IMG/VR virus record: IMGVR_UViG_3300045988_150439
Origin: a virus
Lineage: Duplodnaviria; Heunggongvirae; Uroviricota; Caudoviricetes
Length of the DNA stretch: 64,000 bases
Strand: one strand, 5' to 3'
Shown: positions 1 through 64,000 of the stretch, one piece after another
How positions within the stretch are numbered: position 1 is the first letter of the stretch
Layout of the letters: the number at the start of each line of letters is the position of its first letter
Translations under genes and position numbers: made by a program
The notes under the pieces: generated by a model
Database searches by the model: none
Seen by the model: only the letters and a program-made list of their open reading frames with translations
What the model was told of the DNA's origin: nothing

Positions 1-760
1 GAGGATCGTCACACATAACGGGACAAAAGGTATCTTTTGGGACTTTAGTGATCTTAACGGAGGAACTTTAATTTTTCCAGGCAGTGGTGGTTATCTTAAG
101 ATGGGGAACTGCCTCATGTCGTATGGTGTGCGGGGAAGTAACGCGCTTATTAAGTTTGATTACACCGACACATTACAGATCAAATATGCTAATCATGGGT
201 CAACCATGACATTAACCACACAGGGATCCGCTCACGCTGGCGTAACAACTAGACTATGGGGTAATTCTAGCCGTCCGGTTGTTTATGAAGTTGGCGTAGA
301 TGAGGCTCTGTATATGTTCTACGCACAGAAAACTACCAGCAATACCTACGAATTAACGGTTAACGGCGCGTGCAATGCAAGTGCATTTAATCAAGGCTCT
401 GACCGGGATCTGAAAGACAATATTCAGGTGATCGATAATGCAACCGACCGCATTCGTAAAATGAACGGCTATACATACACGCTTAAAGAAAACGGTATGC
501 CTTACGCTGGTGTTATTGCACAAGAAGCCCTGGAAGCCATCCCCGAAGTCGTAGGGTCTATGATGAAATATCCAGACGGTGGGAGTGGATTAGATGGAGA
601 AGAAGGTGAACGGTATTACACTGTAGATTATTCTGGTGTTACTGGCTTGCTTGTTCAGGTAGCCAGAGAGTCAGACGACAGGATAACAGCACTGGAAGAA
701 GAAAACGCAGAATTAAGACAAAGATTATCTGCAATTGAGGCGGCGCTTGCGTCTAAATAA
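1..760 (+). CDS. tail fibre/tailspike protein, C-terminal fragment with intramolecular-chaperone (peptidase S74-like) domain; 5' end outside window
   Basis: Frame open from window edge into ORF 101..760 (no stop from nt 2). Last ~120 aa show SDRDLKDNI / GYTYTLKENG / GVIAQE then coiled coil ALEEENAELRQRL, typical of self-cleaving fibre chaperone domains. Confidence 0.7.
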   Translation, partial: RIVTHNGTKGIFWDFSDLNGGTLIFPGSGGYLKMGNCLMSYGVRGSNALIKFDYTDTLQIKYANHGSTMTLTTQGSAHAGVTTRLWGNSSRPVVYEVGVDEALYMFYAQKTTSNTYELTVNGACNASAFNQGSDRDLKDNIQVIDNATDRIRKMNGYTYTLKENGMPYAGVIAQEALEAIPEVVGSMMKYPDGGSGLDGEEGERYYTVDYSGVTGLLVQVARESDDRITALEEENAELRQRLSAIEAALASK

Positions 761-766
761 TATTAA

Positions 767-789
767 GGGGCCGAGCGCCCCGTTTTATT
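767..789 (+). terminator. rho-independent terminator
   Basis: Hairpin ggggc-cgagc-gcccc followed by gtttta, directly after the fibre stop codon. Confidence 0.6.
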
Positions 790-802
790 GGGTAGGATGA
801 AA

Positions 803-1087
803 ATGGATATAACACCTTTCCTTCATGCGCTTTGTGCTGTGGCTGCGCAGCTACTGATTGGTCTTTTTACCGGGAACTGGGCTTACGGGGCGATAGCCGG
901 TTGTACGTTCTTCATTGCGCGTGAACACACCCAGGCAGAATATCGCTGGATTGAAATGTTCGGGCATGGCAAGCGTATGAATATGCCGTGGTGGGGCGGT
1001 TTTGATCCGCGCGCTTGGGATGTGGCAAGTCTGATGGATTTTGCGATTCCACTTTTAGCGTGCACATTATTATATATTTTTATTTAA
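803..1087 (+). CDS. small hydrophobic membrane protein (holin/antiholin candidate)
   Basis: ORF 788..1087; ATG at 803 follows AGGA. Product is largely hydrophobic with 2-3 likely TM segments. Confidence 0.45.
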   Translation: MDITPFLHALCAVAAQLLIGLFTGNWAYGAIAGCTFFIAREHTQAEYRWIEMFGHGKRMNMPWWGGFDPRAWDVASLMDFAIPLLACTLLYIFI

Positions 1088-1268
1088 TATAAGATTAACT
1101 GAGATATAGCTTACGCAAAGAAGGTAATAAATATAAAGAGAGATGTTCTGAGGTAATTTATTGTTGGTATTTAAGGTTATTTACAGATAGGTAAGTGCAT
1201 ACCTATATAAAAAAGATAAAATGTGATATAAATCCGCCATCCCGATTTGACTTTTCATGGAGGAAAAT

Positions 1269-1592
1269 ATGTCGAACGAGATGGCGGGCGTAACAACAGA
1301 GCAAGTTGAGCGCATTGCCGCGATCGTTGCTCGGGAGGTTGTCGGCAAATTAGGTAAAGAGCTACGTGAAGAAATTGGCCAGGAGGTCAACGATCAGCTG
1401 AAAACCTACTTTGGTGATATGACCCCGGCGCAACATAGTATTCAACACTCCAACCTGGACAAACTCCTTAACCGGTTAGATTCCATCTCCAGTGGGTTCT
1501 TTGGCGGCATTGTTTCTAAAATAACGTCGTTCATTATTACCGCACTGCTTTTGGGGTTAGCCGCGTATGGCGTGAAAAATGGACTGCAATAA
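1269..1592 (+). CDS. hypothetical protein with C-terminal transmembrane anchor
   Basis: ORF 1257..1592; ATG 1269 lies 5 nt after GGAGG. C-terminal ITSFIITALLLGLAAYGV is a TM helix. Confidence 0.45.
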   Translation: MSNEMAGVTTEQVERIAAIVAREVVGKLGKELREEIGQEVNDQLKTYFGDMTPAQHSIQHSNLDKLLNRLDSISSGFFGGIVSKITSFIITALLLGLAAYGVKNGLQ

Positions 1593-1605
1593 CAGGAGAT
1601 CAAGG

Positions 1606-2298
1606 ATGCAGACTCCGAGAGGCATTCGTAATAATAACCCCGGTAATCTGGATAAAGGATCACCGTGGCAAGGTCTGGTTGCGAATCCAGACGAACCGCG
1701 CTTTTGCACGTTTAAAGACCCTGTTTGGGGGATTCGTGCGCTGGCGGTGACTCTAATTACCTACCACGATAAACGTCGCGCAAAAGACGGCTCAAGTATC
1801 GATACCATTCGTGAAGTTATTGAACGCTGGGCACCGCCGAATGAAAACAATACTGACGCCTACATTAATGAGGTGTCTAAAGCCGTTGGTGTAACCGCAG
1901 ACATGATCATCGATCTGCATGATTACGACATCCTTCGACCTTTAGTTGAGGCAATCATTCGCCACGAGAATGGCCGAGGCCCGCTAAAAACGCTGAACAC
2001 CTGGTATGCGGCAGAAGTTATTGAGGAAGGTCTGCGTCGAGCTGGCGTTGTTAAGCCGGTGAAAACCGTGAAGGCTGTTCCTGTAACTAAAGAAACCGCA
2101 GGCGCAACTGTTACAGCAGGTATTGGTCTGGCGCAGCTGGCCGATGTTATGCCGCAGGTTTCCGCTGCTATGGATAAAGCACAAGGTCATATCTCTAGCG
2201 GGGATACAGTACGCATCATCTTCGGTATTGCCACTATTGTTGTGGCAGGATTCATTGCCTGGTCGCAGGTAAGAAAACACCAGAAAGGGATGGTCTAA
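1606..2298 (+). CDS. membrane-anchored protein of unknown function in endolysin position of a lysis-like cluster
   Basis: ORF 1579..2298; probable ATG 1606 after AGGAG. N-terminal RNNNPGN motif, C-terminal TM helix; no catalytic motif recognised. Confidence 0.4.
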   Translation: MQTPRGIRNNNPGNLDKGSPWQGLVANPDEPRFCTFKDPVWGIRALAVTLITYHDKRRAKDGSSIDTIREVIERWAPPNENNTDAYINEVSKAVGVTADMIIDLHDYDILRPLVEAIIRHENGRGPLKTLNTWYAAEVIEEGLRRAGVVKPVKTVKAVPVTKETAGATVTAGIGLAQLADVMPQVSAAMDKAQGHISSGDTVRIIFGIATIVVAGFIAWSQVRKHQKGMV

Positions 2299-2299
2299 T

Positions 2300-2551
2300 A
2301 TGCTAGGCAGCCTGATGACAAAGCTAAAAGTTGCTTTGATTACGCTGGCTGCCGTTCTTTTCGTTCTTGTCGGCGCTTACACGATGGGCGGGAATGCGGC
2401 GCGACGAGCAATGGAAGAGAAGGCAAAACAGGAAGACAGAAAACGACTTCAAAACACAGTGAAAGTGGTGAATGAGACGAGCAGTAAAATACGTCAGAAA
2501 GATGCTTCTGCCGTTCATCGTGAGTTGTATGATAAGTGGGTGCGTCATTAA
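2300..2551 (+). CDS. i-spanin-like (Rz-like) membrane protein
   Basis: N-terminal TM helix then charged region; 3' end overlapped out of frame by a lipoprotein gene. Confidence 0.45.
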   Translation: MLGSLMTKLKVALITLAAVLFVLVGAYTMGGNAARRAMEEKAKQEDRKRLQNTVKVVNETSSKIRQKDASAVHRELYDKWVRH

Positions 2552-2687
2552 ACCACAAACAGCCAGCGTGTTGTTCTGCGATGGGGCTGAGCCTATCTAT
2601 ATCAGCAATAATGATGTAATGACTGAAGAAACCGAACGCCAAATCCTTTTTCACAATACGATGGGAGAGAGGGTTTGTGGTTGGTGA
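2472..2687 (+). CDS. o-spanin-like (Rz1-like) lipoprotein
   Basis: Signal peptide with lipobox ISGC; overlaps the 3' end of the upstream gene in another frame (Rz/Rz1 arrangement). Confidence 0.45.
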   Translation: MRRAVKYVRKMLLPFIVSCMISGCVIKPQTASVLFCDGAEPIYISNNDVMTEETERQILFHNTMGERVCGW

Positions 2688-2719
2688 TGTCGAAGTTCCC
2701 CTCAAATGAGGGGAACACA

Positions 2720-3241
2720 TTATTCTTCGAACAATTTTTCGATAGATTTTGTAGGATAGAACAAAGAACGCTCGTTGTTACCAACCAGCTGGATAAAGCC
2801 TAAACTTTTATAAAACGCCTTGGCTTTGTCATTTAACGCCTCAACGAAAAGTCCATGAATGCCTACAGCAAGAGATGCATTGTACACAACGCGCATTGCA
2901 TGTGTTACAAGCATTGAGCCAAATCCTTGACCTTGAAGGGACTTGTCCAAAGCCAGCCTACCCAAAGTAACACTTGGAACATTCCGATAAGGAACCTTCT
3001 TTTGTTTGCTTCTTGAAGGTAAGGACTCCTTTTCAAAACAACTACCTGACAAAGTGTAATATCCTAACACTTTTGGCCTTTCTTCTTGAGTGCAAAGCAC
3101 ATAAGCACGAAGAATTTTTCCCTCATGCTGCCTTTTTAAGTGGTTGGCTAAAAAGGCGTTTAGTGACTCTTCGCCGCAATCAAAACCGTTTAGATCATAA
3201 TCTTTCTCTCCAGAGAAAATCTCTATCGTTGTATTGCTCAC
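2720..3241 (-). CDS. GNAT-family acetyltransferase toxin (TacT/AtaT-like)
   Basis: 173 aa, GNAT motif QGQGFGSMLV; GTG start 8 nt after the stop of a DUF1778-type gene on the same strand. Confidence 0.7.
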   Translation of the reverse strand: MSNTTIEIFSGEKDYDLNGFDCGEESLNAFLANHLKRQHEGKILRAYVLCTQEERPKVLGYYTLSGSCFEKESLPSRSKQKKVPYRNVPSVTLGRLALDKSLQGQGFGSMLVTHAMRVVYNASLAVGIHGLFVEALNDKAKAFYKSLGFIQLVGNNERSLFYPTKSIEKLFEE

Positions 3242-3248
3242 GAGTAAA

Positions 3249-3518
3249 CTACTCCATGCTTTTCAGACGATCAGCAGCTCGTTTCAGCTTGTCGTTCGGT
3301 GCCGGAGGATTGCTTATAGCGTCCATAACCAGATTCCAGGATTCTTCATTCAGAACTAGTCTACGGTGTTGCTCTATAACTTTCACGGCACGTTCAGATG
3401 CACTGCTAACCATAAACTGAGTAATGCTCTGGTTAGACATTGCGGCAGCTTCCTCGATGATGCTTTTATCGTCATCGGTTAATCTCAAATCGATGCGCTG
3501 CTTTTTTAGTGCTGACAT
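3249..3518 (-). CDS. DUF1778-type ribbon-helix-helix antitoxin (TacA/AtaR-like)
   Basis: ORF 3249..3557; probable ATG 3518 follows GGAGG. About 89 aa with KKQRIDLRL strand then helices and PPAPN tail; precedes the GNAT gene. Confidence 0.65.
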   Translation of the reverse strand: MSALKKQRIDLRLTDDDKSIIEEAAAMSNQSITQFMVSSASERAVKVIEQHRRLVLNEESWNLVMDAISNPPAPNDKLKRAADRLKSME

Positions 3519-3836
3519 GTATTCCTCCTGATGGCCGTGATATAGGAAGGCCATCAATCTCCTCTGTTCAAACTGAGTTTTCGACTCAAAAATTACTTTA
3601 AAAGGCTATAGCCCATTACGTGTGCATTATCAAATTGTGTACGGCATATCACCGTACTTGTAATATAGAGGTCATTGTTACTTTTTTCAACAGGCAAATA
3701 CAAGCAATGATTGCCAATTGTTAACCACAACCTACCATTTTACCTTTACACCGCAGCCGTAGGCATTTAGGCTATATCACATATAAGAAAACAAGTTGTT
3801 TCAGACGATAATTATATACGCAAAGGGAACTCTCCA

Positions 3837-4505
3837 ATGACCAAGATCTTTGTGGTTGGCGGCACAAAGGGCGGGCCTGGCAAATCCACCGTTGCCCAGC
3901 AAATTGCCGTTTGCCTGAAAGTCAAAAAGAAGAAGAAGGTTTATATCACTGATATAGATATTCAGCGCACGACAACAAGCTGGTGTGAAGACCGTCGACA
4001 GAACGAAGATCTTGAGCTGATTCCTTTTGCATACGTTCAGGATGACATCATTAAGCACCTAAAATCGCTTCAGGGTAGAGCTGAGTTTGTAGTGGTAGAT
4101 GCTGGTGGCTTCGACTCCGAAATTCAGCGACAAGCGATGCTGATGGCTGACGTTATCATTATCCCGCTGCGTCCTAAGCGTCGTGATTTGAAATCTTTAC
4201 GTGACATCGATCCTATTATCGACAATGTTCGCAATGTAAACGATAAAGTGAAGGTCCGCGCGGTCATGAACCAGTGCCCGGCTTTGCCATCACAAGTGTC
4301 TCGCATTCTGGCGGCTAAAGAGATTGTTGAGACGTTTGGAATCGAGTCTGCGCCAGTCAATCTATATAACCGCAACGTCTATGATGATGCGGAAGAGTCT
4401 GGTCGTTCTATCTTTGAAATGACCGGTAGCGAGCGCGACAAAAAGGCGGAAGCCGAGTTTGAAGAATTTGTAGATTATCTGTTGAGTCTGGAGGAAGAAG
4501 AATAA
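3837..4505 (+). CDS. parA: ParA/Soj-type partition ATPase
   Basis: Deviant Walker A GGTKGGPGKST at N-terminus; 222 aa; stop overlaps start of downstream gene (TAATG). Confidence 0.8.
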   Translation: MTKIFVVGGTKGGPGKSTVAQQIAVCLKVKKKKKVYITDIDIQRTTTSWCEDRRQNEDLELIPFAYVQDDIIKHLKSLQGRAEFVVVDAGGFDSEIQRQAMLMADVIIIPLRPKRRDLKSLRDIDPIIDNVRNVNDKVKVRAVMNQCPALPSQVSRILAAKEIVETFGIESAPVNLYNRNVYDDAEESGRSIFEMTGSERDKKAEAEFEEFVDYLLSLEEEE

Positions 4506-4864
4506 TGTCCATGAAAATGGGTGACCTAGCAAAGCGCAAAGAGCCTGATGCACCGGCTAAGAACACAACTCCTTTGCGCCAACCAGTCAGACCACAGGGA
4601 CGCCCGACTCGTGGCAAAGAGAAAATTAAAAGCCGCACAATGTCACTGGAAGACGAATACTTCGAACTGCTGGAGATGATGAAGTTCATCCCTCGCTTCG
4701 AGAAGTTCACTCGTTCTGACGTGATTCGAGCAGCCATTTTCCATCTGGCAGAGAAGTCACCGCAGGAAATCGAGGACATCGTGAAGCTTAACGAGGCGAT
4801 CACAGCTGCCGACGTTACGATGCGTACCGATGAAATTAAACGAGAGTTGATGAAGAAAGGTTGA
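4505..4864 (+). CDS. small partition DNA-binding protein (ParG-like ribbon-helix-helix)
   Basis: 119 aa; basic N-terminus then RHH-like segment RTMSLEDEYFELLEMM...RSDVIRAAI; translationally coupled to parA. Confidence 0.5.
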   Translation: MSMKMGDLAKRKEPDAPAKNTTPLRQPVRPQGRPTRGKEKIKSRTMSLEDEYFELLEMMKFIPRFEKFTRSDVIRAAIFHLAEKSPQEIEDIVKLNEAITAADVTMRTDEIKRELMKKG

Positions 4865-4867
4865 TTA

Positions 4868-4890
4868 TATTGGGCGTTTGTTACGCCCAA
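4868..4890. repeat. perfect inverted repeat ttgggcgt / acgcccaa (hairpin or protein-binding site)
   Basis: Read directly; lies between the par operon and the AT-rich KAP gene. Confidence 0.4.
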
Positions 4891-4915
4891 TATATGAATT
4901 AAAGGATTGATACTA

Positions 4916-6610
4916 ATGGAATCGATAGAATCATTTCTAAAAAATTTTCTAGTTTCAGATCATCGGGTTGCCGTCATAAAAGGAGATTGGGGCGTTGGTA
5001 AAACTCATTATTGGAATAGTTTTTATACTAAGCATTCTGAAGGATTAGATTTTAATGCATATTCGTATGTTTCTTTGTTTGGGGTTAACTCTATTGGTGA
5101 TATTAAAAAAACTCTTTATCATTGTGCCACACCAATTAATGAAAAGAAATATAAAGAACTAATTTTATCTGAAACGGATCGAACTATGATTCGTTATAGA
5201 AATGGGTTTTGGGGATGGTTGAAATACAACTCCTTGTCAAAATTTTTAATACATTTCGGAAAGAACGATTTTTTTGGGTTCAAAACAGATAACCTGCTGT
5301 CATCTCTTGAGTATAAATTTGTTAATAATTATTTGGTTTGTATTGATGATGTTGAAAGAAAAGGTAATTCGCTAGAAGTTAAAGAAATTATGGGGGTAAT
5401 TGATGAATTAGCAAGAAGAAAAGGTTGCAAAGTTGTTCTAATTTTAAATGAAGATAATTTACATGATGAAACTGCAAAAAAACAGTTTTTAGAGTACAGA
5501 GAAAAAGTAATTGATGTCGAAATAAAATACGATCCTACGCCTGAGAAGAACTTACGTAAAGTTTTTTATGAAACTGATTCTGATTTTCTTTTGTTAAAAG
5601 TCTTAGCAAATGACTTAGGCATTAAAAATATCCGTATATTAAATAAAATAAAAACATCTCTGGTTAATCTTAGGAATGAGCTAAGCTTGGCAGAGGATAA
5701 GGTTAGAGAAAGTTTTATCAATAGATTGGTTCTGTTTTCAGTGGTTTACTATTCTGGTGTTCCAGGTGTTGATTATGCCTTGTTTAAAGAATCAATTAAA
5801 AACATACATGTATTTGATTACATGTTAGATGATAAAAAGGATGATTCTGTATATTCATTTATTAATAGTCTTGATATTATTTATGAACGAGCGGAAATTG
5901 CTTTCGATGATGACATAGATTTTTATCTCAAGAATGGTTATCTTTCTACTGAAAGCAATATTCGAGGTATAATAGAAGAAAAAAATAAACAATATAAAGA
6001 ACACAAGGCTTTATGTGAGGTTAACAATGTTTGGGATATTTTTAGTGACTCATTCAAGGACAATGAATCTGAGTTTATTTCTAAGATAAAATGTGTAATT
6101 AACGACAATCTTTCACACATACCTGTTGCTCACTTCATAGGCTTGATTGATATCTTAAATAGATTGTTGATTGATTGTGATAGTTATATAGAGGCATATG
6201 CAGATGCCTTTGTTAGCCAAGATGATGCTTATACTGCTTTTCGGAATTTGTATGTAGAGATATTTGGTAACGAAAAGTTAGGTCTGCTAATTCAAAAAAA
6301 ATTGATGGATAAGAAGCCTGAAGAGACTAATTTAGAGAATGTTTTATACAAAATAATTGAAGGCAAATTTAATCATAGTGACATAGCATATCTTAACAGT
6401 TTCTCTGAAGATGATTATTTAAAGTGGATATTATCCCGCAATCAGGATGCTTTGGATTTAGTGAGAAAGGGGTTGCTCAGATTCAAAAGTATGCAAGAAC
6501 TAACAGAAGAACAGCAAAAAATCACGAATAAAGCAATAGGTGCATTAACGAAACTGGCCTCTAGATCAAGTCTTAACAAACTACGTGTGAGCAGATTGCT
6601 TAATAATTAA
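4916..6610 (+). CDS. KAP-family P-loop NTPase
   Basis: ORF 4907..6610; ATG 4916 follows AAAGGA. Walker A GDWGVGKTHYW near N-terminus, DDVER Walker B-like; coding region clearly AT-rich relative to neighbours. Confidence 0.6.
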   Translation: MESIESFLKNFLVSDHRVAVIKGDWGVGKTHYWNSFYTKHSEGLDFNAYSYVSLFGVNSIGDIKKTLYHCATPINEKKYKELILSETDRTMIRYRNGFWGWLKYNSLSKFLIHFGKNDFFGFKTDNLLSSLEYKFVNNYLVCIDDVERKGNSLEVKEIMGVIDELARRKGCKVVLILNEDNLHDETAKKQFLEYREKVIDVEIKYDPTPEKNLRKVFYETDSDFLLLKVLANDLGIKNIRILNKIKTSLVNLRNELSLAEDKVRESFINRLVLFSVVYYSGVPGVDYALFKESIKNIHVFDYMLDDKKDDSVYSFINSLDIIYERAEIAFDDDIDFYLKNGYLSTESNIRGIIEEKNKQYKEHKALCEVNNVWDIFSDSFKDNESEFISKIKCVINDNLSHIPVAHFIGLIDILNRLLIDCDSYIEAYADAFVSQDDAYTAFRNLYVEIFGNEKLGLLIQKKLMDKKPEETNLENVLYKIIEGKFNHSDIAYLNSFSEDDYLKWILSRNQDALDLVRKGLLRFKSMQELTEEQQKITNKAIGALTKLASRSSLNKLRVSRLLNN

Positions 6611-6620
6611 GTATTCATGA

Positions 6621-6671
6621 CCTGTTTCTGTATATAAATAATAAGTAACTTATTAAATATACGGAAGCAGG
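6621..6671 (+). repeat. AT-loop hairpin element copy 1 (probable terminator)
   Basis: 15-bp stem cctgtttctgtatat / atatacggaagcagg with AT-rich loop; near-identical element at 56885..56941. Confidence 0.5.
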
Positions 6672-6788
6672 TCTTTCAAAAGATACCCACCAGAACAACT
6701 CCCTTCCGTTTCCACTTCCAAAAACTGCCACCAATCGCTATCATCAGCTCATTGTGATAAGTAAGTAACTACCTACCAGGTGAGCCAC

Positions 6789-7529
6789 ATGAGCCAAATC
6801 TTTTTCGACACCATCGACAACGACCAGTACGACTTCATGACAGAGTGGAATACCGCTGTTATGGATAAGTGGGTTGCTGAAAACATTGGTTTGTCGCGCT
6901 GCAAAGACGAGGCTGAACTCTTCGATACGAAGTGGTTTGATTACCGCGACATGCATCCTCTTATGGCCACCTGTCTGTTTACGGAGGCATACAAACGTCA
7001 GTACTCAAATATCATGCTGACGCACGGTCGCGAACACTTTGAAACAGCTCCGTTCACCACCGGGTTAAAACGCCTGCCTTATCAGGAGTTGTCGACTGCC
7101 AATAAAACGTCGCTATGGAAAGCACGCCAGTTTGCTGACCGCTATTGCTGCTCATACGACTACTTTATCTCCACCGTTCTTTCCGCAGCTGCACGACGTC
7201 TGTGGGACAAGCTGCCTCGCCCACAGCATTTGTGGCAGCCAGAACTGATTGAGATATTTGAAGAGAAATTAGCCAGACGCGCAACAACCCGTCTGGATGA
7301 CTCTCTGGTTAGCTTTAAGCATATAGGAGACATGCAGTTCAACCCGATCCAGGAAAGCTATTTTGAGTGGATTCTGGAGCGTTTACGCACCATCCCCCGC
7401 AGCAAGCGCATACGCGCAATTTTCTCCGCTATCTGGCTAATGGAAATCGTTCCAGAGCGCCTTATTTCCGCCCACTTTCCAGAAGAACTGGAAGAAGCAC
7501 GGCGGTTTATTGATCCCCTATCCAATTAA
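6789..7529 (+). CDS. hypothetical protein
   Basis: ORF 6780..7529; ATG 6789 follows AGGTGA; no motif recognised. Confidence 0.5.
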   Translation: MSQIFFDTIDNDQYDFMTEWNTAVMDKWVAENIGLSRCKDEAELFDTKWFDYRDMHPLMATCLFTEAYKRQYSNIMLTHGREHFETAPFTTGLKRLPYQELSTANKTSLWKARQFADRYCCSYDYFISTVLSAAARRLWDKLPRPQHLWQPELIEIFEEKLARRATTRLDDSLVSFKHIGDMQFNPIQESYFEWILERLRTIPRSKRIRAIFSAIWLMEIVPERLISAHFPEELEEARRFIDPLSN

Positions 7530-7572
7530 CTAATACTAGAAAACAATTTGTTTAAAAAACAAAGGAAAGCAC

Positions 7573-8913
7573 ATGACCGAACTTTGCCATACAGGACGCG
7601 GGCTGTCCGAAGAGTTTGATGAAGATTTCCAGAACAGACTGACGGCATATTTTTGTCGTGATCACGAGTTTCTTACTCGTGCGGGAGATCTGGTTGTGCC
7701 TAGCCAATTTGCCAATGCGGCCAATGCCATATTGGTTAATATGGTTTCGGGCTATTACCGTATGTACAAGAGCGCGCCCTCTTCATCTGCAATTCTGGAT
7801 ATGCTTAAGCGTGCGAAACGCGATAAGACTATCCGTGAGGAACTATTCGCCGATGTTGTTGCTGCGTTTAAGCGCATCCTTGCAGAAAAATTGTCCGATA
7901 CCTCGTACATGGTTGACCAGGTATCAACCTTCGCAAAAAGCGTAGCGTTTGATGATGCTCTGATTAAGGCTGCTGAACTGAAAGAGAAGGGCGACTTTCA
8001 GGGGGCGATGGCAATCATGGCCAAGGTTCAGCAGATTGGATCGAACGAAGCGACCGGAATCTATGACTACTACACCTCAGCAAGTGAGCGACTGAAAGCG
8101 CGTGAATATGAGGCCTCAGAGGAGTATGTGCCAAACAGTATTACAACTGGACTCCCTCTTCTCGATAGGTTGCTGTACCAAAAAGGCTGGGCAAAGCGCG
8201 AAATGGTGCTCTTCATGGGGTTCGCTAAATCCGGTAAATCGACCGCAATGGGTGAGTTTTCCATAAACGCAACGCTTGCTGGCTACAATGTTCTGTATCT
8301 CTCGCTGGAGGTTCACACCACCATTTTATCCGACCGTTTTGACGCAAGATTGTCGGAGACAGAAATGTCCAAGCTGGTGGAACGGCGCGATGAGGTTCAT
8401 CGTAAGTTGGCAGAGTTGGGAGCCACGAAGGGGATTGGTAGTTTGTGGGTGGTTGAGCGTCCGTCAGGAAGTATATCACCGGCAGATCTGGATCGTATGC
8501 TCAACAGCATGAAAGCCAATGGCATGGTGCCTGACATGGTTGTTGTCGACTACGCAGATTTGATGCGTGCCAGTTATGACCTTCGTGATGATCGCGCCAA
8601 CATTCGTAGTATCTACACCGATTTGCGTGCTCTTTATGACAAGCATAACGTTGCTGGGATCACGGCATCGCAGACAAACCGTGAAGGTGGCGCGTCAGAA
8701 GTTGCCACAATGATGCACGCTGCCGACAACATCGAAAAAGTACGTATTGCTGACCTGGTAATAACGATCAACAAAACCGAAGAAGAAGAAGCGAAAGGAG
8801 AGGCTCGTCTCTACTTTGCTGGTTCACGTAACCAGCAGGGAGGGATCAGCATTCGCGTTAAACAAAACCTCGAACAAATGCGCTTCATTGAGCGAATCTT
8901 AGACGTTACCTAA
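7573..8913 (+). CDS. DnaB-like replicative DNA helicase
   Basis: 446 aa; Walker A GFAKSGKST mid-protein, Walker B-like DMVVVDYADL, ASQTNREG region; primase gene follows. Confidence 0.7.
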   Translation: MTELCHTGRGLSEEFDEDFQNRLTAYFCRDHEFLTRAGDLVVPSQFANAANAILVNMVSGYYRMYKSAPSSSAILDMLKRAKRDKTIREELFADVVAAFKRILAEKLSDTSYMVDQVSTFAKSVAFDDALIKAAELKEKGDFQGAMAIMAKVQQIGSNEATGIYDYYTSASERLKAREYEASEEYVPNSITTGLPLLDRLLYQKGWAKREMVLFMGFAKSGKSTAMGEFSINATLAGYNVLYLSLEVHTTILSDRFDARLSETEMSKLVERRDEVHRKLAELGATKGIGSLWVVERPSGSISPADLDRMLNSMKANGMVPDMVVVDYADLMRASYDLRDDRANIRSIYTDLRALYDKHNVAGITASQTNREGGASEVATMMHAADNIEKVRIADLVITINKTEEEEAKGEARLYFAGSRNQQGGISIRVKQNLEQMRFIERILDVT

Positions 8914-8994
8914 AAAATAAGCGTGGAGAACACCTCCACGCTTGATTCATTTGTGAAACAACTTTTCTTTTGCCAAACCACAAAAGAAAAACAC

Positions 8995-10173
8995 ATGAGC
9001 CTTTATGTTATATCAACATTTAGGTTGGTCACAATATTGCCTATTAAAAGTGGAATTATCGTGAGCGAGCTGAAAGAGCTAATTACCGAATTAGATTTTG
9101 AACAATGGTTGGACACTGAAGGTATCGTTTATCGACGTGGAGGCGTGAGTGCTCGCGGTCGTGAAGTGAATATCAAGGAGTGTCCGGTATGCGGCAGCTC
9201 CAACTGGAAGGTATATTTCAATCTGACCAGTGGTGTGGGTAAATGTTTCGCTGGCGACCATCCTGAAGAAATACAATTTAATAAGCTGGTGTTCCTCAAG
9301 CACTACAGCGGTAAATCACGGCGACAGTTCGAAGAATATGTGCAGAACGCCCTTCTTTCTCAGGGTTGGGCACCAAAGAAAGAAGAGATAGTGCTTGCAA
9401 GCACAGTCGAGTTAGAGGGGCCACTTGCACTCCCTCGTCATTACGAACTTCCTATAGATGGCCGTCTTCCAGACTATCTGGTTGAACGAAACATATCGCC
9501 TGAAATGGCAAAGTATTTTGACCTACGATACTGCGTCGAAGGTAAGCACGCCTATGTAGATCCGTATACAGATCAGGTTAAAGGACAGATATTCGATATG
9601 CGAATACTGATACCGGTTTACGATCTGGATGGGGTAATGAAGACATTTCAGGGACGAGACATTACCGGTACAGCAGAACGCCGCTACCTCTTTCCTATGC
9701 AGCTTCCAGCTTCAGGTAAATTTCTCTACAACGGCCATAATGCAGTCGGCAAACAGACTGTAGTTGTCTGTGAGGGTGCGTTCGATGTTATGGGGGTCAA
9801 ACGAGCTATTTTCGACGAAGAAACATTACGTGATTACGTGGAGCCAATAGGAACGTTCGGGATGCATCTATCTGGCAACACCACTCAGGATGCAGAAGAT
9901 CAGTTGGGCGCGTTCCTGACGCTCAAAGCGCGTGGATTACGTAATGTGATCATGATGTGGGATAGTGAAAAGCAAGCTATACGTAATACGATGGCCGCAG
10001 CCAGGCGACTGACCAGTATTGGTCTTAATGTCAAAGTGGCGTGTTTGGGCGAGGAAGGACTCGACCCGGGCGATGCAACGCCAGAGCAAATCATCAAAGC
10101 CTATTATCGGGCAAAACCGTATACCAAGCAGTTGGAGTTACAAAGCAAGGTTTTGGGCATTAAGGCTCTATGA
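8995..10173 (+). CDS. DNA primase (zinc ribbon + TOPRIM)
   Basis: ORF 8923..10173; probable ATG 8995 in conserved aaaaacacATG context. Zinc ribbon CPVCGSS..GKC, TOPRIM-like VVVCEGAFDVMG. Confidence 0.7.
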   Translation: MSLYVISTFRLVTILPIKSGIIVSELKELITELDFEQWLDTEGIVYRRGGVSARGREVNIKECPVCGSSNWKVYFNLTSGVGKCFAGDHPEEIQFNKLVFLKHYSGKSRRQFEEYVQNALLSQGWAPKKEEIVLASTVELEGPLALPRHYELPIDGRLPDYLVERNISPEMAKYFDLRYCVEGKHAYVDPYTDQVKGQIFDMRILIPVYDLDGVMKTFQGRDITGTAERRYLFPMQLPASGKFLYNGHNAVGKQTVVVCEGAFDVMGVKRAIFDEETLRDYVEPIGTFGMHLSGNTTQDAEDQLGAFLTLKARGLRNVIMMWDSEKQAIRNTMAAARRLTSIGLNVKVACLGEEGLDPGDATPEQIIKAYYRAKPYTKQLELQSKVLGIKAL

Positions 10174-10251
10174 TAACAATCACCTTTAAAATAAGTAGAT
10201 GATTACTTATCTTTCTGTGAGAATACTTTCATCTGTTAGCTAGGAGTTGGT

Positions 10252-11028
10252 ATGAAAGACGAAATTCAGAAATTAGCCTGCGACATCATTGATAAAACTG
10301 GTTTAGAAATCAGCGAGAGCAATCGGCTAGACATCATTGAAAAAGCCGTAAAAACAGCAATGGATCATATCGCCACTCGTTTGGTCGAGATCCCGCTACC
10401 AGGGCTACCTTATCTGAAAGTTGAGTTACACGTATGGGGTGAACCTTCTTGTTCACGGCGTTCTGCATTAGTTGTTTTTATTAGCAAAGAAAACCCGCTC
10501 AGTCTTAAAGTGCAGGTTGGTGCATGGATGGATGGAAAAGTGATCTACACAAATACCGTTTTTTGTCTTTCAAACGACGAAACTATTGAAGCGGCCATTC
10601 AAGAAGCAGTTCTAGCAATGCGCAGCAGCGGTTTGATGAAGAATAACTACGAAGAGTACTTGCGTTCGATAAGTGGTGAAAAGACATTATCTCTGAAAGC
10701 AGATTTCGTTACCCCGAAAAATCTGTTGGAAGTCTTGCTTAATAAAGGGGCTAATGATGCCGTAAATGTAATCAGAGAGAGTGAGTATGCGTCTCTTTGC
10801 GACATGTGCAAAAGCCAGTTGGATCTGGTGCATATCGTTATTGATGCTGGGAAGGCATGTGATGGCGTAATGGCGGAATTTGCTTGGAAGGTGGTCAGGA
10901 TTGCTAACGAATTACCGATGATAGAGCAAGAGGCCAAATCATACGCCACCAATCATGTCACAGAGCTTCTTGTCCCCTATCGCTTAGAAAGCAATCAGCG
11001 CAAGATGGTTAGCTGGGGAAGTTGGTAA
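10252..11028 (+). CDS. hypothetical protein
   Basis: 258 aa ORF with AGGAG upstream; no motif recognised. Confidence 0.5.
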   Translation: MKDEIQKLACDIIDKTGLEISESNRLDIIEKAVKTAMDHIATRLVEIPLPGLPYLKVELHVWGEPSCSRRSALVVFISKENPLSLKVQVGAWMDGKVIYTNTVFCLSNDETIEAAIQEAVLAMRSSGLMKNNYEEYLRSISGEKTLSLKADFVTPKNLLEVLLNKGANDAVNVIRESEYASLCDMCKSQLDLVHIVIDAGKACDGVMAEFAWKVVRIANELPMIEQEAKSYATNHVTELLVPYRLESNQRKMVSWGSW

Positions 11029-11083
11029 TCTCTCCGCGCGTCGTTTTTTACGCAAATAACGATAGGTAAGTACAAGATTATTT

Positions 11084-11566
11084 ATGGCGGTAGTTGTGAA
11101 AGCTGATTTGTCAAAAATCCCTTCTATTTCAGGAAATAACGGTTATTCACTTCGTTGTGAGGAAGTAAAGATAAACGGTGAGTCGGCATATTGCAGCTAT
11201 TCCGTTTGCCAGCACACCATTCTTGCCTTCAAAGAAAACCGTCTTCCTCGAACTTCTTTCCAGTCGTGCGCAACCGCTATTAAAGCAGGCAAATGCAAGG
11301 CGTTAAAAATGATGGTTGAAGAGATTCGTAAAGGAGAATCTCTGTATTTCGAAGATATGACCGCGCTCATTAAGGAGGTTGAAGAACGGAATAAACAAGC
11401 CAGAACTATAAAACGAAAACGTGACAGTGTAACGATTAATAGCATGGTTAAGAAGAGCACCACATCACAAACAGCGATCACTGACGTGTATGCGGCGTTG
11501 CTTGAAGAAACAACAAAAGAAACACATGAGCAAATCGATCAACATATGGAGGCAAAACAACAATGA
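11084..11566 (+). CDS. hypothetical protein
   Basis: 160 aa ORF, Cys-containing N-terminus, basic C-terminus; stop overlaps ligase start. Confidence 0.45.
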   Translation: MAVVVKADLSKIPSISGNNGYSLRCEEVKINGESAYCSYSVCQHTILAFKENRLPRTSFQSCATAIKAGKCKALKMMVEEIRKGESLYFEDMTALIKEVEERNKQARTIKRKRDSVTINSMVKKSTTSQTAITDVYAALLEETTKETHEQIDQHMEAKQQ

Positions 11567-12885
11567 AAAAGTTGATCGCACTTAAGCATAAGCTGGACGA
11601 AATGAAAGCTATGGGAACCAATGCAAAAAAAGAGGCATTGGCCAACATGGATGACTTCGAGCAAAGCATGGTTTCATTGATGCTCAACCCTTTCATCCGT
11701 TTTGGGGTAAAGAAATACAAAGTGGCAGAGCCGCTTAGTGAGTCCATCCCAAGTGACGAAAAAGCCATTGATGTACTGAATAAGCTGGCCTCTCGCGAGC
11801 TAACGGGGAACGCAGCAATAGCTGCTGTTGAGTCTATCGTGGCGTCAATGTGCGCCGATGGGCAGGACGTGTTCCGTCGTTTCCTCTTAAAAGACCCGAA
11901 AGCAGGTGTTGGGATTAGCCTATGCAACAAGGTTTTTGAAAATCCCATTCCGAAATTCGAGGTGCAGCTGGCGTCACCGTATAAAGAAAAAGGCGACAAA
12001 TACCCCTTCAAGCCAAATCCTAAAGCAAAATGGCCGATGATTGGCAGTCTTAAGCTCGATGGTTTGCGAGTAATTTGTGAGGTTATTGTTGACGAGGAAG
12101 AGGTGAACTTCCTTTCTCGTACTGGTAATCCAATCACGTCTCTCGATCACCTAAAGCCAGCCATGCTCGAATTAGGCAAACTTTCAGGCCACAAACACAT
12201 CTTCTTCGATGGTGAAGGAACAGCCGGTTCATTTAACCAGTCCGTATCTGCATTGCGCAAAAAGAACGTGCAGGCAATTGGCGCTATTTATCATGTTTTC
12301 GACTTCTTCCTACCGGAATGGCGGGCACAGGCTAAATCCAAAGAGTATGCAAAGACAGGTATGAAGCTGAAAGAGCGCCTGGCTATTCTCGTGGCGTTGT
12401 TCAAAAACGATCGCAGTGAAGGCTACGCACAAGACATTCACCTGCATCCGTTCTATATCATCCATAGCCACGAAGATTTCATCGAACGCTTCATGAAACG
12501 CCTGGACGATAACGAAGAAGGGGAGATGGGCAAAGATCCGAACTCTGTTTACGAGTTTAAACGTACCCGCAGCTGGTGGAAGTTAAAAGACGAAGATTCA
12601 GAAGATGGTGAAATTATCGACTTTGAGCCGGGCGACCCGGACTCTGGTTTTGCCAACACGCTTGGAAAAATTGTTATTCGCCTTGAAAACGGTGTGATTG
12701 TTCGTGCGAGCGGCATTAAGCATAAATATCTGGACGAGATCTGGAACAACAAAGAGAAGTACCGTGGTCGTATTGTCGAGGTTCATTGTCACGAGAAAAC
12801 GCCGGATGGCAGCTTACGCCACCCACGACTGAAATGGCCGCGTTGCTTACGCGATACAGAAGATCGAATCGGAGATAAAGAATGA
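11563..12885 (+). CDS. ATP-dependent DNA ligase
   Basis: 440 aa; adenylation motif KxDG (GSLKLDGLRV), FFDGEG motif, C-terminal OB-like region. Confidence 0.75.
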   Translation: MKKLIALKHKLDEMKAMGTNAKKEALANMDDFEQSMVSLMLNPFIRFGVKKYKVAEPLSESIPSDEKAIDVLNKLASRELTGNAAIAAVESIVASMCADGQDVFRRFLLKDPKAGVGISLCNKVFENPIPKFEVQLASPYKEKGDKYPFKPNPKAKWPMIGSLKLDGLRVICEVIVDEEEVNFLSRTGNPITSLDHLKPAMLELGKLSGHKHIFFDGEGTAGSFNQSVSALRKKNVQAIGAIYHVFDFFLPEWRAQAKSKEYAKTGMKLKERLAILVALFKNDRSEGYAQDIHLHPFYIIHSHEDFIERFMKRLDDNEEGEMGKDPNSVYEFKRTRSWWKLKDEDSEDGEIIDFEPGDPDSGFANTLGKIVIRLENGVIVRASGIKHKYLDEIWNNKEKYRGRIVEVHCHEKTPDGSLRHPRLKWPRCLRDTEDRIGDKE

Positions 12886-13061
12886 TGCTCGGCTGGATGA
12901 TTGCATTTTTAGCAGTTGGTTTTTTCATCGGTATTGTGGTGATGTCCAGTTGCATTAATGACTACATTAAAAACGGTGTTATAGAAAGACGCGGTCGCAT
13001 TTATCGCATTGTAGAAATAACCAACACCGTGAAGGAGATTAAGGATGATCGTATTAAGTAA
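12882..13061 (+). CDS. small membrane protein (59 aa), paralog A
   Basis: Below ORF-track cutoff; ATG overlaps ligase stop (ATGA). One TM helix then GRRGRIYRIVEITNT tail. Confidence 0.4.
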   Translation: MMLGWMIAFLAVGFFIGIVVMSSCINDYIKNGVIERRGRIYRIVEITNTVKEIKDDRIK

Positions 13062-13260
13062 ACGGGAGAAGGAAACGCTTCATGAAATCAGTAAGTGGCC
13101 GGAGTTCCCTGAGTACTGGAAGCCTAAAACGCGAGCTAAGTTAGAGCGTTTAGGGTTGGTTGCAAACGTTTCTGAAACGTGGTGTTCGGCCAACTACCAG
13201 TTAACTGATAAAGGGAAAGTATTGCTACAGCAATTAGTAGAATCAGGAGCGTTAAAATGA
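13045..13260 (+). CDS. hypothetical protein (71 aa)
   Basis: ORF in track; part of a translationally coupled gene chain. Confidence 0.45.
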   Translation: MIVLSKREKETLHEISKWPEFPEYWKPKTRAKLERLGLVANVSETWCSANYQLTDKGKVLLQQLVESGALK

Positions 13261-13409
13261 TTCCATACATCTCATTAGCTTTTATGGGTGGCTTCCTTAT
13301 CGGCTTCGGCATCTGTCGTGATTTAATTAAGCAGGAACTTAAAACCAAAACACTGTGCATCGGAAAGCGTGTGTATCGGGTAGTTCATGAAACAAAGGTG
13401 AAAAAATGA
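13257..13409 (+). CDS. small membrane protein (50 aa), paralog B
   Basis: Below cutoff; ATGA overlap with upstream stop. TM helix then GKRVYRVVHETKV tail resembling the 12882..13061 product. Confidence 0.4.
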   Translation: MIPYISLAFMGGFLIGFGICRDLIKQELKTKTLCIGKRVYRVVHETKVKK

Positions 13410-13696
13410 GCAATTTAACTTCTTGGGAATGGTGGTTGGCCACCTATTTCTTAGCGACCGGAGTCGCATTCGCCTTTTACGTAGGTCAGTTAGTCGTAAA
13501 ACTGTTGCTTATTAAATTTGCTAGTCATAAACGTATCGATGATGGTCTGTGGCGTCTTGGTACCCTGGTGGAAACTCGCTACGGGCAACTTAAGGAGAAC
13601 GAAACCATTACTATCCAAGCGAAACGATTCACTGCCACCATCACAAGAACACCTGATCGTAGAGTGGCCTTGATCAAAAAAGTCACAACCGAATAA
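13406..13696 (+). CDS. membrane protein (96 aa)
   Basis: ATGA overlap with upstream gene; N-terminal TM helix WWLATYFLATGVAFAFYVG. Confidence 0.45.
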   Translation: MSNLTSWEWWLATYFLATGVAFAFYVGQLVVKLLLIKFASHKRIDDGLWRLGTLVETRYGQLKENETITIQAKRFTATITRTPDRRVALIKKVTTE

Positions 13697-14086
13697 AAAC
13701 ATGGTGATAAGTATTTACTTACTTATCTTTTATGTATAAGATGACTTTGTTTTCGTTGAGACGCGACTGTTTGAACTTAAATACAAGTGCAAACGAAGAA
13801 GTCTATCTGGCAGTAGCCTAATAAGCCAAACACCAGCGAGGTCAGTTTCCAGCCTCGTTACCGAAATGGGACACACTGAGCGAGTGTGATTGCAGAACGC
13901 AGGAGGGAACATTCATGTTCCCTCCGATGAAGTAACAGAATGGGCGGTTGGTATATTTTCAACTCCATATGACTCCCGGATTCTTAGCCACTGACCGCCC
14001 ATCCTGTTACGTCATTTTGTTCAATTATGTCGTTTATACTGGGTTAAAAAGCGGCGACGTAGCCCGGCTGGTATGGTTAGCCAGCA

Positions 14087-14208
14087 CACAACGTTGAGGC
14101 CATTACATTTTTATCAATTCTAAGGTTCTATTCACAGAGATACCGGCGAGCGTTGATATGTAACATGTTGGGCAAACATTCAATCGGAGTAGTGGCCTCA
14201 ACGTTGTG
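14087..14208 (+). ncRNA. long hairpin unit 0 (possible small stable RNA)
   Basis: Perfect 16-bp inverted repeat cacaacgttgaggcca / tggcctcaacgttgtg enclosing ~90 nt; ORF-free region upstream of tRNAs. Confidence 0.3.
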
Positions 14209-14474
14209 AAGACGGGATTGTTGTGTAGGTTTAACCACTGTTGCCATTGGTGCCTGTTTTCACAACAAATGATTCCATACATCACATTGTATAAATTACA
14301 AAGTAGGTGCTGTCCTCAGAAACATCATCTACTTAAAGATTTTGCCTTCTACTATTGAGCGAAGTCGAAAGCGTCTGGCACTAACGAAAAGTGCAAGTAG
14401 CGGTGCGTTTCCTGGCAGAAACTAAACCGTCGCGATTGGCACTGTTGAGTAATAAATACTGGCAGTGCTGAATT

Positions 14475-14549
14475 GATGGTGTAGCTCAGCGGTAGAGCAG
14501 TTGGCTGTTAACCAACTGGTCGGTGGTTCGAATCCACCCACCATCGCCA
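14475..14549 (+). tRNA. tRNA-Asn (anticodon GTT)
   Basis: Cloverleaf by eye: acceptor gatggtg/caccatc, D-arm gctc..gagc, anticodon stem gttgg/ccaac loop ctGTTaa, T-arm ggtgg-ttcgaat-ccacc, encoded CCA. Confidence 0.85.
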
Positions 14550-14551
14550 AT

Positions 14552-14627
14552 GCCGGTTTAGCTCAGTTGGTAGAGCACCTGCCTTGTAAGCAGGATGTCA
14601 GCGGTTCGATCCCGTTAACCGGCACCA
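14552..14627 (+). tRNA. tRNA-Thr (anticodon TGT)
   Basis: Acceptor gccggtt/aaccggc, anticodon stem cctgc/gcagg loop ctTGTaa, T-loop ttcgatc, encoded CCA. Confidence 0.85.
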
Positions 14628-14720
14628 ACACAACAGGTAAGAGCATTGGGCGAATCGGCGATACTGACCCACAAGCCCGTAAATCGATAGAGTCAGACCA
14701 GTGCTCTTACCGTTGTGAGG
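14626..14720 (+). ncRNA. long hairpin unit 1 (possible small stable RNA)
   Basis: 15-bp stem acaacaggtaagagca / tgctcttaccgttgt (one mismatch) enclosing ~55 nt; shares stem-base cacaac/gttgtg with units 0 and 2. Confidence 0.3.
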
Positions 14721-14764
14721 AAGTGCAGCTCTTTGAAGCAACCAGAAGATAAGCATCTGGCTTC

Positions 14765-14850
14765 ACAACACAACGATAAGATCATTACGGTTAATCGTCG
14801 TTCATGTGCACAATGACTGGTCGAAAGGTAGTGATCTTACCGTTGTGATG
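14765..14850 (+). ncRNA. long hairpin unit 2 (possible small stable RNA)
   Basis: 16-bp stem cacaacgataagatca / tgatcttaccgttgtg (one mismatch); 3' flank cttaccgttgtga[g/t]gaa shared with unit 1. Confidence 0.3.
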
Positions 14851-14947
14851 AATGCACAGGCTGATGTGCCGCAACTACAGTAGTGCGCGCTTTGCGGGGC
14901 TTGCTACAACCCTGTGTCGGAGTTCAGCACCGACCATCACAATAGCT

Positions 14948-15034
14948 GGAGAGTAGGGAGCATGGTGCTCAAGCGGTCTTGAAAACCGTCCCATTGCGCA
15001 AGCGATGATGGTTCGATTCCATTACTCTCCGCCA
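14948..15034 (+). tRNA. tRNA-Ser (anticodon TGA), type II
   Basis: Acceptor ggagagt/actctcc, anticodon stem gcggt/accgt loop ctTGAaa, long variable arm, T-loop ttcgatt, encoded CCA; about 87 nt. Confidence 0.75.
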
Positions 15035-15148
15035 GACACAGCGTTGAGCGGTTTGGCCTTTTAATCACCCAGATTAAGACTCCGCTAACATAAACCAGAC
15101 CGCTCAACGCTGTGATAGACAATTACGGCAGACGTTCTTAACCATAGC

Positions 15149-15177
15149 TTGCTAACATCCTAGCAACACTTTTTTTC
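15149..15177 (+). terminator. rho-independent terminator after tRNA cluster
   Basis: Hairpin ttgcta-acatcc-tagcaa followed by cacttttttt. Confidence 0.55.
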
Positions 15178-15189
15178 AGCGCAAAATTC

Positions 15190-15210
15190 AAAGGGGCTTC
15201 GGCCCCTTTT
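15190..15210. terminator. bidirectional terminator hairpin
   Basis: aaaggggc-ttcg-gcccctttt, flanked by A/T runs on both strands, between plus-strand tRNAs and the minus-strand cassette. Confidence 0.55.
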
Positions 15211-15212
15211 CT

Positions 15213-16424
15213 TCAAAAAAGTTTTATAAATTCATAATTCTGGTCAATTAAGGATTCAATACACACCATGCAAAAATCTACATCGTTAAAATCAGGTGTG
15301 TAATATTCATCCTCATAACATTCATTTAGACCTTCAATCAATTTTTCTTTAAAAACTCCCCACGTTTCAATATGAACCATTTCCATATAAGGCGCATGTG
15401 TATGTACTTGCAATACATCCCAGGTGTCTATAACCTCGATCCGCGGCTTGCAATTAATTTTTTCTAAATATGCCCTCCCAGAATTGTAAATTTTCGACAT
15501 TGATGCCCCAAAACCTGATGGTTGGTAATGAGTGTAAATGTCATAAATTTTTTGTCCTATTCTAGGGAGTTGAGAAGCATTGGATATTTGTGGCGAATGA
15601 AAGTATCGCTCTATGGAAGAAAACGCAGAAACATTAACTAGAGTAATCGTATATGGTGCTAAAGTTCTCTCGTTCAAATTTCTACATAAAATAGCAAACC
15701 CATGGCTATTAGTCTTTTCACCGTCTGAGGACATTTTTGCCATGCTGGCTTTAATAACATTCAATTTCGAATGTAAACGAGAAGTGGAAGTCGGTTGATT
15801 ATACATTTCATCATCATACAAACATATATGAAACCCGCCAAGATGACGAAATGAGAACTTGAGTGCTTCTTCCGCAATAACTAATTTATTAATATCTAAA
15901 GGAGTAAGTGATACGTTACCTTGTAAATCATAGCAAGGTTCTAAACATAGAAAGTTTTTCTTCTGCCACACAATCATATTAAAAATAAAGTGTCTAACCA
16001 AAGGTGGCCAGTCAGGTGATATAAGTACATTGGTAATATCTCCATCAGACAAGTATGACAAGTAACTTTTTAGTTCCGCAGCATATGCCACTAGCTCAGT
16101 TCCAGCTTCCCTTGTTGGTGTTGAAAAATTTTTTAACTCAATAAGAACTAAGGATTCATTCTCTGTTGAATAAGCAACGACATCAGGTCTTAATATCTCA
16201 GATTTTGTTGCTGAGATATTTTCATCATCTGTCATTAAATGTAACAATGTTATATTCTTTAAACAAAACTGATAACTCTCCTTAATTTTTTTCTCTTCGG
16301 GTCTTTTCGGATTAAATTCATTTAATTTATCAATATTGATGATTGAATTATATAATCCATCTTGATCAGATAATTTGTCAATTATCCAATTTTGCATTTC
16401 CTTTTCGCTTAAAAATATTGACAC
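15213..16424 (-). CDS. 403-aa protein with PD-(D/E)xK-like nuclease motif; distal gene of AT-rich two-gene cassette (AbiGii position)
   Basis: GTG start; PDVVAY...SLVLIELK resembles a D..ExK restriction-endonuclease-fold motif; very AT-rich; 26 nt from upstream gene. Confidence 0.45.
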   Translation of the reverse strand: MSIFLSEKEMQNWIIDKLSDQDGLYNSIINIDKLNEFNPKRPEEKKIKESYQFCLKNITLLHLMTDDENISATKSEILRPDVVAYSTENESLVLIELKNFSTPTREAGTELVAYAAELKSYLSYLSDGDITNVLISPDWPPLVRHFIFNMIVWQKKNFLCLEPCYDLQGNVSLTPLDINKLVIAEEALKFSFRHLGGFHICLYDDEMYNQPTSTSRLHSKLNVIKASMAKMSSDGEKTNSHGFAILCRNLNERTLAPYTITLVNVSAFSSIERYFHSPQISNASQLPRIGQKIYDIYTHYQPSGFGASMSKIYNSGRAYLEKINCKPRIEVIDTWDVLQVHTHAPYMEMVHIETWGVFKEKLIEGLNECYEDEYYTPDFNDVDFCMVCIESLIDQNYEFIKLF

Positions 16425-16450
16425 TAATTAGGCTCCCGTTAAACCAAAAA

Positions 16451-17272
16451 TTAAAAATCTTGCTTTACTTTATCCATAGTCAGAATTTTGCTAATAATTG
16501 AAGATTCAAATCCATCTAAACCTGAGAGAAAGTTAATTAGCTTTTGGATATGTTGTTCTTTAGGTATAAGTATATATTTTATATCATTGAACTCAAAATC
16601 AATGCCAAACTTTGAAAATTTTGAGCTAATTTTTGCTTTGTCATCAGAAGTGATAACACGCTCCAAACTCAGACTAGGCCATAAATCACCAATAAAAGGA
16701 GCTGGCACATAACGCCACTCTTTCTCGTCTGCATATATATAATTCTCTATTGTTTTATTATCTTTTCGCTCTAGCTTGCCTCTGTAATTTTTCATATAAC
16801 GCAGTAAATTATATAGATCAGAATATTCTGCTTTCAATTTCTCAAACTCTATTCTGTTTTTGGTATCTAAATTTCCTCTAGCCTTCCAAAGCGGCACCAA
16901 CTTTTTTTTAATAAGTCGAATTCTGGCATTGTATTTAGAAAATATTTCACTGCTCTTATTCATATATAGAACTGGGTGTAGACCTTTCTTTTCCGCCCAA
17001 GACTTAGTTAGCCCAAGACCGAATTCCCCATATTTTCCGCTATGATCTCTGATTTGTGATAGTTTTATGTCACAAAACGATACCATTGGTACTGCAAACC
17101 TCCTGCGTCCCCCGACTCCTCTTATTTCCTCGCGAGCAAGAAATGGTTTAAAATATTTCTCAGCCAATATGCTATAGAAAGCATCTTCGTTTTTTGTAAA
17201 ATGAAACAACGTGGTTGGATGAAGACTATAAACAGATTCAACATTCGCATCAGGATTTTCAAGGATAGTCAT
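16451..17272 (-). CDS. AbiGi-like protein (candidate abortive-infection component)
   Basis: ORF 16451..17317; probable ATG 17272 follows AAGGTG. N-terminal LFHFTKNEDAFYSIL...PMVSFCDIKL...YGEFGLGL pattern resembles what I recall of AbiGi proteins; AT-rich. Confidence 0.4.
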   Translation of the reverse strand: MTILENPDANVESVYSLHPTTLFHFTKNEDAFYSILAEKYFKPFLAREEIRGVGGRRRFAVPMVSFCDIKLSQIRDHSGKYGEFGLGLTKSWAEKKGLHPVLYMNKSSEIFSKYNARIRLIKKKLVPLWKARGNLDTKNRIEFEKLKAEYSDLYNLLRYMKNYRGKLERKDNKTIENYIYADEKEWRYVPAPFIGDLWPSLSLERVITSDDKAKISSKFSKFGIDFEFNDIKYILIPKEQHIQKLINFLSGLDGFESSIISKILTMDKVKQDF

Positions 17273-17561
17273 TTTACACCTTGTGGAAAGCCAGTTTAGT
17301 TCTGTAAATAGTATCACACGACAGGCGGCTATTCTTCTATCAATAAAGGATAGGTAAGCACTTACTTTTTACGCGCGTTAATTGTATAGTTCTTTCGGAT
17401 ACTCACTTGAAAGGACTCAATATGGGAAATAAATGTAAACATGCGCGTCGCGCATCTCGTCAGGTGCAGAAGTCAAATCCATACATTCACGAGCACTACC
17501 ACCTCAGCTCTTTCACTAACCGCTACACGTTCCCCAGCGAAGCGCATAACGAGGCAAGGCA

Positions 17562-17807
17562 ATGACGATCACTATCTACGGACGAGATAACTGCTCATAC
17601 TGCAAACGTGCGGTCGAGCTGGCGAAGCAACTAAAGGGACATGGCTACGGTGATTATGAGTACATCGACATCACCACTGCCGGTATCGACAAGAAAAAAC
17701 TAAGTGAAATTGTTGGTAAACCGGTAGAGACTATCCCCCAGGTACTGATCGATGGCCAACCGATTGGCGGATACACAGAATTTGCTGCTTTTGCGAGCAC
17801 TCTGTAA
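17562..17807 (+). CDS. glutaredoxin-like redoxin
   Basis: 81 aa; CSYC active site near N-terminus; thioredoxin-fold size. Confidence 0.7.
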   Translation: MTITIYGRDNCSYCKRAVELAKQLKGHGYGDYEYIDITTAGIDKKKLSEIVGKPVETIPQVLIDGQPIGGYTEFAAFASTL

Positions 17808-17815
17808 TACAATAC

Positions 17816-17842
17816 GGCTCCTTTTGGGGCCATTTATTATTT
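17816..17842 (+). terminator. rho-independent terminator
   Basis: ggctcc-tttt-ggggcc hairpin followed by atttattatttg. Confidence 0.5.
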
Positions 17843-17902
17843 GTAGCTTTCATCAGCACAGCGTACACTTAGTTACGAGCCATTGAGTAGTTAAGAGGTT
17901 TT

Positions 17903-18511
17903 ATGCGTTTAGAAAATTGCCTAGAAGATATGAGTGTCATTAGCAATGCCCTTGCTACTGTGACCTCTAACGCTTCACGCTTTTCAAACGCAAAGCCTAC
18001 AGCTAAATCTGGGCGTGATTTTATTGAACCGCGTGGATATCGACGCTTCCGTGGCACGATGAAGCCCTCTGCGAAATTCACAGGATTCAAAACACAAACC
18101 TATGTGAGCACTGCGGCTATTCCTGTTCAAGAGAACCGCGATGCGGCACAGCTGGCAAAGATTGAAAGCAAGCTCGCAAAATTGACGGCGAAACACGTTC
18201 GCTTAGCCCATGCCATCTCTGGATGGAAAGCGGAAAAGATTCGCAGCAACTTCGGTGAAAGTCGTTACGAAGAACTGAAGAACGTTGACCTGACCATTCG
18301 TGGTTTGGAGGGATTCGTTAACAAGTTGATTCGCGACTCTGAGCAACCTCATCCATATTTGAAACGCTTGAGCGATTCTGTAACTGAGTATCGTTTAGCT
18401 ATCTCTGATCTGCTATTGATTTTAAATCAGTGTTTTAACGACGTAAACGTCATCGAATCGCAGACTGGCCTCATTGATGAGGACGTCTTCGCCAACTTCT
18501 CATTCCATTGA
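17903..18511 (+). CDS. hypothetical protein (possible antitoxin partner of downstream YafO-like gene)
   Basis: 202 aa ORF, Ala/Lys-rich central helix; ends 10 nt before the downstream gene. Confidence 0.4.
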   Translation: MRLENCLEDMSVISNALATVTSNASRFSNAKPTAKSGRDFIEPRGYRRFRGTMKPSAKFTGFKTQTYVSTAAIPVQENRDAAQLAKIESKLAKLTAKHVRLAHAISGWKAEKIRSNFGESRYEELKNVDLTIRGLEGFVNKLIRDSEQPHPYLKRLSDSVTEYRLAISDLLLILNQCFNDVNVIESQTGLIDEDVFANFSFH

Positions 18512-18520
18512 GGTTGAACG

Positions 18521-18931
18521 ATGAAGATCACATGGAACAGTGATAGTTACGCCCAATTTTTAAAGCCGACCTTCGATATAAAGCCTGACTTAGAGATTAC
18601 GTTACTCAACGATTTCAAGTCGTTTAAACAAGGCATGTACCCAGCCCTATTCGGCAAAGATGGCCCGTATACGGCTCCTGGTGCTATCGTGTCCTCCCGC
18701 GTTTATCACGTTCATCTCTTGTTCACGAAGCAAGAACGAACCAGCAGCCGCAGCAGATTCAATTGCACAAGCGACCGTGCACTCGTTTACAGTCAACATG
18801 CACATTTCCAAGATGTGTATAGCCTATTGGCAATCTTCCCTAACAACGCACATCAGTACGCGAAAGATCCAAAAATTATGGTCGATATCGCTGCCTACGC
18901 GGCCGCATTTCAAGCTCTCACTAACCCTTAA
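18521..18931 (+). CDS. YafO-like toxin candidate
   Basis: 136 aa; FKSFKQGMYPALFGKDG, VYHVHLLF, ALVYSQHAHF, LLAIFPNNAH blocks resemble my recollection of E. coli YafO. Confidence 0.4.
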   Translation: MKITWNSDSYAQFLKPTFDIKPDLEITLLNDFKSFKQGMYPALFGKDGPYTAPGAIVSSRVYHVHLLFTKQERTSSRSRFNCTSDRALVYSQHAHFQDVYSLLAIFPNNAHQYAKDPKIMVDIAAYAAAFQALTNP

Positions 18932-19104
18932 CAATCATATTAATAACGCCTCAGAATTTAAATTCCTCCCTTAAATGATTCCATACCTACTATGTATGGA
19001 ATCATTACTAAAAATGAGTTACTTTGACTCTTGATCCTATAAGAATCTATGCCTAATATACTGTTTACTTATACAGTGTATCGGCGTAACTCGGTGATTG
19101 TCAT

Positions 19105-20208
19105 ATGAAAAATAGCTTTGACAGAGCACGCGCAGCGGAGAACACCTCAAAAGAGGCGATTGAGTATCTCGAAAGAGCATCTCAAATGCAGGCCGTTATG
19201 ATCTCGCAGGTTAGCAATGACATGAGATTCTCAGACGCATTCATGTTATTCACTCGCTTATCTCTGCTAATAACAAGACGTCGGCCAGAGATCGCTGTTC
19301 ACTGTATTTTGATACATGTTTTGCCGCACATTGCTGATGTAAAAGTAAGTGACATTAATAGGTTCATGGTGAACCAACTGGTCAACCCACTAATACTGGA
19401 TGGCAAAATTGTTATGGGCCGCCGCGTTTTCTCTCTGATGAAGCAGTTCCTTAGCTGGTGCGCCTTCCAGGGGATGATAGACGTGTCACCGTTAAACGAT
19501 ATGTCACTTAACAAAGTTGCCGGTGGCGCAAAGCCCACACCTCGCGAGCGGAAGCTGACCGACGCAGAGGTATGGGTGTTCTGGAATATATGGGACTACT
19601 TCAATGTGTGTGCTGGTACAAAATGGGCGGCAAGGCTATGTCTTGTATCCGCAAGACGACCTGATGAAGTACTGCGGGCTAAAAAAAGTGAGTTCAATCT
19701 TAAGCGTGGGGTTTGGAATCAAGGCAAAAGAAACAAGTCAGCACGTGAGCATTCGCTGCCTTTAAGCACATTAATGCGCACATGCATTGAAGAGTTGTTC
19801 GAATACGGTAAAGATAGCCAGTGGCTCGTTCCTTCGAATAAAAAAATCGGGAAAGACCTTCCTATGTCTAAAGTGGCAATAGCCCAGGCATTACGTCGTA
19901 TTCTGGAACGACCAGAACTGATGGAGCTTGAGCCATTTACACCCCGAGATTTGCGCCGTACTGCGCGTAGTTACTTCCCAGCATTAGGCATAAGCCAGGA
20001 GGTATCACGTAAAATCATGAACCACAGTCTTGAGGGGATAGATCGGGTCTACGACCGGCACGATTATATGGACGAGATGCGAGACGCCTTAGAAAGTTTC
20101 TCGACGTACATCGCATCAATCGTAGAGCAACCGGATTTAGACGAAATTGACCACAAATTTAAGGGAGATCGTCTATCAACAGAGCTTATTCGTGTAAATT
20201 TTTCATAG
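19105..20208 (+). CDS. tyrosine site-specific recombinase
   Basis: 367 aa; C-terminal catalytic region with RDLRRTARS, HSLEG, and Tyr motif VYDRHDY. Confidence 0.7.
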   Translation: MKNSFDRARAAENTSKEAIEYLERASQMQAVMISQVSNDMRFSDAFMLFTRLSLLITRRRPEIAVHCILIHVLPHIADVKVSDINRFMVNQLVNPLILDGKIVMGRRVFSLMKQFLSWCAFQGMIDVSPLNDMSLNKVAGGAKPTPRERKLTDAEVWVFWNIWDYFNVCAGTKWAARLCLVSARRPDEVLRAKKSEFNLKRGVWNQGKRNKSAREHSLPLSTLMRTCIEELFEYGKDSQWLVPSNKKIGKDLPMSKVAIAQALRRILERPELMELEPFTPRDLRRTARSYFPALGISQEVSRKIMNHSLEGIDRVYDRHDYMDEMRDALESFSTYIASIVEQPDLDEIDHKFKGDRLSTELIRVNFS

Positions 20209-20589
20209 AGACTTTATGGCCTCAACAACCTTTTGTGATGCGCCTTTCTCTTTACCGAATCGCTCGTTATATGCAGCAAGAACCTGTTTTTCGTCCTCGT
20301 TAAGAGGAGCAGTGCCTTCTTTGTATAAAAATGCTGCGAGTTCGGGTTGACGTTCTTCCAGCACCATCATCATAAGACGACTTGGCTCAATACCCAGTGC
20401 CAGCGCCAGCGGACGAACCTTATCGATAGGCAAAGGAATTTTGCCGCTTTTAATTAAAGAAAGGTTGTTGGCGTTTTTATACCCAATTGTTTTGGCTATC
20501 TGGGCCTGGCTCATAGGTGAGGATTCAATCAACCCTGCGATAAAAGCAGCGTAGCGACTTTCTATAAATTCAATCTTGTTATCAGACAT
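20203..20589 (-). CDS. helix-turn-helix DNA-binding regulator (XRE-like)
   Basis: 128 aa; HTH segment MSQAQIAKTIGYKNANNLSLIKSG; convergent with recombinase gene. Confidence 0.6.
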   Translation of the reverse strand: MSDNKIEFIESRYAAFIAGLIESSPMSQAQIAKTIGYKNANNLSLIKSGKIPLPIDKVRPLALALGIEPSRLMMMVLEERQPELAAFLYKEGTAPLNEDEKQVLAAYNERFGKEKGASQKVVEAIKSL

Positions 20590-20840
20590 GGTTACAACCT
20601 TTGCGCGTTCAATTCTCTCTGGTAAGTGCTTACCGATATTACATCAAAGGTTAGGGTTGTAAAGCTATTATCATTTTTTTCGATAGGCACTTAAAATACC
20701 GGTTAAAGGCCATTGCACGGAGAAAAATTAGCCCAAAATAGGTAAGAAAATCAACTTTCATATGATATGAATGTATTCAGTATTGATACAAATTTTAGTA
20801 GTATTCCTTACCATAGTATAAGTTAGAATGGATTGATTGA

Positions 20841-21053
20841 ATGAAAACCACTATTTCCAGCCTAATCGCTCTTGAGATGGGACACGTACAGAAATTAGCT
20901 GATGAGTGTGTAGCTGACATCCTCACCGATCTGCCGAATGAGCAGATTCAGGTTGGTGTGAATGACACAACTGGCTTTATATTCGAACTTAACAACAAAC
21001 GCTTCACGCTTCTCAATACCGGCTCCTGGTCTTTAGCCGTCAGAATCTGTTAA
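20841..21053 (+). CDS. hypothetical protein (70 aa)
   Basis: ORF only; followed by inverted repeat ctgcgcgaa / ttcgcgcag. Confidence 0.35.
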   Translation: MKTTISSLIALEMGHVQKLADECVADILTDLPNEQIQVGVNDTTGFIFELNNKRFTLLNTGSWSLAVRIC

Positions 21054-21151
21054 CCCCTCTTCTCCCTGCGCGAATGGCTTAGTTCCCTGTTCGCGCAGTG
21101 CTACATTAAACAAACTAGTAAATAATTTGTTTTCATAACAAAGGATTAGCC

Positions 21152-23260
21152 ATGTCTAAAAAACGTTCCATCAAAGAGGTTCAGGACTTCCGTGACAGTG
21201 TAAAACGAGTAGTCGCTCTCCTTTCAGGCAAAAACATCCCTGTTGCAGAACGAGGGGACGACGCTTATGTACGCTATAACGATGATGGAGAGCCAATTCT
21301 CGTAAACATCCCATCAATCCCGGATAACGCAACACCGGCATTGATGAATGCTGTGCGCGGATTTCTCGATCATGAGGTTGCTCACATTTTGTTTACCGAT
21401 ATTCGTGTGTCCAACAAAATGAGAGAAAAAGGACGCGTTCCTTCCTGGTCGCTATGGAATGCCTTAGAAGACGTGTTCATCGAGCGAAAAATGGGTCAGG
21501 TCTTTAACGGAACAAGACGTAATCTGATGGCAACTCAGCGCCTTATAATCGAAAAAGTCTTTAAACCAAAGGCTTCAGAGGCTATTGCTTATTGTGGCAA
21601 AGATCAGCGCGCGCTTTTTCTAAACTTCTTTCTCTGTCCGGTTGTAAGAGCCTGGGATGGCCAAGCACCGTTCGTAGATTTCATGGATGAATATTGGCCT
21701 GTCATTGAGAAACCAATTTCATTATTAAAAGAACATGGTATCGATGTGGCCATGCGTAACATGTCTTGCACCGAGGATTGTGTAAAGGTGGCTGCGACCA
21801 TAGCTAAGATCCTCAAAGACACTGAAAGTGAAAGCAAAGGTAAGGAGTCAGCTCCGGGAAAAACTTCCGATCCTTCAGACGCTGACCAGACGGATGCCTC
21901 TGGAGAAAATAATGAAGATAACGAAGATCATGAGACACCCTCAGCGTTAGATAATCACAAATCTATCAAATCAGAATCACACAGTAAGCACAAACATGAT
22001 AATAACGACAGTGATGATTCAGATAATTCTGAATCATCAGAAACAATATTCAATGATACAGAAAATGATAAAGAGGTATCAGATTCTGATGCTTCTGATA
22101 ACGCGGCGTCAGAATCATTAACCGCTGACCACGAAAAAAGAAAAACGACAGAAGACGGCTCTTCAGATATTCCAACTCCGTCAAAAATGAGTCTGGAAGA
22201 GGCTTTAGAGGTGCTGGATAGCATAGAAGATGAAGTCGGAGGCATGACAGAAGATGCTCTATCCGAAACGATTAAAAGCGAGTTAACAGAAAGCTCGAAA
22301 AGCGAATACAGGCCATACAATCGCTCATACGACTTCATCGGCTCGATTGATCAGGCAGAAGCCCATATCAAACGGCTTATTAAAACATTCTCCGATATTG
22401 ATTTAGGTGGATATCCAATCAGCCGTTATCGCATCGTTCCTGAAGGCAACCAACTCTTCGACAAATATATTGAAAAGCACCTTTCGTCAGGTGTTTCGTC
22501 GACGCTGGCAAAAGACCTGGAACGTGCAATAGCAAGCAGAAACAGAGTTCAGTTTATACCTGGCCAGCGTCGGGGGCGCATTCATGGTTCAAGTATCTAC
22601 AGATTAACAATGAATGATGATCGCGTGTTTCGTAAAAAAGAAGAATCTAAAGCCGTTAACGCCTGTGTTCAACAAGTGATTGATTTATCGGGTTCAATGA
22701 GTGGCGAAACGATAAAACTAGCTCTTGCAAGTGCATATACCATCGCCGATGCACTTGATCGAATAAATGTTCCCAACATTATCACCGGCTTCACTACATT
22801 TGGCAATCATATGGCAGCAGGAGAACTTAAGGCTATCAAATATGAGTTCTCTCGCTTTGAATCTTTAATGCTACCTATCATCAAAAATTGGAATGAAAAA
22901 GCAAATTCTCGCGAAGTTCGCTCACGTATGGGGTGCGTAGGCTACACATTCCCACTTCTTAATAACGTGGATGGTGAAAGCATAGCCAGCCTTGCATCGT
23001 TATTTTCCGGTCGCTTGGAGGACAGGAAGATCATGCTTGTTCTGAGCGATGGCGAGCCGTGGGCTGTTGGGAGAGGTTTTGACGCTCATTTGCGTTCGGT
23101 TGCGAAGCAAATTGAAACGCAGACTGACATTGATTTGATGGCAATTGGCATCATGACTGACGCACCGGAGAGATTTTACTCAAATCATGCCCTGGTAACG
23201 AGCGTTGATAGTCTTGGTTCATCTGTAGTTACTGAACTATCTCGTATCATTTTGAAGTAA
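21152..23260 (+). CDS. CobT-like VWA-domain protein
   Basis: 702 aa; long Ser/Asp/Glu-rich acidic linker; C-terminal VWA with MIDAS motif DLSGSMSG; AAA+ partner follows. Confidence 0.6.
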   Translation: MSKKRSIKEVQDFRDSVKRVVALLSGKNIPVAERGDDAYVRYNDDGEPILVNIPSIPDNATPALMNAVRGFLDHEVAHILFTDIRVSNKMREKGRVPSWSLWNALEDVFIERKMGQVFNGTRRNLMATQRLIIEKVFKPKASEAIAYCGKDQRALFLNFFLCPVVRAWDGQAPFVDFMDEYWPVIEKPISLLKEHGIDVAMRNMSCTEDCVKVAATIAKILKDTESESKGKESAPGKTSDPSDADQTDASGENNEDNEDHETPSALDNHKSIKSESHSKHKHDNNDSDDSDNSESSETIFNDTENDKEVSDSDASDNAASESLTADHEKRKTTEDGSSDIPTPSKMSLEEALEVLDSIEDEVGGMTEDALSETIKSELTESSKSEYRPYNRSYDFIGSIDQAEAHIKRLIKTFSDIDLGGYPISRYRIVPEGNQLFDKYIEKHLSSGVSSTLAKDLERAIASRNRVQFIPGQRRGRIHGSSIYRLTMNDDRVFRKKEESKAVNACVQQVIDLSGSMSGETIKLALASAYTIADALDRINVPNIITGFTTFGNHMAAGELKAIKYEFSRFESLMLPIIKNWNEKANSREVRSRMGCVGYTFPLLNNVDGESIASLASLFSGRLEDRKIMLVLSDGEPWAVGRGFDAHLRSVAKQIETQTDIDLMAIGIMTDAPERFYSNHALVTSVDSLGSSVVTELSRIILK

Positions 23261-23355
23261 TTAAAACAGCCTTAAAGATAAGTAACTACTTACCATAGTT
23301 AATGGTATATTTATATAAGAACTTGAACGCTCATTAGAGAACAAAGGAAAAGCGC

Positions 23356-24591
23356 ATGACTACTACTGCACTGCAAAATGAAAAAAATCATTCTGATTAC
23401 CTTGTTTGCAAGTGGTGCGGCAAATCATTTCACTATTTTAAGTCCCATGTAGCCAATGGTAATTGCGAGGGCATTCCTGAGTCAGTAAAAGATGCCGATC
23501 CTGACACCGTACTGAAAATGTACACAACGCAGTTTCCAGATGAACCAACGCTATCGAAAAAGGCACTTGATGCAATTCAAGCTAAACGTGCCGAGCAAAA
23601 AAGCGAAATGGCGAAATCTTCTGGCTTGACCAGTAGCCCAGGCTACACAGGCACAGTTGAGTACAAGACAGATCTGGTCGCAGCTCACGAACTGCTAAAC
23701 GTAACGGTGGAAGAACTCGGAACAAAACGTGGGACGCCGCTCATGGTTAGCGTCAACGTCAATACGCCGTATCCAGAGTTCGTTCCAGAAGTGAAGAAGG
23801 GCTACGTATATGGCGACTTCGAACTGATCAAAGATATTTTCATGATGCTTGAACTTGGCATACCTGGCTATTTGTGGGGTCATGCAGGAACAGGCAAATC
23901 GTCATTGCCTACACAGCTATGTGCTTTGCTCAATCGTCCGTTGATCCGTGCCCAACATACAGCATCAATGGAAGAGGCACATGTTACGGGGCAAATTCTG
24001 GCGCGTGATGGCTCTACGTATTTCGAACCTGGCTTGCTTGCGCTCGCAATGAAGCATGGCTGGGTTTACCTCGCGGATGAATACGACTTTGCGTTTCCAC
24101 AAATTCTTGGCGTGTATCAGCCAGTGCTGGAAGGTGAGGCGTTGGTCATCAAAGAGGCAACTCCAGAATGGCGTCGCATTACTCCGCATGAACGGTTTGC
24201 TTTCATTGGCACTGGCAACACAAACGGTTCTGGTGATGAAACCGGCTTGTACCAGGGTACAAACATCCAGAACGCCGCGAACTTTTCGCGTTTTGGCATC
24301 GTTTCGAATGTGAAATACATGAGCAAAGACGCAGAGATCAACATGTTGATAAATGCCGGTATCGTGGATGAATACGCTGAAAAGATGGTTAAGTTTGCCG
24401 GTATCGTTCGCGATGGATACGAAGAACACCTTATCAGTCAGCCAATTGGCCCTCGTGAACTTTTGTTGTCGGCCAAGATTGGAATGATGCGAGGCGACTT
24501 TGTGACAGGTATTGAGCGTTCTTTCATTAACAAACTCCCTTCAGCTTCTGCACAAGCGGCTCGTGAAGTTGTTCAAAAAATATTTGGTTAA
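23356..24591 (+). CDS. MoxR/CobS-like AAA+ ATPase
   Basis: Walker A GHAGTGKSS, Walker B VYLADEYD; N-terminal Cys cluster CKWCGKSF. Confidence 0.65.
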   Translation: MTTTALQNEKNHSDYLVCKWCGKSFHYFKSHVANGNCEGIPESVKDADPDTVLKMYTTQFPDEPTLSKKALDAIQAKRAEQKSEMAKSSGLTSSPGYTGTVEYKTDLVAAHELLNVTVEELGTKRGTPLMVSVNVNTPYPEFVPEVKKGYVYGDFELIKDIFMMLELGIPGYLWGHAGTGKSSLPTQLCALLNRPLIRAQHTASMEEAHVTGQILARDGSTYFEPGLLALAMKHGWVYLADEYDFAFPQILGVYQPVLEGEALVIKEATPEWRRITPHERFAFIGTGNTNGSGDETGLYQGTNIQNAANFSRFGIVSNVKYMSKDAEINMLINAGIVDEYAEKMVKFAGIVRDGYEEHLISQPIGPRELLLSAKIGMMRGDFVTGIERSFINKLPSASAQAAREVVQKIFG

Positions 24592-24771
24592 TCGTGCGTA
24601 AAGGATGTTTCGGCTCTCTTATCGCTGCTTCTGAAACTGGCAAGGCTTGTCTGGGGTGTCCAGACAAGCCCGATTGTCACCAATCAGCAAAAGAAGTTGC
24701 GATTTCGATGTATGGGAAGTTCGTAGGCTTCCCCAATGACAAAATCAAAAAAACCAGAAAGGTAAAAACAC

Positions 24772-27700
24772 ATGAAGGCACTGATGGTTCGAACTGACTT
24801 CTCACTTGGGGAGTCGGCTCTAAAAGCAGAAAACGCGGTGAAGATTGCCAGAGAAGCTGGCTACACCGCTGTAATTTCAGCAGATAGCATGAATATTGCA
24901 AGTGTTATTCCACTACAACGTGCCGCTGGTGACGACATGGCGGTTATTTGTGGTGTGAAACTAAACATTGTTGATGATCCCACATACGAGCACCGGGCTA
25001 AACTTGCTAAAGAATCTATGAGATGTATGGAATCATTAGAGCGGGGACGCAACTACTCGTTTACCGCTCTAATTAAAAATGAGCAAGGATATCGCGACAT
25101 CTGCGAACTAATGACGGCGGCCAACACACGAGAACAGTTCTACTTTGTACCGCGTCTCTCGCTCGAACAGTTGGTTTCTACATATGCCAAAGGCAACATC
25201 ATCCTGCTTACTTCCGACATCGGTAGCGTGTTCCAACGCAACGATTTTGCAAAAATCATAAGCACACTGATTACAGCGGGTGGAAAAGACAACTTCTATA
25301 GTGTGGTTTATCCGCACCCTACCCCATTCTACGACCAGATTAACGTCCGGGCGATGAAAGTCGCCAGCGCACTGAAAATAGAGCCAGTAGCGTTTTATCC
25401 CGCTTATTACGAATCGATCGACGATGCAGACATTAAAGACATTGCGCACATGGTTACGAACAACATCAAAATCGACCAGCCGCATCGTCTGCGTATCCCC
25501 CACCAGCGAGATAACGCCATCAATGGTCGTCGCCATCTCCTTGAGGCGCTTAAAGCCTTCTCCGTTCGCATGGATGTGCCGGTAACAGCTGCAATGGCCT
25601 CAACAACGCAGGACTCCATTATCGATGCCTGCACATGGCGCTGGCATGAATTGCCACCAGCACTGCCCAAGATGGCAGACGACGAACCTGCAACGCTGAT
25701 GAAACTGGCTGTTGAAGGGCTGCGTAAACGTCTTACCACAAAAGAGTTTGGATACACACCACCTGCTTCTGAGAACAGGGTTTATGTTGAGCGGCTAAAG
25801 TACGAAATGGACACGCTGACTCGCCTGGGATTCTGTGGTTACTTCCTGATGGTACGCGATCTGATGAATCATAGTCGTGAAACTGGCATTCCCGTTGGGC
25901 CTGGTCGTGGTTCCTCTGCCGGTTCTCTGGTGGCGTGGTGCATAGGCATAACCAACGTCGACCCAATCCGTCACGGTCTTCTGTTTGAGCGTTTCATCAA
26001 CCCTGAGCGTCTCGACTTGCCGGATGCGGACTTGGACTTCAGCCAGGCACGTCGCCATGAGGTGATCGAGTATCTGAATGAACGCTACGGCGAAGATTAC
26101 GTTGCAGGCATTCCGAACTTCACCTATCTGGGCGCGGCATCTGCGCTGCGTGACACTGCACGTATTTACGGTGTCGATGCTGCGGATATGGCGGTATCCA
26201 AAGAGTTCAAGAATATGGAGGACGACAGCCTGTCTCTGGAAGAGCTGCGCGAGCAACTGGCCAGCCTGGACAAATACGCCACGAAAAACCCGGAAGCGTT
26301 CAAAGCGGCGTGTAAGCTGCAAAGCCTGATGCGTGGTTTTGGTCGTCACGCTGCGGGGATGATCGTCGCTGGCGTTCCATTAGTAGAGCGCACGCCCGTC
26401 GAGCTGCGTGGCAATGCTCGATGTATTGCGTTCGATAAACGTTACTGCGAGGCGATGGGGCTGATTAAGTTGGACGTTCTCGGTCTGGCAACACTCGATC
26501 TTCTGGATAGCGCGAAACGCTACATCAAAGAGAGCACCGGTGAAGACATCAATCTCGACGCTATCCCACTGGACGATCGCAAGGTTCTGGATGGGTTCGC
26601 TGCAGGGTACACGCAGGGCGTATTCCAGCTGGAGTCCGGCCCCATGCGTAAGCTGCTTAAAGATCTGGGCGGTGGCATCGAGCCAATGAGTTTCAAAACC
26701 GTTGTCGCAACTACCGCCCTCTTCCGACCGGGACCGATTCAATCCGGCATGTTGGATGACTATGTTTCCGTTGCGAAAGGATTTATGACGCCTACATCAC
26801 TACATCCTGTCTTGGATGAACTGACCTCTGAAACAAATGGAGTGATTCTCTATCAGGAACAAACGATGAACGCAACAAGGCTTCTTGCTGGTTTCACAAT
26901 GGCTGAGGCGGATGGTGTGCGTTCAGCAATCGGTAAGAAGAACATGGAAAAGATGAGGAGCATGGGTGAGAAATTTGTCATTCAGGCTCAAGCTGGGTGG
27001 ATCGACGTAGAGCTTGAAAATGGCGCAATACAACGGATTCATCGCGCAGAACATTTTAAATGCGAGGACGGTACTCTGAGGACAGTTGAAGAGGCGTTGG
27101 AGCATGGAGTGAAGCTGCCAATGCCAGTTGTGCGCGTTACAACGTCACATCCGGGTCTGTCTGAGACGAAGGCAAAAGAGATATGGACTGCATTTGAGAA
27201 AAACGGAGCCTATCAGTTCAATAAATCACACTCCGTTGCTTATTCTTTAATCAGTTATCAGTCTATGTGGCTAAAGACGCACTACCCTGCTGAGTTCTTC
27301 GCAGCTGCGCTCACCATTCTGGGCGAGGATAAGCATCAGGGGCTGGTGAAGGATGCGCTGACCTATGGCATTCGCGTATTGCCACCAGACGTTAATGTGT
27401 CATCTAACCGAATTGAGATCCGCACACTCGAAGACGGCAGTCAGGCACTGTATGCGCCATTCTCTGCTGTGAAAGGCTGTTCTGAAAATGGTTGTCAGGC
27501 AATTATGCGTGCGCGTGAGAAAGTTGGTGGCAAATTCGAGTCAGTGGCACAATTCGATGAAGCGGTCGAGAAGCGTGCATGTAACAGTCGTGTACGCGAG
27601 TCGCTTCATAAAGTAGGGGCTTTTGCGTCAATTGAGCCAGGCAGTCTGCCAGCAACTGATCCTGAACGACTGCGCGACCAGGCTGAGCTGATGGGCAATC

Positions 27701-28290
27701 TCATCATTGACGCTGTTAAAGCATCACGTCCGTTCGAAATGAATCCTAAGCGTTCTGCCGAAATCAACGTACTCATGACACGTATGGCGGTTGAAATGGG
27801 CTTGGGTGAGGAGTTGATACGCCCGACTATTGGTATTAAACCCAAAATCATGATCATTCTGGACAATGCGAACGGCAATGACGCTCGTACCGGCTACTTC
27901 ATGGAGAACGGATACGACGACTTTAAGGCAAAACTACTGACAGTTGGAGATCTGCGCATGGGCGATCTTTATGTCACGGGTGTTTGTAAGAAGGTTAAGG
28001 ACAAAGAGAAAGACTATACCAAAGACGAGATAGGCCAGTTCACAGACTTTATGCGGGAAGAAATTAATCTTGTACGACCAACCTACATTTTGACGTGTGG
28101 TAGTCGTTCAACCGCACTATTTAACAATAAGAGTAAACCATCAGATCTGATTGGTCGTAAGGAGTACTTCCCAGAGCTTGATGCAACCGTCTTCTACGGA
28201 TTTAACCCGAATATCCTGTACTTCCGACCGGAAGAAGGAGAGCGACTGGAGGCCATTCTGGCTGATATCGCGGAGACAATAAATAAGTAA
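24772..28290 (+). CDS. dnaE: DNA polymerase III alpha-like (family C) replicative polymerase
   Basis: 1172 aa; N-terminal PHP-like region; core motif GFCGYFLMVRDLMNHSRETGIPVGPGRGSSAGSLVAWCIGITNVDP and LDLPDADLDF. Confidence 0.85.
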   Translation: MKALMVRTDFSLGESALKAENAVKIAREAGYTAVISADSMNIASVIPLQRAAGDDMAVICGVKLNIVDDPTYEHRAKLAKESMRCMESLERGRNYSFTALIKNEQGYRDICELMTAANTREQFYFVPRLSLEQLVSTYAKGNIILLTSDIGSVFQRNDFAKIISTLITAGGKDNFYSVVYPHPTPFYDQINVRAMKVASALKIEPVAFYPAYYESIDDADIKDIAHMVTNNIKIDQPHRLRIPHQRDNAINGRRHLLEALKAFSVRMDVPVTAAMASTTQDSIIDACTWRWHELPPALPKMADDEPATLMKLAVEGLRKRLTTKEFGYTPPASENRVYVERLKYEMDTLTRLGFCGYFLMVRDLMNHSRETGIPVGPGRGSSAGSLVAWCIGITNVDPIRHGLLFERFINPERLDLPDADLDFSQARRHEVIEYLNERYGEDYVAGIPNFTYLGAASALRDTARIYGVDAADMAVSKEFKNMEDDSLSLEELREQLASLDKYATKNPEAFKAACKLQSLMRGFGRHAAGMIVAGVPLVERTPVELRGNARCIAFDKRYCEAMGLIKLDVLGLATLDLLDSAKRYIKESTGEDINLDAIPLDDRKVLDGFAAGYTQGVFQLESGPMRKLLKDLGGGIEPMSFKTVVATTALFRPGPIQSGMLDDYVSVAKGFMTPTSLHPVLDELTSETNGVILYQEQTMNATRLLAGFTMAEADGVRSAIGKKNMEKMRSMGEKFVIQAQAGWIDVELENGAIQRIHRAEHFKCEDGTLRTVEEALEHGVKLPMPVVRVTTSHPGLSETKAKEIWTAFEKNGAYQFNKSHSVAYSLISYQSMWLKTHYPAEFFAAALTILGEDKHQGLVKDALTYGIRVLPPDVNVSSNRIEIRTLEDGSQALYAPFSAVKGCSENGCQAIMRAREKVGGKFESVAQFDEAVEKRACNSRVRESLHKVGAFASIEPGSLPATDPERLRDQAELMGNLIIDAVKASRPFEMNPKRSAEINVLMTRMAVEMGLGEELIRPTIGIKPKIMIILDNANGNDARTGYFMENGYDDFKAKLLTVGDLRMGDLYVTGVCKKVKDKEKDYTKDEIGQFTDFMREEINLVRPTYILTCGSRSTALFNNKSKPSDLIGRKEYFPELDATVFYGFNPNILYFRPEEGERLEAILADIAETINK

Positions 28291-28296
28291 TAAAGA

Positions 28297-28322
28297 AAAC
28301 CCGCCTGTTGGCGGGTTTATAA
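28297..28322 (+). terminator. rho-independent terminator
   Basis: aaacccgcc-tgtt-ggcgggttt followed by ataaag. Confidence 0.6.
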
Positions 28323-28593
28323 AGAATTATGGCGCTTGTTGAGGAAGTCACTCCTCTTACGCACTTTGTTTTGCCATGCCGGCAGTTAGCTTCTGCCTTT
28401 GACTATTCATGCGGCAACCCCGCATTTCGCCACAATGGGCAATTCACTTTTATGGAATAAACTGGCCGTTGTGTCGATTTAATTAGCATGGCCTTACCAT
28501 GCTAATTTATTCAACTTGTAAAATCCTACAAATCTATCCACTCAGGCTTACACCGTCTTCGTTATTGTAGAAATGAGGATCATCAGCGTTGAA

Positions 28594-28809
28594 TCAGCTT
28601 AGAGCAACGACATTTGCTGCTGCTGGGCCTTTAGCCCCATTCTCGATAGAGAATTCGACCTGCTGGCCTTCTTCCAAAGTGCGGAAATTATTACTCTGAA
28701 TTGCCGAAAAATGTACAAAAACATCTTTACTGCCATCAGCAGGAGAAATAAAGCCAAAGCCTTTATCAGAGTTAAACCATTTTACTAAACCAGTCATTTT
28801 ATTAGACAT
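28594..28809 (-). CDS. cold-shock protein (CspA family)
   Basis: ORF 28594..28905; probable ATG 28809 follows AAGGTAG. About 71 aa with RNP1 KGFGFI and RNP2-like VFVHF. Confidence 0.8.
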
Positions 28810-29138
28810 AGATACTACCTTCTTAATTTTGTGAGCCACATAGTGCGGCGAGAATTTGATCTGTATAGATTGGGACTTACTTAGGCACTTAAGGAGGAGA
28901 CTCACGAAGAAGGGAAATCAGAAGATAACACTGAACTGAGACTGCTTTACTAAAACTGCTTACATAAGGTCTGTCTTGCAAACCAACGATGCTATTAACG
29001 CATACCCCTTCTTTTCATGCAACCTTTATTTTTCAAAGATAACTAATTTTTGTCACCATTGGTTTAGTAAACGTTAACGAACCAGACGATGCCAGACACC
29101 TTTACAGAGAACAGATGCCCGCCAATTGGCGGGCATCA

Positions 29139-29702
29139 TTATGCGCATTTCGCAATATCTTTGCGGCGTTTAATCAGTTTCTCCGCAATTTGCTCTATTT
29201 CGTTGAAATCTTTCGAGACGCTGTTTCGAAGCGCCAGATTCCATTTACTCAAAGTTCGGGCATTTTGGACAATTTGATCGCCCTCTTTAAGTCGTCCGTT
29301 ATTCATGAGCCATTCAGCCACATCAGCCCAATCCCAGAGAGGAGACTGGCCTTTTATGCGTTGTACAGGGCAAGGGAAGTCGCCGCTTCCGCGCTTACCG
29401 TCTTTGAGCAACGCCACTGCCTGGCGAGACAGGTCTGTCAGTTCCGCGATATCGCTTAAGCCCACAAGAGCCGAGTCGACGGATTCAACAATTGCACCGA
29501 TACCGGCTGATTCAATATTGTCGACCGCAGATGCGATAGCTGCATCAAGTGATTGTGCTTCGCGGTCAAATTCTACATAGACGGAGTTTCCATATGCGCA
29601 AATTAGCGCATCGTCACAGCCGTTTTGGTACAGCGCGTCTTCCAGTCCTTCCGTCTCATACGATACGCCTGAGAGCGTCAGAGTGAAGTTATAAAGCGCC
29701 AT
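29139..29702 (-). CDS. HicB-like antitoxin candidate
   Basis: ORF 29139..29738; probable ATG 29702 follows AAAGGA. N-terminal MALYNFTLTLSG..YETEGLEDALYQNGCDDALICAYGNS resembles HicB; HTH-like segment later. Confidence 0.35.
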   Translation of the reverse strand: MALYNFTLTLSGVSYETEGLEDALYQNGCDDALICAYGNSVYVEFDREAQSLDAAIASAVDNIESAGIGAIVESVDSALVGLSDIAELTDLSRQAVALLKDGKRGSGDFPCPVQRIKGQSPLWDWADVAEWLMNNGRLKEGDQIVQNARTLSKWNLALRNSVSKDFNEIEQIAEKLIKRRKDIAKCA

Positions 29703-29762
29703 AGTTTTCCTTTGAAGATAGTTGGACAGTTTCTGCAAAAGGCGGCTAATGCCGCCTTGAAA

Positions 29763-29987
29763 TCATTTACAACGATCAACCATTCGTTTGATCTGTTTGG
29801 CATGGTTTTCGGGATTACCCGGAGTCGACCATACGCTCATTTGGTGAGTTTTGTGTTCACCTTCTGGATTACCGCATCGCAGTCTGCAAAAACAATGTGC
29901 AGCACCACCAGCTGCTACCCAGATCCAGCCTTTACTTAATGCATAGTCAATGGCTGCTTGAATATGCTTATTCGGATGTTGCTTCAT
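29763..29987 (-). CDS. HicA-like toxin candidate
   Basis: 74 aa; GW..H...PG...H pattern loosely like HicA; lies upstream of the HicB-like gene. Confidence 0.3.
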   Translation of the reverse strand: MKQHPNKHIQAAIDYALSKGWIWVAAGGAAHCFCRLRCGNPEGEHKTHQMSVWSTPGNPENHAKQIKRMVDRCK

Positions 29988-30241
29988 TCGCCTCCGATAA
30001 TAGTATTCTATTCACAGTGTTGACATCTGTCAACGGCGACTGAATTTCATCCGTTCATGCCACACCCCCATCCATCTCATGTATGTGACCTAAAGATGGT
30101 CAGCACAGCTTACCAAAATAAGACAACTAATTATCTTCGGTGATCTCAATATTTTCCCCTGAACAAAGTTGACATGACGCCATAAACCCGTTCTCTGTTT
30201 GATATAATTGATACAGATTTTATAAGTAGGAACCTATTAGA

Positions 30242-30673
30242 GTGAACACTGATATTTTTTCTAAAATCATGGCCGATCTGGAGTTCGACCGCGACAACCT
30301 TGAGGAAGTATGGCGTAAACAGCCACGGCTTTTAATGGAGTATGGGTCAAAACTAGCGCAGGCAGATCGAGATGTCGCAGAGGCAAAACTTAACCTTGAA
30401 GCTGTTGAAGCAAAGCTATACGACACAGAGCGTAAGAACTTGAGTATGAACGGCATTAAGTTCAACGAGTCTGTACTGGACGCTAAGGTTAAAACAAACC
30501 CACAGTATCTGTCTAAACGGCAGAAGTTGGATGAAGCACGGCACATAGCAGACATATACAAACATGCTGTCGCCGCCTTTTCGCATCGCCGAGACATGAT
30601 CGTTCAGGCGTCAAAGATGGCCATCGTTGAATTAGAGCGATTAGGCTCTGAACGCTTTATTACTCCCCGTTGA
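30242..30673 (+). CDS. hypothetical protein
   Basis: 143 aa ORF (alternative ATG 30269); helical, charged. Confidence 0.4.
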   Translation: MNTDIFSKIMADLEFDRDNLEEVWRKQPRLLMEYGSKLAQADRDVAEAKLNLEAVEAKLYDTERKNLSMNGIKFNESVLDAKVKTNPQYLSKRQKLDEARHIADIYKHAVAAFSHRRDMIVQASKMAIVELERLGSERFITPR

Positions 30674-30790
30674 TTTTTGATAGATAATAAGTAAGTACTG
30701 ATCTATCATTTAACAGCTCGAAAGAGCCACGAATGAACGAAAGCCCAACGCGCATAGCGCCATCGGCCAAATCACAACAAGGAGAAACAC

Positions 30791-31819
30791 ATGTCTAAGA
30801 CATTACTTGATTTGCTTAACAAAACTCGTGAAGACATTGCCGCCAAACGTGGCAACAACGTTGATCTGACTCGCTTAAAAGACGGCGTCAACTATATCCG
30901 CATCTTCCCGAATAAAGACGACCCAAACGGTAAGTTCTTCCAGACTTTCGGTATGCACTACGTTAAGTATCAGAACGAGGAAGGTAAAGAAGCAACCAAC
31001 GCTTATATTTGTGAGCAACATACTCACGGTCGCGCTTGTCAGCTATGCGAAATGGTTATGGAAGGTCGCGCTCGTCACAAGGGTAACAAAGCAATGGAAG
31101 AACGCATCGGTCAAATGCGTGCCACTCCTCGCTACCTGGTCAACGGCATTCTTTCTGCTCGTGAGGATTTCGCAGATGCTGAGAAATGCCAGTTAATCGA
31201 GCTGCCGTCTACTGTATTCGATGATATCTGCAAAGCAATCACCGAAGACATCGCTGATGATATCGGCAATCCACTGAGCAAAGAGGAAGGCTACGCATTC
31301 CTGATTAAACGTACTGGCTCTGGTCGCGATACCAAATATGACGTCTCGCCTAAGCGTAAAGTCTACAAAGGCGATATCGAAGATAAATTCTGGAACACCC
31401 AGCATGATCTGATCGCATACGCAAATCAGGCTGATGAAACTCGTCTTCTGTCGACAGTTCGCACTATGGGTCGTCTGATTGGTATCGCTGCACCAACTGC
31501 CGCAGCATCTGCACCAGCAATTTCCTCAACCGCGAAAACATCGGCTGCGGCACTACCTGGATTTGGCTCTGTCACTGGTCATACAGAAGGAGCGACGGCT
31601 GTAGCAACCGCGCACACACCGGCTTCTGAACCAACCAGTCTGGTTGATGAAGAAATCCTCCGTGCCGTTGAAACTGAATTTAAACCAGAAGCAAGTTCCG
31701 CTGCCGTTGCCGTATCAGTCAAAGAGTCTGAAGCAGTCGCAGCGACATCTGTAGCAACCGCATCTGCGACGGAAGATGAAGGTCTGGATGACCTACTGAG
31801 AGAGCTGGACTCTCTGTAA
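30791..31819 (+). CDS. single-stranded DNA-binding protein (gp32-like)
   Basis: 342 aa; Cys/His cluster CEQHTHGRACQLC, Ala/Ser-rich linker, acidic tail DEGLDDLLRELDSL; conserved acaaggagaaacacATG start context. Confidence 0.55.
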   Translation: MSKTLLDLLNKTREDIAAKRGNNVDLTRLKDGVNYIRIFPNKDDPNGKFFQTFGMHYVKYQNEEGKEATNAYICEQHTHGRACQLCEMVMEGRARHKGNKAMEERIGQMRATPRYLVNGILSAREDFADAEKCQLIELPSTVFDDICKAITEDIADDIGNPLSKEEGYAFLIKRTGSGRDTKYDVSPKRKVYKGDIEDKFWNTQHDLIAYANQADETRLLSTVRTMGRLIGIAAPTAAASAPAISSTAKTSAAALPGFGSVTGHTEGATAVATAHTPASEPTSLVDEEILRAVETEFKPEASSAAVAVSVKESEAVAATSVATASATEDEGLDDLLRELDSL

Positions 31820-31835
31820 TCCCATTACGTGACCA

Positions 31836-31864
31836 GTAAGGCGTCTACGGACGCCTTACTTTTT
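31836..31864 (+). terminator. rho-independent terminator
   Basis: gtaaggcgtc-tacg-gacgccttac followed by ttttt, just after the SSB stop. Confidence 0.6.
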
Positions 31865-31879
31865 GGAAGGAATGTACCG

Positions 31880-32824
31880 GTGAATTATCTCTTCGTAGAT
31901 GGCAATAGCCTGGGTTATTACCACCAACAATCTGACAAATTGCACAACGGCGAAATGGAAGTTCAGGCTGCTTTCGGCTTTGTTAAGAACGTCCGTCGTT
32001 ATGCCTCCATCCTCCATGCCCGACCTATGATTCTTTGGGATGGATTTAGTGACAAGCGTCGCGACTTTTACCCGGACTACAAAGCAAATCGCGACGACGA
32101 TCCTGATATGAAAAAGATGAAGGAAGGCTTTGCTGTCCAGAAGCCATACATCCTCAAAATGATGACCGCGCTTGGTGTTAACCAAATCATTGCAAAAGAT
32201 GCAGAAGCGGATGATCTGGCCGGACTGCTGGTATCCCGCATGGCACCGCAGCCAACCGTTGAACACATCTATCTATTAACAGGCGATAGCGACTGGCTTC
32301 AGTTAGTTCGCGAAAACGTAAGCTGGGTAAGCCTGCGTGAAGACGCCAAAAACAAGCAGGTTAATTTTGAGCAATTTGCGGAGCTGACAGGATTCGCCAC
32401 GCCTCGCGCATTTTTGGAAGCAAAAGCATTACAAGGCGATAACTCGGACAACATTAGCGGTGTTGGTGGCATTGGTGCTGGCGGTGCGAAAGAGCTGCTG
32501 CATGAATGGGGAAGTGTCGCAACGATGGTACGCGGCATCAACGACGGCTCAATCGTGGTTAATAAAGGGCGTCATAAGACCGCCTTCAACAAACTAGCGA
32601 AGAATGCCTTCAACGAGAAAACAGGCTGTCGAATGCTCGAAGCGTTCAAGAGAAACATCACGCTAATGAACCTGATTGAGACGAAGTTTCCGCCTACCGA
32701 AATCGAAACAATCAAAGGCAATCGTGACGTGAAAGCATTCGAGCAACTGTGCTACGAGCTGAATTTCCGTTCGTTCCTTGAAGACCTTGAAGTGTTTGTT
32801 CTTCCATTCGAAAGGTATTGCTAA
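31880..32824 (+). CDS. 5'-3' exonuclease / flap endonuclease
   Basis: ORF 31829..32824 overlaps the terminator hairpin; probable GTG 31880 follows GGAAGGA. Motifs FVDGNSLGYY, DSDNISGVGGIG. Confidence 0.75.
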   Translation: MNYLFVDGNSLGYYHQQSDKLHNGEMEVQAAFGFVKNVRRYASILHARPMILWDGFSDKRRDFYPDYKANRDDDPDMKKMKEGFAVQKPYILKMMTALGVNQIIAKDAEADDLAGLLVSRMAPQPTVEHIYLLTGDSDWLQLVRENVSWVSLREDAKNKQVNFEQFAELTGFATPRAFLEAKALQGDNSDNISGVGGIGAGGAKELLHEWGSVATMVRGINDGSIVVNKGRHKTAFNKLAKNAFNEKTGCRMLEAFKRNITLMNLIETKFPPTEIETIKGNRDVKAFEQLCYELNFRSFLEDLEVFVLPFERYC

Positions 32825-33090
32825 TGCTTAAATCGATTATTAATGGCGCTACAACCACCCCTACCCAACTGGCAAAAGAGATTGTCTTTTATCACGGTGA
32901 ATACGCTGTCATCGCACTGCCGTCAATTCTGGGCGCTGCCGGAATGAAAGCGACAGATCGCGAGTTTGGATTAGTCAGCGAGCAGGTCGTAAAAATCCTC
33001 GCTCGTGTATCCAGACTCCTTAATCACGATGCGATTGTATTCGACGAATCCGCCGCTTTAAAACGAATCAACGAAACAAAAGGAGCCTGA
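32818..33090 (+). CDS. hypothetical protein (90 aa)
   Basis: ORF only; overlaps FEN stop, ends just before recA. Confidence 0.4.
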   Translation: MLMLKSIINGATTTPTQLAKEIVFYHGEYAVIALPSILGAAGMKATDREFGLVSEQVVKILARVSRLLNHDAIVFDESAALKRINETKGA

Positions 33091-33092
33091 TC

Positions 33093-35432
33093 ATGGCAAA
33101 AGGAAAATCCGCACTGGCACTTGCTCTGAAAAAGAAAATCGGTAGCAACGACGAAATTCAGAAAGTAACTCATTGGATTGACACAGGCTTTCCTCCGTTA
33201 AACAAAGCTATTTCCGGTCGTTACGATGGCGGTTTCCCATGTGGTCGTATCGTAGAAGTATTCGGGCCACCAAGCGCGGGGAAATGTGTTACCGCAGACA
33301 CCATGCTGCTGACGGAGCGTGGAATGGTAACAGTGAAAGAGTTGTTTGAGATTGAAGGGTACAAAGCGACATGCACTACTCGCGATGTAGAGCATAACGT
33401 TGGACTCATCAATGAAAATGGCGTGATAGAGAAGACCTCACACCTGACATGGAACAACCGTCGCAAATTCAAGCGTATTAAGCTGGCATCAGGCGGTTAT
33501 ATCGAGGCTACGTTCCGTCACCCAATCCGTGTGGTTGACGACTTAGGTAATGTCGTCTGGCGACATGCTGAAAAAATCAGTGTAGGCGACACGATTCCTT
33601 CAATGGTTGGCACACATCAATTCGGCGATCAGCACCTGGATGCCAATATCGCAAAACTGATGGGCTATTTAATTGCTGACGGATACGTGGCCTCTGAAAA
33701 TTCAGTGAATTTTTCTAACACAGATCCTTTCATCAAGGATGAGTACTACCGCCTCATTTCGCTGGTATCAGACAAGATGCCAGTTACGAGAAAACATAAC
33801 GGCTCGGAAGACCATGTGCTGTTTAGCAAAGAGGTGCGTTCGCTGCTTTTTAAAGAATATGGTCTGGAGTATGAGAAAGCTGCTGGCAAGCAGGTTCCGT
33901 TGAGTGTGCGTCGCGCCAATAGCGAGGCTCAAATTGCATTCCTTCGCGGCTACTTTGAGCTGGAATGCCACGTCAATGATGGTCGCTGCATTGAGGTTGT
34001 GAGCGCGAGTGGGCTGCTGCTACAGCAAATTCGCCTCATGCTCCTGAATCTGGGGATTACGTCAACTATCTCTGAAAAACACGTCGCGGGTTATGAAAAT
34101 ACATATTACCGGCTGTCATTCAGTGGCTCTAATTACGACCTTTTTCTGTCAACGATTGGTTTCGAATCTCCGGCACGTTTATCAGTGGCAACCAAACGGG
34201 ACATTGGTTTTGACCGCACTTACTCAGGCTATGTTCCGCACATCAGCGGCTTAGTGAAATCACTCTACGAGTCGCTCACCAAGACCACCCGTGAAGACTA
34301 CGCTCTGGTAGACCACGTTATTGGCCGCGGCGATCGTGTCGGAATAGACAAACTGCGAGAAATCTATGTCTCCTTCATTGGCAGAAAGAATCGTTTTAAC
34401 GAGCATCTGTTTGCACAACTGGCAGCGGTAATTGGCTCTAACTTGTTCTACGACGAAGTCGTGGCTATTGAGGAAGGTGAAGCACCAACGTTCGACGTAG
34501 CGATGCCGGAAACACACTCTTTCTGGTCTAACGGGATTATCAGCCACAACACATTCCTTGCAACAGCAGCGATGATCTCCGCACAGAAACAAGATGGTCT
34601 GGCGGTATTCCTCGATCATGAGAACAGTTTTGACGTTGGCCTGGCTGTAGCCAATGGCCTGAACGCAGATGAGGATGACGGTCAGTGGGTATACAAGCAG
34701 CCAGATACCTTCGAAGACTCTGTAGAGTTGATCGGCACAATACTTAAATTGGTTCGTGATGAAGAGCTTATCCCCGAATCAGCACCTATCTGTATCGTGG
34801 CTGACTCTCTTGCGTCTATGGTTCCGAACTCCAAAGCCGAGAAGTTCGAAAAGATGGCTGAAGGCACTGCCAAAGACAAAGATCAGCTAAACATGAACGA
34901 CAATACGGCACTGGCTCGTGCGACGAGTGCGAACTTCCCTACTCTGGCTTTGTGGGCACGCAAATACAACGCCTGCATCATCTTCTTGAATCAGGTTCGC
35001 ACAAAAATCGGTGTAATGTTTGGCGACCCTACTACGTCGCCAGGTGGAGATTCACCGAAGTTCTACGCTTCTGTACGTATCCGTCTTGGTGCATCGGTGA
35101 TGAAGGATGGTAAAGAGAAGATCGGCCAGGACGTAGGCGCAGAATGCATCAAAAACAAAGTTGCACCACCGTATGGCAAATGCACCTGGAAATTCTACTT
35201 CGATCCTACTCGTGGCCTCGACGTTATCGAATCGCTCGTCGAGTACATGCTGGAAGAAGGATACCTGCCAAAGAACGCCAGCGGGCGAGTTGAAATTGGT
35301 GACAAGAAATACACCAAATCGCAGATCGTCGAGATGTATCGGGAGAAGCCATTAGCAGAAATCATTGCTGCGTTACAGACGATAGATGACCGACGAGAGA
35401 AGACATCACCAACAGAAGAACTAGAAGATTAA
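33093..35432 (+). CDS. recA: RecA-family recombinase interrupted by an intein
   Basis: 779 aa; exteins (64 + 293 aa) match RecA: P-loop GPPSAGK|T, IIFLNQVRTKIGVMFGDPTTSPGGDSPKFYASVRIRLG. Confidence 0.8.
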   Translation: MAKGKSALALALKKKIGSNDEIQKVTHWIDTGFPPLNKAISGRYDGGFPCGRIVEVFGPPSAGKCVTADTMLLTERGMVTVKELFEIEGYKATCTTRDVEHNVGLINENGVIEKTSHLTWNNRRKFKRIKLASGGYIEATFRHPIRVVDDLGNVVWRHAEKISVGDTIPSMVGTHQFGDQHLDANIAKLMGYLIADGYVASENSVNFSNTDPFIKDEYYRLISLVSDKMPVTRKHNGSEDHVLFSKEVRSLLFKEYGLEYEKAAGKQVPLSVRRANSEAQIAFLRGYFELECHVNDGRCIEVVSASGLLLQQIRLMLLNLGITSTISEKHVAGYENTYYRLSFSGSNYDLFLSTIGFESPARLSVATKRDIGFDRTYSGYVPHISGLVKSLYESLTKTTREDYALVDHVIGRGDRVGIDKLREIYVSFIGRKNRFNEHLFAQLAAVIGSNLFYDEVVAIEEGEAPTFDVAMPETHSFWSNGIISHNTFLATAAMISAQKQDGLAVFLDHENSFDVGLAVANGLNADEDDGQWVYKQPDTFEDSVELIGTILKLVRDEELIPESAPICIVADSLASMVPNSKAEKFEKMAEGTAKDKDQLNMNDNTALARATSANFPTLALWARKYNACIIFLNQVRTKIGVMFGDPTTSPGGDSPKFYASVRIRLGASVMKDGKEKIGQDVGAECIKNKVAPPYGKCTWKFYFDPTRGLDVIESLVEYMLEEGYLPKNASGRVEIGDKKYTKSQIVEMYREKPLAEIIAALQTIDDRREKTSPTEELED
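33285..34550 (+). mobile_element. intein with LAGLIDADG homing-endonuclease domain (422 aa) inside recA
   Basis: Starts with Cys (CVTADTM), ends His-Asn before Thr +1; dodecapeptide motifs LMGYLIADGYV and FLRGYFELECHV. Confidence 0.75.
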
Positions 35433-35437
35433 TTATC

Positions 35438-35464
35438 AGGCGTCCAAACGGACGCCTTTTTTGT
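35438..35464 (+). terminator. rho-independent terminator
   Basis: aggcgtcc-aaac-ggacgcct followed by tttttg. Confidence 0.65.
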
Positions 35465-35525
35465 ATGTTGAAAATGTATAAGCACTTACTTATCATTAGC
35501 ACACAATAACCACATAGGAAAACAC

Positions 35526-35726
35526 ATGATCAAACTCTATCTTATGGCAGTAGTTACAGGTCTATCTGTAGTTTTCATCTACTGTTTGCTGGTTCCGTCG
35601 CTGATCTCTACTAAAAGCGACATTGCCGTAATGCTTGGAATCATCGTTGCTTTTGGCGCTCCTGTGATCGGGTTTATTGCAGGTCGTAAGTTTCTAAAGT
35701 CACTCATCAATTCGAAGGAGAAGTAA
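35526..35726 (+). CDS. small membrane protein (66 aa)
   Basis: Two hydrophobic segments; conserved ggaaaacacATG start context. Confidence 0.45.
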   Translation: MIKLYLMAVVTGLSVVFIYCLLVPSLISTKSDIAVMLGIIVAFGAPVIGFIAGRKFLKSLINSKEK

Positions 35727-35729
35727 GTA

Positions 35730-36560
35730 ATGAAGAAAGGTTTACTGGCAGTGATCGTGGCCGCTGTTTGCACAATGGGTCTTACTGGCTGTGATCGCGT
35801 GGAGCCTGGATACGTTGGCATCAAAGTAAACAAATTAGGTGAAGACAAAGGGATTGGTGAAGTGGTTGGCGTTGGTCGCCAATGGACAGGTCTTAACACC
35901 GAACTTTACGTATTCCCGACCTTCAAACAAATGAAGACCTACGACGAGCCGTTCACATTCCAGATGAGTGACGGTACTGCTATTGGTCACAAAATTGGCG
36001 TTGCGTATCTGGTTAATCGTGACAAGGTAACGACGGTGTTCCAGACCTATCGCAAAGGCGTAGACGATATCACCGAATCAGATCTGCGTCAGAAAATTGC
36101 CGACTCTCTAAACCGTTTGGCAAGCCGTATGACCACTGACTCATTTATCGACGGTGGTAAGGCACAATTGCTGGACAACGCACTGAAAGATATTCAGAAA
36201 GAGATGTCTCCGGTTGGTATTGAGGTACTGAGCTTGTCATGGGTTGGAAAGCCTGATTACCCAAAAACCGTCATTGAGTCTATTAACGCCAAAGTAACGG
36301 CTAACCAGCGTACTCTGCAACGTCAGCAGGAAGTTGAACAACGTAAAGCTGAGGCGAATATGCTACGTGAACAGGCTAATGGTGAAGCTGATGCTATCCG
36401 TGCTCGTGCGCAAGCAGAAGCAGACGCCATTCGTCTGCGCGGTGAAGCTCTGCGTCAAAACCCGAACGTTATGGAGCTGGAAGCCATCAATAAATGGAAT
36501 GGCCAGTTACCGCAGTACATGACTCAAGGGGCTAACACTCCTTTCATTACAGTGAAATAA
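35730..36560 (+). CDS. SPFH/band-7-like lipoprotein
   Basis: Signal peptide with lipobox LTGC; SPFH-like core; C-terminal Ala/Glu/Arg-rich coiled coil. Confidence 0.5.
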   Translation: MKKGLLAVIVAAVCTMGLTGCDRVEPGYVGIKVNKLGEDKGIGEVVGVGRQWTGLNTELYVFPTFKQMKTYDEPFTFQMSDGTAIGHKIGVAYLVNRDKVTTVFQTYRKGVDDITESDLRQKIADSLNRLASRMTTDSFIDGGKAQLLDNALKDIQKEMSPVGIEVLSLSWVGKPDYPKTVIESINAKVTANQRTLQRQQEVEQRKAEANMLREQANGEADAIRARAQAEADAIRLRGEALRQNPNVMELEAINKWNGQLPQYMTQGANTPFITVK

Positions 36561-36576
36561 CTCCCCTTAAAAGTTC

Positions 36577-36603
36577 AGGCGTCCAGTTGGACGCCTTTTT
36601 TAT
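36577..36603 (+). terminator. rho-independent terminator
   Basis: aggcgtcc-agtt-ggacgcct followed by ttttttat; same stem as 35438 terminator. Confidence 0.65.
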
Positions 36604-36651
36604 CGCAATTATCTTATTAAGAAAATAATTTGTTTAAAAGGATAAGAAAAC

Positions 36652-37077
36652 ATGACTGCTATTAAGAAACTCTACGATGCCGCAAACGTGGCTCTGGATG
36701 TTATTGATGATGAAGTAGCAAAAGGCTTTCCTGAACCTGATTGGGCGCATCAGCTACGAAACGCTATCGCAGAAATGACCCCACCAGATCCAACCCCCGA
36801 CGAGACAGACTGGCAGCGATTCATCCGTATGTACGCTCAGGAAATAGGCCCAACGCCAACGGCAGAGCAGGCAATGCTGCTGAAATACTTCAAAGAGGCG
36901 GGAGAGGATTTACCAATTGATGACTCAGCATATTGGTTCCACTGCGCATGGCGTAAGTATGACGTGATATTCACGCAAGGTATGGGAAGCAAAGATATGG
37001 TTGTGTGGCATCTACTCCATATAGACACAGCCGTTGACAGAGTTATTGAACAGTTTTTCCCTAAACAAGAAGATTGA
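36652..37077 (+). CDS. hypothetical protein
   Basis: 141 aa ORF; conserved aaaacATG context. Confidence 0.45.
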   Translation: MTAIKKLYDAANVALDVIDDEVAKGFPEPDWAHQLRNAIAEMTPPDPTPDETDWQRFIRMYAQEIGPTPTAEQAMLLKYFKEAGEDLPIDDSAYWFHCAWRKYDVIFTQGMGSKDMVVWHLLHIDTAVDRVIEQFFPKQED

Positions 37078-37132
37078 TCGCCTATTCGTAACTAACAAAA
37101 TAAGTAAACACTAACCACAAAAGGAAAAACAC

Positions 37133-37408
37133 ATGAGAGTTTTAGTTCGAATCGTTACCAGCACTGTCTATGACGTGTTTCCGCTTTTTATGGTCAAAGC
37201 CGATGGCCTTAACGACGAAGAAACTGACGCGCTTATCCAGCGTATTCTCGTTGAATATACAGGTCATGACGCTGATTCAGTGATGGTTGATGATGATGGT
37301 GTTTGTTGGCATAACGGCAACTGTTGGTACGTAGAAGAGACTCAACAAATCAGTGATGAAGATGCCGCACATCTTGAGCGTATTTTAAGCATCAGCACTT
37401 TTGAGTGA
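37133..37408 (+). CDS. hypothetical protein
   Basis: 91 aa acidic ORF; conserved aaaaggaaaaacacATG context. Confidence 0.45.
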   Translation: MRVLVRIVTSTVYDVFPLFMVKADGLNDEETDALIQRILVEYTGHDADSVMVDDDGVCWHNGNCWYVEETQQISDEDAAHLERILSISTFE

Positions 37409-37447
37409 GTTTACAGTAAAATTTATATAAGTTAGTATCTACCTATC

Positions 37448-37627
37448 ATGAAGATTTTTATTGAATACTTGTTACTCATCGTGTCAATAGCTTTTGTCAT
37501 CGACTGCATTTTCACTGGTGTCATTCGTAAAGTCTTTTCCCCGGTGAACGACGTAGTCATAAACGCTTTGGCTATCGTGCTCGTATTTAATTCAGCATTT
37601 GATGTAATCAAAGAGGTGGCAGCATGA
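37448..37627 (+). CDS. small membrane protein (59 aa)
   Basis: Below track cutoff; two hydrophobic helices; stop overlaps next start (ATGA). Confidence 0.35.
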   Translation: MKIFIEYLLLIVSIAFVIDCIFTGVIRKVFSPVNDVVINALAIVLVFNSAFDVIKEVAA

Positions 37628-37959
37628 AGGCCATCCCATTCGCGCTGTTGTTCCTTTCTTCGATCGTTGTGGCCGACACCACTGTTTATCAGTGTGAAAT
37701 GTCTGTAGCCGACGTTAAGAATGGCTCTCTTACCGACGTCATAAAAGCACCATATGGAGCGATGGTCGTAGACAGCGGCGACCAGTTCTATGTTGTGCGT
37801 GACGATCGAGTATTGTCATCCCCATATCTCACAAACCGTAATGGCAAATTAACCGGCGTCGGAGAAGACCACTTCGTATACAACAAATACAAGGGCTTCT
37901 ATGGCGTTCACGCTTCTCAGCAAAGCTACCTTTTCGATGACTGCAAGGAGGTTGGATAA
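37624..37959 (+). CDS. secreted protein with signal peptide
   Basis: N-terminal MKAIPFALLFLSSIVVA signal-like sequence; 111 aa. Confidence 0.45.
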   Translation: MKAIPFALLFLSSIVVADTTVYQCEMSVADVKNGSLTDVIKAPYGAMVVDSGDQFYVVRDDRVLSSPYLTNRNGKLTGVGEDHFVYNKYKGFYGVHASQQSYLFDDCKEVG

Positions 37960-38171
37960 TGGCATTAACACTGGCAGGTCTGGAAATCGAGAAAACAAGC
38001 GGATACTGGCGTGCTAAGGGTTTCAAGCAGCCTGGCGTTCTTGAGCGTCTGGAACGTGAAGATGGGTATATCGTCCACCAGCGGCGTGAATGGCGTATGT
38101 ACGATCCAGAAACAGGAAAACTGACTACAAAAGCCGGAACACTTTGGGGCCTGTTGAAGAAAATACACTAA
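37959..38171 (+). CDS. hypothetical protein (70 aa)
   Basis: ORF only; translationally coupled to upstream gene. Confidence 0.4.
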   Translation: MALTLAGLEIEKTSGYWRAKGFKQPGVLERLEREDGYIVHQRREWRMYDPETGKLTTKAGTLWGLLKKIH

Positions 38172-38660
38172 TAGCACCAACCACTGCGGTGAGTAGCCAG
38201 CTCACCGCATTCGTATCAGCTCATTATCCACTGTGGTCTGCAGTCCTCTCTTCCTACATATCTGCTAACCACTGTAGCGAGTAGACAACCTTTCATTCGT
38301 ATCAAACAACCACTATGGTGAGTATTGGAGTGAGATGTCCAGCGAGTATCCACTATGGTGAGTAAGCCTTTGCTGTTTTCAGTGGATATCCACTCGCCAC
38401 AGTGGATACGCTCAAAGATGAGGGCGACAACAACCACTATAGACAGTAAATTTTCCAAGATACCCAGTGACCACTAACCTCGCAGCCCTTGTTTCATCAG
38501 TGTTAGTGATCACTAACATTTAATTCAGTATTTGCATTCTACTGCCTACAGTGGTTATCAACAGATAACGATACTCACTATAGTGGATAGCGAATTACAG
38601 ATATAAGTAAGGCTCACTACAGTGGATAGTGAGCCTTACTACTAACTACAGTGGTTGGGC
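38170..38660. repeat. iteron array downstream of repA (incA-like)
   Basis: About 10 copies of core CCACT(A/G)T(A/G)G in both orientations, e.g. aaccactatggtgagta, atccactatggtgagta, cactatagtggatag, cactacagtggatagtgag. Confidence 0.7.
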
Positions 38661-39715
38661 TATTTGCGAGTCTTTGCCTTGCGCAACTCTTCGAGAAGCG
38701 CCAGTTCTTCTTTACTCAACATGACCATTTTGCCTTCTTTTTCGTCAGGCACAACGTCGATAATGTCATCTTGATTCTCATCTGGGAGGCTATATTCCGT
38801 CTCATCATTATCGATTTTTGTTGATATTTGTGCCTGGCGTAACTTTGGCCGCCTATAGTGGATGACGAAGTAGACCGAGTTTCCGCGCTTAACTTCCGTG
38901 TAATCGAGATATCCTATCTCTCGCAGCTGTTCCATAGCCTTTCTTACCGTCGCATTCTGAGTAATAGTGCGACTTGTCAGATTAAGTCTGGCGCGTAAAC
39001 GGGCTAGTGATATTGGTGCCGGATCAGGCGGCAAACTTTCAATAAAAGTATAAAGCGCCTGAGCGGATTCTTTTCTTGAGAGTTCGTTTATAGCCCGGAG
39101 TTGCAGAAGAACCTTTTTGTCGAACTGGTAGAGTTCGAAAATCTTGGGATCTGCTTTCAGTTCGACCGTATCGTGCTTGACACTATATTTTGCCGTTTGC
39201 ACAAGATGCGTTACGTAAAACTCATCAGAGCCTTTGCTACGGAACGAGATGGTATTTGTGGCAATACGGCTTAGCGAACTGTCCAGGCGTTTGCGTAACT
39301 TCGCTGATGACCTGGCGGTCGGAATGCCACACAGCCTTACAAACTCAACGAACGGCAGCGTGACAGTATCGCCAACGACCTTGTGTTTGGCAAACGCGTG
39401 GATTATTCCCACCCACGTTTTAAAGTCGTTATCCATATCAAGCCGAAGGCCAGAGATCCTTATGTCTTCGTACCCTTCGGCTTTTGCCAGAGACAGCTGT
39501 TTGAGTTCAGCAGAGGCATCCATAGAGACCATTTGCCCCTTTCTTCCTCTGGATGTCGATTTCAGCGTCGGAACGAAGAGGCCCAGACGCATCAAAGCAA
39601 CAGGCTGAACAGTGTTATTAGTGTTAGGAACCAACGTAACAACTTCGCCTGTCTTTTTATCTGTTTCTGAAAATGCTTCAACGATCGCTATGTTTTTATT
39701 GCCGTTTTCGCTCAT
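38660..39715 (-). CDS. repA: iteron-binding plasmid replication initiator (RepA-like)
   Basis: 351 aa minus-strand gene flanked on both sides by iteron arrays; start faces the origin-like region. Confidence 0.6.
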
Positions 39716-39759
39716 TCCAAATGTCTCTTGTTATTCGACGGCTTTGGTGGCCTTTGCTG

Positions 39760-40380
39760 ATTACAGTGGATAGTAGCACTCATCACAGCGGTTATCCTAC
39801 CGTCTATAGTGGTTTTTCTCCTCTCTATAGTGGTTGCTTTGCTCCCTATAGTGGATTATTCGCTCTCTATAGTGGATATCGATCATGTCTGAAGGCAGAT
39901 GGCACAACGGTTTGAGGTGGGCGGGGATCTTATTGGGTCTTTATGGGTCTCTTTGGTTCTCTTTGTGATCTGAATTACTGGATCGGGCCTGTGGATAAAA
40001 ATCAGAGGATTTCAAGAACAGGTAACTCTACTCTTCTGTGGATATTTAAGGACATAAGAATCATGACTAAGAGTAGAGTTTAAAATATATCTATGTATAT
40101 CAGTATGTTAATGAAGAATTAAGTCATTAAGTTATCCATAAAAGACAATGTGCTCTACTCTCTACAGTGGATATATACAGCTCTCCAGAGTGGTTGTTTT
40201 ACTCTTCATAGCGGTTATTCAGCTCTCTACAGAGGTTTCTTTGCTCTCCATAGTGGATGGCAACACCCTTTCAGACCAGTAACCGCAACGGCTAGAGGCG
40301 ATCGGGGATCTCTTTGGATCTTCTATTTGATCTTACTTGGGATCTCTTATTTGGATCTATCCAGTGGATAACTGGGATAA
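39760..40380. promoter_or_regulatory. plasmid-type replication origin
   Basis: Four 21-bp iterons CTCTCTATAGTGG (39801-39884) and five more (40157-40262); perfect DnaA box tgtggataa near 39990 plus two 1-mismatch boxes; AT-rich stretch 40060-40140; GATC clusters at 39915-39985 and 40300-40357. Confidence 0.7.
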
Positions 40381-40458
40381 GTAAAACAGGCAAATGCAGA
40401 TTAAGGTATGCCTAATGAGTTATCGTAGCATCGGCCAATAACTACTGAAAAAACGATT

Positions 40459-41103
40459 ATGGATCTAAAACGCACGCGCTGGGTTCGTCGTCTTGAGGAC
40501 GGCTCCTACACTATCGAATCAAATTCCAACCTGAATAAGCAGAAGTTACTTTGTGATATCTGCGGTATAGCGGCGAAGTGCCCGATCTACGAAACCAGAA
40601 TTAAACTTGATAAGGCTGGTGTGAACTTTCATTTGAATAGTTGTATCAGGTACGTTCCATTGCTCGCATTTCGTAAACCGATCATCGGATTGGATGCGCC
40701 CTACTTCAACACACTCCGTTCAGGAGTAACGTGGCGAGATCGTTTATCACCAGACAAGCTGATTTGCCTCGTATCCGCAGACACAGGGAAAATCATCCGT
40801 TTTGGGAAAGTAGACAAGGTTTACTCAGGCCCAGTTGACGAGATGTTGCGGAAACACAGCCGGTTTAATCACCTCTGCATGGGTGGTGAGAAAATCGAGA
40901 AGGTTGAAGAAGTGATCCGCAAATCCTACGGACACTTCCTGACCAAAGATAGCCTGCTCACTGCAATCTACATCAGACATGTAAAACGTGAGTTCGACCT
41001 TGAATACCATAGCGAAGAAGAACTGAACCTTGTCGATCCACGTCCTAAAGCTGGCGTCATAAGCATAAATGCAGCGCGTAAAAAGCCCACTGACGCGCTG
41101 TAA
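40459..41103 (+). CDS. hypothetical protein
   Basis: 214 aa ORF next to origin; Cys pairs near N-terminus. Confidence 0.45.
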   Translation: MDLKRTRWVRRLEDGSYTIESNSNLNKQKLLCDICGIAAKCPIYETRIKLDKAGVNFHLNSCIRYVPLLAFRKPIIGLDAPYFNTLRSGVTWRDRLSPDKLICLVSADTGKIIRFGKVDKVYSGPVDEMLRKHSRFNHLCMGGEKIEKVEEVIRKSYGHFLTKDSLLTAIYIRHVKREFDLEYHSEEELNLVDPRPKAGVISINAARKKPTDAL

Positions 41104-41357
41104 CCCTCCAGATCGTATATTGGCGTAGATAGAATCTACGCCCCCTCAAAATAGCTCTCATAGCGTTCTACAGTGATCCTGTCTTATTTTTAGTCATACA
41201 GACAAGCAAAGTTGCGCCACGATAAATAGGTATATACTTACTTATAAATTTTGTATATTAAGGCGCTCGTTTCATTCCTAACATACCGTTATGCATAGTT
41301 GTTTACCTTCTCATTGCTCTTAAAATTTGTATCAAAATAACCACAAAGGAAAAACAC

Positions 41358-42443
41358 ATGACTTTGCCATACGGCGTCATTTCTGACTGCCACTACCACA
41401 AATGGGATGCGTTCTCCACGACGAACGCTGAGGGGCTTAACTCCAGACTTGAAATACAGTTGGAAGCAACGAAAGAAGCAGCCATCGCCATGAAGAAGGC
41501 CGGTTGTAAGTACATGTTGGTTGCCGGTGATACATTTCACGTCCGAGGAACTGTGTCCCCTTCTGTTTTGCATTACGTAACTGAAACGTACAAGTGGATT
41601 ATCAACGAGCTTGATCTGACAGTAGTAATGCTGGCCGGTAATCACGATCTTGAAACCAACGATTCAGTATATAGCGCCAACGCAGCAGCATCGCTGAGTT
41701 CTATCGGCGTGGTAATCGTATGTGGCAAGCGCCCACACTCAATAAAAATTGGTGATGTGACTGTCCACCTGATTAGCTGGCGTAACAATCATGCGGAGCT
41801 TATCAGCGATCTGAAAGCATTACGTAAGAGCGTAGAAGGTGATAATCATGACGTTGTTATCCATACATCCATTAACAAAGCCATTCCAACAATGCCTGAC
41901 GTCGGTATCGATGCGCAGGAGTTAAAGGATATCGGCTTTCGTCTCGTGCTTAGTGGGCATTACCACAACCACAAAGAGGTCATTCCTGGAGTTATCAGTG
42001 TCGGTGCACTGACTCATCAAAATTGGGGAGATGTTGGATCTCTGGCTGGCTACATGATCGTAAACCCGGACGGCAGTTTCAGTCACTACGAAACCAGTGC
42101 GCCTAAATTCATTAACCTGGAAGATGATGTTGCTGATGACCAAATTCGCGGCAACTACGTGCGTTTCCGCGCCGTAATTGAGAACGATGAAGAAGGCATT
42201 AAGTACCAGAACATCCTCAAAACAATGGGTGCAAAAGGTGTCGTGTGCAACTTCATCCGTAAGTCATCAATGATGGAAGGGACAGCCAGCACAACAGAAA
42301 CCAGCAAAATCGATAGCCTGGGAGAGTCGGTATCTGCTTATTGCAAGATTGTCCACGATACTGACGGCGGATTTGATCTGAGCAAGTTGGATATTTTGTG
42401 TCAGGAAATCCTCACCGAAGCGGAGAGTTCGGAGGCTGTGTGA
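41358..42443 (+). CDS. sbcD: SbcD/Mre11-like nuclease
   Basis: Calcineurin-like phosphoesterase motifs DCHYH, GDTFH, GNHDLE, GHYHN. Confidence 0.75.
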   Translation: MTLPYGVISDCHYHKWDAFSTTNAEGLNSRLEIQLEATKEAAIAMKKAGCKYMLVAGDTFHVRGTVSPSVLHYVTETYKWIINELDLTVVMLAGNHDLETNDSVYSANAAASLSSIGVVIVCGKRPHSIKIGDVTVHLISWRNNHAELISDLKALRKSVEGDNHDVVIHTSINKAIPTMPDVGIDAQELKDIGFRLVLSGHYHNHKEVIPGVISVGALTHQNWGDVGSLAGYMIVNPDGSFSHYETSAPKFINLEDDVADDQIRGNYVRFRAVIENDEEGIKYQNILKTMGAKGVVCNFIRKSSMMEGTASTTETSKIDSLGESVSAYCKIVHDTDGGFDLSKLDILCQEILTEAESSEAV

Positions 42444-42672
42444 AGCAAAGTCGTTATGGGAGCTTTCGAGACTTTGCCATCACGATGAAAAGACTTGAAC
42501 GAGGCCAGACGGTGATGTTTCACAAGCCCTACCCGCCACAAGGAAATCCCGTAGCGTTTTATCTTGGAAGGTTAACAAGAAAAGGCGTATTGAGGCGCAG
42601 ATCCTTCCCGGCGCATACGGAGTTCAGATTGAAAGAAGGTCAAAAGCTAACACACGGTATCAAAGGTGTTAT

Positions 42673-44589
42673 ATGAAGTTTTTAAAGCTCCAGGTTGAGA
42701 ATTTTATGGCTATCGCCAGCGCGGAGGTCGAGTTAGATCAGCGTGGTTTAGTGCTCATTCAGGGTGTGAATAGTGATGATAGTTCCGCATCAAGTAATGG
42801 CTCTGGAAAGTCAACTCTAATGAATAGCCTGATGTGGTGTCTTTATGGCGAAACAGCTCATGGTGTGAAGGGGGACGATGTGTTGTCTACCGACCATGAA
42901 AAGAACTGTCGTGTTGCAGTAACCATCGAGGATGAAGGCAAGAGATACGCAATCATTCGTCACCGTAAACACAAAGAGTTCAAAAATCGTCTTATCGTTC
43001 GTGGTGAAGATGGCGATATGACGAAAGGCAAAGATGCGCTGACGCAGGAGTTCGTCGAGCGTCTGATCGGTGCATCTAAAGAGGTTTTCATGGCTTCCAT
43101 CTATGCGAGCCAAGAAGCTATGCCAGATCTACCTGGAATGTCCGACAAAAACCTCAAAACCATCGTAGAAGAAGCCGCTGGCGTTGACAGACTGACACGT
43201 GCCTACGCTATTGCTCGTGAACGAGCTAACGCAGCTGCCGCACGCATGGACGTGGTTAAAACCAAATTGGAGTCGACAATCTCGACCATTGAGGCAACAC
43301 AGTCAGAAATTGAGTCCGCGAAAGCTTCCTCTGAATCATGGGAACAAGAGCGTTCTAAACGTTATGACGATGCCCTGGCTGGGCTGGCAAGTGCCGAAGT
43401 TGAGTTAACGGAAGTTGAACTTGAGATCCGCACTCTTCCCGAACAGATCCGTGATACCGAGAAGGCAATCGAAAGTGAGCGCAAAAAGTTAGCCTCAAAA
43501 GAAGAACATGATGCCAAATTGCTCAAAGTGCGTGGTGCGATAACTGATATTCGGGCAAGCATCAAAGCTACAGAAAATAGTCAGGCTGATGCAATGAGCC
43601 GCGCGCGCAATTTTAAGACCAAAGCAGAAGAGGTTGGTACTAAAGTAGGATCACCATGCCCTACTTGTGGCAAAGCCTACTGCGAAGAAGATCTATCAAC
43701 GGTGAAGGAGAATTTCATTGAACAAGCACGTCAGGAAATTGGTCAGGCGAAGACACTTGCAGAGGCAATGGCTAAACACAAAACGAATCTTGAGAAGGCG
43801 TTAAGCATTGAGTCTGCCCTTGTTAAAACGACACCTGATGTAACGGCTATCATTGCCCGGATTGAAGAGCTTACTAAACAACTTTCATCTTTGCGTCATC
43901 GTGAGAAGGAGGTTGTTGCTATTGAGTCTCTTGTGACTCGTGCTCGTACTGAGGTCGATCGTATATCAAAAGAGATTAATCCGTTTACTGCTCTTATCGC
44001 CAGACACGAAGATAACCTGGTATCCAGTAAGTCTACCTTCAAGTCCTTAAAAGATGAGTTGAAGGCTATTCAGGAACAAACGTTGCTATTGGAAAAAGCT
44101 CGTCAGGTCTACTCTCCTGCCGGGGTGCGTTCTCATATTTTGACGTCTGTTACGCCTTTCCTGAATACACGCACAGCCGAATATCTCAATACGTTGTCTG
44201 ACGGGAACATTACTGCTGAGTGGTCGACGATGGATGTCACTAAAAAAGGTGAGTATCGCGACAAATTCAACATTAGTGTGCAGAAGAAAGGTTCAAGTAA
44301 GTCGTTCCAAACCCTCTCTGGTGGTGAGAAGCGGAAGGTTCGCATTGCGTGTTCTTTGGCATTGCAGGATCTGGTTAGTAACCGGGCGAGTAAAAACATC
44401 GATTTGTTTATCGGCGACGAAATTGACGATGCACTCGATACAGCCGGTCTTGAACGCCTCATGGGTATTCTGGAGTCCAAAGCTCGCGAGCGAGGTACTG
44501 TGCTGATTATCTCCCATAAAGAGATGAAGTCATGGTTCAGGGAAACTATTACGCTGGAAGTTAAAGAGGGGCGCAGCTATGTCGTTTAA
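42673..44589 (+). CDS. sbcC: SbcC/Rad50-like ATPase
   Basis: Walker A NGSGKSTLMNS, long coiled coil with CPTCGK hook, signature LSGGEKRKV, Walker B LFIGDEIDDALD. Confidence 0.8.
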   Translation: MKFLKLQVENFMAIASAEVELDQRGLVLIQGVNSDDSSASSNGSGKSTLMNSLMWCLYGETAHGVKGDDVLSTDHEKNCRVAVTIEDEGKRYAIIRHRKHKEFKNRLIVRGEDGDMTKGKDALTQEFVERLIGASKEVFMASIYASQEAMPDLPGMSDKNLKTIVEEAAGVDRLTRAYAIARERANAAAARMDVVKTKLESTISTIEATQSEIESAKASSESWEQERSKRYDDALAGLASAEVELTEVELEIRTLPEQIRDTEKAIESERKKLASKEEHDAKLLKVRGAITDIRASIKATENSQADAMSRARNFKTKAEEVGTKVGSPCPTCGKAYCEEDLSTVKENFIEQARQEIGQAKTLAEAMAKHKTNLEKALSIESALVKTTPDVTAIIARIEELTKQLSSLRHREKEVVAIESLVTRARTEVDRISKEINPFTALIARHEDNLVSSKSTFKSLKDELKAIQEQTLLLEKARQVYSPAGVRSHILTSVTPFLNTRTAEYLNTLSDGNITAEWSTMDVTKKGEYRDKFNISVQKKGSSKSFQTLSGGEKRKVRIACSLALQDLVSNRASKNIDLFIGDEIDDALDTAGLERLMGILESKARERGTVLIISHKEMKSWFRETITLEVKEGRSYVV

Positions 44590-45322
44590 ATTAAGCCGCT
44601 CGCAGTTTTTGCAGGTATTTGCAGTGATGCAGTCGATAAAACTGATCAATGGGCATACTTCCAATGGTGCGGCTCCACGTATTCTGTGGGGCAGCAACAA
44701 TATTGACGGAGTACAATTCGCCGCGTTGCTTGGTCTAATATCCGAGACGCCATTGATGCAAAGTTTGAAATCACTACCACCTGGATGTATTGCGCCGATC
44801 CTGATTAATCCTTTTGTTGAGGGGGGATATCTTCCCAACGTCGGGCCTGGGTTTATTGCATCCCATGAAACTGAAGATCTTAACATTAATAGCGAAGGGT
44901 TCTTTGGGGGAATGGGTGCGCATCACTGTATGGCTTTCACGAACCTTATTCGACTTGCCAATAAGCGGGTTGATAGTTTGGCATCGCCAGGTGATGCTTT
45001 TACTGGTTTCCTTATCCAAAGGAGGGATAAAAAGTACAGTGCGGACAAACTACAGTTTGTTGGTAAGTATGGGGAAATGGTGGAAATCGAACTTCAGCTC
45101 CCTCATGTTTTAGCAAACGATAGTGCAGACAGTCGGAGGCTGTTGGGCATCATGCGTCATTTCATAGCAAGTGGCGTTAAACATGCCGTAGATAAACGTG
45201 TCACGCAGGAAAATGAGTATTCAGACTTTGCAAACTATCCCCAACCAACGTTGCAAACGGCAGTAGTAACCAATTCGTTGGAGGCGAGATTATTGGAAAA
45301 CCCTATATGGGGAACATGGTAA
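44579..45322 (+). CDS. hypothetical protein
   Basis: 247 aa ORF overlapping sbcC stop. Confidence 0.45.
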   Translation: MSFKLSRSQFLQVFAVMQSIKLINGHTSNGAAPRILWGSNNIDGVQFAALLGLISETPLMQSLKSLPPGCIAPILINPFVEGGYLPNVGPGFIASHETEDLNINSEGFFGGMGAHHCMAFTNLIRLANKRVDSLASPGDAFTGFLIQRRDKKYSADKLQFVGKYGEMVEIELQLPHVLANDSADSRRLLGIMRHFIASGVKHAVDKRVTQENEYSDFANYPQPTLQTAVVTNSLEARLLENPIWGTW

Positions 45323-45331
45323 GGAGACTAT

Positions 45332-45901
45332 ATGAGTAAAAAAATCAGCGTAGTTGGTGTTGATCCCTCAATGAGCAACTTTGGGCTTGCTGTGGGCACT
45401 TTAGACCTTGAAACGGACGAACTTGAGATTCACGGCCTTACTCTTGTTGAGACTAAAGCGGGGAGTAACAAAAAGACCGTTCGTGTGAACAGTGACGATC
45501 TGCGCCGTGCCAGTGAAATATGGCGTGTTGCGAAGCCAATCATTGATAAGGCAAATATGGTTTTTTGTGAGCTACCGGTTGGGAGCCAAAACTCTCGTTC
45601 GCAGACGTCTTACGGTATTTGCATCGGTGTACTTGCGTGCGTAGATAAGCCATTGATCCAGGTTACTCCAAACGAAATTAAACATTTTATCGGCAATAAA
45701 CTTACAACATCGAAAGAAGAGATTATCCAGTGGGCTACGAAAAAACACCCTAAAGCACCGTGGCTGCGTCGTAAGCAATCTGGACAGGATGTTCTCGTGA
45801 ACAAAAACGAACATTTGGCTGATGCGGTGGCTGCCATCCATACCGGTATGCAAACAGATCAGTTTCGCCAGGTGCGCGATGTTCTCAAGTCTCTCATTTG
45901 A
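45332..45901 (+). CDS. RuvC-like Holliday junction resolvase candidate
   Basis: 189 aa; N-terminal VVGVDPS, central CELPVGSQN, C-terminal ADAVAAIHTG loosely matching RuvC catalytic blocks. Confidence 0.45.
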   Translation: MSKKISVVGVDPSMSNFGLAVGTLDLETDELEIHGLTLVETKAGSNKKTVRVNSDDLRRASEIWRVAKPIIDKANMVFCELPVGSQNSRSQTSYGICIGVLACVDKPLIQVTPNEIKHFIGNKLTTSKEEIIQWATKKHPKAPWLRRKQSGQDVLVNKNEHLADAVAAIHTGMQTDQFRQVRDVLKSLI

Positions 45902-45935
45902 TCTCATTGATAGGTAAGTGCTTATCTATTAATAT

Positions 45936-45966
45936 GGGCCACTAAATATAGTGGCCCTCTTTATTT
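45936..45966 (+). terminator. rho-independent terminator
   Basis: gggccacta-aata-tagtggccc followed by tctttatttgg. Confidence 0.6.
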
Positions 45967-45974
45967 GGTGATAC

Positions 45975-48290
45975 ATGATAAGCATCGTAAAACGTAACGG
46001 CCAAACAGAGCCGTTATCCGAAGATAAATACAACCGCGTCGTAATGTATGGCGTAGAAGACATTCGTGGCGTAAGCGCATCCGCTGTAGCAATGGGAGCT
46101 GCGGCCAGCATTTTTGATGGGATTACCACCAGCCAGTTGCATGAGGCTTTGGTTAAATCTGCCGCTGATTTGATCTCACCAGAAGCACCAAATTACTCAC
46201 AGGTGGCTGCCCGCCTGAACATTTTTAAAATCCGCAAAGATGCCTTCGGTCGTTACGACTATCCGAACTTCTACCAACACATTGTCAAGAACGTTAACAA
46301 GGGCGTTTATGACAAGGATTTGCTGACACATTATTCATTTGAAGAGATCGAAGAACTCGGCAATTACATTAAGCCTAAACGTGACGATCTTTTTGGCTAT
46401 GCAGCTACGGTGCAATTGCAAAGCAAATACCTCGTTCAAAACCGCGTTACTGGTGAGATTCATGAGGGGCCGCAACATATCTATATGCTGGTAGGCATGT
46501 GTCTGTTCCAGAATTGGGAAGACGACTGCGCTGGCAAAACACGTATGGAGATGGTCAAAGGTTTCTATGACGTTACAAGTACGTTCAAACTGTCTCTGCC
46601 CACACCAATCATGGCCGGCGTCCGTACTCCAACCCGTCAGTTCTCCAGTTGTGTGCTGATTGAGTCTGGCGATAGTCTGAAAGGGATTAGTGCAGCTTCA
46701 GCCGCAATTATCGACTACGTTTCACGTCGTGCTGGAATTGGTATTGGTTTTGGCCGTATCCGTGCGCTGGGCAGCGAGATCCGCAATGGTGAAGCCACCC
46801 ATACCGGAGTTATTCCATTCCTGAAGCATTTCCAGACGGCTGTTAAATCTTGTTCGCAAGGTGGTGTTCGTGGTGGCGCAGCAACAGCGTTTTACCCGAT
46901 CTGGCATCTTGAAGTTGAAAGTCTGCTGGTGGTGAAAAATAACCGTGGTATTGATGAAAACCGCGTTCGCCATCTTGATTACGGCGTCATGAGTAACCGT
47001 CTAATGTACCGTCGACTCGTCAGAAGCGAGAACATCACTCTGTTCAGCCCGCATGATGTGCCTGATATGTACGAAGCCTTCTTCACAGACCAGGATCTGT
47101 TTGAAAAGCTGTACCATAAATACGAAGCCGATGATTCAATTCGCAAGAAGTCAGTACCTGCCATTGAGCTGTTCTCATCTCTGATGCAGGAACGAGCGTC
47201 CACGGGCCGAATTTATATTGCGAACGTCGATCATATTAACGAGCATGGCGCTTTCATTCCTGCTCTTGCACCTGTTCGCCAGTCAAACCTGTGCATGGAG
47301 ATCACTCTACCCACTCGTCCACTGGCATTTACCGACGACCCGAACGGTGAGATCGCGCTTTGCACTTTATCCGCTTTTAACCTCGGAGCCATCCGTTCAC
47401 TGGAGTCTCTTAAAGAGGTGGCGTTCTATGCCGTTGCTGCACTGGATTCGTTACTGGATTATCAAGACTATCCGATGGAGGCAGCCGAAGTGCCAGCCAA
47501 AGCTCGCCGTAGCCTGGGAATCGGTGTAACCAACTTTGCTTATTACCTGGCAAAGAATGGCGTTCGTTATTCTGATACCGCTGGCAATAAACTGGTGCAT
47601 GAAACGTTCGAAGCTATCCAGTATTACCTTCTTGATGCCAGCTGCCGACTTGCTGAAGCAAAAGGTGAGTGTGACTGGTTTGAGCAGACCAAGTACGCAA
47701 TTGGTCAGTTGCCGATCGACCATTATCGTTCTTCATTAGACGAAAGTGGCGAAACCAACTTTGAGTTAAAGATGCCGTGGGAAGAACTGCGTGAACGTAT
47801 TGCAAAATACGGTCTTCGCAACTCCACACTGACGGCACAAATGCCATGCGAGACTTCCAGCCAGATCACTAATTCCACCAACGGCATCGAACCGCCTCGT
47901 GGCCCTGTGTCGGTGAAATCTTCTAAGGACGGCATCGTTAAGATGGTCGTGCCTGAGTTTGAAAAACTGAAGGAACAGTATGAATACCTGTGGGATATGC
48001 CGGACAACCGCGGCTATCTGACAAAGGTGGCGATCATCCAGAAGTTCTTTGACCAGGCTATTTCAGCCAATACCAACTATGACCCTTCTCGCTTTGAAGG
48101 CGATAAAGTCCCAATGATGACGCTACTGTCAGATTTGCTTCTCGCCTACAAGATGGGAGTTAAAACGCTTTACTACCACAACACCAGAGATGGTGCAGGA
48201 AAGCGTGATGACGACGAAGCGCAGAATCCACTTACGCAAGCTGTAGCCGTCGAGCCAGAAGATGAGTGCGACGGAGCCTGCAAAATCTGA
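45975..48290 (+). CDS. nrdA: ribonucleoside-diphosphate reductase alpha subunit (class I)
   Basis: 771 aa; active-site NLCMEITLP, radical-transfer STLTAQMPCETSS, C-terminal cysteines CDGACKI. Confidence 0.9.
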   Translation: MISIVKRNGQTEPLSEDKYNRVVMYGVEDIRGVSASAVAMGAAASIFDGITTSQLHEALVKSAADLISPEAPNYSQVAARLNIFKIRKDAFGRYDYPNFYQHIVKNVNKGVYDKDLLTHYSFEEIEELGNYIKPKRDDLFGYAATVQLQSKYLVQNRVTGEIHEGPQHIYMLVGMCLFQNWEDDCAGKTRMEMVKGFYDVTSTFKLSLPTPIMAGVRTPTRQFSSCVLIESGDSLKGISAASAAIIDYVSRRAGIGIGFGRIRALGSEIRNGEATHTGVIPFLKHFQTAVKSCSQGGVRGGAATAFYPIWHLEVESLLVVKNNRGIDENRVRHLDYGVMSNRLMYRRLVRSENITLFSPHDVPDMYEAFFTDQDLFEKLYHKYEADDSIRKKSVPAIELFSSLMQERASTGRIYIANVDHINEHGAFIPALAPVRQSNLCMEITLPTRPLAFTDDPNGEIALCTLSAFNLGAIRSLESLKEVAFYAVAALDSLLDYQDYPMEAAEVPAKARRSLGIGVTNFAYYLAKNGVRYSDTAGNKLVHETFEAIQYYLLDASCRLAEAKGECDWFEQTKYAIGQLPIDHYRSSLDESGETNFELKMPWEELRERIAKYGLRNSTLTAQMPCETSSQITNSTNGIEPPRGPVSVKSSKDGIVKMVVPEFEKLKEQYEYLWDMPDNRGYLTKVAIIQKFFDQAISANTNYDPSRFEGDKVPMMTLLSDLLLAYKMGVKTLYYHNTRDGAGKRDDDEAQNPLTQAVAVEPEDECDGACKI

Positions 48291-48390
48291 CATATGGTGG
48301 GGTATATCCCCACCTTATCTTTGATTTGTAAGCCTTGTTTAAACACATAAGATAACAACTTGTTTAAACACATCAAAAAAGGAAAAACAC

Positions 48391-49533
48391 ATGTCATATT
48401 CAACGTTCCGTTTGGGTGCTAATGATGCAACCAAAGAGCCTATGTTCCTCGGACAATCTGTCAACGTGGCACGTTACGATCAGCAAAAATACCGTGATTT
48501 TGAAAAGTTGATTGAACGTCAATTGTCTTTCTTCTGGCGGCCGGAAGAAGTTGATATTTCGAGCGATCGTATCGACTTCAACACGAAGCTGCGAGACCAC
48601 GAACGTCACATTTTTCTGAGCAATCTCCGTTATCAAACGTTACTCGATTCAGTTCAGGGACGTAGCCCAAATGCAACGCTGCTGCCGCTTATCTCTATTC
48701 CTGAACTGGAAACGTGGGTTGAAACATGGTCTTTCTCTGAGACTATCCATAGCCGCAGCTACACCCACATTATTCGTGGCATGGTGGACGATCCGAGTAT
48801 TGTTTTTGACGGTATTGTTACGGATGAAGAAATCATCAACCGAGCGATCAGTATCTCTGCTGAATATGACAGGCTTTATGGGATGACCTGCGAGCGCCAG
48901 TCGTTAGGTGAGAAAGAGTTTGAACGTCTGTACGTAAATGAATATGGCTGGGAGCCATACCCTTTGCACCGTCAGCTTTTCCGCACGTTGGTGTCCATTA
49001 ATGCGCTTGAGGCGATCCGTTTCTATGTAAGTTTTGCATGTACGTTTGCCTTTGGCGAACGGAAGTTGCTTGAGGGTAACACCAAAATTATGCGCTTTAT
49101 TGCCCGTGATGAAGCTCTGCATTGCGAAGGAACTGAACGCATGATCCGCTTCATGCGTACCGGTCGCGAAGGTTTATTGTGGAAAGAGATTGCTGCTGAT
49201 GAAGAAAACGTCATTTACGACACCATGAAATCAGTAGCCGAACAAGAAATGAACTGGGCAGACTATCTCTTCAAAGACGGTTCGATGATTGGTTTAAACG
49301 CGGATATTCTGAAGACCTATGTAAAATACCGCACCAATCTGGCTATGAATCGTCTTGGCCTGAAGGCTTTATTTCCAGAAGTTACCACAGATCCGCTGGT
49401 CTGGATGAACAAGTGGTTGTTAACCGACACACTGCAAATTGCACCACAAGAGGCAGAGCAAAGCACATATCTGGTAGGTCAGATCGATTCTACCGTGGAC
49501 AAGGCTTCTCTAAGCCAGTTTGCAGACCTGTAA
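48391..49533 (+). CDS. nrdB: ribonucleoside-diphosphate reductase beta subunit
   Basis: 380 aa; iron-ligand region SYTHIIR and [11 protein letters not shown]...RDEALH. Confidence 0.9.
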
Positions 49534-49610
49534 ACCGATACAAAGCATTATGTGGCCTGGCAACGCTGGGCCACAATGGATCACAAGAATTAAGAAGGAA
49601 CAAAACTAGC

Positions 49611-50480
49611 ATGAACTTTACCAAACTGACTGACCACCTGAAACTTGCCACCGATCGACTCATTGGATTTAAGCCAGAACCATATGAGTTGCATGAAGGC
49701 CATGGTGTAGCCACTGAAAGTATTTACAAGATGGTCGATCAGTTTCATGAACTCTTCCAGCATCCGAGACGCGTTATGCCGACACCAGAGCTGCTTCGTC
49801 TCCGTGCAAGCCTGATTCATGAAGAAGCTGTAGTGGAAGGTATTCCAGCCGCAATGAATGGGGATATTGAGCAACTGCTGGATGCAATGGCCGACTTTTT
49901 ATACGTTGGTGTTGGTACGATGGTCTCCATCAAAGGTGGTATTTCTACCGGCATGACCTATTACACGCAGGAACAGAGCATTGATCGCTTTATGCAGACA
50001 ATTTTTGTGCCCGGTAACACTGTTTTCGATGATATGGCAATGCCATTTCAGGAAGCTCGTGAGGCGTCATGTATGCTCGAAGAGCTGGCAGATAAACTTG
50101 AGAAGAAGACTGTTAAGGATTCTGAGCTGATTCAGGAACTGCGCCGTGTAATGAACAAAATCTATGTGGCGTGCATGATGACTTATCGACTGGCTGATTT
50201 CCTCGGTATCAATGTCGTCGAGCTGGTTGGCGAAATTCATCGGTCTAACATGACAAAATTATGGCCTGCTGATGTTGAGGAACGTCGCCAGGCTGTGGCC
50301 AACTGCAAATACGACTCTTCAGATCTGGGATTCCGCCATGCTGATGGCACCGATAAGATGATCGGTTTTCGAATTTCCGATGGAAAGATTCTGAAGTCTC
50401 CAACCTATAGTGATGTCGATTTATCCTCCTTTGTTGAGCAAGCTAAAGCCTCAGCAATGTATGGAATGATCAAAAAATAA
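49611..50480 (+). CDS. MazG-like NTP pyrophosphohydrolase candidate
   Basis: ORF 49413..50480 overlaps nrdB; probable ATG 49611 follows AAGAAGGA. Acidic helix pattern EEAVVEG...DIEQLLDAMADF. Confidence 0.35.
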   Translation: MNFTKLTDHLKLATDRLIGFKPEPYELHEGHGVATESIYKMVDQFHELFQHPRRVMPTPELLRLRASLIHEEAVVEGIPAAMNGDIEQLLDAMADFLYVGVGTMVSIKGGISTGMTYYTQEQSIDRFMQTIFVPGNTVFDDMAMPFQEAREASCMLEELADKLEKKTVKDSELIQELRRVMNKIYVACMMTYRLADFLGINVVELVGEIHRSNMTKLWPADVEERRQAVANCKYDSSDLGFRHADGTDKMIGFRISDGKILKSPTYSDVDLSSFVEQAKASAMYGMIKK

Positions 50481-50548
50481 TTGTAGGTAGTTATCTATCT
50501 GTGTATATTTAACATGCGTAATAAAACTCTGGAATGACTATTCGTTTT

Positions 50549-50575
50549 GGTGGCCTATGGCCACCATTTTTTTAT
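50549..50575 (+). terminator. rho-independent terminator
   Basis: tggtggcc-tat-ggccacca followed by ttttttta. Confidence 0.65.
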
Positions 50576-50650
50576 CTGTCTGGTCTTGTTCTCTCAATGA
50601 ATGTAAACTCACATGATGAATAAGTAATTACTTATCTTTGTGAGGTTTTT

Positions 50651-51754
50651 GTGTCACTCCTTTTGAATCGTGAGCATACGAACGGTCAGGTAACAAACGC
50701 ATCGTATGCAAAAGTTATTGAGACGGTGCTTAAAAGCGGCGTGCAGGCTGATGATCGCACAGGCACTGGTACTTTAAGCACCTGCTACGTTCCCTCTTAT
50801 TACATGCTTACTGGTGGGACTGTGCCGCTTATTTCTGGAAAGGCGGTAAATCTTAAGCCACTGCTTGTCGAACTTGAGTGGTATCTGAAAGGCACGGGCA
50901 ACATCCAATTTCTCAAGGATAACGGCGTTAAGATTTGGGATGCATGGGCCGATGAGAATGGCGATTTGGGGCCGGTTTACGGTAAGCAGTGGCGTCGATG
51001 GGAAGATACCCGCATCGTGAGCCATAGTGAATATCTGAGCAAGATCGATACTTTCCGTGAACGCGGGTACAAAGTCGAGGGATACCTGGGTATCAGTGAA
51101 GATCGCGTAGTGCTATCCCGTGAAATCGATCAGCTACAGCGTATTGTCGATACACTGCGCACGAACCCTACCGATCGTCGCATCATGCTTAACGCATGGA
51201 ACGTAGGCGAGCTTGAGGATATGAAACTGCCACCTTGCCACTTTGTCTTCTCTTTGTGGAGTCGTGAGCTGGATTTTGAAACCCGTTTAACGATGGCAAC
51301 TGACATTGGTCTTCAACACAGTCGCCTCGGTTACGAGTCTATCTACACCAAGATGCTATACGATCTGGAGATGGACGGCAGTGTTACTGAAGCTGAACTG
51401 GATGAACTTGGAATCCCCAAACGCATCCTCAACTCCTGCCTCGTACAGCGTAGCGTAGACACTTTTGTTGGTATGCCATTCAATATTGCTGGCTATGGCA
51501 TTCTCACTCATTTTCTCGCGAAGATTACGGGTCACATGGCCGGTGCATTTGTGCATTTTGGCTTTGACGTGCATTTGTACAACAACCACATGGAAGGTGT
51601 GTGTGAGCTAATGAAACGACAAGCTCCAGAGCATTCAGATCCGGTCGTTATTTTCCCTCATGAATGGTCAGAGTTGGATGATTTCAAATGGGACGAGGTT
51701 TTAATTCTTGGCTATGACCCTCTACCGTGGATCAAGGTTCCAGTGGCGGTGTGA
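50651..51754 (+). CDS. thyA: thymidylate synthase family protein (long form)
   Basis: Motifs DRTGTGT, ELEWYLKG, DLGPVYGKQWR, catalytic Cys in KLPPCH, RSVDTFVGMPFNIAGY; 367 aa with insertions. Confidence 0.75.
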   Translation: MSLLLNREHTNGQVTNASYAKVIETVLKSGVQADDRTGTGTLSTCYVPSYYMLTGGTVPLISGKAVNLKPLLVELEWYLKGTGNIQFLKDNGVKIWDAWADENGDLGPVYGKQWRRWEDTRIVSHSEYLSKIDTFRERGYKVEGYLGISEDRVVLSREIDQLQRIVDTLRTNPTDRRIMLNAWNVGELEDMKLPPCHFVFSLWSRELDFETRLTMATDIGLQHSRLGYESIYTKMLYDLEMDGSVTEAELDELGIPKRILNSCLVQRSVDTFVGMPFNIAGYGILTHFLAKITGHMAGAFVHFGFDVHLYNNHMEGVCELMKRQAPEHSDPVVIFPHEWSELDDFKWDEVLILGYDPLPWIKVPVAV

Positions 51755-51755
51755 T

Positions 51756-52169
51756 ATGGCAAGAGGTATGTATGTCTTATGCGAAATTGAAGGTGTGCTG
51801 GCAAATACCAGCCATCGTAAATCTGTATCTGACTCGGATGCAGGCCAATTCATTGCCGGTGATGAACTCATTTTCCCCACCAGCCGTATGTTGCGTGGTT
51901 TTGCTCGCTCAGGGGCTGAAGTGGTGCTTATCAGTAGCCGCTCTGAAACTCTTGAAGCGCCCACTAAACGATGGCTGAAAGATTTTGGTGTTGATTACGA
52001 CTGGCTTCATCTCGTACCGAATAGCACCAGTTATGAGAAGCATATTAAGCGCACATTAGCGGAGCATAAAGGCGATCTGCTTATCGCTGCGCTGGTGCAC
52101 GATCCTCGACTCCGTGCCGCTTTAGCTGACTCTCATCATAGACCGGTCATCTATGAGGTGAGCAAATGA
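51756..52169 (+). CDS. hypothetical protein
   Basis: ORF 51708..52169; probable ATG 51756 just after thyA stop; no motif recognised. Confidence 0.4.
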   Translation: MARGMYVLCEIEGVLANTSHRKSVSDSDAGQFIAGDELIFPTSRMLRGFARSGAEVVLISSRSETLEAPTKRWLKDFGVDYDWLHLVPNSTSYEKHIKRTLAEHKGDLLIAALVHDPRLRAALADSHHRPVIYEVSK

Positions 52170-52642
52170 AGATGATAGCTGCTGTTGGCCGTAACTATGA
52201 GATCGGCATAGCGAACGAACTGCCCTGGCGTTGTTCTACCGATCTGAAGCTATTTAAGAGACTCACCAAAAACGCCACTGTCGTTATGGGGCGTAAAACG
52301 ATGGAAAGTCTCAAACGCCCTCTTCCAGAGCGTCATAACCTCGTTTTGACGCGCTCTCATGGCTTTGTACCAAATGGATTCTACCCTGCTGGTGTGGATG
52401 ATGTGTTGCGATTACCAGAGCCTGTGTGGGTGATTGGCGGGGAACAAATTTACTCGCTATTCATGCCGCATGTTGAAGAGATTTGGCTCTCCCACATCGG
52501 CGTTGATGTGCCAAACGCCGATGCATTCTTCCCGGCAAGCATGATGCGTAATTTAGGCTTTGTGCCTGTTGAAACAGTTTTTACCCAACGAGCCAGCGAG
52601 GAAGAGCCTGGCTTTTCGCAGATCGTATACAGAAGGTCGTAA
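52166..52642 (+). CDS. folA: dihydrofolate reductase
   Basis: 158 aa; MIAAVGRNYEIG..ELPW, GRKTMESL, WVIGG. Confidence 0.85.
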   Translation: MKMIAAVGRNYEIGIANELPWRCSTDLKLFKRLTKNATVVMGRKTMESLKRPLPERHNLVLTRSHGFVPNGFYPAGVDDVLRLPEPVWVIGGEQIYSLFMPHVEEIWLSHIGVDVPNADAFFPASMMRNLGFVPVETVFTQRASEEEPGFSQIVYRRS

Positions 52643-53286
52643 TGGATTACCGGATTGGGATCACTGGTGCTCAGGGCAGTGGGAAAACAACCCTGGCTAA
52701 ATATATCGACAAACATTACGGAATCCCTTACGTGGATGCTGGTGTCGGAAGTTTGATGAGCCGCCTCGGTGTTCGAGTAGGTGATTCTATGCCTCTATAT
52801 GAGCGGCTTCAGATTCAAATGGAAATAGCAAAGCATATAGAGCTACTTACGCGTGGTGTTGAAGGCTTTGTTATCGATCGCACACCTGCTGATGTTATGG
52901 CCTACACGTTGGATTTGGTCGGCCATACAAATGAAGATCGGTGTATTGAGTTAGCCCTCGATATCGAAAAGTTTTGCCACAAAACTGCTATTTCAAACTT
53001 TAACGCCATTGCTGGCCTACGCCCGGGGGTCGCTCTCTCAGAGCGAGATTACTTGCGGTCACAACGAGCATCATTAGACCGTCTGTATGTCGCTCGTATT
53101 GATGCGTTGATGTGCGGGGAACTGACAAAAATTCACCTGCATCCGCAAAGGGGAGATCTGCAAACCTTCGTCGTTTCCAACCGGTATCGCACAGTTGAAG
53201 CAAGAGCCAGATCAGTGATGAGAATGCTAGATAACGCTGTAGAAAAGATAGAAAACCGGTTCTGTGGCCGAGTGACCGTTCATTAG
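52642..53286 (+). CDS. P-loop nucleotide kinase candidate
   Basis: N-terminal Walker A GAQGSGKTT; 214 aa; sits in nucleotide-metabolism operon. Confidence 0.5.
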   Translation: MDYRIGITGAQGSGKTTLAKYIDKHYGIPYVDAGVGSLMSRLGVRVGDSMPLYERLQIQMEIAKHIELLTRGVEGFVIDRTPADVMAYTLDLVGHTNEDRCIELALDIEKFCHKTAISNFNAIAGLRPGVALSERDYLRSQRASLDRLYVARIDALMCGELTKIHLHPQRGDLQTFVVSNRYRTVEARARSVMRMLDNAVEKIENRFCGRVTVH

Positions 53287-53347
53287 AAATTGTTCGCCTC
53301 TTCGACATTGCGACAATAAAACTCTCAAAATGGGTTAAGGATAAAAA

Positions 53348-53767
53348 ATGTTTAGTGAAATGTTGCTTGAAGATGAACTGGATCGGAAAACAACAGAGGC
53401 TTTGATTCGTGTAGCGGACGAACATTCCCGGTCGCTTATGAGCGATCGAGAGGCTCGTCTGGCTATTCGTGCCATATTCGAAACTGCGCAGGGGCTTGTT
53501 GGTACACAAGTGGGTGAAGCCATTAACATCGCCATGTCTCAGTTCAGTGAAGGCAGTAAAAAGCCTCTGTTTCCTATGCATTTGATGCTGGCTGGTGGCA
53601 CGGTGCTTTATATCTCTGTTTGTCTGGATAGCAACCAAATCAATATTCTCAACACTGTGTCAGGTAAGTGGAAAGATCCGATTGTCTGTGAAACCAGTGA
53701 AGAAACTTTGAAAAAAGCGGCTCAATTTGTACGTAGCGCACTACTTAAGGGCGCTAAGAAGTTGTAA
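53348..53767 (+). CDS. hypothetical protein
   Basis: 139 aa ORF; no motif recognised. Confidence 0.4.
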   Translation: MFSEMLLEDELDRKTTEALIRVADEHSRSLMSDREARLAIRAIFETAQGLVGTQVGEAINIAMSQFSEGSKKPLFPMHLMLAGGTVLYISVCLDSNQINILNTVSGKWKDPIVCETSEETLKKAAQFVRSALLKGAKKL

Positions 53768-53776
53768 GGAGTAGTA

Positions 53777-54571
53777 ATGGGACAACCGGTAGACATAACA
53801 GGTAAACGTTTTGGAAAGTTGGTTGCACTTAAATATTCCGGTATTTCAAACAAACAAGGGCGACTTTGGGATTGCATCTGCGATTGCGGCAACACCTGCC
53901 TGGTTAGTTACGGGAAGCTAAATCACGGGGCGACAATATCGTGTGGCTGTGTCTACAACGCACATCGCCGTAGCGTAAAGCCTCATGGTATGAGTAAAAC
54001 GCCAATTTATCGTATATGGCTGGGTATGCGGGAACGATGTGAAAAACCAACCCATCACGCCTATAAGTGGTATGGCGGCCGAGGTATCAAAGTCTGCGAG
54101 CGGTGGCAAATATTTGAAAACTTTTATGCTGACATGGGAGAGCGACCAGAGGGGATGTCTCTTGATCGCAAAGATGTGAATGGTGACTACGAACCTGAAA
54201 ATTGCAGATGGGCGACTTTTGAAGAACAGGCCAATAACACGCGTTCAAACTTAATTTTGGAGCATAAGGGGGAAAAGCTGACTCTCTCACAATGGGCTAA
54301 AAGAGCCGGGATTCAGACATCAACTCTTCACTATCGAATCAAGAAAGGGTGGCCATTAGATCGCGCGCTTAACGCCAGCGTCGACACGTATGCCAACCGA
54401 GATAGTAAGCGTCTGATCGAGTGTCGCGGCAGAACTCAGCGAATTACCGAATGGGCTAGAGAGGTTGGCTTGACTGCGACCATTATATCGCAGCGAATCT
54501 TGAGGGGGTGGGATGTTGAAGCTGCCATCTTCACACCGTCCAAACGACCAGTAAAAGGAGATAAAAAGTGA
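53777..54571 (+). CDS. free-standing HNH-type homing endonuclease
   Basis: Cys-rich N-terminal module, LDRKDVNGDYEPENCRWAT..EQANNTR motif, two C-terminal HTH-like repeats (SQWAKRAGI / TEWAREVGL). Confidence 0.6.
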   Translation: MGQPVDITGKRFGKLVALKYSGISNKQGRLWDCICDCGNTCLVSYGKLNHGATISCGCVYNAHRRSVKPHGMSKTPIYRIWLGMRERCEKPTHHAYKWYGGRGIKVCERWQIFENFYADMGERPEGMSLDRKDVNGDYEPENCRWATFEEQANNTRSNLILEHKGEKLTLSQWAKRAGIQTSTLHYRIKKGWPLDRALNASVDTYANRDSKRLIECRGRTQRITEWAREVGLTATIISQRILRGWDVEAAIFTPSKRPVKGDKK

Positions 54572-55116
54572 TTGCTACAGGGGTGGACATCGAATCAACA
54601 GGTCTTGATTTCCTCTCAGGCCATAAAATCATTGAAATCGCAATGGTGAAGTACGAAATTGAGACACAGACAATGGTTGATAGTTTTGTAATGCGGTTCA
54701 ACCCGCGTCGCAGTATCGATCCGAAAGCGCAAGCGGTACACGGCATCAGTCTTGAAGATTTAGCCGCCGAGCCGTTACTAGCCGATCACGCTTCATCTGT
54801 CGCTTCGTATCTCTCTTCTTCCGATATTTGGATAGCCCACAACGGCGAAGCGTTCGATATTCCGTTTATTAGGCATGAGCTGAAAAGTTACGGTTTTTCG
54901 CTTCCAGACATCCCATTGATTGACACTCTATTTTCCCTGTGGGCCACAGAAGACGGTAAACGTCCACGCCTTGAAGAGTTGGCCTTCTCTCTTGGCTTTA
55001 TATACGATCATGCCAAAGCACATAGTGCCTTATATGACACAAACTTAATGATGCAATGCTTCTTTAAGGCACGTAATAAGTACGGATTTTTTAAATTACC
55101 CTCTGAAATTGTGTAA
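54568..55116 (+). CDS. DnaQ-like 3'-5' exonuclease
   Basis: Exo I GVDIESTG, Exo II WIAHNGEAFD, Exo III YDHAKAHSALYD. Confidence 0.75.
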   Translation: MIATGVDIESTGLDFLSGHKIIEIAMVKYEIETQTMVDSFVMRFNPRRSIDPKAQAVHGISLEDLAAEPLLADHASSVASYLSSSDIWIAHNGEAFDIPFIRHELKSYGFSLPDIPLIDTLFSLWATEDGKRPRLEELAFSLGFIYDHAKAHSALYDTNLMMQCFFKARNKYGFFKLPSEIV

Positions 55117-55120
55117 AACA

Positions 55121-55159
55121 AAAGCCTACTTTAAAAAGTTTAAAGTAGGCTTTCTTTTA
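55121..55159 (+). terminator. rho-independent terminator
   Basis: aaagcctacttt...aaagtaggcttt hairpin followed by cttttaa. Confidence 0.6.
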
Positions 55160-55274
55160 AAGAACAGTCGCCTTTCAATCATTTCCTGCCTGTATTTAAT
55201 ACTTTTCCGCCTGATAGGTTTAGTCAAAATGTAGCCATCGAAACGCAAATGTAACCAAACAGAAGGAGACTTAC

Positions 55275-56084
55275 ATGAGTTCGGTTGAAAATGTAATGAC
55301 AAATTATGATCTGGACGAACTGACAGCCATGTTGCAATCACTTGATGAACCGGTAAAAAAAGCTGCACAGGTTGAAAATACTGATGATATTGACGATCTG
55401 CTGCTCGGCCTAGATGCTGGCGTAGCCATGAGTTCTGATGATGTTGCCGAAGAACTGTTCAATGAAGAAAAAGCAGGTGATTTCAGCTCTGCTTTAAATG
55501 AGTTGGAGTTAGCGCATGAGCCTATAAACGTAATTAACGCTGAAAGTGTTGAAGCTGCCGAAAACGAGCCAGAACAATTGGGATTTATTGAGGTTGAAGA
55601 GTGTGTTGAGGTTAATGATGAATTAAAAGTTCAACAGTCAAATGATAGCAACACAAATAAAAAAGCGCGTACTGCAAGAGGTCCTCGTTTTACTCTAAGT
55701 GATAAAGATGATGCGTTTTTCAATAAAGCGGGTTTAGAGAAAGATATTTTTTTAGATGCTTATGAGAACGCGCCTGTCAAAGCAAAGGATAAGATATTAA
55801 ACCTTCTTAATTGGTTTAGCGGAGGTCCAGATATTAGTGTTTACACGGTAATTTCCATGAGACACCTTCTCACAGAAAAGAAGGCTACAAGTAATAGTAT
55901 TAAGATTGCTTTAATGAGCAATCCAGAAAAACCGTATCCGCTTAACACTGCGTCAACTCAGGCTGGGCAAATGATGGCTGTATTTCCAGCTACAGGAATT
56001 GCTGTTAGAGACGGTGGAAATCTAACATTGAACGAAGAATCACCGATCGTTAATAAGTTTGTCGCGGAGTACACTATTGGATGA
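55275..56084 (+). CDS. acidic hypothetical protein
   Basis: 269 aa, Asp/Glu-rich N-terminal half. Confidence 0.45.
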   Translation: MSSVENVMTNYDLDELTAMLQSLDEPVKKAAQVENTDDIDDLLLGLDAGVAMSSDDVAEELFNEEKAGDFSSALNELELAHEPINVINAESVEAAENEPEQLGFIEVEECVEVNDELKVQQSNDSNTNKKARTARGPRFTLSDKDDAFFNKAGLEKDIFLDAYENAPVKAKDKILNLLNWFSGGPDISVYTVISMRHLLTEKKATSNSIKIALMSNPEKPYPLNTASTQAGQMMAVFPATGIAVRDGGNLTLNEESPIVNKFVAEYTIG

Positions 56085-56162
56085 CGTTCCCCTACTGAAA
56101 ATAAAGCCCATAGAGAGCTTTATAGTGCTGGGTAAGCCAATCACATACCCAGCACCACAAAA

Positions 56163-56208
56163 ACGCGCCAGAGAGCTTCTCGTTTGCATTTCTGGCGCGT
56201 TTTATTTG
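56163..56208 (+). terminator. rho-independent terminator
   Basis: acgcgccaga...tctggcgcgt stem followed by tttatttg. Confidence 0.55.
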
Positions 56209-56267
56209 ATTGCCAGACATAAAATCAAATGCAAAAATAGGTAATCACTTACCTATCGAGAAAGAAG

Positions 56268-56861
56268 ATGATTGCAGCCGAAAAAATCAAACAGCGAAAG
56301 CGCGACAACTCTCTTCGTGACCTCTGGAGAACACCTGATTGGCTGTTTTCTGCCATTCAACGTTATCTTGGAGTGACATTTGATGTTGACGTTGCCTGCA
56401 ACAAGGACAACGCAAAGCTGCCTAATTTCATAGGCATTGAGCGTGATGCTTTGAAATCTGAATGGGGACAGCCAGGTACAATTGCCTTCCTCAATCCACC
56501 CTACTCCAAAATCTCCCCCTGGATTGATGCTGCTATACGTGAGCAGGCTCGCGGAGTTACAACAGTGATGCTAATTCCTCAATCCCTCGATACAAAGTGG
56601 TATGAGCGTGCAACAGAGTATGCGAATGAGACGATTATTCTGTCTGGTGGCCGCGTAGCGTTTGTCGAGCCTGACGTCAATTTGGGTCAGGTAGAAGTAA
56701 ACATCAACCCCGGTGGCAGTATGCTCGTTGTTTTTCGAGGATTCTGTCAGGACGCTGGGCACTCTATAAGCAAGATCCCTTTGGACGTCATGAAAAGTCT
56801 GGGAGGGTATAATCCTGCGAATGTGATCAGGAAAAAAAGACCATCAAAGAAGGCTGCTTAG
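56268..56861 (+). CDS. DNA N6-adenine methyltransferase (phage Dam-like)
   Basis: 197 aa; FLNPPYSKI catalytic motif. Confidence 0.65.
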   Translation: MIAAEKIKQRKRDNSLRDLWRTPDWLFSAIQRYLGVTFDVDVACNKDNAKLPNFIGIERDALKSEWGQPGTIAFLNPPYSKISPWIDAAIREQARGVTTVMLIPQSLDTKWYERATEYANETIILSGGRVAFVEPDVNLGQVEVNINPGGSMLVVFRGFCQDAGHSISKIPLDVMKSLGGYNPANVIRKKRPSKKAA

Positions 56862-56884
56862 TTTGCTCTGGCGTCTGTAATTAG

Positions 56885-56941
56885 CCTGCTTCTGTATATA
56901 TATAAATAACTACATATTAATTATTAATATACGGAAGCAGG
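56885..56941 (+). repeat. AT-loop hairpin element copy 2
   Basis: Stem cctgcttctgtatat / atatacggaagcagg; matches element at 6621..6671. Confidence 0.5.
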
Positions 56942-57024
56942 CTGTTTTGTATCAGAGACTCCAGACCTGAACATCACTACAGAATCCACTAGAACCCCTT
57001 CCCAGACGCTTTAAAATCGATTTT

Positions 57025-57279
57025 ATGAACCACTTTAAGGAAACCAACATGTCATACCCGACTAATGTCGTTGCGCTCGTAGAGAGCGATTTTCTGGCTA
57101 AGGCTCGTGAAATGATGAAAGATCGCGAGCAGGCTTTCAACTTGTACGAATGGGCAATTAAGTGCTTGCATCTTGGGGAGCATCGCGAACTTGTTGAACA
57201 GCTTTTAGGTGAGTTGATCAACGAGGTGTTTGCCTTGAATGTTCAACTACATGGTCGAGAAAATAATCAATCGAAATGA
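57025..57279 (+). CDS. hypothetical protein (84 aa)
   Basis: ORF only; helical. Confidence 0.35.
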   Translation: MNHFKETNMSYPTNVVALVESDFLAKAREMMKDREQAFNLYEWAIKCLHLGEHRELVEQLLGELINEVFALNVQLHGRENNQSK

Positions 57280-57299
57280 TAGATAAGTACAAACTATTC

Positions 57300-57810
57300 A
57301 TAAAATGAATTGTAAGTGCTAAGATCTGATAGTTTCCAGTCGTAGACTGGAGACTCGACCTGATGGGTGGGGGTAAGCGTCACTGGCGTCAGGTTTAAAA
57401 AAGCTCACTACCAGCGTAGAACCGGTGCCGTTTAGGTGTCGGGGAAGGGGGAACCAAAGTGAGCGGAGACAAGGGTCACTTTATGATTGTCGAGTCTGGG
57501 GTGTTTCGAGAGGTTGAATCCAGTACTCCCCTTCATAAAGTGTGGGAAGATCTCGGTTCTGGGGTGCTGTCATCCATAACTTCCCAAGTCTAAGCTGGCA
57601 GTAGACTTAGACCATAGCTTTTCAGGTTATGAAACGACCAGGTTGGTGAGGAATTTTATACTCACCTCCCTGGGAGAGTATTACCTGAAAAGACAACCTC
57701 TCACTTCGTTCGAGGTGAACTTCACTCACTTCGTTCGTTCAGTTCAGGTTTATAAAAACCTGTTCTGGGAAGTAATTTGTTTATTTTAATAATTATTAAC
57801 ACGCACGCGT
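57300..57810. other. ORF-free structured region upstream of rnhA (candidate ncRNA or origin)
   Basis: About 510 bp with no ORF of 60 aa or more on the plus strand; several stem-forming segments and a GC palindrome acgcacgcgtgtgcgcacgcgcg near 57800. Confidence 0.3.
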
Positions 57811-57861
57811 GTGCGCACGCGCGAGGAAAAAATCGGCGCGGCGCTTGATTCAGGAGTTTAT

Positions 57862-58455
57862 ATGACGACGAAGACACCAGCCCGATCGCAAGAAAAAACT
57901 CGCAAAAAAGCCAAAAACAAAAATTCTCCCCGCGCCAATTCCACAACGCCTGTCGTAGAGTTCAATCCCCAGCTTAAAACCGTGAAAATCTTCAGTGATG
58001 GCTCTTGCCTTAAAAATCCGGGTGGCCCGGGCGGTTACGGTATAGTTCTCCAGTATCGTGGTGAGGAACGCGAGTTCTCAGATGGTTTTCATAGCACCAC
58101 CAATAACCGCATGGAGATGATGGGGGCACTTATTGGGCTGGAGCGTTTGAAATATCCATGCAACGTTATTTTGCACTCTGATAGCCAGTATCTGAAAAAC
58201 GGCATGACACAGTGGATGAAATGGTGGAAACGCAATGGATGGGTGACTTCTGACAAAAAACCGGTAAAGAATGTTGATCTGTGGAAGCGTCTGGATGAGG
58301 CCGCAAGTCGACATAATGTTCGCTGGAAGTGGGTTAAAGGTCACGCCGGGCATCGTGAAAATGAAATATGTGATCGACTCGCGAAGATCGCAGCTTTTTC
58401 CGCAGCAGATATGCCTCACAAGAAAGATATTGGTTTTGTTTACAACAAGCAGTAA
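57862..58455 (+). CDS. rnhA: ribonuclease HI
   Basis: ORF 57811..58455; probable ATG 57862 follows AGGAG. Motifs [34 protein letters not shown]; basic N-terminal extension. Confidence 0.85.
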
Positions 58456-58600
58456 GTAAGTGTTTACCTATCATTTTAAATCATGTATCTTATCAGCGTC
58501 AGGATGACAATGTGTCGGTAAGACACAGTTCCAGGATGGAACGAGAAAGGCGGCTGGCAATCGCCAGCCGCAACTCTTTCTGACACTGGATGGAGTCCAC

Positions 58601-59095
58601 ATGGCACGTCAAACCTATTTCACTTCTGCAACTAAACGTCCTCGTTCACTACGTCAAATTTTGGCCGAATTATTTAGCGGTCGTGTTCTGTCACGTCTTG
58701 ATGAACTAGAGACTGCCGTTCGGTTGCTGAATGAACGTTTAGATAAGCAAGCGTCAGTTGTTGCGAACGTGGGGGCGATTGTTACCTCTGGTTCTTCACG
58801 CGAAGCGAAAAGTACACGGCCTTTAGTGAAGGAGAAAAACAACAAGGACAGTTCGAATGGAAAATTTTCAAAGAAAGAGGCTGAAACCAATGGCCTACGT
58901 TCTCATTATAGTTTCACTGGCGACGATAGCCGTTCCAGCCGGCCAGAGCCTTTTGATGCCGGGTTCATCCATCACCACACCTCCGTCGACGACAATTACC
59001 ACCACTCCAGTAGAGCGTCCTGTCACTCTGGATGGGATGACGGTGGATGCGATACCTCAAGTTCATCCAGTTACTCAGGATCATGCTGTGACTAA
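58601..59095 (+). CDS. hypothetical protein
   Basis: 164 aa ORF; helical N-terminus, low-complexity Ser/Asp/His-rich C-terminus; an overlapping frame (58857..59108) encodes a membrane-like peptide, so the true gene structure is unclear. Confidence 0.3.
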   Translation: MARQTYFTSATKRPRSLRQILAELFSGRVLSRLDELETAVRLLNERLDKQASVVANVGAIVTSGSSREAKSTRPLVKEKNNKDSSNGKFSKKEAETNGLRSHYSFTGDDSRSSRPEPFDAGFIHHHTSVDDNYHHSSRASCHSGWDDGGCDTSSSSSYSGSCCD

Positions 59096-59104
59096 GGCGG
59101 TTGT

Positions 59105-59302
59105 ATGAACTGGTTTTCAAATCACTTTGGAAAAACTTGGCTGGCGATTCTGGCTTTCATAGCTCTCATGGCCGCCGGTTGGGTATCGAACATTGTAAAA
59201 CTCGTTTGCTCTGGTGATCTCCAGTTTCAGGCTGGTATGACCTTGGCTCGTGTTGTTGGGATTTTTGTTTTTCCAGTCGGTTCGGTACTTGGTTATTTCT
59301 GA
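59105..59302 (+). CDS. small membrane protein (65 aa)
   Basis: Two hydrophobic helices. Confidence 0.4.
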   Translation: MNWFSNHFGKTWLAILAFIALMAAGWVSNIVKLVCSGDLQFQAGMTLARVVGIFVFPVGSVLGYF

Positions 59303-59395
59303 CGGTTGTTAGTGCATATGCATTGACCGTCTTTTCGTAAGCAATTCATGTAACTAGAAAACAACTTGTTTTAACAAATAATAAAAGGAAAGCAC

Positions 59396-59821
59396 ATGTT
59401 AGGTTTATTCAAAAAGAAAACTCGTAAAGCTGTTATCGAGGTCAAAAAAATGGAGAACCGAGATGCGGTTGAAGCCACCGTGTGGGGCGCGTACATGATC
59501 TCCTATGCCGATGGCACATGCGACGCAAAGGAAATTTCCATTCTTGAGAAAACAATTGCAGCTCTGCCTGCGTTTTCTCCGTTTGCTGGTGAGATTGCCC
59601 AAATGAGCGCCAATATCCGTGCTCAATACGAAGCCTCACCGCGCCGCGCTAATGCCCAGGCTTTACGTGAGCTGGCTGATGTGGCCGGGACTAATGATGC
59701 AGTAGATGTACTGTGTCTGTGCCTTGATATTGCCGACCAAGACGGTATTGGCGAACAAGAAGAGCTGGCCCTGAAAAAGATCGCACAGGCGCTTCAGTTG
59801 TCACTGGATGCTTATCTCTAA
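59396..59821 (+). CDS. hypothetical protein (TerB-like?)
   Basis: 141 aa; helical with YADGTCDAKEISILE and DIADQDGIGEQEELALKKI segments reminiscent of TerB-type domains; conserved aaaggaaagcacATG context. Confidence 0.35.
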   Translation: MLGLFKKKTRKAVIEVKKMENRDAVEATVWGAYMISYADGTCDAKEISILEKTIAALPAFSPFAGEIAQMSANIRAQYEASPRRANAQALRELADVAGTNDAVDVLCLCLDIADQDGIGEQEELALKKIAQALQLSLDAYL

Positions 59822-59979
59822 TGCTTGAGAGATTCCGGCTTGTGACCGTCATTGCTCTTCTGGTGATGGCGGTGTTGGTGGATTTTACGGGAAAGATGAT
59901 GTCTGTCATTTCTGATGGCGTCCTCATTGGTCTGGCGATCTACTTCGCTTATCCGCTAGTCCGTAAAGCAACGTGTTAA
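59821..59979 (+). CDS. small membrane protein (52 aa)
   Basis: Below track cutoff; TAATG overlap with upstream stop; two hydrophobic segments. Confidence 0.35.
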   Translation: MLERFRLVTVIALLVMAVLVDFTGKMMSVISDGVLIGLAIYFAYPLVRKATC

Positions 59980-59981
59980 TG

Positions 59982-60010
59982 ACAAGGGCCAAATGGCCCT
60001 TGTGTTTCGT
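59982..60010 (+). terminator. rho-independent terminator
   Basis: acaagggcc-aaat-ggcccttgt followed by gtttcgtt. Confidence 0.6.
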
Positions 60011-60118
60011 TGACCGAAATAGAGAGTTTGCACCTTTACGTTTAGCTTGCTCCCCTTTTATGCCACATCACAATAAAGCCAATAAGAAAACAACTTGTTT
60101 AAGCATTAGGAAAAACAC

Positions 60119-60688
60119 ATGTGCAAGAAATGCAAAGCGATAGCTGATGAACAAAACGCCTTATTCGAAGAAATGGATGCTAATGAACTGGTCAAAATGT
60201 TAGCCATTCTTCGAGGAATAGAAGACGTTTCCATATTTGAGAGAGTGGTTACAGCACTTAATTTTGAGTCCACCTTTGAAGAGCCAACTCAGGTTGTAGC
60301 TTTAGCACATCATTTCGGTGTTCATTATCTTGCTGAAAAAGAGCGCGCTGATAAGTTGCAGGCGGCTTTGGATATGGTGAGCGAGACTCAACGAACTGAT
60401 GACACTAACAAGAGTGAGGCGATTATTGCCAGCAAAGATCGTGAAATTGCTGGGCTTAAATCCTCTCTAACGATGTTGATGTCTGCGTTCAATCTTATGT
60501 CTTCTCAGGCGGGTTATAAAATGCCATCACTAAACAGTGATGATCCGATGGCCGTTCGTCAGCTTTTGGGAGCAATGGCCGACCAACTCGACGACACAAA
60601 GAGTCGGCTTGAAGACATGATGCGTGAGTTAAGCCATCGACATAACCTCGCAACACAGCCACACAAAGCCTTTCAAAGCTCTAATTGA
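60119..60688 (+). CDS. hypothetical protein
   Basis: 189 aa; N-terminal CKKC; helical; conserved aaaaacacATG context. Confidence 0.45.
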   Translation: MCKKCKAIADEQNALFEEMDANELVKMLAILRGIEDVSIFERVVTALNFESTFEEPTQVVALAHHFGVHYLAEKERADKLQAALDMVSETQRTDDTNKSEAIIASKDREIAGLKSSLTMLMSAFNLMSSQAGYKMPSLNSDDPMAVRQLLGAMADQLDDTKSRLEDMMRELSHRHNLATQPHKAFQSSN

Positions 60689-60743
60689 TCTGATATGGCC
60701 GCATGATCGGCCATATTGTGTTGATAAAAAACAAGGATGAAAA

Positions 60744-61025
60744 ATGGCATACGGTACAGGGATTTACAACAATAAAGGAATTAACGTTACTGGCTTCCTT
60801 ACTCCTATTTTTTTTCTTGATCGATTTACTGCGTCATCAGGCTCTAAGACGTACTCCAATCCGCCACCGGGTAAATCGCTACATGCCGTGTGGTCATTGA
60901 TGCCTCTTAACAACGACAACTACATTAATTTACCTGTTCCAACAGTTACTATTAATGGAAATACGGTTAGTTGGTCAAATTTATATACGGGGCTTGGTTC
61001 TTACATATACACATACTGGGGATAA
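60744..61025 (+). CDS. hypothetical protein (93 aa, Gly/Asn/Tyr/Thr-rich)
   Basis: ATG follows AGGA; beta-rich composition. Confidence 0.4.
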   Translation: MAYGTGIYNNKGINVTGFLTPIFFLDRFTASSGSKTYSNPPPGKSLHAVWSLMPLNNDNYINLPVPTVTINGNTVSWSNLYTGLGSYIYTYWG

Positions 61026-61027
61026 TT

Positions 61028-61642
61028 ATGTTCGGGATGTCAATTACACAATCAGATGGAAGTTTGTGGATGAGTCCAGAATTTACTCCGCAAAATCTGA
61101 TTAATAAAGGGACAATGTCTACATCTAAAGGTTCTGTTTTTCAAACATCAATCCCATCAAACAAATCATGCTTTTTCTTCATAAAAAGCAGTAATAAGGC
61201 GAACATGATGTTTATTCATGAGCATAGTAACGGATACAATGCTCTCAGATTGCATCAGGTAAATGGTAGCCCCGGAACAATAACAGTTTATGCTTTTTCT
61301 GATATGGTGTTACCACATTCTGGCTATGGCATTGCCATGTATAACAGCGCAGGCGCAATGGTGTATCACGGTGAGATGATGCCCCTTGATGCGAAACTTA
61401 TCACTATTTCTGACCCTCAATTTACAATAGATATGGGGTATCCATGTGCGGTAATGCCTGCTATGGTTGGGGTATATAACTATAGACGAACCGATTACGA
61501 CAGACCTGTCTATGTAACAATGACAGGTGCAACTGGAAACCAAGTATATAACGGTCAATGGTATTCCGGTAATGTCACATGGGATATTAAGAAGATTTAT
61601 ACAAACAAAATTCTGGTGATAAATACCTCCAAGTATGATTAG
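61028..61642 (+). CDS. hypothetical protein (204 aa)
   Basis: ORF 60971..61642; probable ATG 61028 after GGGGA and upstream stop; Tyr/Asn/Gly-rich. Confidence 0.4.
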   Translation: MFGMSITQSDGSLWMSPEFTPQNLINKGTMSTSKGSVFQTSIPSNKSCFFFIKSSNKANMMFIHEHSNGYNALRLHQVNGSPGTITVYAFSDMVLPHSGYGIAMYNSAGAMVYHGEMMPLDAKLITISDPQFTIDMGYPCAVMPAMVGVYNYRRTDYDRPVYVTMTGATGNQVYNGQWYSGNVTWDIKKIYTNKILVINTSKYD

Positions 61643-61745
61643 CCAATGCCTTTATTTGAAGGATTGCCTGTTTATTTCTATTTAGTACCTTTTCATTTTT
61701 GAAATAATTGCACCATTAAACAAATCACTTCTTAATGGTGCAATT

Positions 61746-63431
61746 ATGAATACAGCCCTTTCCATCATCGACGATGCCAACTCAAACACTGCTATCGACT
61801 ATCGGCAGGAAATGAACGTCATCCACGAAATTGTGGCCGAGTGCGAGAAAGAGATCGCCTTCATGTATCAGGTACACGACTTCGTTTATGGCGACGAACG
61901 CCACAACATGATTAATCGCCTGCTGAGACTAAACCATCGACCAGATGAAGATCGCTCGCGTTTAAATCGAGGTTGGTTGGATAAAGTCGATCTGGAATGG
62001 GTGAAACAGAATATTTGGGCCGAGTACTGGAGGAAGGTCACGGACATGACTAACGTTTTGCTGATCATGCCAGCTTCCCGTCGAGATGAGTGGCGCGAGC
62101 AGTTTATAGAGGGCAAACAGGAAGTCATCAAAACTGACAGAACCGGCTACCAGATGAAGGTTAAAGAGTTCGTTGGTGTACCGGAGTTCAAAGCAGAAAC
62201 GGTCATACCCACGATGCTTAATTTGCTGAATGACAGGCACAAATATCTCTCTGAGCGCGTGTATGGCTTGTTTAAGGCGCTGAGTCCTGCGCACAAGACA
62301 AATAAGACAAACGGTTTCAGCGAGCGTCTGATAATCGCTGACTGCATTTCTGATTTCTGGCGGGACAGCGTTAGCGTGAACTATCGCAAAGAGGACTACA
62401 TCGACGATCTGCGTGTCTTGCTTCATTTCTTCGCGCACAAAGAATTTATTACCATCAACCGCACTGCTGAGGTGCTATCAGCTGCGTATCGAGCAAACGA
62501 CTGCCAGACCGGTGACTGGATTAACGTCGATGGAAATCTGATGCGCGTGAAGATGTTCAAGAACGGCAACGTTCACTTTGAAATACATCCTGACGTGGCC
62601 TGGAAGTTGAATGAGGTGCTGGCTTACAGTATGCCTGCTGCAATCCCCGCGCCATGCCGAACTGCGCCAAAAACACGGGCACCAAAGCAGTTCGGTTTAA
62701 TCCAGAAGACGATCTCCGTGCAGGTTCGCACTGCGCTTCGTGACGGGCGATTGAGCAAAGACAAAGGCGTATGGTACTTCTCTGATTCAGCTCTCCAGAA
62801 GTCGCAGGTGGAAGAGCTTGAGCGCACACTGAGCTTCATTGGCGGCGTGCAGGAGAAAAAGCACTGGCAGTTCCCGTATGACATCGGCCATACGCTAAAT
62901 ACGATTGTGGCTACCGGTTTAATACCGGATACAAAATCACACCAGTTCTACCCTACCCCACGCTTGATTGCTGAGTACGTTGCCAGAGCCACTGAATTGA
63001 AGCCTGGTGAGAAGCTGTTGGAGCCTCAAGCCGGACGTGGGGATCTTCTGGCCTATATTAACGCCGATCTGGAAGATGTTACCTGCATAGAAATCGCACC
63101 TCTCTTCGCTGATATCCTGCGTGGAAAAGGGTATACGAACACGATTTGCTGCGACTTCATAAAGTGGTCTGAGGACAACGCAGGTTATCAGTTCGACAAA
63201 ATCGTTATGAACCCGCCGTACTCGCTTGGTCGTCATAGAGAGCACACGCTGGCTGCGCTGGGGCATCTGAAAGTCGGCGGGCGTCTTGTAGCAGTATTGC
63301 CGGGCACTGCGCCAATACTGGACTGGATGACGATGGATAATTACGTTTATGCCAGAGGGAAGTCGTTTACCAACGAGTTTGAAGACACAGGGATCACAGT
63401 CAGCGTATACGTTTTCAAACGCGTTAAATGA
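61746..63431 (+). CDS. DNA methyltransferase with large N-terminal domain
   Basis: 561 aa; C-terminal FYPTPR, SAM-binding LEPQAGRGDLL, catalytic VMNPPYS (motif I before IV); N-terminal ~390 aa unassigned. Confidence 0.55.
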   Translation: MNTALSIIDDANSNTAIDYRQEMNVIHEIVAECEKEIAFMYQVHDFVYGDERHNMINRLLRLNHRPDEDRSRLNRGWLDKVDLEWVKQNIWAEYWRKVTDMTNVLLIMPASRRDEWREQFIEGKQEVIKTDRTGYQMKVKEFVGVPEFKAETVIPTMLNLLNDRHKYLSERVYGLFKALSPAHKTNKTNGFSERLIIADCISDFWRDSVSVNYRKEDYIDDLRVLLHFFAHKEFITINRTAEVLSAAYRANDCQTGDWINVDGNLMRVKMFKNGNVHFEIHPDVAWKLNEVLAYSMPAAIPAPCRTAPKTRAPKQFGLIQKTISVQVRTALRDGRLSKDKGVWYFSDSALQKSQVEELERTLSFIGGVQEKKHWQFPYDIGHTLNTIVATGLIPDTKSHQFYPTPRLIAEYVARATELKPGEKLLEPQAGRGDLLAYINADLEDVTCIEIAPLFADILRGKGYTNTICCDFIKWSEDNAGYQFDKIVMNPPYSLGRHREHTLAALGHLKVGGRLVAVLPGTAPILDWMTMDNYVYARGKSFTNEFEDTGITVSVYVFKRVK

Positions 63432-63492
63432 TAGGTAAATACTTACTTAATTTGTGTAAGAATGTAGTTACTAAACGATAAGAGAAAAACAC

Positions 63493-64000
63493 ATGAACAA
63501 CCTCCAGTTAGAGCATTTTAACGTCACAGGCCATTCTGATTTTCCTTTCAAGTTTACATTGAAAGGTTATGCAGAGGATGCGGTAGGCCAGATCATTATT
63601 GATAAAGGCATCGTTAAGTTTGAGGGGAATTTTGATGAATCCGCGAAAACATTCATAGACTTCGTTGCCAAACGTTGGAGCGAGCAATGGAAAGACCTGG
63701 AAAAGCGCGCTAGTGAGTTTGATCGGTTCATGGATGCAATGGATACAGCAAAAGAGGCTCTGGCTGCCGGGACTCCGTTAGATCTGGAGTCACTTTTCAA
63801 CGGCGAAGTGGCATCTGCGATGTTCGCTACCATGTTCGCGGGTGAGTTCGTCCGCAGCGGTGCCAAAAATTACCTTGAGCTGGATTACAACGTCCCTGCA
63901 ATTGGCGATTTCGTCGTTACCATCCAACGCAAAGAAGGTAAGACGCCAGGTGAACGCGTCGCAGAACTTGAGGCTGTTGTGGATCAGCGTAACGGAGAGT
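63493..64000 (+). CDS. hypothetical protein, 3' end outside window
   Basis: Not in ORF track because it has no stop before the window edge; ATG in conserved agagaaaaacacATG context; frame open for ~169 codons. Confidence 0.5.
   Translation, partial: MNNLQLEHFNVTGHSDFPFKFTLKGYAEDAVGQIIIDKGIVKFEGNFDESAKTFIDFVAKRWSEQWKDLEKRASEFDRFMDAMDTAKEALAAGTPLDLESLFNGEVASAMFATMFAGEFVRSGAKNYLELDYNVPAIGDFVVTIQRKEGKTPGERVAELEAVVDQRNGE

Follow-up and report, generated by a model that had tools for sequence, protein, structure and literature searches.

Locus and gene layout

The window (the whole 64,000-nt stretch of DNA that was analysed) is an SSU5-type phage-plasmid of E. coli. Two genes, here called A and T, lie in the same direction with 9 nt between them, within a cassette of ~1.2 kb that is flanked by grxA and a tyrosine recombinase gene (Table 1). 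Homology with the backbone of the related phage Cyrano ends at 17779 and restarts at 18974; Cyrano lacks both A and T, and a different gene occupies its slot. A terminator-like hairpin was found between grxA and the A–T pair.

Table 1. Positions of the A–T cassette, its genes and signals, and the segments of protein A in the window.
Feature	Position	Strand	Description
Whole A–T cassette (promoter, A, T)	17780..18973	+	Swappable; in the grxA–integrase slot of the phage-plasmid backbone
Promoter-like element	17841..17869	+	-35 TTGTAG (17841-17846), 17-nt spacer, -10 TACACT (17864-17869)
Shine-Dalgarno AAGAGG of gene A	17893..17898	+	Read from sequence; precedes the ATG at 17903
Gene A	17903..18511	+	202 aa; from the ORF list
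A N-terminal helix	17903..17986 (residues 1-28)	+	MRLENCLEDMSVISNALATVTSNASRF; conserved in alignments A1 and A2
A linker	17987..18124 (residues 29-74)	+	Variable, basic (net +8), predicted disordered; insertion specific to family A
A core	18125..18442 (residues 75-180)	+	Predicted three-helix bundle with RGLEG motif
A C-tail	18443..18508 (residues 181-202)	+	...ESQTGLIDEDVFANFSFH; conserved, acidic, aromatic, predicted disordered; proposed toxin-binding segment
Ribosome-binding site GAGG of T	18510..18513	+	Overlaps the A stop codon; 7 nt before the T ATG
Gene T	18521..18931	+	136 aa; YafO-family toxin with a predicted RelE/HigB-like endoribonuclease fold

The aagaggtttt-ATG arrangement at the start of A was also present at three other loci (L017, L004, and L014). 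The promoter-like element has only 7/12 matches to the consensus and was missed by the consensus scan; the pattern TTGT[AC]GCTTTCATC...GCGTA[CA]ACT also precedes A in the Erwinia chromosome and in metagenomic copies, whose flanks are unrelated. Nucleotide homology with the Erwinia copy starts at 17840, that is, at this element, which travels with the module and may be its own promoter. A search for an operator gave no convincing candidate, only the weak direct repeats TAGTTAcGAG and TAGTTAaGAG, and these are absent as a conserved feature from the Erwinia copy. An inverted repeat follows the -10 element in a second clade. A and T share a reading frame and are separated by TGA-GGT-TGA-ACG. Read-through between them was considered as a feature and rejected, because homologous gaps of 2, 8, 9, 11, or 12 nt do not conserve the frame relation.

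The pair has the type II toxin–antitoxin (TA) layout of small, adjacent, co-directional genes, with the putative antitoxin gene first. No RNA antitoxin of type I or type III was found at the locus: the one Rfam match was a chance match on the grxA terminator hairpin, no tandem repeats that could form a repeat-array antitoxin were present, and no further conserved ORF, RNA family, or repeat array was detected as an alternative antitoxin.

The putative toxin T and its partner A

The first-pass annotation had recognized four YafO-like blocks in the 136-aa product. All four (FGKDG, 44-48; VYHVHL, 61-66; ALVYSQHAHF, 87-96; LLAIFP, 102-107) were present and aligned with FGRDA, VAHIHL, HLVYCQGAF, and LIAILK of E. 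coli K-12 YafO in BLASTP and MAFFT alignments. The profile search that it had proposed as a check matched T to Pfam PF13957 (YafO_toxin) over positions 2-100 of the 101 in the profile (E 7.9e-22), with a score of 77.7 bits where the gathering cut-off is 25, and BLASTP aligned T with K-12 YafO at 35% identity over 110 residues (E 2e-13). The NCBIfam equivalog NF007377 (YafO) gave 57.4 bits, below its cut-off of 153, and T therefore bears the PGAP name "YafO family toxin"; A is labelled "hypothetical protein" in RefSeq. By these matches, T is a member of the YafO family, yet not an equivalog of K-12 YafO.

Eight residues of T (D31, K36, Y50, H63, H65, T83, Y90, and H111) were invariant in 11 sequences including K-12 YafO and form a candidate catalytic set. 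T is basic (pI 9.0), and its model has the RelE/HigB-like microbial RNase fold; its sequence identity with HigB toxins of the RelE/HigB superfamily was 6-8%. The AF2 models of A and T are of moderate confidence only (mean pLDDT of 62 and 67, respectively). Sequence and profile searches of the PDB with A and T returned nothing meaningful, and no structure of the YafO family has been solved. For K-12 YafO, activity as an endoribonuclease toxin has been established by experiment (PMC8546651), and its relationship with T suggests that T would be a growth-inhibiting, mRNA-cleaving toxin.

The upstream gene was initially described as encoding about 200 aa, unlike a YafN/Phd-type antitoxin, and both parts of this description held. 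A encodes 202 aa, is preceded by a Shine-Dalgarno sequence, and is under purifying selection throughout (dN/dS of 0-0.26 in the N-helix, core, and tail, and 0.3-0.6 in the linker); its homologues are 162-205 aa long. No match to A was found in Pfam, NCBIfam, or the PDB. It belongs to phrog_13546 (E 4e-124), annotated as "unknown function", and its family is tiny, with 11 representatives among 1.84 billion (1.84e9) proteins. Comparison with the 97-aa YafN gave no BLASTP alignment with E <= 100 and an hhalign probability below 1% (0.1-0.4%). With no Pfam match and no detectable Phd/YefM N-terminal fold, A appears to lie outside the YafN/Phd-YefM family (PF02604).

Structure prediction of A, also proposed at that stage, was carried out with AF2 and gave an N-terminal helix (residues 3-28), a disordered linker (pLDDT of 31-35, pI 11.1), a three-helix bundle (helices 75-106, 110-145, and 151-178; pLDDT of 76-87), and a disordered tail (pLDDT of 37-43, net charge of -4). 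The linker differs in both sequence and length among members of the A family, and the N-terminus of this family is not signal-peptide-like. A Foldseek search against the PDB retrieved generic or designed helical bundles only (best E 0.07), and hhalign related the core to the partner of a distant YafO toxin with a probability of 80% (E 1.4e-5). About 45% of A was predicted to be disordered (residues 1-7, 28-74, and 181-202), which would be compatible with proteolytic lability. In the tail, S186, T188, F196, F199, and F201 were invariant in alignment A2.

A is basic overall (pI 9.2), and searches of Pfam and NCBIfam for a DNA-binding domain (HTH, RHH, AbrB, or Phd) found none in it. Autoregulation is thus without an obvious basis, because no DNA-binding domain is recognizable. 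DNA binding and autoregulation by the antitoxin are frequent in type II systems and not obligatory. As a candidate type II antitoxin, A is atypical in being large and basic and in that no similarity to any known antitoxin was found.

Two further lines of evidence on A were considered and set aside. The tails of YafN orthologues (...SDKDLTEFTE) and of A (...DEDVFANFSFH) both have an acidic run and then F/L-x-x-F at the very C-terminus; this is a compositional resemblance only, since hhalign shows no relation between the two proteins and leaves the tails unaligned, and a YafN-like YafO-binding motif was rejected. Natural truncations of A were also largely rejected as a guide, as most short entries (150, 148, and 136 aa) result from the choice of another start codon. 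Two interrupted copies were found, each a single record with a possible sequencing or assembly error: a 2-nt deletion detaches the N-helix of A in Klebsiella RDAV01000003.1, where T is intact, and indels interrupt A in the E. coli plasmid CP059990.1, where T is intact save for A124T.

The likeness to K-12 yafNO comprises a toxin in PF13957 with common invariant residues and an antitoxin gene immediately upstream of the toxin gene with tight spacing. The partners differ: YafN is a 97-aa protein of the Phd/YefM fold, whereas A has 202 aa and is predicted to be built around a three-helix bundle. K-12 yafNO sits in the SOS operon dinB-yafN-yafO-yafP, while A–T is a free-standing phage-plasmid cassette with its own promoter-like element. 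The N-terminal segment of T (MKxTWNSDSY...) is absent from K-12 YafO. In the HigB2-HigA2 system of Vibrio cholerae, HigA2 has an HTH DNA-binding domain and its gene lies downstream of the toxin; in contrast, no HTH was found in A, and its gene lies upstream.

Distribution of the pair and its relatives

At all loci recovered, an A-family ORF preceded T by 2-12 nt. The locus set comprised 18 loci with an A-family ORF, 16 with a complete T and one with a T fragment at a contig end; two contigs in the set stop right after A. These loci represent about eight independent contexts with unrelated flanking genes, namely phage-plasmids, the chromosomes of Erwinia, Brenneria, and Pluralibacter, draft contigs of Samsonia and Pectobacterium, and metagenomic contigs. 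Erwinia sp. JUb26 has yafN in addition to A–T, both on one contig of 1.08 Mb. A genome-wide locus scan, which used a narrow peptide pattern, returned three loci. The number of PLSDB plasmids was 317 for A and 313 for the T-type toxin. SSU5-type phage-plasmids from Klebsiella, Enterobacter, E. coli, and Salmonella are among the carriers, and ~600 contigs have a near-identical variant of the pair that is named from Shigella sonnei.

The divergence of the partner and that of the toxin were correlated (r = 0.91), and the partner always diverged faster (mean identity of 41% vs 53%). Faster divergence is usual for antitoxins. A and T are inherited, lost, and transferred as one unit.

Distant plasmid YafO toxins have the same layout, in which an unannotated helical partner of ~175 aa immediately precedes a PF13957 toxin. 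Examples are WP_003980692.1 and WP_040177223.1 (A'), WP_006812569.1 (A''), and the bridging form WP_023287162.1; pairs of the A'/A'' type often occupy the same grxA–int slot of SSU5-type plasmids. In PLSDB, A'-type partners were found on 258 plasmids and distant YafO toxins on 216, and long partners in total on ~575 plasmids. The long partner is therefore the norm on plasmids. The initial proposal of a non-canonical TA pairing was accordingly borne out in that the pair is strictly conserved and jointly mobile, but the pairing is non-canonical only in comparison with K-12 yafNO.

A' and A'' are probably homologous to A, judging from cores that are co-linear, Q176 and S186 as invariant positions, and an aromatic residue close to the C-terminus. 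Profile links between A and the distant partners run via the L028 partner (probability of 78-80%), whereas the direct profile match of A with A' is weak (2.8-6.5%) and the identity of A'/A'' with A is only 9-18%. Unlike A, they have signal-peptide-like N-termini and no basic linker of 46 residues; their tails finish with AAKW[HLR], where A has FANFSFH. If A' and A'' are homologous to A, such N-termini fit poorly with a cytoplasmic antitoxin.

Proposed function and its meaning for YafO toxins

On balance, A–T is probably a self-contained type II TA cassette in which T is a YafO endoribonuclease and A is a dedicated antitoxin of a new family. The sequence analysis shows the gene structure, the family membership of T, the fold models, the strict co-occurrence and co-mobility of the pair, the purifying selection, and the cassette boundaries, and from these the toxicity of T, its binding and neutralization by A, the binding segment and lability of A, and the biological role are inferred. 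A would be made first from a common transcript as a protein antitoxin dedicated to T, and T would arrest translation by cutting mRNA. In place of the Phd/YefM fold of YafN, A would employ a three-helix bundle, which may supply oligomerization or scaffolding, and it would sequester T by direct binding through one conserved flexible end. Both the C-tail and the N-helix are candidates for this end. The favoured binder is the acidic, aromatic C-tail, which is predicted to be disordered alone and may fold onto T; its conservation despite the predicted disorder and its acidity opposite the basic T were counted for binding. Upon loss of the element or degradation of A, the more stable T would be set free and would penalize the loss of the phage-plasmid, or its displacement by a relative with a different allele in the slot.

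The same neutralization of T by A may instead serve mainly in anti-phage abortive infection, with A as a sensor; a competing phage would bind, modify, or degrade the bundle or the disordered linker of A and thereby release T. Such a role is unlikely, even though several features of the locus point to it. The cassette adjoins an AbiGi-type defence pair in the window, AbiH lies near the cassette in a Klebsiella relative, the grxA–int slot is a hotspot of several divergent alleles as is typical of defence loci, A is bigger than mere neutralization needs, and SSU5-group phage-plasmids were reported to carry defence systems often (bioRxiv 10.1101/2025.09.12.675607). However, A has no match among the PADLOC models and T has only a non-significant one (PDC-M55B, E 0.015, 13 bits), no known sensor domain was found in A, and the chromosomal copies lie among housekeeping genes with no obvious defence islands. 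Addiction, moreover, is the classical role of TA systems on low-copy phage-plasmids. The toxin and antitoxin families of phd-doc, in which Doc is a Fic-fold kinase and Phd a YefM-fold protein, are unrelated to those of A–T. Like phd-doc, A–T is a two-gene, addiction-type module on a phage maintained as a low-copy plasmid, and phd-doc of P1 is a known addiction module of this kind (PMC7969092).

In a broader reading, the long partners A, A', and A'' would all belong to a single undescribed superfamily with a function beyond sequestration. The bundle with its flexible or hydrophobic N-terminus would then sense a trigger or localize the protein, as a trigger-responsive or membrane-associated antitoxin might, and the pairing with YafN in K-12 would be a derived exception. 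We regard this as rather unlikely; if true, the textbook control of YafO would not be representative of most of the family.

The signal-like hydrophobic N-termini of A' and A'', together with the basic character of A and its disordered linker and with the lack of an antitoxin-like or DNA-binding domain in it, would also suit a partner that does not sequester T. A might counteract T indirectly, its basic linker binding the ribosome or RNA and protecting the target in a type IV-like manner, or it might be a co-factor, chaperone, or localization factor of T, with the control of toxicity located elsewhere. An association of K-12 YafO with 50S subunits has been reported, and whether this toxin depends on the ribosome is disputed (PMC8546651). 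We consider these alternatives improbable. The basic linker is unlikely to be the core function of A, because it is the least conserved segment and is largely absent from the shorter members and from A'/A''. The conserved helix, bundle, and acidic tail suit protein–protein binding, and the pair alone moves to chromosomes, which implies self-sufficiency.

That T is a catalytically inert or domesticated YafO-fold protein, and A and T merely co-operonic accessory genes of the phage-plasmid, is very improbable. In its favour, T scores below the equivalog cut-off (57 vs 153 bits), and K-12 YafO was one of the two toxins with the least transcriptome-wide cleavage in a survey (PMC8546651). Against it, the residues that T has in common with the active toxin of K-12 do not vary within the clade, purifying selection or conservation over 40-50% divergence was seen for both genes, and addictive pairs are marked by just such strict linkage of two genes and by their being lost and transferred together.

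The type II cassette with a new antitoxin family is thus the reading that we retain. That TA toxins exchange partners is well documented (PMC3141249), and surveys already list YafO toxins with partners of unknown kind. A literature search found no paper linking YafO with SSU5 or NetFlax and no study testing a long YafO partner. T had already been named by the NCBI pipeline; what is new is the family of the long partner A, which is undescribed. The finding is not a new principle; it concerns a modest but real gap in the knowledge of TA systems.

YafO is among the least understood RNase toxins of E. coli. Away from the chromosome of K-12, toxins of its family have much larger partners, which come from a different and unannotated family. 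Links of SSU5-group elements with clinically important lineages have been described (bioRxiv 10.1101/2025.09.12.675607). Should A prove to be the antitoxin, it would define a new antitoxin family, hundreds of records that now read "hypothetical protein" could be given the correct name, and the cassette would provide a tractable system for the effect of divergent TA alleles in one slot on stability and competition among related phage-plasmids.

Gene pair layout and candidate toxin T

Both open reading frames of the candidate pair, upstream A (candidate antitoxin) and downstream T (candidate toxin), were present at exactly the coordinates proposed in the first-pass annotation, with a gap of 9 nt between them (table). 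The assignment of T to the YafO family was also borne out. T scored 77.7 bits (E 7.9e-22) with Pfam PF13957 (YafO_toxin), whose gathering score is 25, and the match spanned essentially the whole profile. The four short peptide blocks first taken as YafO-like all lay within T and aligned with the matching blocks of E. coli K-12 YafO. T was 35% identical to K-12 YafO (from NC_000913.3) over 110 residues (E 2e-13) and scored 57 bits with the NCBIfam YafO equivalog model, below the cut-off of 153; it is therefore a family member and not an orthologue. An alignment of T and K-12 YafO with relatives of T at 43% identity or more left eight residues invariant (D31, K36, Y50, H63, H65, T83, Y90, and H111). 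The protein is basic (pI 9.0). K-12 YafO was studied by experiment as an endoribonuclease toxin; its relationship to RelE was termed weak, and its ribosome dependence was questioned (PMC8546651).

Features of the window and of protein A
Feature	Position	Strand	Remarks
tRNA cluster	14475-15034		Asn-GTT, Thr-TGT, Ser-TGA; just upstream of AbiG pair; also in phage Cyrano
AbiGi-type pair	15213-17317	-	
403-aa gene	15213-16424	-	neighbor of AbiGi-family gene
AbiGi-family gene	16451-17317	-	PADLOC AbiGi E 6.5e-47; Pfam PF10899
grxA	17562-17807		upstream of A and T
Terminator-like hairpin	17816-17831		after grxA, before A
Promoter-like element before A			TTGTAG, 17 nt, TACACT; kept upstream of A in unrelated contexts
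Shine-Dalgarno AAGAGG before A	17893-17898	+	
Gene A	17903-18511	+	ORF, 202 aa
Ribosome-binding site GAGG for T	18510-18513	+	overlaps stop codon of A
Gene T	18521-18931	+	ORF, 136 aa
Tyrosine recombinase gene	19105-20208		downstream of T
HTH regulator			neighbor of the pair
A part 1	residues 3-28		conserved N-terminal helix
A part 2	residues 29-74		variable disordered linker, strongly basic, net +8
A part 3	residues 75-178		three-helix bundle
A part 4	residues 181-202 (...ESQTGLIDEDVFANFSFH)		conserved acidic aromatic C-terminal tail, predicted disordered
Signal-like partners of distant YafO toxins (L025-L027, L029, L030)			NZ_CP084394.1, NZ_CP079773.1, NZ_CP129243.1, NZ_CP095277.1, NZ_CP077807.1

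Comparison with phage Cyrano, where the slot lacks A and T and is filled by another gene on the other strand, set the cassette limits at 17780 and 18973. Homology to the chromosomal copy in Erwinia sp. JUb26 starts at window position 17840, exactly at the conserved promoter-like element, and the module therefore carries its own promoter-like expression signal. No Rfam family and no tandem repeat indicative of an RNA antitoxin were found at the locus.

Partner A and the long partners of distant YafO toxins

A had been described as a long partner unlike YafN, and the comparison agreed: BLASTP revealed no similarity between A and YafN (97 aa), and the profile-profile probability was <1%. Pfam, NCBIfam, and PADLOC gave no match to A, the PDB held no relative, and its sole family assignment was phrog_13546, of 'unknown function'. 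As judged by sequence searches, the family is very small, with 26 clusters at 90% identity in a collection of 5.8 billion proteins and 11 matches (E <0.001) from a profile search of 1.84 billion representatives. Its members are 162-205 aa long, and the shorter database forms of A were mostly alternative start calls.

The four-part layout of A was drawn from alignments and an AlphaFold2 model (pLDDT 62 overall, 76-87 in the core). All that Foldseek retrieved from the PDB with this model were helical bundles, generic or designed (best E 0.07), and no DNA-binding fold was recognizable by Pfam, NCBIfam, or Foldseek. The helix, core, and tail were under purifying selection (Nei-Gojobori dN/dS 0-0.26) and the linker under relaxed constraint (0.3-0.6); given the purifying selection across A, the full 202-aa frame is a real protein. 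It is basic overall (pI 9.2), with an acidic tail.

A further 216 PLSDB plasmids carried distant YafO-family toxins approximately 30% identical to T. All six that were examined encode, directly upstream of the toxin, an unannotated partner (A' or A'') of 174-178 aa, with a 10-nt overlap or an 8-nt separation between the genes, and four of the six pairs occupied the site between grxA and the recombinase gene of SSU5-type plasmids, as A and T do. These partners, present on 258 plasmids, had no Pfam match. The direct profile comparison of A with A' was weak (probability 2.8%), and the partner on NZ_CP062987.1 bridges the groups: hhalign related it to family A over the whole bundle with a common RGLEG motif (probability 80%, E 1.4e-5) and to A'/A'' (78%, E 1.8e-5), and A compared with A'/A'' plus this partner gave 53% (E 1.3e-4) over 103 co-linear columns. 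The combined alignment of A, A', and A'' was co-linear, with Q176 and S186 invariant and the 46-residue basic linker as an insertion specific to family A. The long YafO partners probably form one superfamily. K-12 YafO was 42.5% identical to one A-paired toxin, closer than A-paired toxins are to A'-paired ones; there is a hint, from thin sampling, that pairing with YafN may be a derived state.

The N-termini of the ~175-aa partners are signal-peptide-like, with a positively charged n-region, 8-9 hydrophobic residues, and a cleavage site resembling AXA (e.g., MKDSITKIAMVVALALSSLSHGSYA|KD), whereas that of family A is not (n-region charge -2, hydrophobic stretch interrupted). Such N-termini were unexpected, being out of keeping with cytoplasmic antitoxins.

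Phage-plasmid setting and mobility

The window represents a phage-plasmid of the SSU5 type. E. coli plasmids of ~110 kb (e.g., NZ_CP074122.1) carry the pair and its immediate flanks (17850-18960) at 100% identity, and 'Escherichia phage CMS-2020a' carries 17400-19100 at 98.9% identity. HMMs built for A and T were used to scan all the loci fetched. A occurred in 18 loci, in each case directly before T and in the same orientation; T followed in 16, wherever the contig continued, with a T fragment at the end of one more. Among the fetched loci, every YafO gene other than K-12 yafO had an A-family ORF upstream. The pair occurs in independent contexts, with unrelated flanking genes: phage-plasmids of E. 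coli, Klebsiella, and Kluyvera; chromosomes of Erwinia, Brenneria goodwinii, and Pluralibacter gergoviae; and draft Samsonia and Pectobacterium contigs as well as metagenomic ones. By tblastn against PLSDB, 317 plasmids carried A and 313 a T-type toxin (identity of 60% or more). Of the 601 plasmids with the same backbone recombinase, about half had the cassette. Partner and toxin identities co-varied (r = 0.91, 66 non-independent pairs), the partner always being more diverged (mean identity within the family 41% vs 53%).

On the Pluralibacter gergoviae chromosome (L014, 2374-2414), 42 nt matched the phage-plasmid at 83% identity across the 3' end of grxA and the terminator region, and such a remnant also precedes A in another fetched locus (L004). 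The chromosomal and metagenomic copies that keep it suggest descent from an SSU5-type element.

A perfect inverted repeat with 13-bp arms (18974-19006, AATGATTCCATAC-ctactat-GTATGGAATCATT; 16 nt at 94% when extended) lies between T and the recombinase gene, starts exactly where backbone homology resumes, and stands at the same position in Cyrano and a Klebsiella phage-plasmid. Its lox/FRT-like architecture suggests a dimer-resolution or att recombination site for the adjacent recombinase; alternatively, it may be a bidirectional terminator.

The AbiG-like defense pair, missing from Cyrano, has a non-standard second component, as the 403-aa product did not match AbiGii and gave only a weak match to HSDR_N_2, an N-terminal domain from the R subunits of type I restriction enzymes. 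Further downstream (21152-24591), the gene for an AAA ATPase comes after that for a 702-aa vWA/CobT-like protein, whose middle region is long, acidic, and of low complexity; the two are annotated as CobT and AAA family ATPase, gave a weak PADLOC DrmE match (E 2e-4), and appear to be a conserved SSU5-type backbone pair.

Proposed mechanism, role, and novelty

The best-supported interpretation is that A and T constitute a type II toxin-antitoxin module. T would be a toxic YafO endoribonuclease, and A, made first from a transcript common with T, would be a protein antitoxin neutralizing T through direct binding. The favored binding segment is the C-terminal tail of A, which would fold onto the basic T; in RelE-superfamily complexes, an antitoxin segment folds onto the toxin. 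The N-terminal helix of A is an alternative candidate by analogy with HigA2, the antitoxin of the best structural match of T, which binds via its disordered N-terminus. We also infer lability of A and regulation of the pair.

The classical type II picture is, however, at odds with the large size and basic charge of A, which has no recognized DNA-binding domain, and with the signal-like termini of A' and A''. It also sits uneasily with two database records in which A is broken and T intact, single cases that may both be assembly errors. In the complete E. coli plasmid CP059990.1 (L020), three clustered indels in A (window 18267-18310) produce two in-frame stops, and T is intact except for A124T at an otherwise invariant position. 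Two independent short-read contigs (L021 and L022) break off precisely at one and the same A codon, 121. Possible explanations are a sequencing artefact, a mixture of alleles, or genuine loss of the antitoxin with compensation.

Carried by a low-copy phage-plasmid, the module likely serves for post-segregational addiction or for the exclusion of related elements with other alleles in the same slot. Abortive infection is a serious alternative, as Abi genes adjoin the pair.

T is already annotated automatically; RefSeq labels it 'type II toxin-antitoxin system YafO family toxin' and A 'hypothetical protein'. Leplae et al. found that YafO has partners of the Phd antitoxin type as well as unclassified ones (PMC3141249). 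A survey of the E. coli pangenome listed 13 YafO_toxin partner clusters, of which only 8% were known (PMC10790755), and the supplement of a Klebsiella survey holds YafO_toxin groups and partner clusters, none tested there (PMC7192599). In the literature, we found no paper describing or testing the A partner family or linking YafO to SSU5-type phage-plasmids. In this pair, the toxin family is therefore a known one, and the candidate antitoxin family is widespread but so far undescribed. One 1.08-Mb contig of Erwinia sp. JUb26 (RJVB01000001.1; L002, P0104) holds the A-T module together with a gene for a YafN orthologue (63% identical to the K-12 protein), and is a natural case for cross-talk versus insulation between two kinds of YafO partner.

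Follow-up and report, generated by a model that had tools for sequence, protein, structure and literature searches.

The cobT-like and cobS-like genes carried by an SSU5-type phage-plasmid of Escherichia probably encode a viral motor-adaptor of the CobS/CobT type that works in the lytic cycle and uses ATP to remodel, and possibly to cleave, a protein client. Both genes are located in the window, the whole 64-kb stretch of DNA that was analysed, and both open reading frames were verified at their coordinates on the plus strand. The locus is arranged as follows.

20203..20589, minus strand: HTH repressor-like gene, with a weak Pfam HTH_19 match under the curated cutoff; named 'putative repressor' in phage Cyrano
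20841..21053, plus strand: conserved 70-aa ORF, the first gene past the divergent intergenic region; hypothetical protein in close relatives
21152..23260, plus strand: CobT-like adaptor, 702 aa (Pfam CobT and CobT_C; phrog_1576, 995 bits)
23356..24591, plus strand: CobS-like MoxR-class AAA+ ATPase, 411 aa (Pfam AAA_5; phrog_249)
24594..24797, plus strand: putative gene, a Cys-rich 67-aa ORF that bridges cobS-like and dnaE; unannotated
24772..28290, plus strand: DnaE-type polymerase III alpha with a C-terminal family-4 UDG-like tail, the 3' neighbour of the pair
28297..28318, no strand assigned: GC-rich hairpin just 3' of the dnaE stop, flagged on the minus strand

The repressor-like gene is divergent from the operon that contains the pair, and the 70-aa ORF was detected in 75 of 83 related loci. 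The two genes of the pair are separated by 95 nt on the same strand, and cobT lies directly 5' of cobS in 79/79 related loci. The initial annotation had placed the pair directly upstream of the DnaE polymerase; the dnaE start indeed lies 180 nt downstream of the cobS-like gene, and dnaE follows the pair in 69 of 71 related loci. The cobT-cobS-dnaE order was kept in relatives whose CobS-like protein is just 45-48% identical, and the DnaE-UDG fusion, as well as its place downstream of the pair, was retained in distant relatives. dnaE is probably co-transcribed with the pair, and the hairpin is the sole strong terminator-like structure across cobT-cobS-dnaE, in a scan that overall was not above chance. 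The 67-aa ORF gave a tblastn match in 78/83 related loci at 79-100% identity, so its detection may mirror DNA conservation only; a Pfam search with it returned zero matches. The integrase and repressor genes of the element are found near the pair.

Published expression data for the LF82 lysogen (PMC9928086, S1 table) place the cobT-like gene (7.8), the cobS-like gene (6.7) and dnaE (10.1) at the local background. The repressor (95.8, ~10x the local background), RepA (133) and the toxin-antitoxin genes were on in the same lysogen. A role for the pair in plasmid maintenance or copy number during the prophage-plasmid state would suit an element that replicates as a plasmid and keeps the pair close to its integrase and repressor genes. 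Such a role is extremely unlikely, given the background-level transcription of the pair in a lysogen that expresses RepA, the repressor and the toxin-antitoxin genes, and given that the pair also occurs in ICP2, P-SSM2 and nickie, phages without a plasmid phase.

Pfam and PHROG profile matches to both proteins agreed with the initial annotation of a VWA adaptor and a MoxR-class AAA+ ATPase of the CobT/CobS type. In the CobT-like protein, residues 9-294 match Pfam CobT (E 3e-27) and residues 492-701 match Pfam CobT_C/VWA (E 2e-81), and its plan is a zincin-like N-domain, an acidic disordered linker and a VWA/MIDAS C-domain. Among solved chains Brucella CobT is the nearest (profile E 2e-63), and the AlphaFold model has a mean pLDDT of 78. 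Conservation was counted over 147 aligned clade sequences, and the representative set (n=146) may include viral or cellular members. The following elements were located within the gene.

21371..21385, plus strand: HEVAH (H74-H78), zincin-type HExxH, in helix 62-81
21467..21484, plus strand: EDVFIE (E106, D107, E111), candidate third metal ligand or catalytic support, in helix 98-117
21818..22186, plus strand: acidic Ser/Asp/Glu-rich linker (residues 223-345), assigned by composition and predicted by AlphaFold to be disordered (pLDDT ~33)
22535..22651, plus strand: 'shaft'-equivalent segment, basic (GQRRGRIHG), aligned to the cellular CobT shaft (Q373-R413, Brucella numbering)
22682..22696, plus strand: MIDAS motif DLSGS (D511, S513, S515)

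The MIDAS motif was conserved in 147/147 sequences and aligns with DNSGS of Brucella CobT (D422/S424/S426); the gene next to the ATPase gene encodes a VWA protein with a complete MIDAS. The shaft-equivalent segment is invariant among SSU5-type relatives and is basic in the phage copy, whereas this region is acidic in cellular CobTs.

The linker comprises 123 aa, with 24 S, 21 D and 15 E and a net charge of -24. Hydrophobic residues account for 6% of the linker versus 35% of the remaining CobT-like protein, and the entropy of a 30-residue window falls to 2.8 bits in the linker versus 3.5-4.1 in the two folded domains. DNA tandem repeats were sought beneath the linker, which is not built from them. 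The low-complexity acidic tract described in the initial annotation is therefore real, but it is not 'extreme' for its family: among the 146 clade representatives its ranks in length (34/146) and acidity (10/146) lie near the low end and below the median, and it tops the set in Ser/Thr richness (146/146). Among close relatives both the length and the sequence of the linker are hypervariable, and it is about twice as long as that of cellular CobT. Brucella and Sinorhizobium CobT carry equally acidic linkers; such a linker typifies bona fide CobT and is not a phage oddity. A long acidic D/E-rich tract also precedes the ring-docking MIDAS domain of Midasin/Rea1, whose AAA+ modules are the next-best sequence matches of the ATPase after CobS. 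Midasin/Rea1, however, is a eukaryotic ribosome-assembly protein in which six AAA+ modules are fused into one giant polypeptide, and it lacks the zincin-like domain.

The CobS-like protein matches Pfam AAA_5 (E 2e-15), and its best PDB sequence match is Brucella CobS (E 5e-26, residues 142-411 versus 39-315). Its structural model has a pLDDT of 84, with NorQ and CbbQ as the best Foldseek matches (TM ~0.86). The protein carries an N-terminal extension of about 100-140 residues. Its elements are listed below; the coordinates of the last five were verified, and sensor 1, the Arg finger and sensor 2 are intact.

23407..23448, plus strand: CKWCGKSFHYFKSH, a CxxC-x4-H-x4-H knuckle in the extension, predicted beta-hairpin plus helix
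23878..23901, plus strand: Walker A, GHAGTGKS
24076..24087, plus strand: Walker B, DEYD (D241, E242)
24217-24219, plus strand: sensor-1 N288
24289-24291, plus strand: Arg finger R312
24454-24456, plus strand: sensor-2 R367

Walker B, N288, R312 and R367 were invariant in the ATPase alignment and fall opposite the residues that a preprint names for Brucella CobS (bioRxiv 10.64898/2026.07.21.739949). With Walker A and B, sensor 1, Arg finger and sensor 2 all in place, as in a MoxR/AAA_5 ATPase, the 411-aa protein is by homology a MoxR-class AAA+ whose catalytic apparatus is intact, and it should assemble into a hexameric ring. Residues C18, C21, H26 and H31 of the knuckle were >=90% conserved, that is at least 90%, in 30 homologues down to 44% identity. 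The knuckle is present in nickie and L084-L086 and missing in ICP2, CRP-810, GMA3 and all cellular CobS, and is specific to the ~100 kb SSU5/nickie-like lineage.

The Brucella melitensis CobSTN complex (PDB 9ujv, 9uka; same preprint) contains the closest solved homologues of both proteins. The phage adaptor has three parts like Brucella CobT, and the phage ATPase has the same AAA+ catalytic residues as Brucella CobS. The viral proteins differ in that the gene order is T then S, as is usual in the viral clade, versus S then T in 5/5 cellular loci, and in that viral ATPases bear N-terminal extensions that cellular CobS lacks.

The invariant positions of the N-domain group on the HExxH motif. H74 and E75 were each conserved in 145/147 sequences and H78 in 144/147, and the HEVAH helix comes after strands 31-34, 39-42 and 48-53 in the AlphaFold model. 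E106 (146/147), D107 (145/147) and E111 (147/147) lie in the next-but-one helix, and equivalents of E106 and E111 are also retained in cellular CobT. HExxH was found in the window, ICP2, CRP-810, GMA3, P-SSM2 and ~98% of the 146 representatives but was missing in 5/5 cellular CobTs, which read GD[SA]xAL where the window reads DHEVAH. The N-domain topology (alpha1, three-stranded sheet, helical bundle) matches that of Brucella CobT_N, although hhalign of the viral N-domain against cellular CobT_N gave a probability of just 25%. A Pfam search with the N-domain sequence gave no peptidase family, and two fold searches with the CobT-like model were both dominated by the VWA domain. Brucella CobT_N has been described as resembling M48C (bioRxiv 10.64898/2026.07.21.739949), and the distribution of the motif suggests that the chelatase adaptor may descend from a peptidase-like scaffold whose metal site was lost.

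A stronger proposal is that viral CobT-like proteins are active zinc metalloproteases mounted on a CobS-like ring, which would capture a client through MIDAS, remodel it and cleave it at HExxH. They would constitute an ATP-dependent machine for protein processing that has so far gone unrecognised, deployed by many unrelated phages at the start of DNA replication, with cellular CobT a catalytically dead descendant of this scaffold that was re-used to serve CobN. We consider this proposal possible but doubtful. The HExxH site could hold a metal without proteolysis, and Pseudomonas phage nickie has lost the motif (it reads DSEISK), so catalysis at this site is not indispensable in every member.

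The usual reading of such genes in the literature is auxiliary-metabolic. In that account, the pair would join a host CobN and boost cobalamin, for example for B12-dependent ribonucleotide reduction; its closest characterised homologues are indeed cobaltochelatase subunits, and hijacking of host CobN has been put forward for tailed viruses of bacteria and archaea (PMC8651126). The CobT equivalog model TIGR01651 scored 70.6 bits against a cutoff of 759.05, with the C-terminal part alone aligned, and the CobS equivalog model TIGR01650 scored 87 bits against a cutoff of 558.55, so that the pair falls 6-10 fold under the cutoffs. No CobN-sized ORF was found in the 64-kb window, where the largest ORFs besides the pair and DnaE are RecA-with-intein, RNR alpha and SbcC. 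The adaptor plan of CobT (N-domain, disordered acidic linker, VWA with MIDAS and shaft) is present, but the cellular-type N-domain, without HExxH and with the CobN-contacting surface, is not. That domain has diverged so far that tblastn with the cellular CobT N-domain recovered 0 of ~1,000 phage-plasmid copies.

The pair was found in phages and phage-plasmids of Escherichia, Salmonella, Klebsiella, Yersinia and Vibrio cholerae, and to our knowledge none of these bacteria uses the aerobic CobN route. E. coli has the salvage branch alone, with neither CobN nor the corrin substrate, and needs imported cobN, cobS and cobT plus the whole hydrogenobyrinic-acid pathway for B12 (PMC6249242). The element itself encodes a class I RNR, and the depth-independent occurrence of cobS in myo-cyanophages, where it is a roughly single-copy core gene (PMC9983427), is unlike that of an environment-tuned metabolic gene. 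These observations leave the cobalamin account little credence for the pair as a whole, although it may still apply in CobN-bearing hosts (cyanobacteria, rhizobia, haloarchaea). Cobaltochelatase activity in this host is very unlikely, CobN's absence from the host being taken from the literature, and the initial annotation was right to set cobalamin synthesis aside. The lack of CobN and substrate in the host, together with the intact zinc-protease-type motif in the phage protein, indicates that the pair probably does a different job. Salmonella and E. coli CobT (dimethylbenzimidazole phosphoribosyltransferase) and CobS (cobalamin synthase) are unrelated proteins of nucleotide-loop salvage that share the names alone, and this collision has caused gene products to be misnamed in phage Cyrano as well as in a cyanophage gene table.

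A different metal-related function, insertion of metal into another metalloenzyme, was also weighed. The majority of characterised MoxR-VWA pairs mature metal centres (bioRxiv 10.64898/2026.07.21.739949), with NorQ/NorD (iron into NO reductase), CoxD/CoxE and BchI/BchD as analogues. NorQ and NorD were among the best structural and top Foldseek matches of the two proteins, the HExxH/Glu site could carry a deliverable metal, and candidate recipients exist on the element in the R2 centre of its class I RNR and the PHP domain of DnaE. NorQ/NorD and CbbQ/CbbO likewise combine a hexameric MoxR motor, a single VWA adaptor and a client. Their sequence similarity is low, however (E 1.7e-6 to 1.7e-3), their adaptors have no zincin-like N-domain, and their clients, NO reductase and Rubisco, are missing from the element. 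CbbQ/CbbO is moreover a precedent for pure protein remodelling in the same class. No metalloenzyme is common to all carriers, since ICP2 lacks RNR and DnaE and P-SSM2 has T4-type replication proteins, and a metal-insertion chaperone is therefore unlikely.

The window genes belong with the phage 'cobS' and 'cobT/peptidase' genes (PHROG 249, 1576/459; T4-like cyanophage core; ICP2 gp41/gp42), which likewise lie in early or replication gene blocks. P-SSM2 (HEVGH, acidic tract, DWSGS) and ICP2 have an architecture identical to that of the window pair, which differs from this group only in detail, namely the CxxC-H-H knuckle. The pair is embedded in replication/recombination modules in three unrelated phage lineages with differing polymerases. 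In ICP2 (50 kb) the genes for primase, helicase and a family-A polymerase lie downstream of it, and this phage has neither RNR nor DnaE. In P-SSM2 it lies between gp46/47 and gp45/44, where clamp and clamp-loader genes mark T4-type replication; the polymerase of this phage is presumably family-B, as in T4-like phages. The family-A polymerase of ICP2 and the T4-type machinery of P-SSM2 rule out DnaE as a universal partner. Recurrence of the pair in large phages, claimed in the initial annotation, was confirmed for many phages but not for large ones only, as ICP2 demonstrates. Its function in infection is stated as unknown in PMC9983427, where cobS served as a marker, and a literature search on viral CobST-like pairs found no experiment on any of them.

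A role in replisome or nucleoprotein remodelling, also suggested in that annotation, is plausible on the basis of gene neighbourhood and co-silencing with dnaE in the lysogen, but Roseobacter phage CRP-810 and Gordonia phage GMA3 carry the pair among early genes with no polymerase adjacent.

In every lineage examined the pair is situated in the early gene region, which would also suit host takeover or counter-defence, in which a motor-adaptor-protease inactivates a host nucleoid, restriction/defence or replisome protein and not a phage client. Consistent with this, the N-terminal extensions of the ATPase differ by lineage, as host-specific targeting would predict, the linker is hypervariable, and the N-domain motif weakly matches the anti-CRISPR AcrIIA26 (E 0.002), a short match that is perhaps due to chance. 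PADLOC defence models gave no significant match: the ATPase had none at all and the CobT-like protein just 18 bits to DrmE, over residues 340-533, which start inside the acidic linker. Both folded domains also show strong purifying conservation across disparate hosts, unlike typical arms-race proteins. We regard host takeover as rather improbable; it overlaps the lytic-cycle motor-adaptor, from which it differs solely in the identity of the client.

For the lytic-cycle motor-adaptor we propose the following mechanism. The pair would be made in the lytic cycle alongside the phage DnaE polymerase. If the Brucella CobST structures are a guide, the helical N-domain would dock on the small subdomain of the ATPase, and the VWA/MIDAS domain would sit on the ring face with the conserved shaft entering the pore. 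By homology with bona fide CobT, the acidic disordered linker is simply a tether that joins the two adaptor domains flexibly. ATP would drive grip of the client via the MIDAS site and then remodelling, and in this host the machine would serve neither CobN nor cobalt insertion. Because HExxH is kept together with the downstream Glu, a combination lost in cellular CobT, the client is probably also metal-bound or cleaved there. Because the pair recurs in replication/recombination modules, the best-guess client is a protein that has to be cleared away, activated or matured as phage DNA replication begins.

The E. coli phage-plasmid copy makes the question testable in a tractable, corrin-less host, with the related inducible phages Cyrano, PhiR41_1 and SSU5 in culture and the HExxH, MIDAS and Walker B residues as targets for clean point mutants. 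Of the 'auxiliary metabolic genes' counted in marine viromes, cobS and its partner belong to the most widespread; should the viral clade not be a cobaltochelatase, the inference from viromes that viruses boost B12 would be wrong.

The window represents an Escherichia phage-plasmid of the SSU5 type. The 7.3-kb region surrounding the CobT-like VWA adaptor and CobS-like MoxR-class AAA+ ATPase genes shares 96% identity with phage Cyrano, 82% with Salmonella phage SSU5 and up to 98.6% with E. coli plasmids, and it matched 783 records of plasmids from Klebsiella, Escherichia, Enterobacter, Yersinia, Salmonella and others. Both ORFs lie exactly where the initial annotation had placed them, with dnaE next downstream, 180 nt from the CobS-like gene:

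21152-23260, + strand, ORF for the CobT-like adaptor, 702 aa
23356-24591, + strand, ORF for the CobS-like ATPase, 411 aa
24594-24797, + strand, unannotated Cys-rich ORF, 67 aa (…CLGCPDKPDCH…), filling the cobS-dnaE gap and overlapping the dnaE start
24772-28290, + strand, dnaE
27928-28275, + strand, DnaE C-terminal domain (residues 1053-1168), family-4 uracil-DNA glycosylase (UDG)-like (TIGR00758, E 5e-7)

Pfam identified CobT at residues 9-294 (E 3e-27) and CobT_C/VWA at residues 492-701 (E 2e-81) of the 702-aa protein, and AAA_5 in the 411-aa protein. PHROGs assigned the adaptor to phrog_1576 ('unknown function', 995 bits) and the ATPase to phrog_249 ('porphyrin biosynthesis'). Among solved chains the nearest are those of Brucella melitensis CobT and CobS, which places the pair in the CobS/CobT branch of the MoxR/VWA proteins, a narrower assignment than a generic MoxR pair. 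At 50% identity and E <= 1e-3 the CobT-like family resolves into 5,092 clusters, of which the best 150 share a common layout at 30-58% identity. Genes of this pair are already known and are annotated in thousands of records.

The initial annotation had argued against cobalamin synthesis, and a cobaltochelatase role is indeed very unlikely in this host. Both proteins scored far below the NCBIfam equivalog cutoffs (CobT, 70.6 versus 759; CobS, 87 versus 558.6). No ORF of the size of CobN, the catalytic cobaltochelatase subunit, was found within the window, where the other large ORFs encode a helicase, primase, ligase, intein-containing RecA, SbcC and a class I RNR together with its R2 subunit; because the RNR is of class I with R2, B12 is not needed for the element's own nucleotide reduction. 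B12 production in E. coli required imported cobN, cobS and cobT and the entire hydrogenobyrinic-acid (HBA) pathway (Fang et al., PMC6249242), the source from which we take the absence of CobN in the host. It has been proposed that viral CobST hijacks host CobN (PMC8651126), but this model very probably does not apply here, because according to the literature E. coli lacks the CobN/HBA pathway (PMC6249242) and the window has no ORF of CobN size. The 'CobT' and 'CobS' of E. coli itself are unrelated nucleotide-loop enzymes (PMC6249242). In phage Cyrano (OV696614.1, 20153-23592) the genes are labelled 'dimethylbenzimidazole phosphoribosyltransferase' and 'cobalamin synthetase', wrong product names that arise because the Salmonella/E. 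coli CobT and CobS, which are unrelated proteins, bear the same names. The identical cobS naming mistake occurs in the gene table of a cyanophage paper (PMC9983427).

As judged from their residues, both proteins look functional. The ATPase retains Walker A (GHAGTGKS), Walker B (DEYD), sensor-1 N288, Arg finger R312 and sensor-2 R367; these catalytic residues do not vary among 30 homologues with identities as low as 44%, and they align with the Brucella CobS residues named in a structural preprint (bioRxiv 10.64898/2026.07.21.739949). The ATPase model (pLDDT 84) superposed on NorQ and CbbQ with a TM of ~0.86. In the adaptor, MIDAS residues D511, S513 and S515 and the NxDGE and SDG motifs are kept in 147 of 147 sequences, and conservation extends to the segment equivalent to the CobT 'shaft', the part inserted into the CobS ring.

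The acidic linker, singled out initially as a peculiarity of this protein, proved to be a family hallmark. It spans residues 223-345 (nt 21818-22186), with 24 Ser, 21 Asp and 15 Glu, a net charge of -24 and 6% hydrophobic residues compared to 35% in the remainder of the protein, and AlphaFold predicted it to be disordered (pLDDT ~33). The two domains that flank it are strongly conserved in SSU5-type relatives, in which the linker itself is hypervariable, by sequence and by length, and total protein length ranges from 649 to 790 aa. Slippage was rejected as the cause of this length variation, since no tandem or direct DNA repeats were found in the linker. Brucella CobT has the same plan, an N-domain, a ~90-residue disordered linker and a C-domain (bioRxiv 10.64898/2026.07.21.739949); its linker is likewise acidic ('…EEPSDDEEQNDEQTPDSDENEEGGDENQEGSDSAESEESDSSSDEGEQ…'), and those of Sinorhizobium, Cereibacter and Sphingomonas CobT contain 41-44% Asp+Glu. 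Across 146 representatives of the protein's clade the median linker is 154 aa with 39% Asp+Glu, and the window linker (124 aa, 29% Asp+Glu) ranks, counting from the lowest, 34/146 in length and 10/146 in acidity; its sole distinction is to be the most Ser/Thr-rich of the 146. The simplest reading is a flexible acidic tether joining the adaptor's two docking domains.

The viral proteins differ from cellular CobST in several respects. Among the few invariant positions of the CobT-like N-domain are D73, H74, E75 and H78 (DHEVAH) together with E106, D107 and E111. AlphaFold predicted this domain (pLDDT ~90) as alpha1, a three-stranded sheet and a helical bundle, with HEVAH on helix 62-81 and E106/E111 on helix 98-117; Brucella CobT_N has a matching topology and is said to resemble peptidase M48C (bioRxiv 10.64898/2026.07.21.739949). 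In contrast, five cellular CobTs from alpha- and beta-proteobacteria carry GD[SA]xAL at the HExxH position and HExxH nowhere in the protein. The motif is present in Vibrio podovirus ICP2 (HECYH), Roseobacter phage CRP-810 (HEAGH) and Gordonia phage GMA3 (HEISH) and in a cyanophage P-SSM2 'peptidase' (HEVGH) that also has an acidic tract and MIDAS (profile E 1.7e-22); the exception is Pseudomonas phage nickie (DSEISK). A tblastn search with the cellular N-domain recovered cellular CobTs only and none of ~1,000 phage-plasmid copies, a profile of the viral N-domain failed to retrieve the Brucella CobT N-domain from the PDB, and hhalign against Sinorhizobium CobT_N gave a collinear alignment at only 25% probability. 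The profile did give a short, weak match to the anti-CRISPR protein AcrIIA26 (PDB 9zq6_B; E 0.002, 20.8 bits) over 'LNxxEDxFIE…G..N' (window 21440-21520; motif N103..E106-D107..E111), which may be due to chance. A host-takeover or counter-defence device is a rival explanation for the pair, to which PADLOC gave no defence assignment. In a Salmonella Typhimurium record (AB571791.1, 127,710 bp), a 'conserved hypothetical protein' at 31364-31855 matches the CobT-like N-domain only (residues 1-187; 33% identity, E 4e-10) and may be a stand-alone zincin-like domain copy on another replicon.

Viral proteins have a basic shaft segment (GQRRGRIHG), and cellular CobT an acidic one (DLEEGYLD). Viral ATPases have an N-terminal extension: their Walker A begins at residue 126-367, that of cellular CobS at 66-88. 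The ATPase extension of the ~100 kb SSU5/nickie-like lineage opens with a nearly invariant CxxC-x4-H-x4-H knuckle, predicted to form a beta-hairpin and a helix. The CRP-810 and GMA3 ATPases have N-terminal extensions of ~300-360 residues before Walker A, that of GMA3 starting with a CxxC…CxxH pattern:

CRP-810, 1827-3680, long CobS-like ATPase, 617 aa
GMA3, 6011-7681, long CobS-like ATPase, 556 aa

Gene order is cobT-cobS in SSU5-like phages, ICP2 and P-SSM2. The five cellular loci all have cobS-cobT, as do CRP-810 and GMA3. At three alphaproteobacterial cobS-cobT loci, BolA-family and J-domain (DnaJ-like) genes, rather than other cob genes, adjoin the pair. Our literature search, incomplete in its coverage, found no report of the viral-specific retention of HExxH or of the other differences; this zincin-motif retention and the accompanying differences seem to be previously unreported.

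The initial annotation had suggested a role in replisome or nucleoprotein remodelling, and the genomic context makes a role in replication plausible. Within the lineage the cobT-like gene lies immediately 5' of the cobS-like gene in 79/79 loci, and dnaE follows downstream at no more than 2.5 kb in 69 of 71. Scanning viral contigs with a CobS alignment recovered only close SSU5-type relatives, and distant contexts came from other contigs and annotated phage records. Three distant relatives from marine and other metagenomes (L084-L086), with ATPases only 45-48% identical to that of the window, share the series CobT-like, CobS-like, up to two small genes, DnaE-UDG fusion (PF03167), gp32, 5'-3' exonuclease and RecA, as does nickie. 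The 67-aa Cys-rich ORF was seen in 78/83 related loci, only at 79-100% identity; the cobS-dnaE gap of distant relatives holds one or two larger genes instead, one weakly Sigma70_r2-like. Because these SSU5/nickie-type loci represent a single lineage with a conserved replication module, on their own they are weak evidence of functional coupling. More telling is that two unrelated lineages also have the pair within replication/recombination blocks: in ICP2 it immediately precedes primase, helicase and family-A polymerase, and in P-SSM2 it sits between gp46/47 and gp45/gp44; ICP2 at least has a different polymerase. CRP-810 and GMA3 carry the pair in a group of early genes that has no polymerase close by. 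DnaE and RNR were rejected as a universal client, as ICP2 has neither.

Elsewhere in the window, the RecA homologue (33093-35432, + strand, 779 aa) contains an intein that bears a LAGLIDADG homing-endonuclease domain (Pfam RecA, Intein_splicing and LAGLIDADG_3). Two stretches, 4001-6000 and 16001-18000, have a GC content of 0.37 compared to ~0.45 elsewhere; they may be accessory or defence cargo, and the corresponding region differs in the closest plasmid. The ORFs concerned are:

4907-6610, KAP-family P-loop NTPase, in the first low-GC stretch
15213-16424, - strand, 403-aa ORF with no Pfam match, just upstream of the following ORF
16451-17317, - strand, 288-aa ORF, in the second low-GC stretch

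In an RNA-seq supplementary table for E. coli LF82 carrying Cyrano, cobT-like, cobS-like and dnaE read 7.8, 6.7 and 10.1, and the repressor, RepA and HicB read 95.8, 133 and 141 (PMC9928086). The former readings equal local background, so all three genes are silent while the element is a plasmid. This silence fits a lytic-cycle function and speaks against plasmid maintenance, a rival role that was rejected on this lysogen transcriptome. Promoter and terminator scans performed at or below chance and did not define the operon.

By homology, the CobS-like protein would form a hexameric motor, with the VWA/MIDAS domain and shaft of the CobT-like protein coupling to the ring, its N-domain docking peripherally and the acidic linker serving as the tether. 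We infer that this machine would act during lytic growth on a client protein that is not CobN, that the conserved HExxH/Glu site probably binds metal, and that the variable ATPase N-extension probably aids targeting. The client may be cleaved at the HExxH/Glu site; a rival explanation is a metal-insertion chaperone serving another enzyme. Our best guess for the client is some factor that is dealt with as phage DNA replication begins. Our literature search turned up no experiments on any viral CobS or CobT, although its coverage was incomplete and earlier reports are possible. What phage cobS/cobT do is recognised in the literature as unsettled (PMC9983427), and the E. coli element offers a tractable route to testing it.

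Follow-up and report, generated by a model that had tools for sequence, protein, structure and literature searches.

An intein with a LAGLIDADG endonuclease domain in the Walker A motif of a phage-plasmid RecA-type recombinase

The interrupted recombinase gene and its neighbors

The window, i.e. the whole 64,000 nt stretch of DNA analyzed here, comes from a Caudoviricetes virus record (IMGVR_UViG_3300045988_150439). A single open reading frame at positions 33093..35432 (+; 2340 nt including the stop codon) is identified from the open reading frame list, Pfam and PHROG as an intein-containing RecA-type recombinase of 779 aa, with a predicted precursor mass of 86.6 kDa. The Shine-Dalgarno sequence AAGGAG (33080..33085, +) is read directly from the sequence 7 nt 5′ of the ATG, and a terminator-like hairpin followed by a T-run, seen by consensus scan only, lies directly 3′ of the stop codon (35438..35457, +). 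A promoter scan of positions 30000–36000 gave a number of sites no higher than in shuffled sequence.

The open reading frame displays three parts. The N-extein (33093..33284, +) has 64 aa and finishes with the first part of the Walker A motif, GPPSAGK (precursor residues 58–64). The intein (33285..34550, +) follows with 422 aa, precursor residues 65–486; it starts at Cys65, ends in SHN and consists of a HINT domain with a double-motif LAGLIDADG endonuclease inside. The C-extein (34551..35432, +) has 293 aa plus the stop codon, and its first residue, Thr487 (Thr+1, codon ACA), completes Walker A (GK|T). Pfam RecA matches the whole protein at 3.4e-36 (125.5 bits, cut-off 27) in two stretches, the one in the C-extein covering residues 484–703. 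LAGLIDADG_3 also matches in two stretches (2.4e-17, 63.4 bits), Intein_splicing matches residues 73–486 (2e-11, 44.4 bits, cut-off 35.8), and PHROG 9666 matches the precursor over its full length. Excision of the insert in silico restores GPPSAGK|T and gives a RecA-like protein of 357 aa and 39.1 kDa, with the predicted ligation junction peptide GPPSAGK-TFLATAAMISAQK (beginning ...GPPSAGK-TFLATAAM...). The free intein has a computed mass of 47.5 kDa.

An alignment with E. coli RecA (PDB 3cmu) shows the junction between K and T of GPESSGKT, with the N-extein reaching K72. This agrees with an earlier note on this DNA, made from the sequence alone, which had placed the insertion exactly between the Lys and Thr of GPPSAGK|T. 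From the split P-loop it is a sound inference that recombinase activity would depend on splicing.

The same note had proposed aligning the exteins to RecA/UvsX. The likeness to RecA held, with PDB RecA structures matching at E ~1e-35 and aligned through the core, but a close relationship to UvsX did not, as UvsX structures match at only 1e-9 to 1e-10; a UvsX orthologue as the host protein is ruled out by these scores. PHROG 97, "UvsX-like recombinase", matches at 1.2e-91, the name of that family being broad. The score for TIGR02012, the housekeeping RecA equivalog, is 132.5 bits and falls below the cut-off of 325.3. By these profile and structure matches the extein is a diverged phage-type RecA and not a cellular RecA.

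The gene is 99.3% identical at the nt level to CYRAN_55, annotated as "RecA" in phage Cyrano. A search of 5426 E. coli genomes found the gene at 0 chromosomal places, all copies being on plasmids or phages. What the intein interrupts is the recombinase gene of an SSU5/pLF82-type phage-plasmid and not chromosomal recA. It shares an operon with genes for a 5′-3′ exonuclease (FEN-like) directly upstream (31829..32824, +; Pfam 5_3_exonuc_N 9.6e-25, 5_3_exonuc 6.8e-12) and a gp32-like ssDNA-binding protein (30791..31819, +; Pfam gp32 1.7e-66). A further open reading frame (30242..30673, +) shows a weak similarity to a UvsY-like mediator (phrog_231, E-value = 1.9e-4), and UvsY is annotated in Cyrano as well.

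Intein motifs, predicted fold and relation to known inteins

Block A (CVTADTMLLT; 33285..33314, +) carries the nucleophile Cys1, and NCBIfam intein_Nterm TIGR01445 matches residues 65–147 (1.5e-08, 35.5 bits, cut-off 24.5). Block B (IEATFRHPIRV; 33501..33533, +) shows T76 and H79 in the TxxH arrangement T76-F-R-H79, which is kept in relatives. Blocks F and G (PTFDVAMPETHSFWSNG / IISHN; 34485..34550, +), with D404, H421 and N422, are nearly invariant in relatives, and the C-terminal end, PTFDVAMPETHSFWSNGIISHN|T, displays His-Asn followed by Thr+1. The presence of Cys1, T76xxH79, D404, H421-N422 and Thr+1 supports the assignment of the insert as a canonical class-1 intein. The Cys start, the His-Asn end, the Thr that follows and the two LAGLIDADG motifs had all been pointed out in the earlier note and were verified in the sequence. 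A profile search of the insert, which the note had suggested, places both Intein_splicing and TIGR01445 above their cut-offs, with the intein blocks present.

LAGLIDADG motif 1, KLMGYLIADGYV (intein positions 124–135; 33654..33689, +), has the acidic residue D132, and its segment LMGYLIADGYV aligns with GYLIADG of the TliVMA intein. Motif 2, AFLRGYFELECHV (intein positions 218–230; 33936..33974, +), has E225 and E227 within FLRGYFELECHV and is non-canonical, with ELEC in place of DADG. Among LAGLIDADG enzymes, Glu is also recognized as a catalytic residue. ELE[CS] is kept in relatives P0004–P0011, and an alignment shows both endonuclease acidic residues kept in relatives.

An AlphaFold model of the intein has a pLDDT of 81 and a pTM of 0.85, with low confidence for the C-terminal residues 409–422. 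The top Foldseek matches of the model are the TliVMA intein (7qss, E-value = 7.8e-20, TM 0.68), PI-PfuI, PI-PkoII and PI-SceI. Many HINT structures are matched, and the endonuclease part fits the endonuclease domains of TliVMA, PI-PfuI and PI-PkoII and also I-DmoI (TMt 0.54–0.60). The modeled intein thus displays a HINT fold, and its endonuclease part the alpha-beta-beta-alpha-beta-beta-alpha double-domain LAGLIDADG fold.

A word-indexed protein search gave 13 relatives. Those with as little as 27% identity still have Thr+1 and the splicing residues of the A, B, F and G blocks. Cys30, a second Cys of the intein, is kept in Bacillus phage fHSPT3 and in the closer relatives that are RecA-borne but is missing from Twort-type and more distant relatives. 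Three relatives (P0007, P0012, P0013) show degenerate endonuclease domains.

The intein is already known. In Table 1 of Topilina, Novikova, Stanger, Banavali and Belfort (2015, NAR 43:6631; PMC4513877), E. coli, Enterobacter and Salmonella are entered with RecA inteins at "insertion point c2 (65-486)", the same residues of the same host gene. E. coli MS 145-7 is among the strains in the c2 table; its plasmid NZ_CP146657 is 100% identical to the window over the intein DNA and 99.2% over the whole gene. The accessible text of that paper treats the host as bacterial or E. coli RecA. The sequence does not differ from that account; what the present analysis adds is the phage-plasmid location, the homing signature and the polymorphism of empty and occupied alleles. 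A search of the literature for this intein together with SSU5, pLF82, pHCM2, Cyrano, phage-plasmid and E. coli RecA gave nothing on the element besides the 2015 paper. The Cyrano/LF82 paper has no discussion of the recombinase gene, and PMC12282955 was rejected as a source, its mentions of "intein" being engineered toxin-inteins. In RefSeq some copies are named "intein-containing recombinase RecA" but most only "LAGLIDADG family homing endonuclease".

The Pyrococcus horikoshii (Pho) RadA intein (point c1; PDB 4e2t) shares the structurally identical insertion point at the P-loop end, GK|T, with Thr+1 and a host of the RecA superfamily, and its HINT fold matches (Foldseek E-value = 4.4e-05). It is, however, a mini-intein of ~170 aa that lacks an endonuclease; it comes from an archaeon that is a hyperthermophile, and its sequence similarity is low. 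The 2015 authors concluded that the Pho RadA and E. coli RecA c2 inteins are independent invasions, and conditional splicing is shown for the Pho RadA intein (accessible text of PMC4513877).

Closer in sequence are P-loop inteins of Herelleviridae, e.g. the ORF006 helicase of Staphylococcus phage Twort and the RecA of Bacillus phage fHSPT3, with 31–34% identity over all 422 aa and E-values down to 3e-54. These are phage-borne also and show the same Walker A junction, GGK|C...NHN|T or S. But they are found in phages of Firmicutes, the Twort-like host protein is an SF2-type helicase and not RecA, and the sequences are far too diverged for recent transfer.

The M. tuberculosis PI-MtuI and M. leprae inteins likewise interrupt a RecA. 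The title of a paper cited in PMC4760082 describes PI-MtuI as a LAGLIDADG homing endonuclease. Their insertion points, a at residue 252 and b at residue 206 respectively, are placed by the accessible text of PMC4513877 at the monomer-monomer interface and not the P-loop. These inteins reside in the chromosomal housekeeping recA of actinobacteria, and Foldseek matched their structures in the HINT domain only (E-value ~1e-3). The endonuclease-bearing archaeal and yeast inteins (TliVMA 7qss, PI-PfuI 1dq3, PI-PkoII 2cw7, PI-SceI 1vde) show the same architecture, a double LAGLIDADG domain set into a HINT domain, and are the best structural matches, with a TM of 0.59–0.68 for the first three. Sequence matches to this group reach E-values of 1e-7 at 10–21% identity, but the hosts differ (V-ATPase, RNR, DNA polymerase).

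Empty and occupied alleles and the signature of homing

Precisely 1266 nt (33285–34550) are absent from the gene in CMS-2020a, SSU5, Kp 1825-KPC53 and LH09-a; the empty site in CMS-2020a reads GGTCCTCCAAGTGCAGGGAAA|ACGTTCCTTGCAACAGCAGCG. Because natural alleles without exactly these 1266 nt exist, the insert is far beyond chance. The predicted spliced protein is identical to the intein-free alleles at 350/357 positions (phage CMS-2020a) and 340/358 positions (SSU5). The CMS-2020a identity, with the two Pfam RecA stretches, bears out the earlier reading of the protein as RecA-like once residues 65–486 are removed. The reading of the insert as a homing-endonuclease intein likewise agrees with the splicing residues, the profile matches, the predicted fold and the precise empty alleles.

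Both alleles are common. The occupied allele is found in 114 E. coli genomes and the uninterrupted allele in 129, all on plasmids, and in PLSDB the intein is present in 248 of 721 plasmids with the gene. With about half of the alleles still empty, the intein has either not finished spreading or meets resistant sites. Hundreds of plasmids keep the reading frame open over its 2340 nt. IS-sized insertions (L009, L011) additionally break the gene in some plasmids, where it is thus dispensable.

The intein and its exteins show discordant divergences. The nt identity of the intein to that of the window is 97.0% in Klebsiella p4727 and 96.8% in E. hormaechei, but exteins are 80–86% and upstream genes 72–82% identical. 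Between Klebsiella p4727 and E. hormaechei, the intein identity is 99.84% and the extein identity 85%. The same intein, 97–99.8% identical, therefore recurs in three extein lineages that are only 80–86% identical, and vertical inheritance in one clonal plasmid lineage is ruled out by this discordance. Within one lineage, intein-plus and intein-minus alleles differ almost only at the junction, with exteins 97–99% identical, and the exchange boundaries lie at most a few nucleotides from the junction in each lineage pair.

Synonymous changes near the junction track the presence of the intein. The Thr+1 codon is ACA in 6/6 intein-plus alleles and ACG or ACC in the 4/4 intein-minus alleles examined. 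When a uniform co-conversion tract was sought in the compared alleles, this codon was the only constant feature of intein-plus alleles; on the N side the length of the tract ranges between 0 and about 16 nt, and the N flank of the intein-plus allele GMF065 is identical to that of the intein-free CMS-2020a. The dN/dS is 0.09–0.16 for the intein and 0.11–0.18 for the endonuclease part, which has zero stop codons in five alleles. HINT segments give 0.03–0.20 where synonymous differences permit an estimate. A near-identical intein across diverged exteins with junction-tight boundaries speaks for site-specific gene conversion and against random crossovers. The discordance, the junction-proximal synonymous changes and the dN/dS of 0.1–0.2 together read as a clear signature of recent homing.

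Proposed splicing and homing, and the biology of the phage-plasmids

The element is very probably a class-1 intein with a LAGLIDADG homing endonuclease, with putative splicing and DNA-cleavage activities, that parts the Lys of Walker A from its Thr in a phage-plasmid RecA-type recombinase. The gene would be translated as an 86.6-kDa precursor with a split ATP site. The splicing route would start with an N-S acyl shift at Cys1 and pass through a transesterification onto Thr+1 and the cyclization of Asn422 to an O-N shift. It would yield a recombinase of 39.1 kDa whose GPPSAGKT loop is intact, and the endonuclease would be set free at 47.5 kDa. Should an allele without the intein share the cell, e.g. 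after a related phage-plasmid has co-infected or superinfected it, the endonuclease would cut the empty site GGGAAA|AC(N)TTCCTT, and repair off the intein-containing copy would copy in the intein and a few flanking nucleotides.

Ordinary homologous recombination between co-resident phage-plasmids could likewise move the intein.

The intein could in addition be more than a selfish passenger. Splicing might be conditional, so that the recombination module of the phage-plasmid would be switched post-translationally; the trigger could be temperature, ssDNA, DNA damage or, by way of Cys1 and Cys30, the redox state. The recombinase would in that case turn active only once plasmid maintenance gives way to lytic replication. 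We consider this reading unlikely. The insertion point matches that of the conditionally splicing Pho RadA intein (accessible text of PMC4513877), Cys30 is kept in the closer RecA-borne relatives and fHSPT3, and the neighboring SSB and exonuclease genes encode products that would serve mainly in lytic growth. However, the sequence demonstrates no regulation, Cys30 is missing in Twort-type and more distant relatives, and half of the natural alleles work without the intein. In addition the Pho-type extein-intein lock could not be modeled for the E. coli RecA precursor, according to the accessible text of the 2015 paper. Such a post-translational switch, if real, would operate in a phage-plasmid of Enterobacteriaceae that is clinically widespread, and would have its analog in the RadA intein of archaea, which occupies the same site.

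More improbable still is an intein that splices but has an inactive endonuclease, spread by vertical descent and ordinary homologous recombination between phage-plasmids in one cell. The non-canonical ELEC of motif 2, the variable N-side flanking tract, the E. coli occupancy of only about 50% and the degenerate endonuclease domains of P0007, P0012 and P0013 are consistent with such inactivity. But the endonuclease part is stop-free in five alleles with a dN/dS of 0.11–0.18, both acidic residues are kept in relatives, and the intein is 97–99.8% identical over three extein lineages with boundaries that hug the junction. An insert that fails to splice in its native setting, leaving a dead recombinase tolerated as host RecA or other phage functions substitute, is highly improbable: searchable literature gave no splicing or cleavage experiments on this RecA intein, and IS-sized insertions interrupt some copies, but the splicing residues are intact, the HINT segments have a dN/dS of 0.03–0.20 and the 2340-nt frame is preserved in hundreds of plasmids.

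An actively splicing and homing intein thus appears to be the best explanation. As a discovery little is gained, the intein having been published in 2015 and some RefSeq names being already right. The "LAGLIDADG" naming, however, hides the recombinase of very common Enterobacteriaceae phage-plasmids (pLF82/Cyrano, SSU5 and pHCM2-like). As occupied and empty alleles are found at about 1:1 in E. coli, and the intein in three diverged extein lineages, these phage-plasmids are a convenient natural system for measuring homing between co-resident phage-plasmids in a tractable host. As a mesophilic, E. coli-native counterpart of the Pho RadA P-loop intein, the element may also be used to test the regulation of recombinases by P-loop inteins.

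The interrupted recombinase and its intein

The precursor is a single long open reading frame of 779 aa (33093–35432, + strand), with a ribosome-binding site (AAGGAG) 7 nt 5′ of the ATG and a hairpin with a T-run directly 3′ of the stop codon. Residues 58–64 read GPPSAGK, residue 65 is Cys and residues 484–487 are S-H-N-T; thus the insert consists of residues 65–486 (422 aa, DNA positions 33285–34550, + strand, read from the open reading frame). Computed masses are 47.5 kDa for the insert and 39.1 kDa for the joined flanks (357 aa). A Pfam search of the precursor places the RecA domain (3.4e-36) in two stretches, one on each side of the insert, LAGLIDADG_3 (2.4e-17) also in two stretches and Intein_splicing (2e-11) at residues 73–486. 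Searched against the PDB, the joined exteins hit bacterial RecA at an E-value of about 1e-35, and UvsX and RadA structures with far lower scores; the extein junction aligns between the K and T of E. coli GPESSGKT. The earlier note had described a protein that is RecA-like once residues 65–486 are removed, with an insert that opens with Cys, closes with His-Asn before a Thr, carries two LAGLIDADG-type motifs and lies between the Lys and Thr of GPPSAGK|T in the Walker A P-loop. Every statement of that observation is correct and the observation is confirmed; its interpretation as a homing-endonuclease intein is supported. A housekeeping RecA identity is rejected, since the TIGR02012 equivalog score is 132.5 bits against a cut-off of 325.3; the host protein is thus a diverged, phage-type RecA.

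The insert shows the complete set of canonical splicing blocks: block A (CVTADTMLLT, Cys1), block B (IEATFRHPIRV, T76 and H79), block F (PTFDVAMPETHSFWSNG, D404) and block G (IISHN, H421 and N422), followed by Thr+1, the first C-extein residue. Endonuclease motif 1 is KLMGYLIADGYV (D132). Motif 2, AFLRGYFELECHV (E225 and E227), is unusual, yet its ELE is kept across the aligned relatives. An AlphaFold model of the intein, built with an 11-sequence alignment, has a pLDDT of 81 and a pTM of 0.85. Its best structural match in the PDB is TliVMA (7qss, E-value = 7.8e-20, TM 0.68); the other top matches, PI-PfuI, PI-PkoII and PI-SceI, are also endonuclease-bearing inteins. Mini-inteins come next, among them Pho RadA and Mtu RecA, together with I-DmoI, a free LAGLIDADG enzyme. 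A PDB sequence search agrees with these matches. A second cysteine, Cys30 (KATCTTR, window 33372–33374), is kept in the alignment in the closer RecA-borne relatives P0004–P0007 and Bacillus phage fHSPT3, and is missing from Twort-type and more distant relatives. Cys30 could pair with Cys1 as a redox-sensitive disulfide.

Empty alleles and probable homing

The gene is found without nt 33285–34550 in phage CMS-2020a, SSU5 and Klebsiella phage 1825-KPC53. The CMS-2020a protein is identical to the predicted ligated product at 350 of 357 positions and reads ...GPPSAGKTFLATAAM... across the junction. Among the computational results, these natural empty alleles argue most strongly that the insert is removed, or missing, with no damage to the protein. 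The gene matches 721 PLSDB plasmids and the intein 248 (Escherichia 123, Klebsiella 71, Enterobacter 41, Citrobacter 6, with a few more elsewhere). Complete E. coli genomes carry the occupied allele in 114 cases and the uninterrupted allele in 129.

Intein and surroundings differ in divergence. The inteins of Klebsiella p4727 and E. hormaechei are 97.0% and 96.8% identical to that of the window, as against 80–86% for the adjoining exteins and 72–82% for the upstream genes. Klebsiella and Enterobacter alleles share 99.84% identity in the intein versus 85% in the exteins. Inside each extein lineage, intein-plus and intein-minus alleles are 97–99% identical, and within 60–75 nt around the junction they show only synonymous differences, immediately beside the junction. 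The Thr+1 codon is ACA in 6/6 intein-plus alleles, and ACG or ACC in 4/4 intein-minus alleles; on the N side, the tract is between 0 nt (GMF065) and about 16 nt long. dN/dS is 0.09–0.16 for the intein and 0.11–0.18 for its endonuclease part. Taken together, the discordant divergence, the junction-restricted differences and the dN/dS values are what repeated, recent and site-specific homing, driven by a functional endonuclease, would be expected to leave behind. A formal alternative is that phage-plasmids sharing a cell exchanged the intein by ordinary recombination.

The intein-free gene of E. coli pLH09-a-C (NZ_CP100547.1) resembles the intein-plus type of the window in its N flank and SSU5 in its C flank, ACCTTTTTGGCAACGGCAGCA, which suggests a mosaic recA or possibly a cleavage-resistant empty site. 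E. coli plasmid p2 (CP059946.1, locus 931–1703) carries a 771-bp insertion inside the intein-coding sequence, bordered by a duplication of 8 bp (gene nt 616–623); its size fits an IS1-type element, and the PLSDB gene table of CP059946.1 has no CDS over the gene. In E. albertii p3RM15112 (CP043255.1) the intein is intact and, at 94% nt identity, more diverged than any other copy seen; the C-extein holds an insertion of approximately 1.16 kb (locus 4079–5243) near gene nt ~1770, with an overlap of 3 nt. The insertion probably represents an IS element, and inactivation of the gene is likewise probable.

Phage-plasmid setting

At 99.3% identity, the gene matches CYRAN_55 ("RecA") of Escherichia phage Cyrano. 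Cyrano and pLF82, the E. coli LF82 plasmid, have equal length (108,379 bp) and identical matches, and other E. coli plasmids reach 99.9% gene identity; all are SSU5-like phage-plasmids. A search of 5426 complete E. coli genomes locates the gene at 252 places, all of them on plasmids and none chromosomal. Upstream, in the same orientation, are a weak UvsY-like candidate, a gp32-like SSB (Pfam 1.7e-66), a 5′-3′ exonuclease and a 90-aa open reading frame; thus the interrupted gene is part of a phage recombination module. In Cyrano, HicA/HicB toxin-antitoxin genes are annotated directly upstream of the module on the opposite strand, and size-matched open reading frames lie at window 29139–29987 (−).

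At 28569–28987 (−), the sequence matches the Rfam cspA thermoregulator 5′UTR over its full length (183.9 bits, gathering score 78), and a cold-shock-domain open reading frame follows (28594–28905, −; Pfam CSD 4.1e-33). Thus the phage-plasmid carries its own cspA-like gene and RNA thermometer; no gene is annotated in the matching stretch of the Cyrano record. With recA as the common anchor, a cluster of three tRNAs (Asn-GTT, Thr-TGT, Ser-TGA; 14475–15034, +) is offset by ~2.5 kb from its Cyrano position; upstream of the module, the window is thus incompletely colinear with Cyrano.

Relatives and standing of the intein

A tblastn search of phage genomes showed full-length intein relatives (31–34% identity) in Herelleviridae, where the interrupted proteins include helicases in Twort-like, Listeria and Enterococcus phages and RecA in fHSPT3. 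In the two whose insertion point was examined, Twort (ATNGGK|C...NHN|T) and fHSPT3 (GKPGGGK|C...NHN|S), the intein is at the same Walker A point. Metagenomic RecAs with 27–45% identical inteins are also split there, as judged where junction and extein are present in these partly truncated sequences. The element is thus part of a phage-associated P-loop intein lineage. Motif 1 is lost or replaced in three metagenomic or genomic RecAs split at this point (P0007, P0012 and P0013); their endonuclease domains appear to be decaying, further along the homing cycle. The extein of P0007, which is on a 550-kb contig, is a typical bacterial RecA.

The intein is already known. Table 1 of the RadA/RecA intein survey by Topilina, Novikova, Stanger, Banavali and Belfort (NAR 2015, PMC4513877) lists "c2 (65-486)" in eight E. 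coli, two Enterobacter and one Salmonella strain; the survey notes that c2 and the Pyrococcus horikoshii RadA intein (c1) interrupt the P-loop at exactly the same position, and describes the two as independent invasions. The plasmid of MS 145-7, a strain in that table, has intein DNA 100% identical to that of the window. A literature search found no splicing or cleavage experiments on the c2 intein. The precursor is annotated inconsistently. Most RefSeq plasmids name it "LAGLIDADG family homing endonuclease", GenBank records use "recombinase RecA", and a few Enterobacter RefSeq records have "intein-containing recombinase RecA"; PHROG 9666, which is this protein, carries the label "unknown function". 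Conditional splicing is unlikely on present evidence, and only this, if true, would make the element of greater interest. What is added here is the phage-plasmid context, a roughly 1:1 occupied/empty polymorphism and, spanning three extein lineages, a clear signature of homing.
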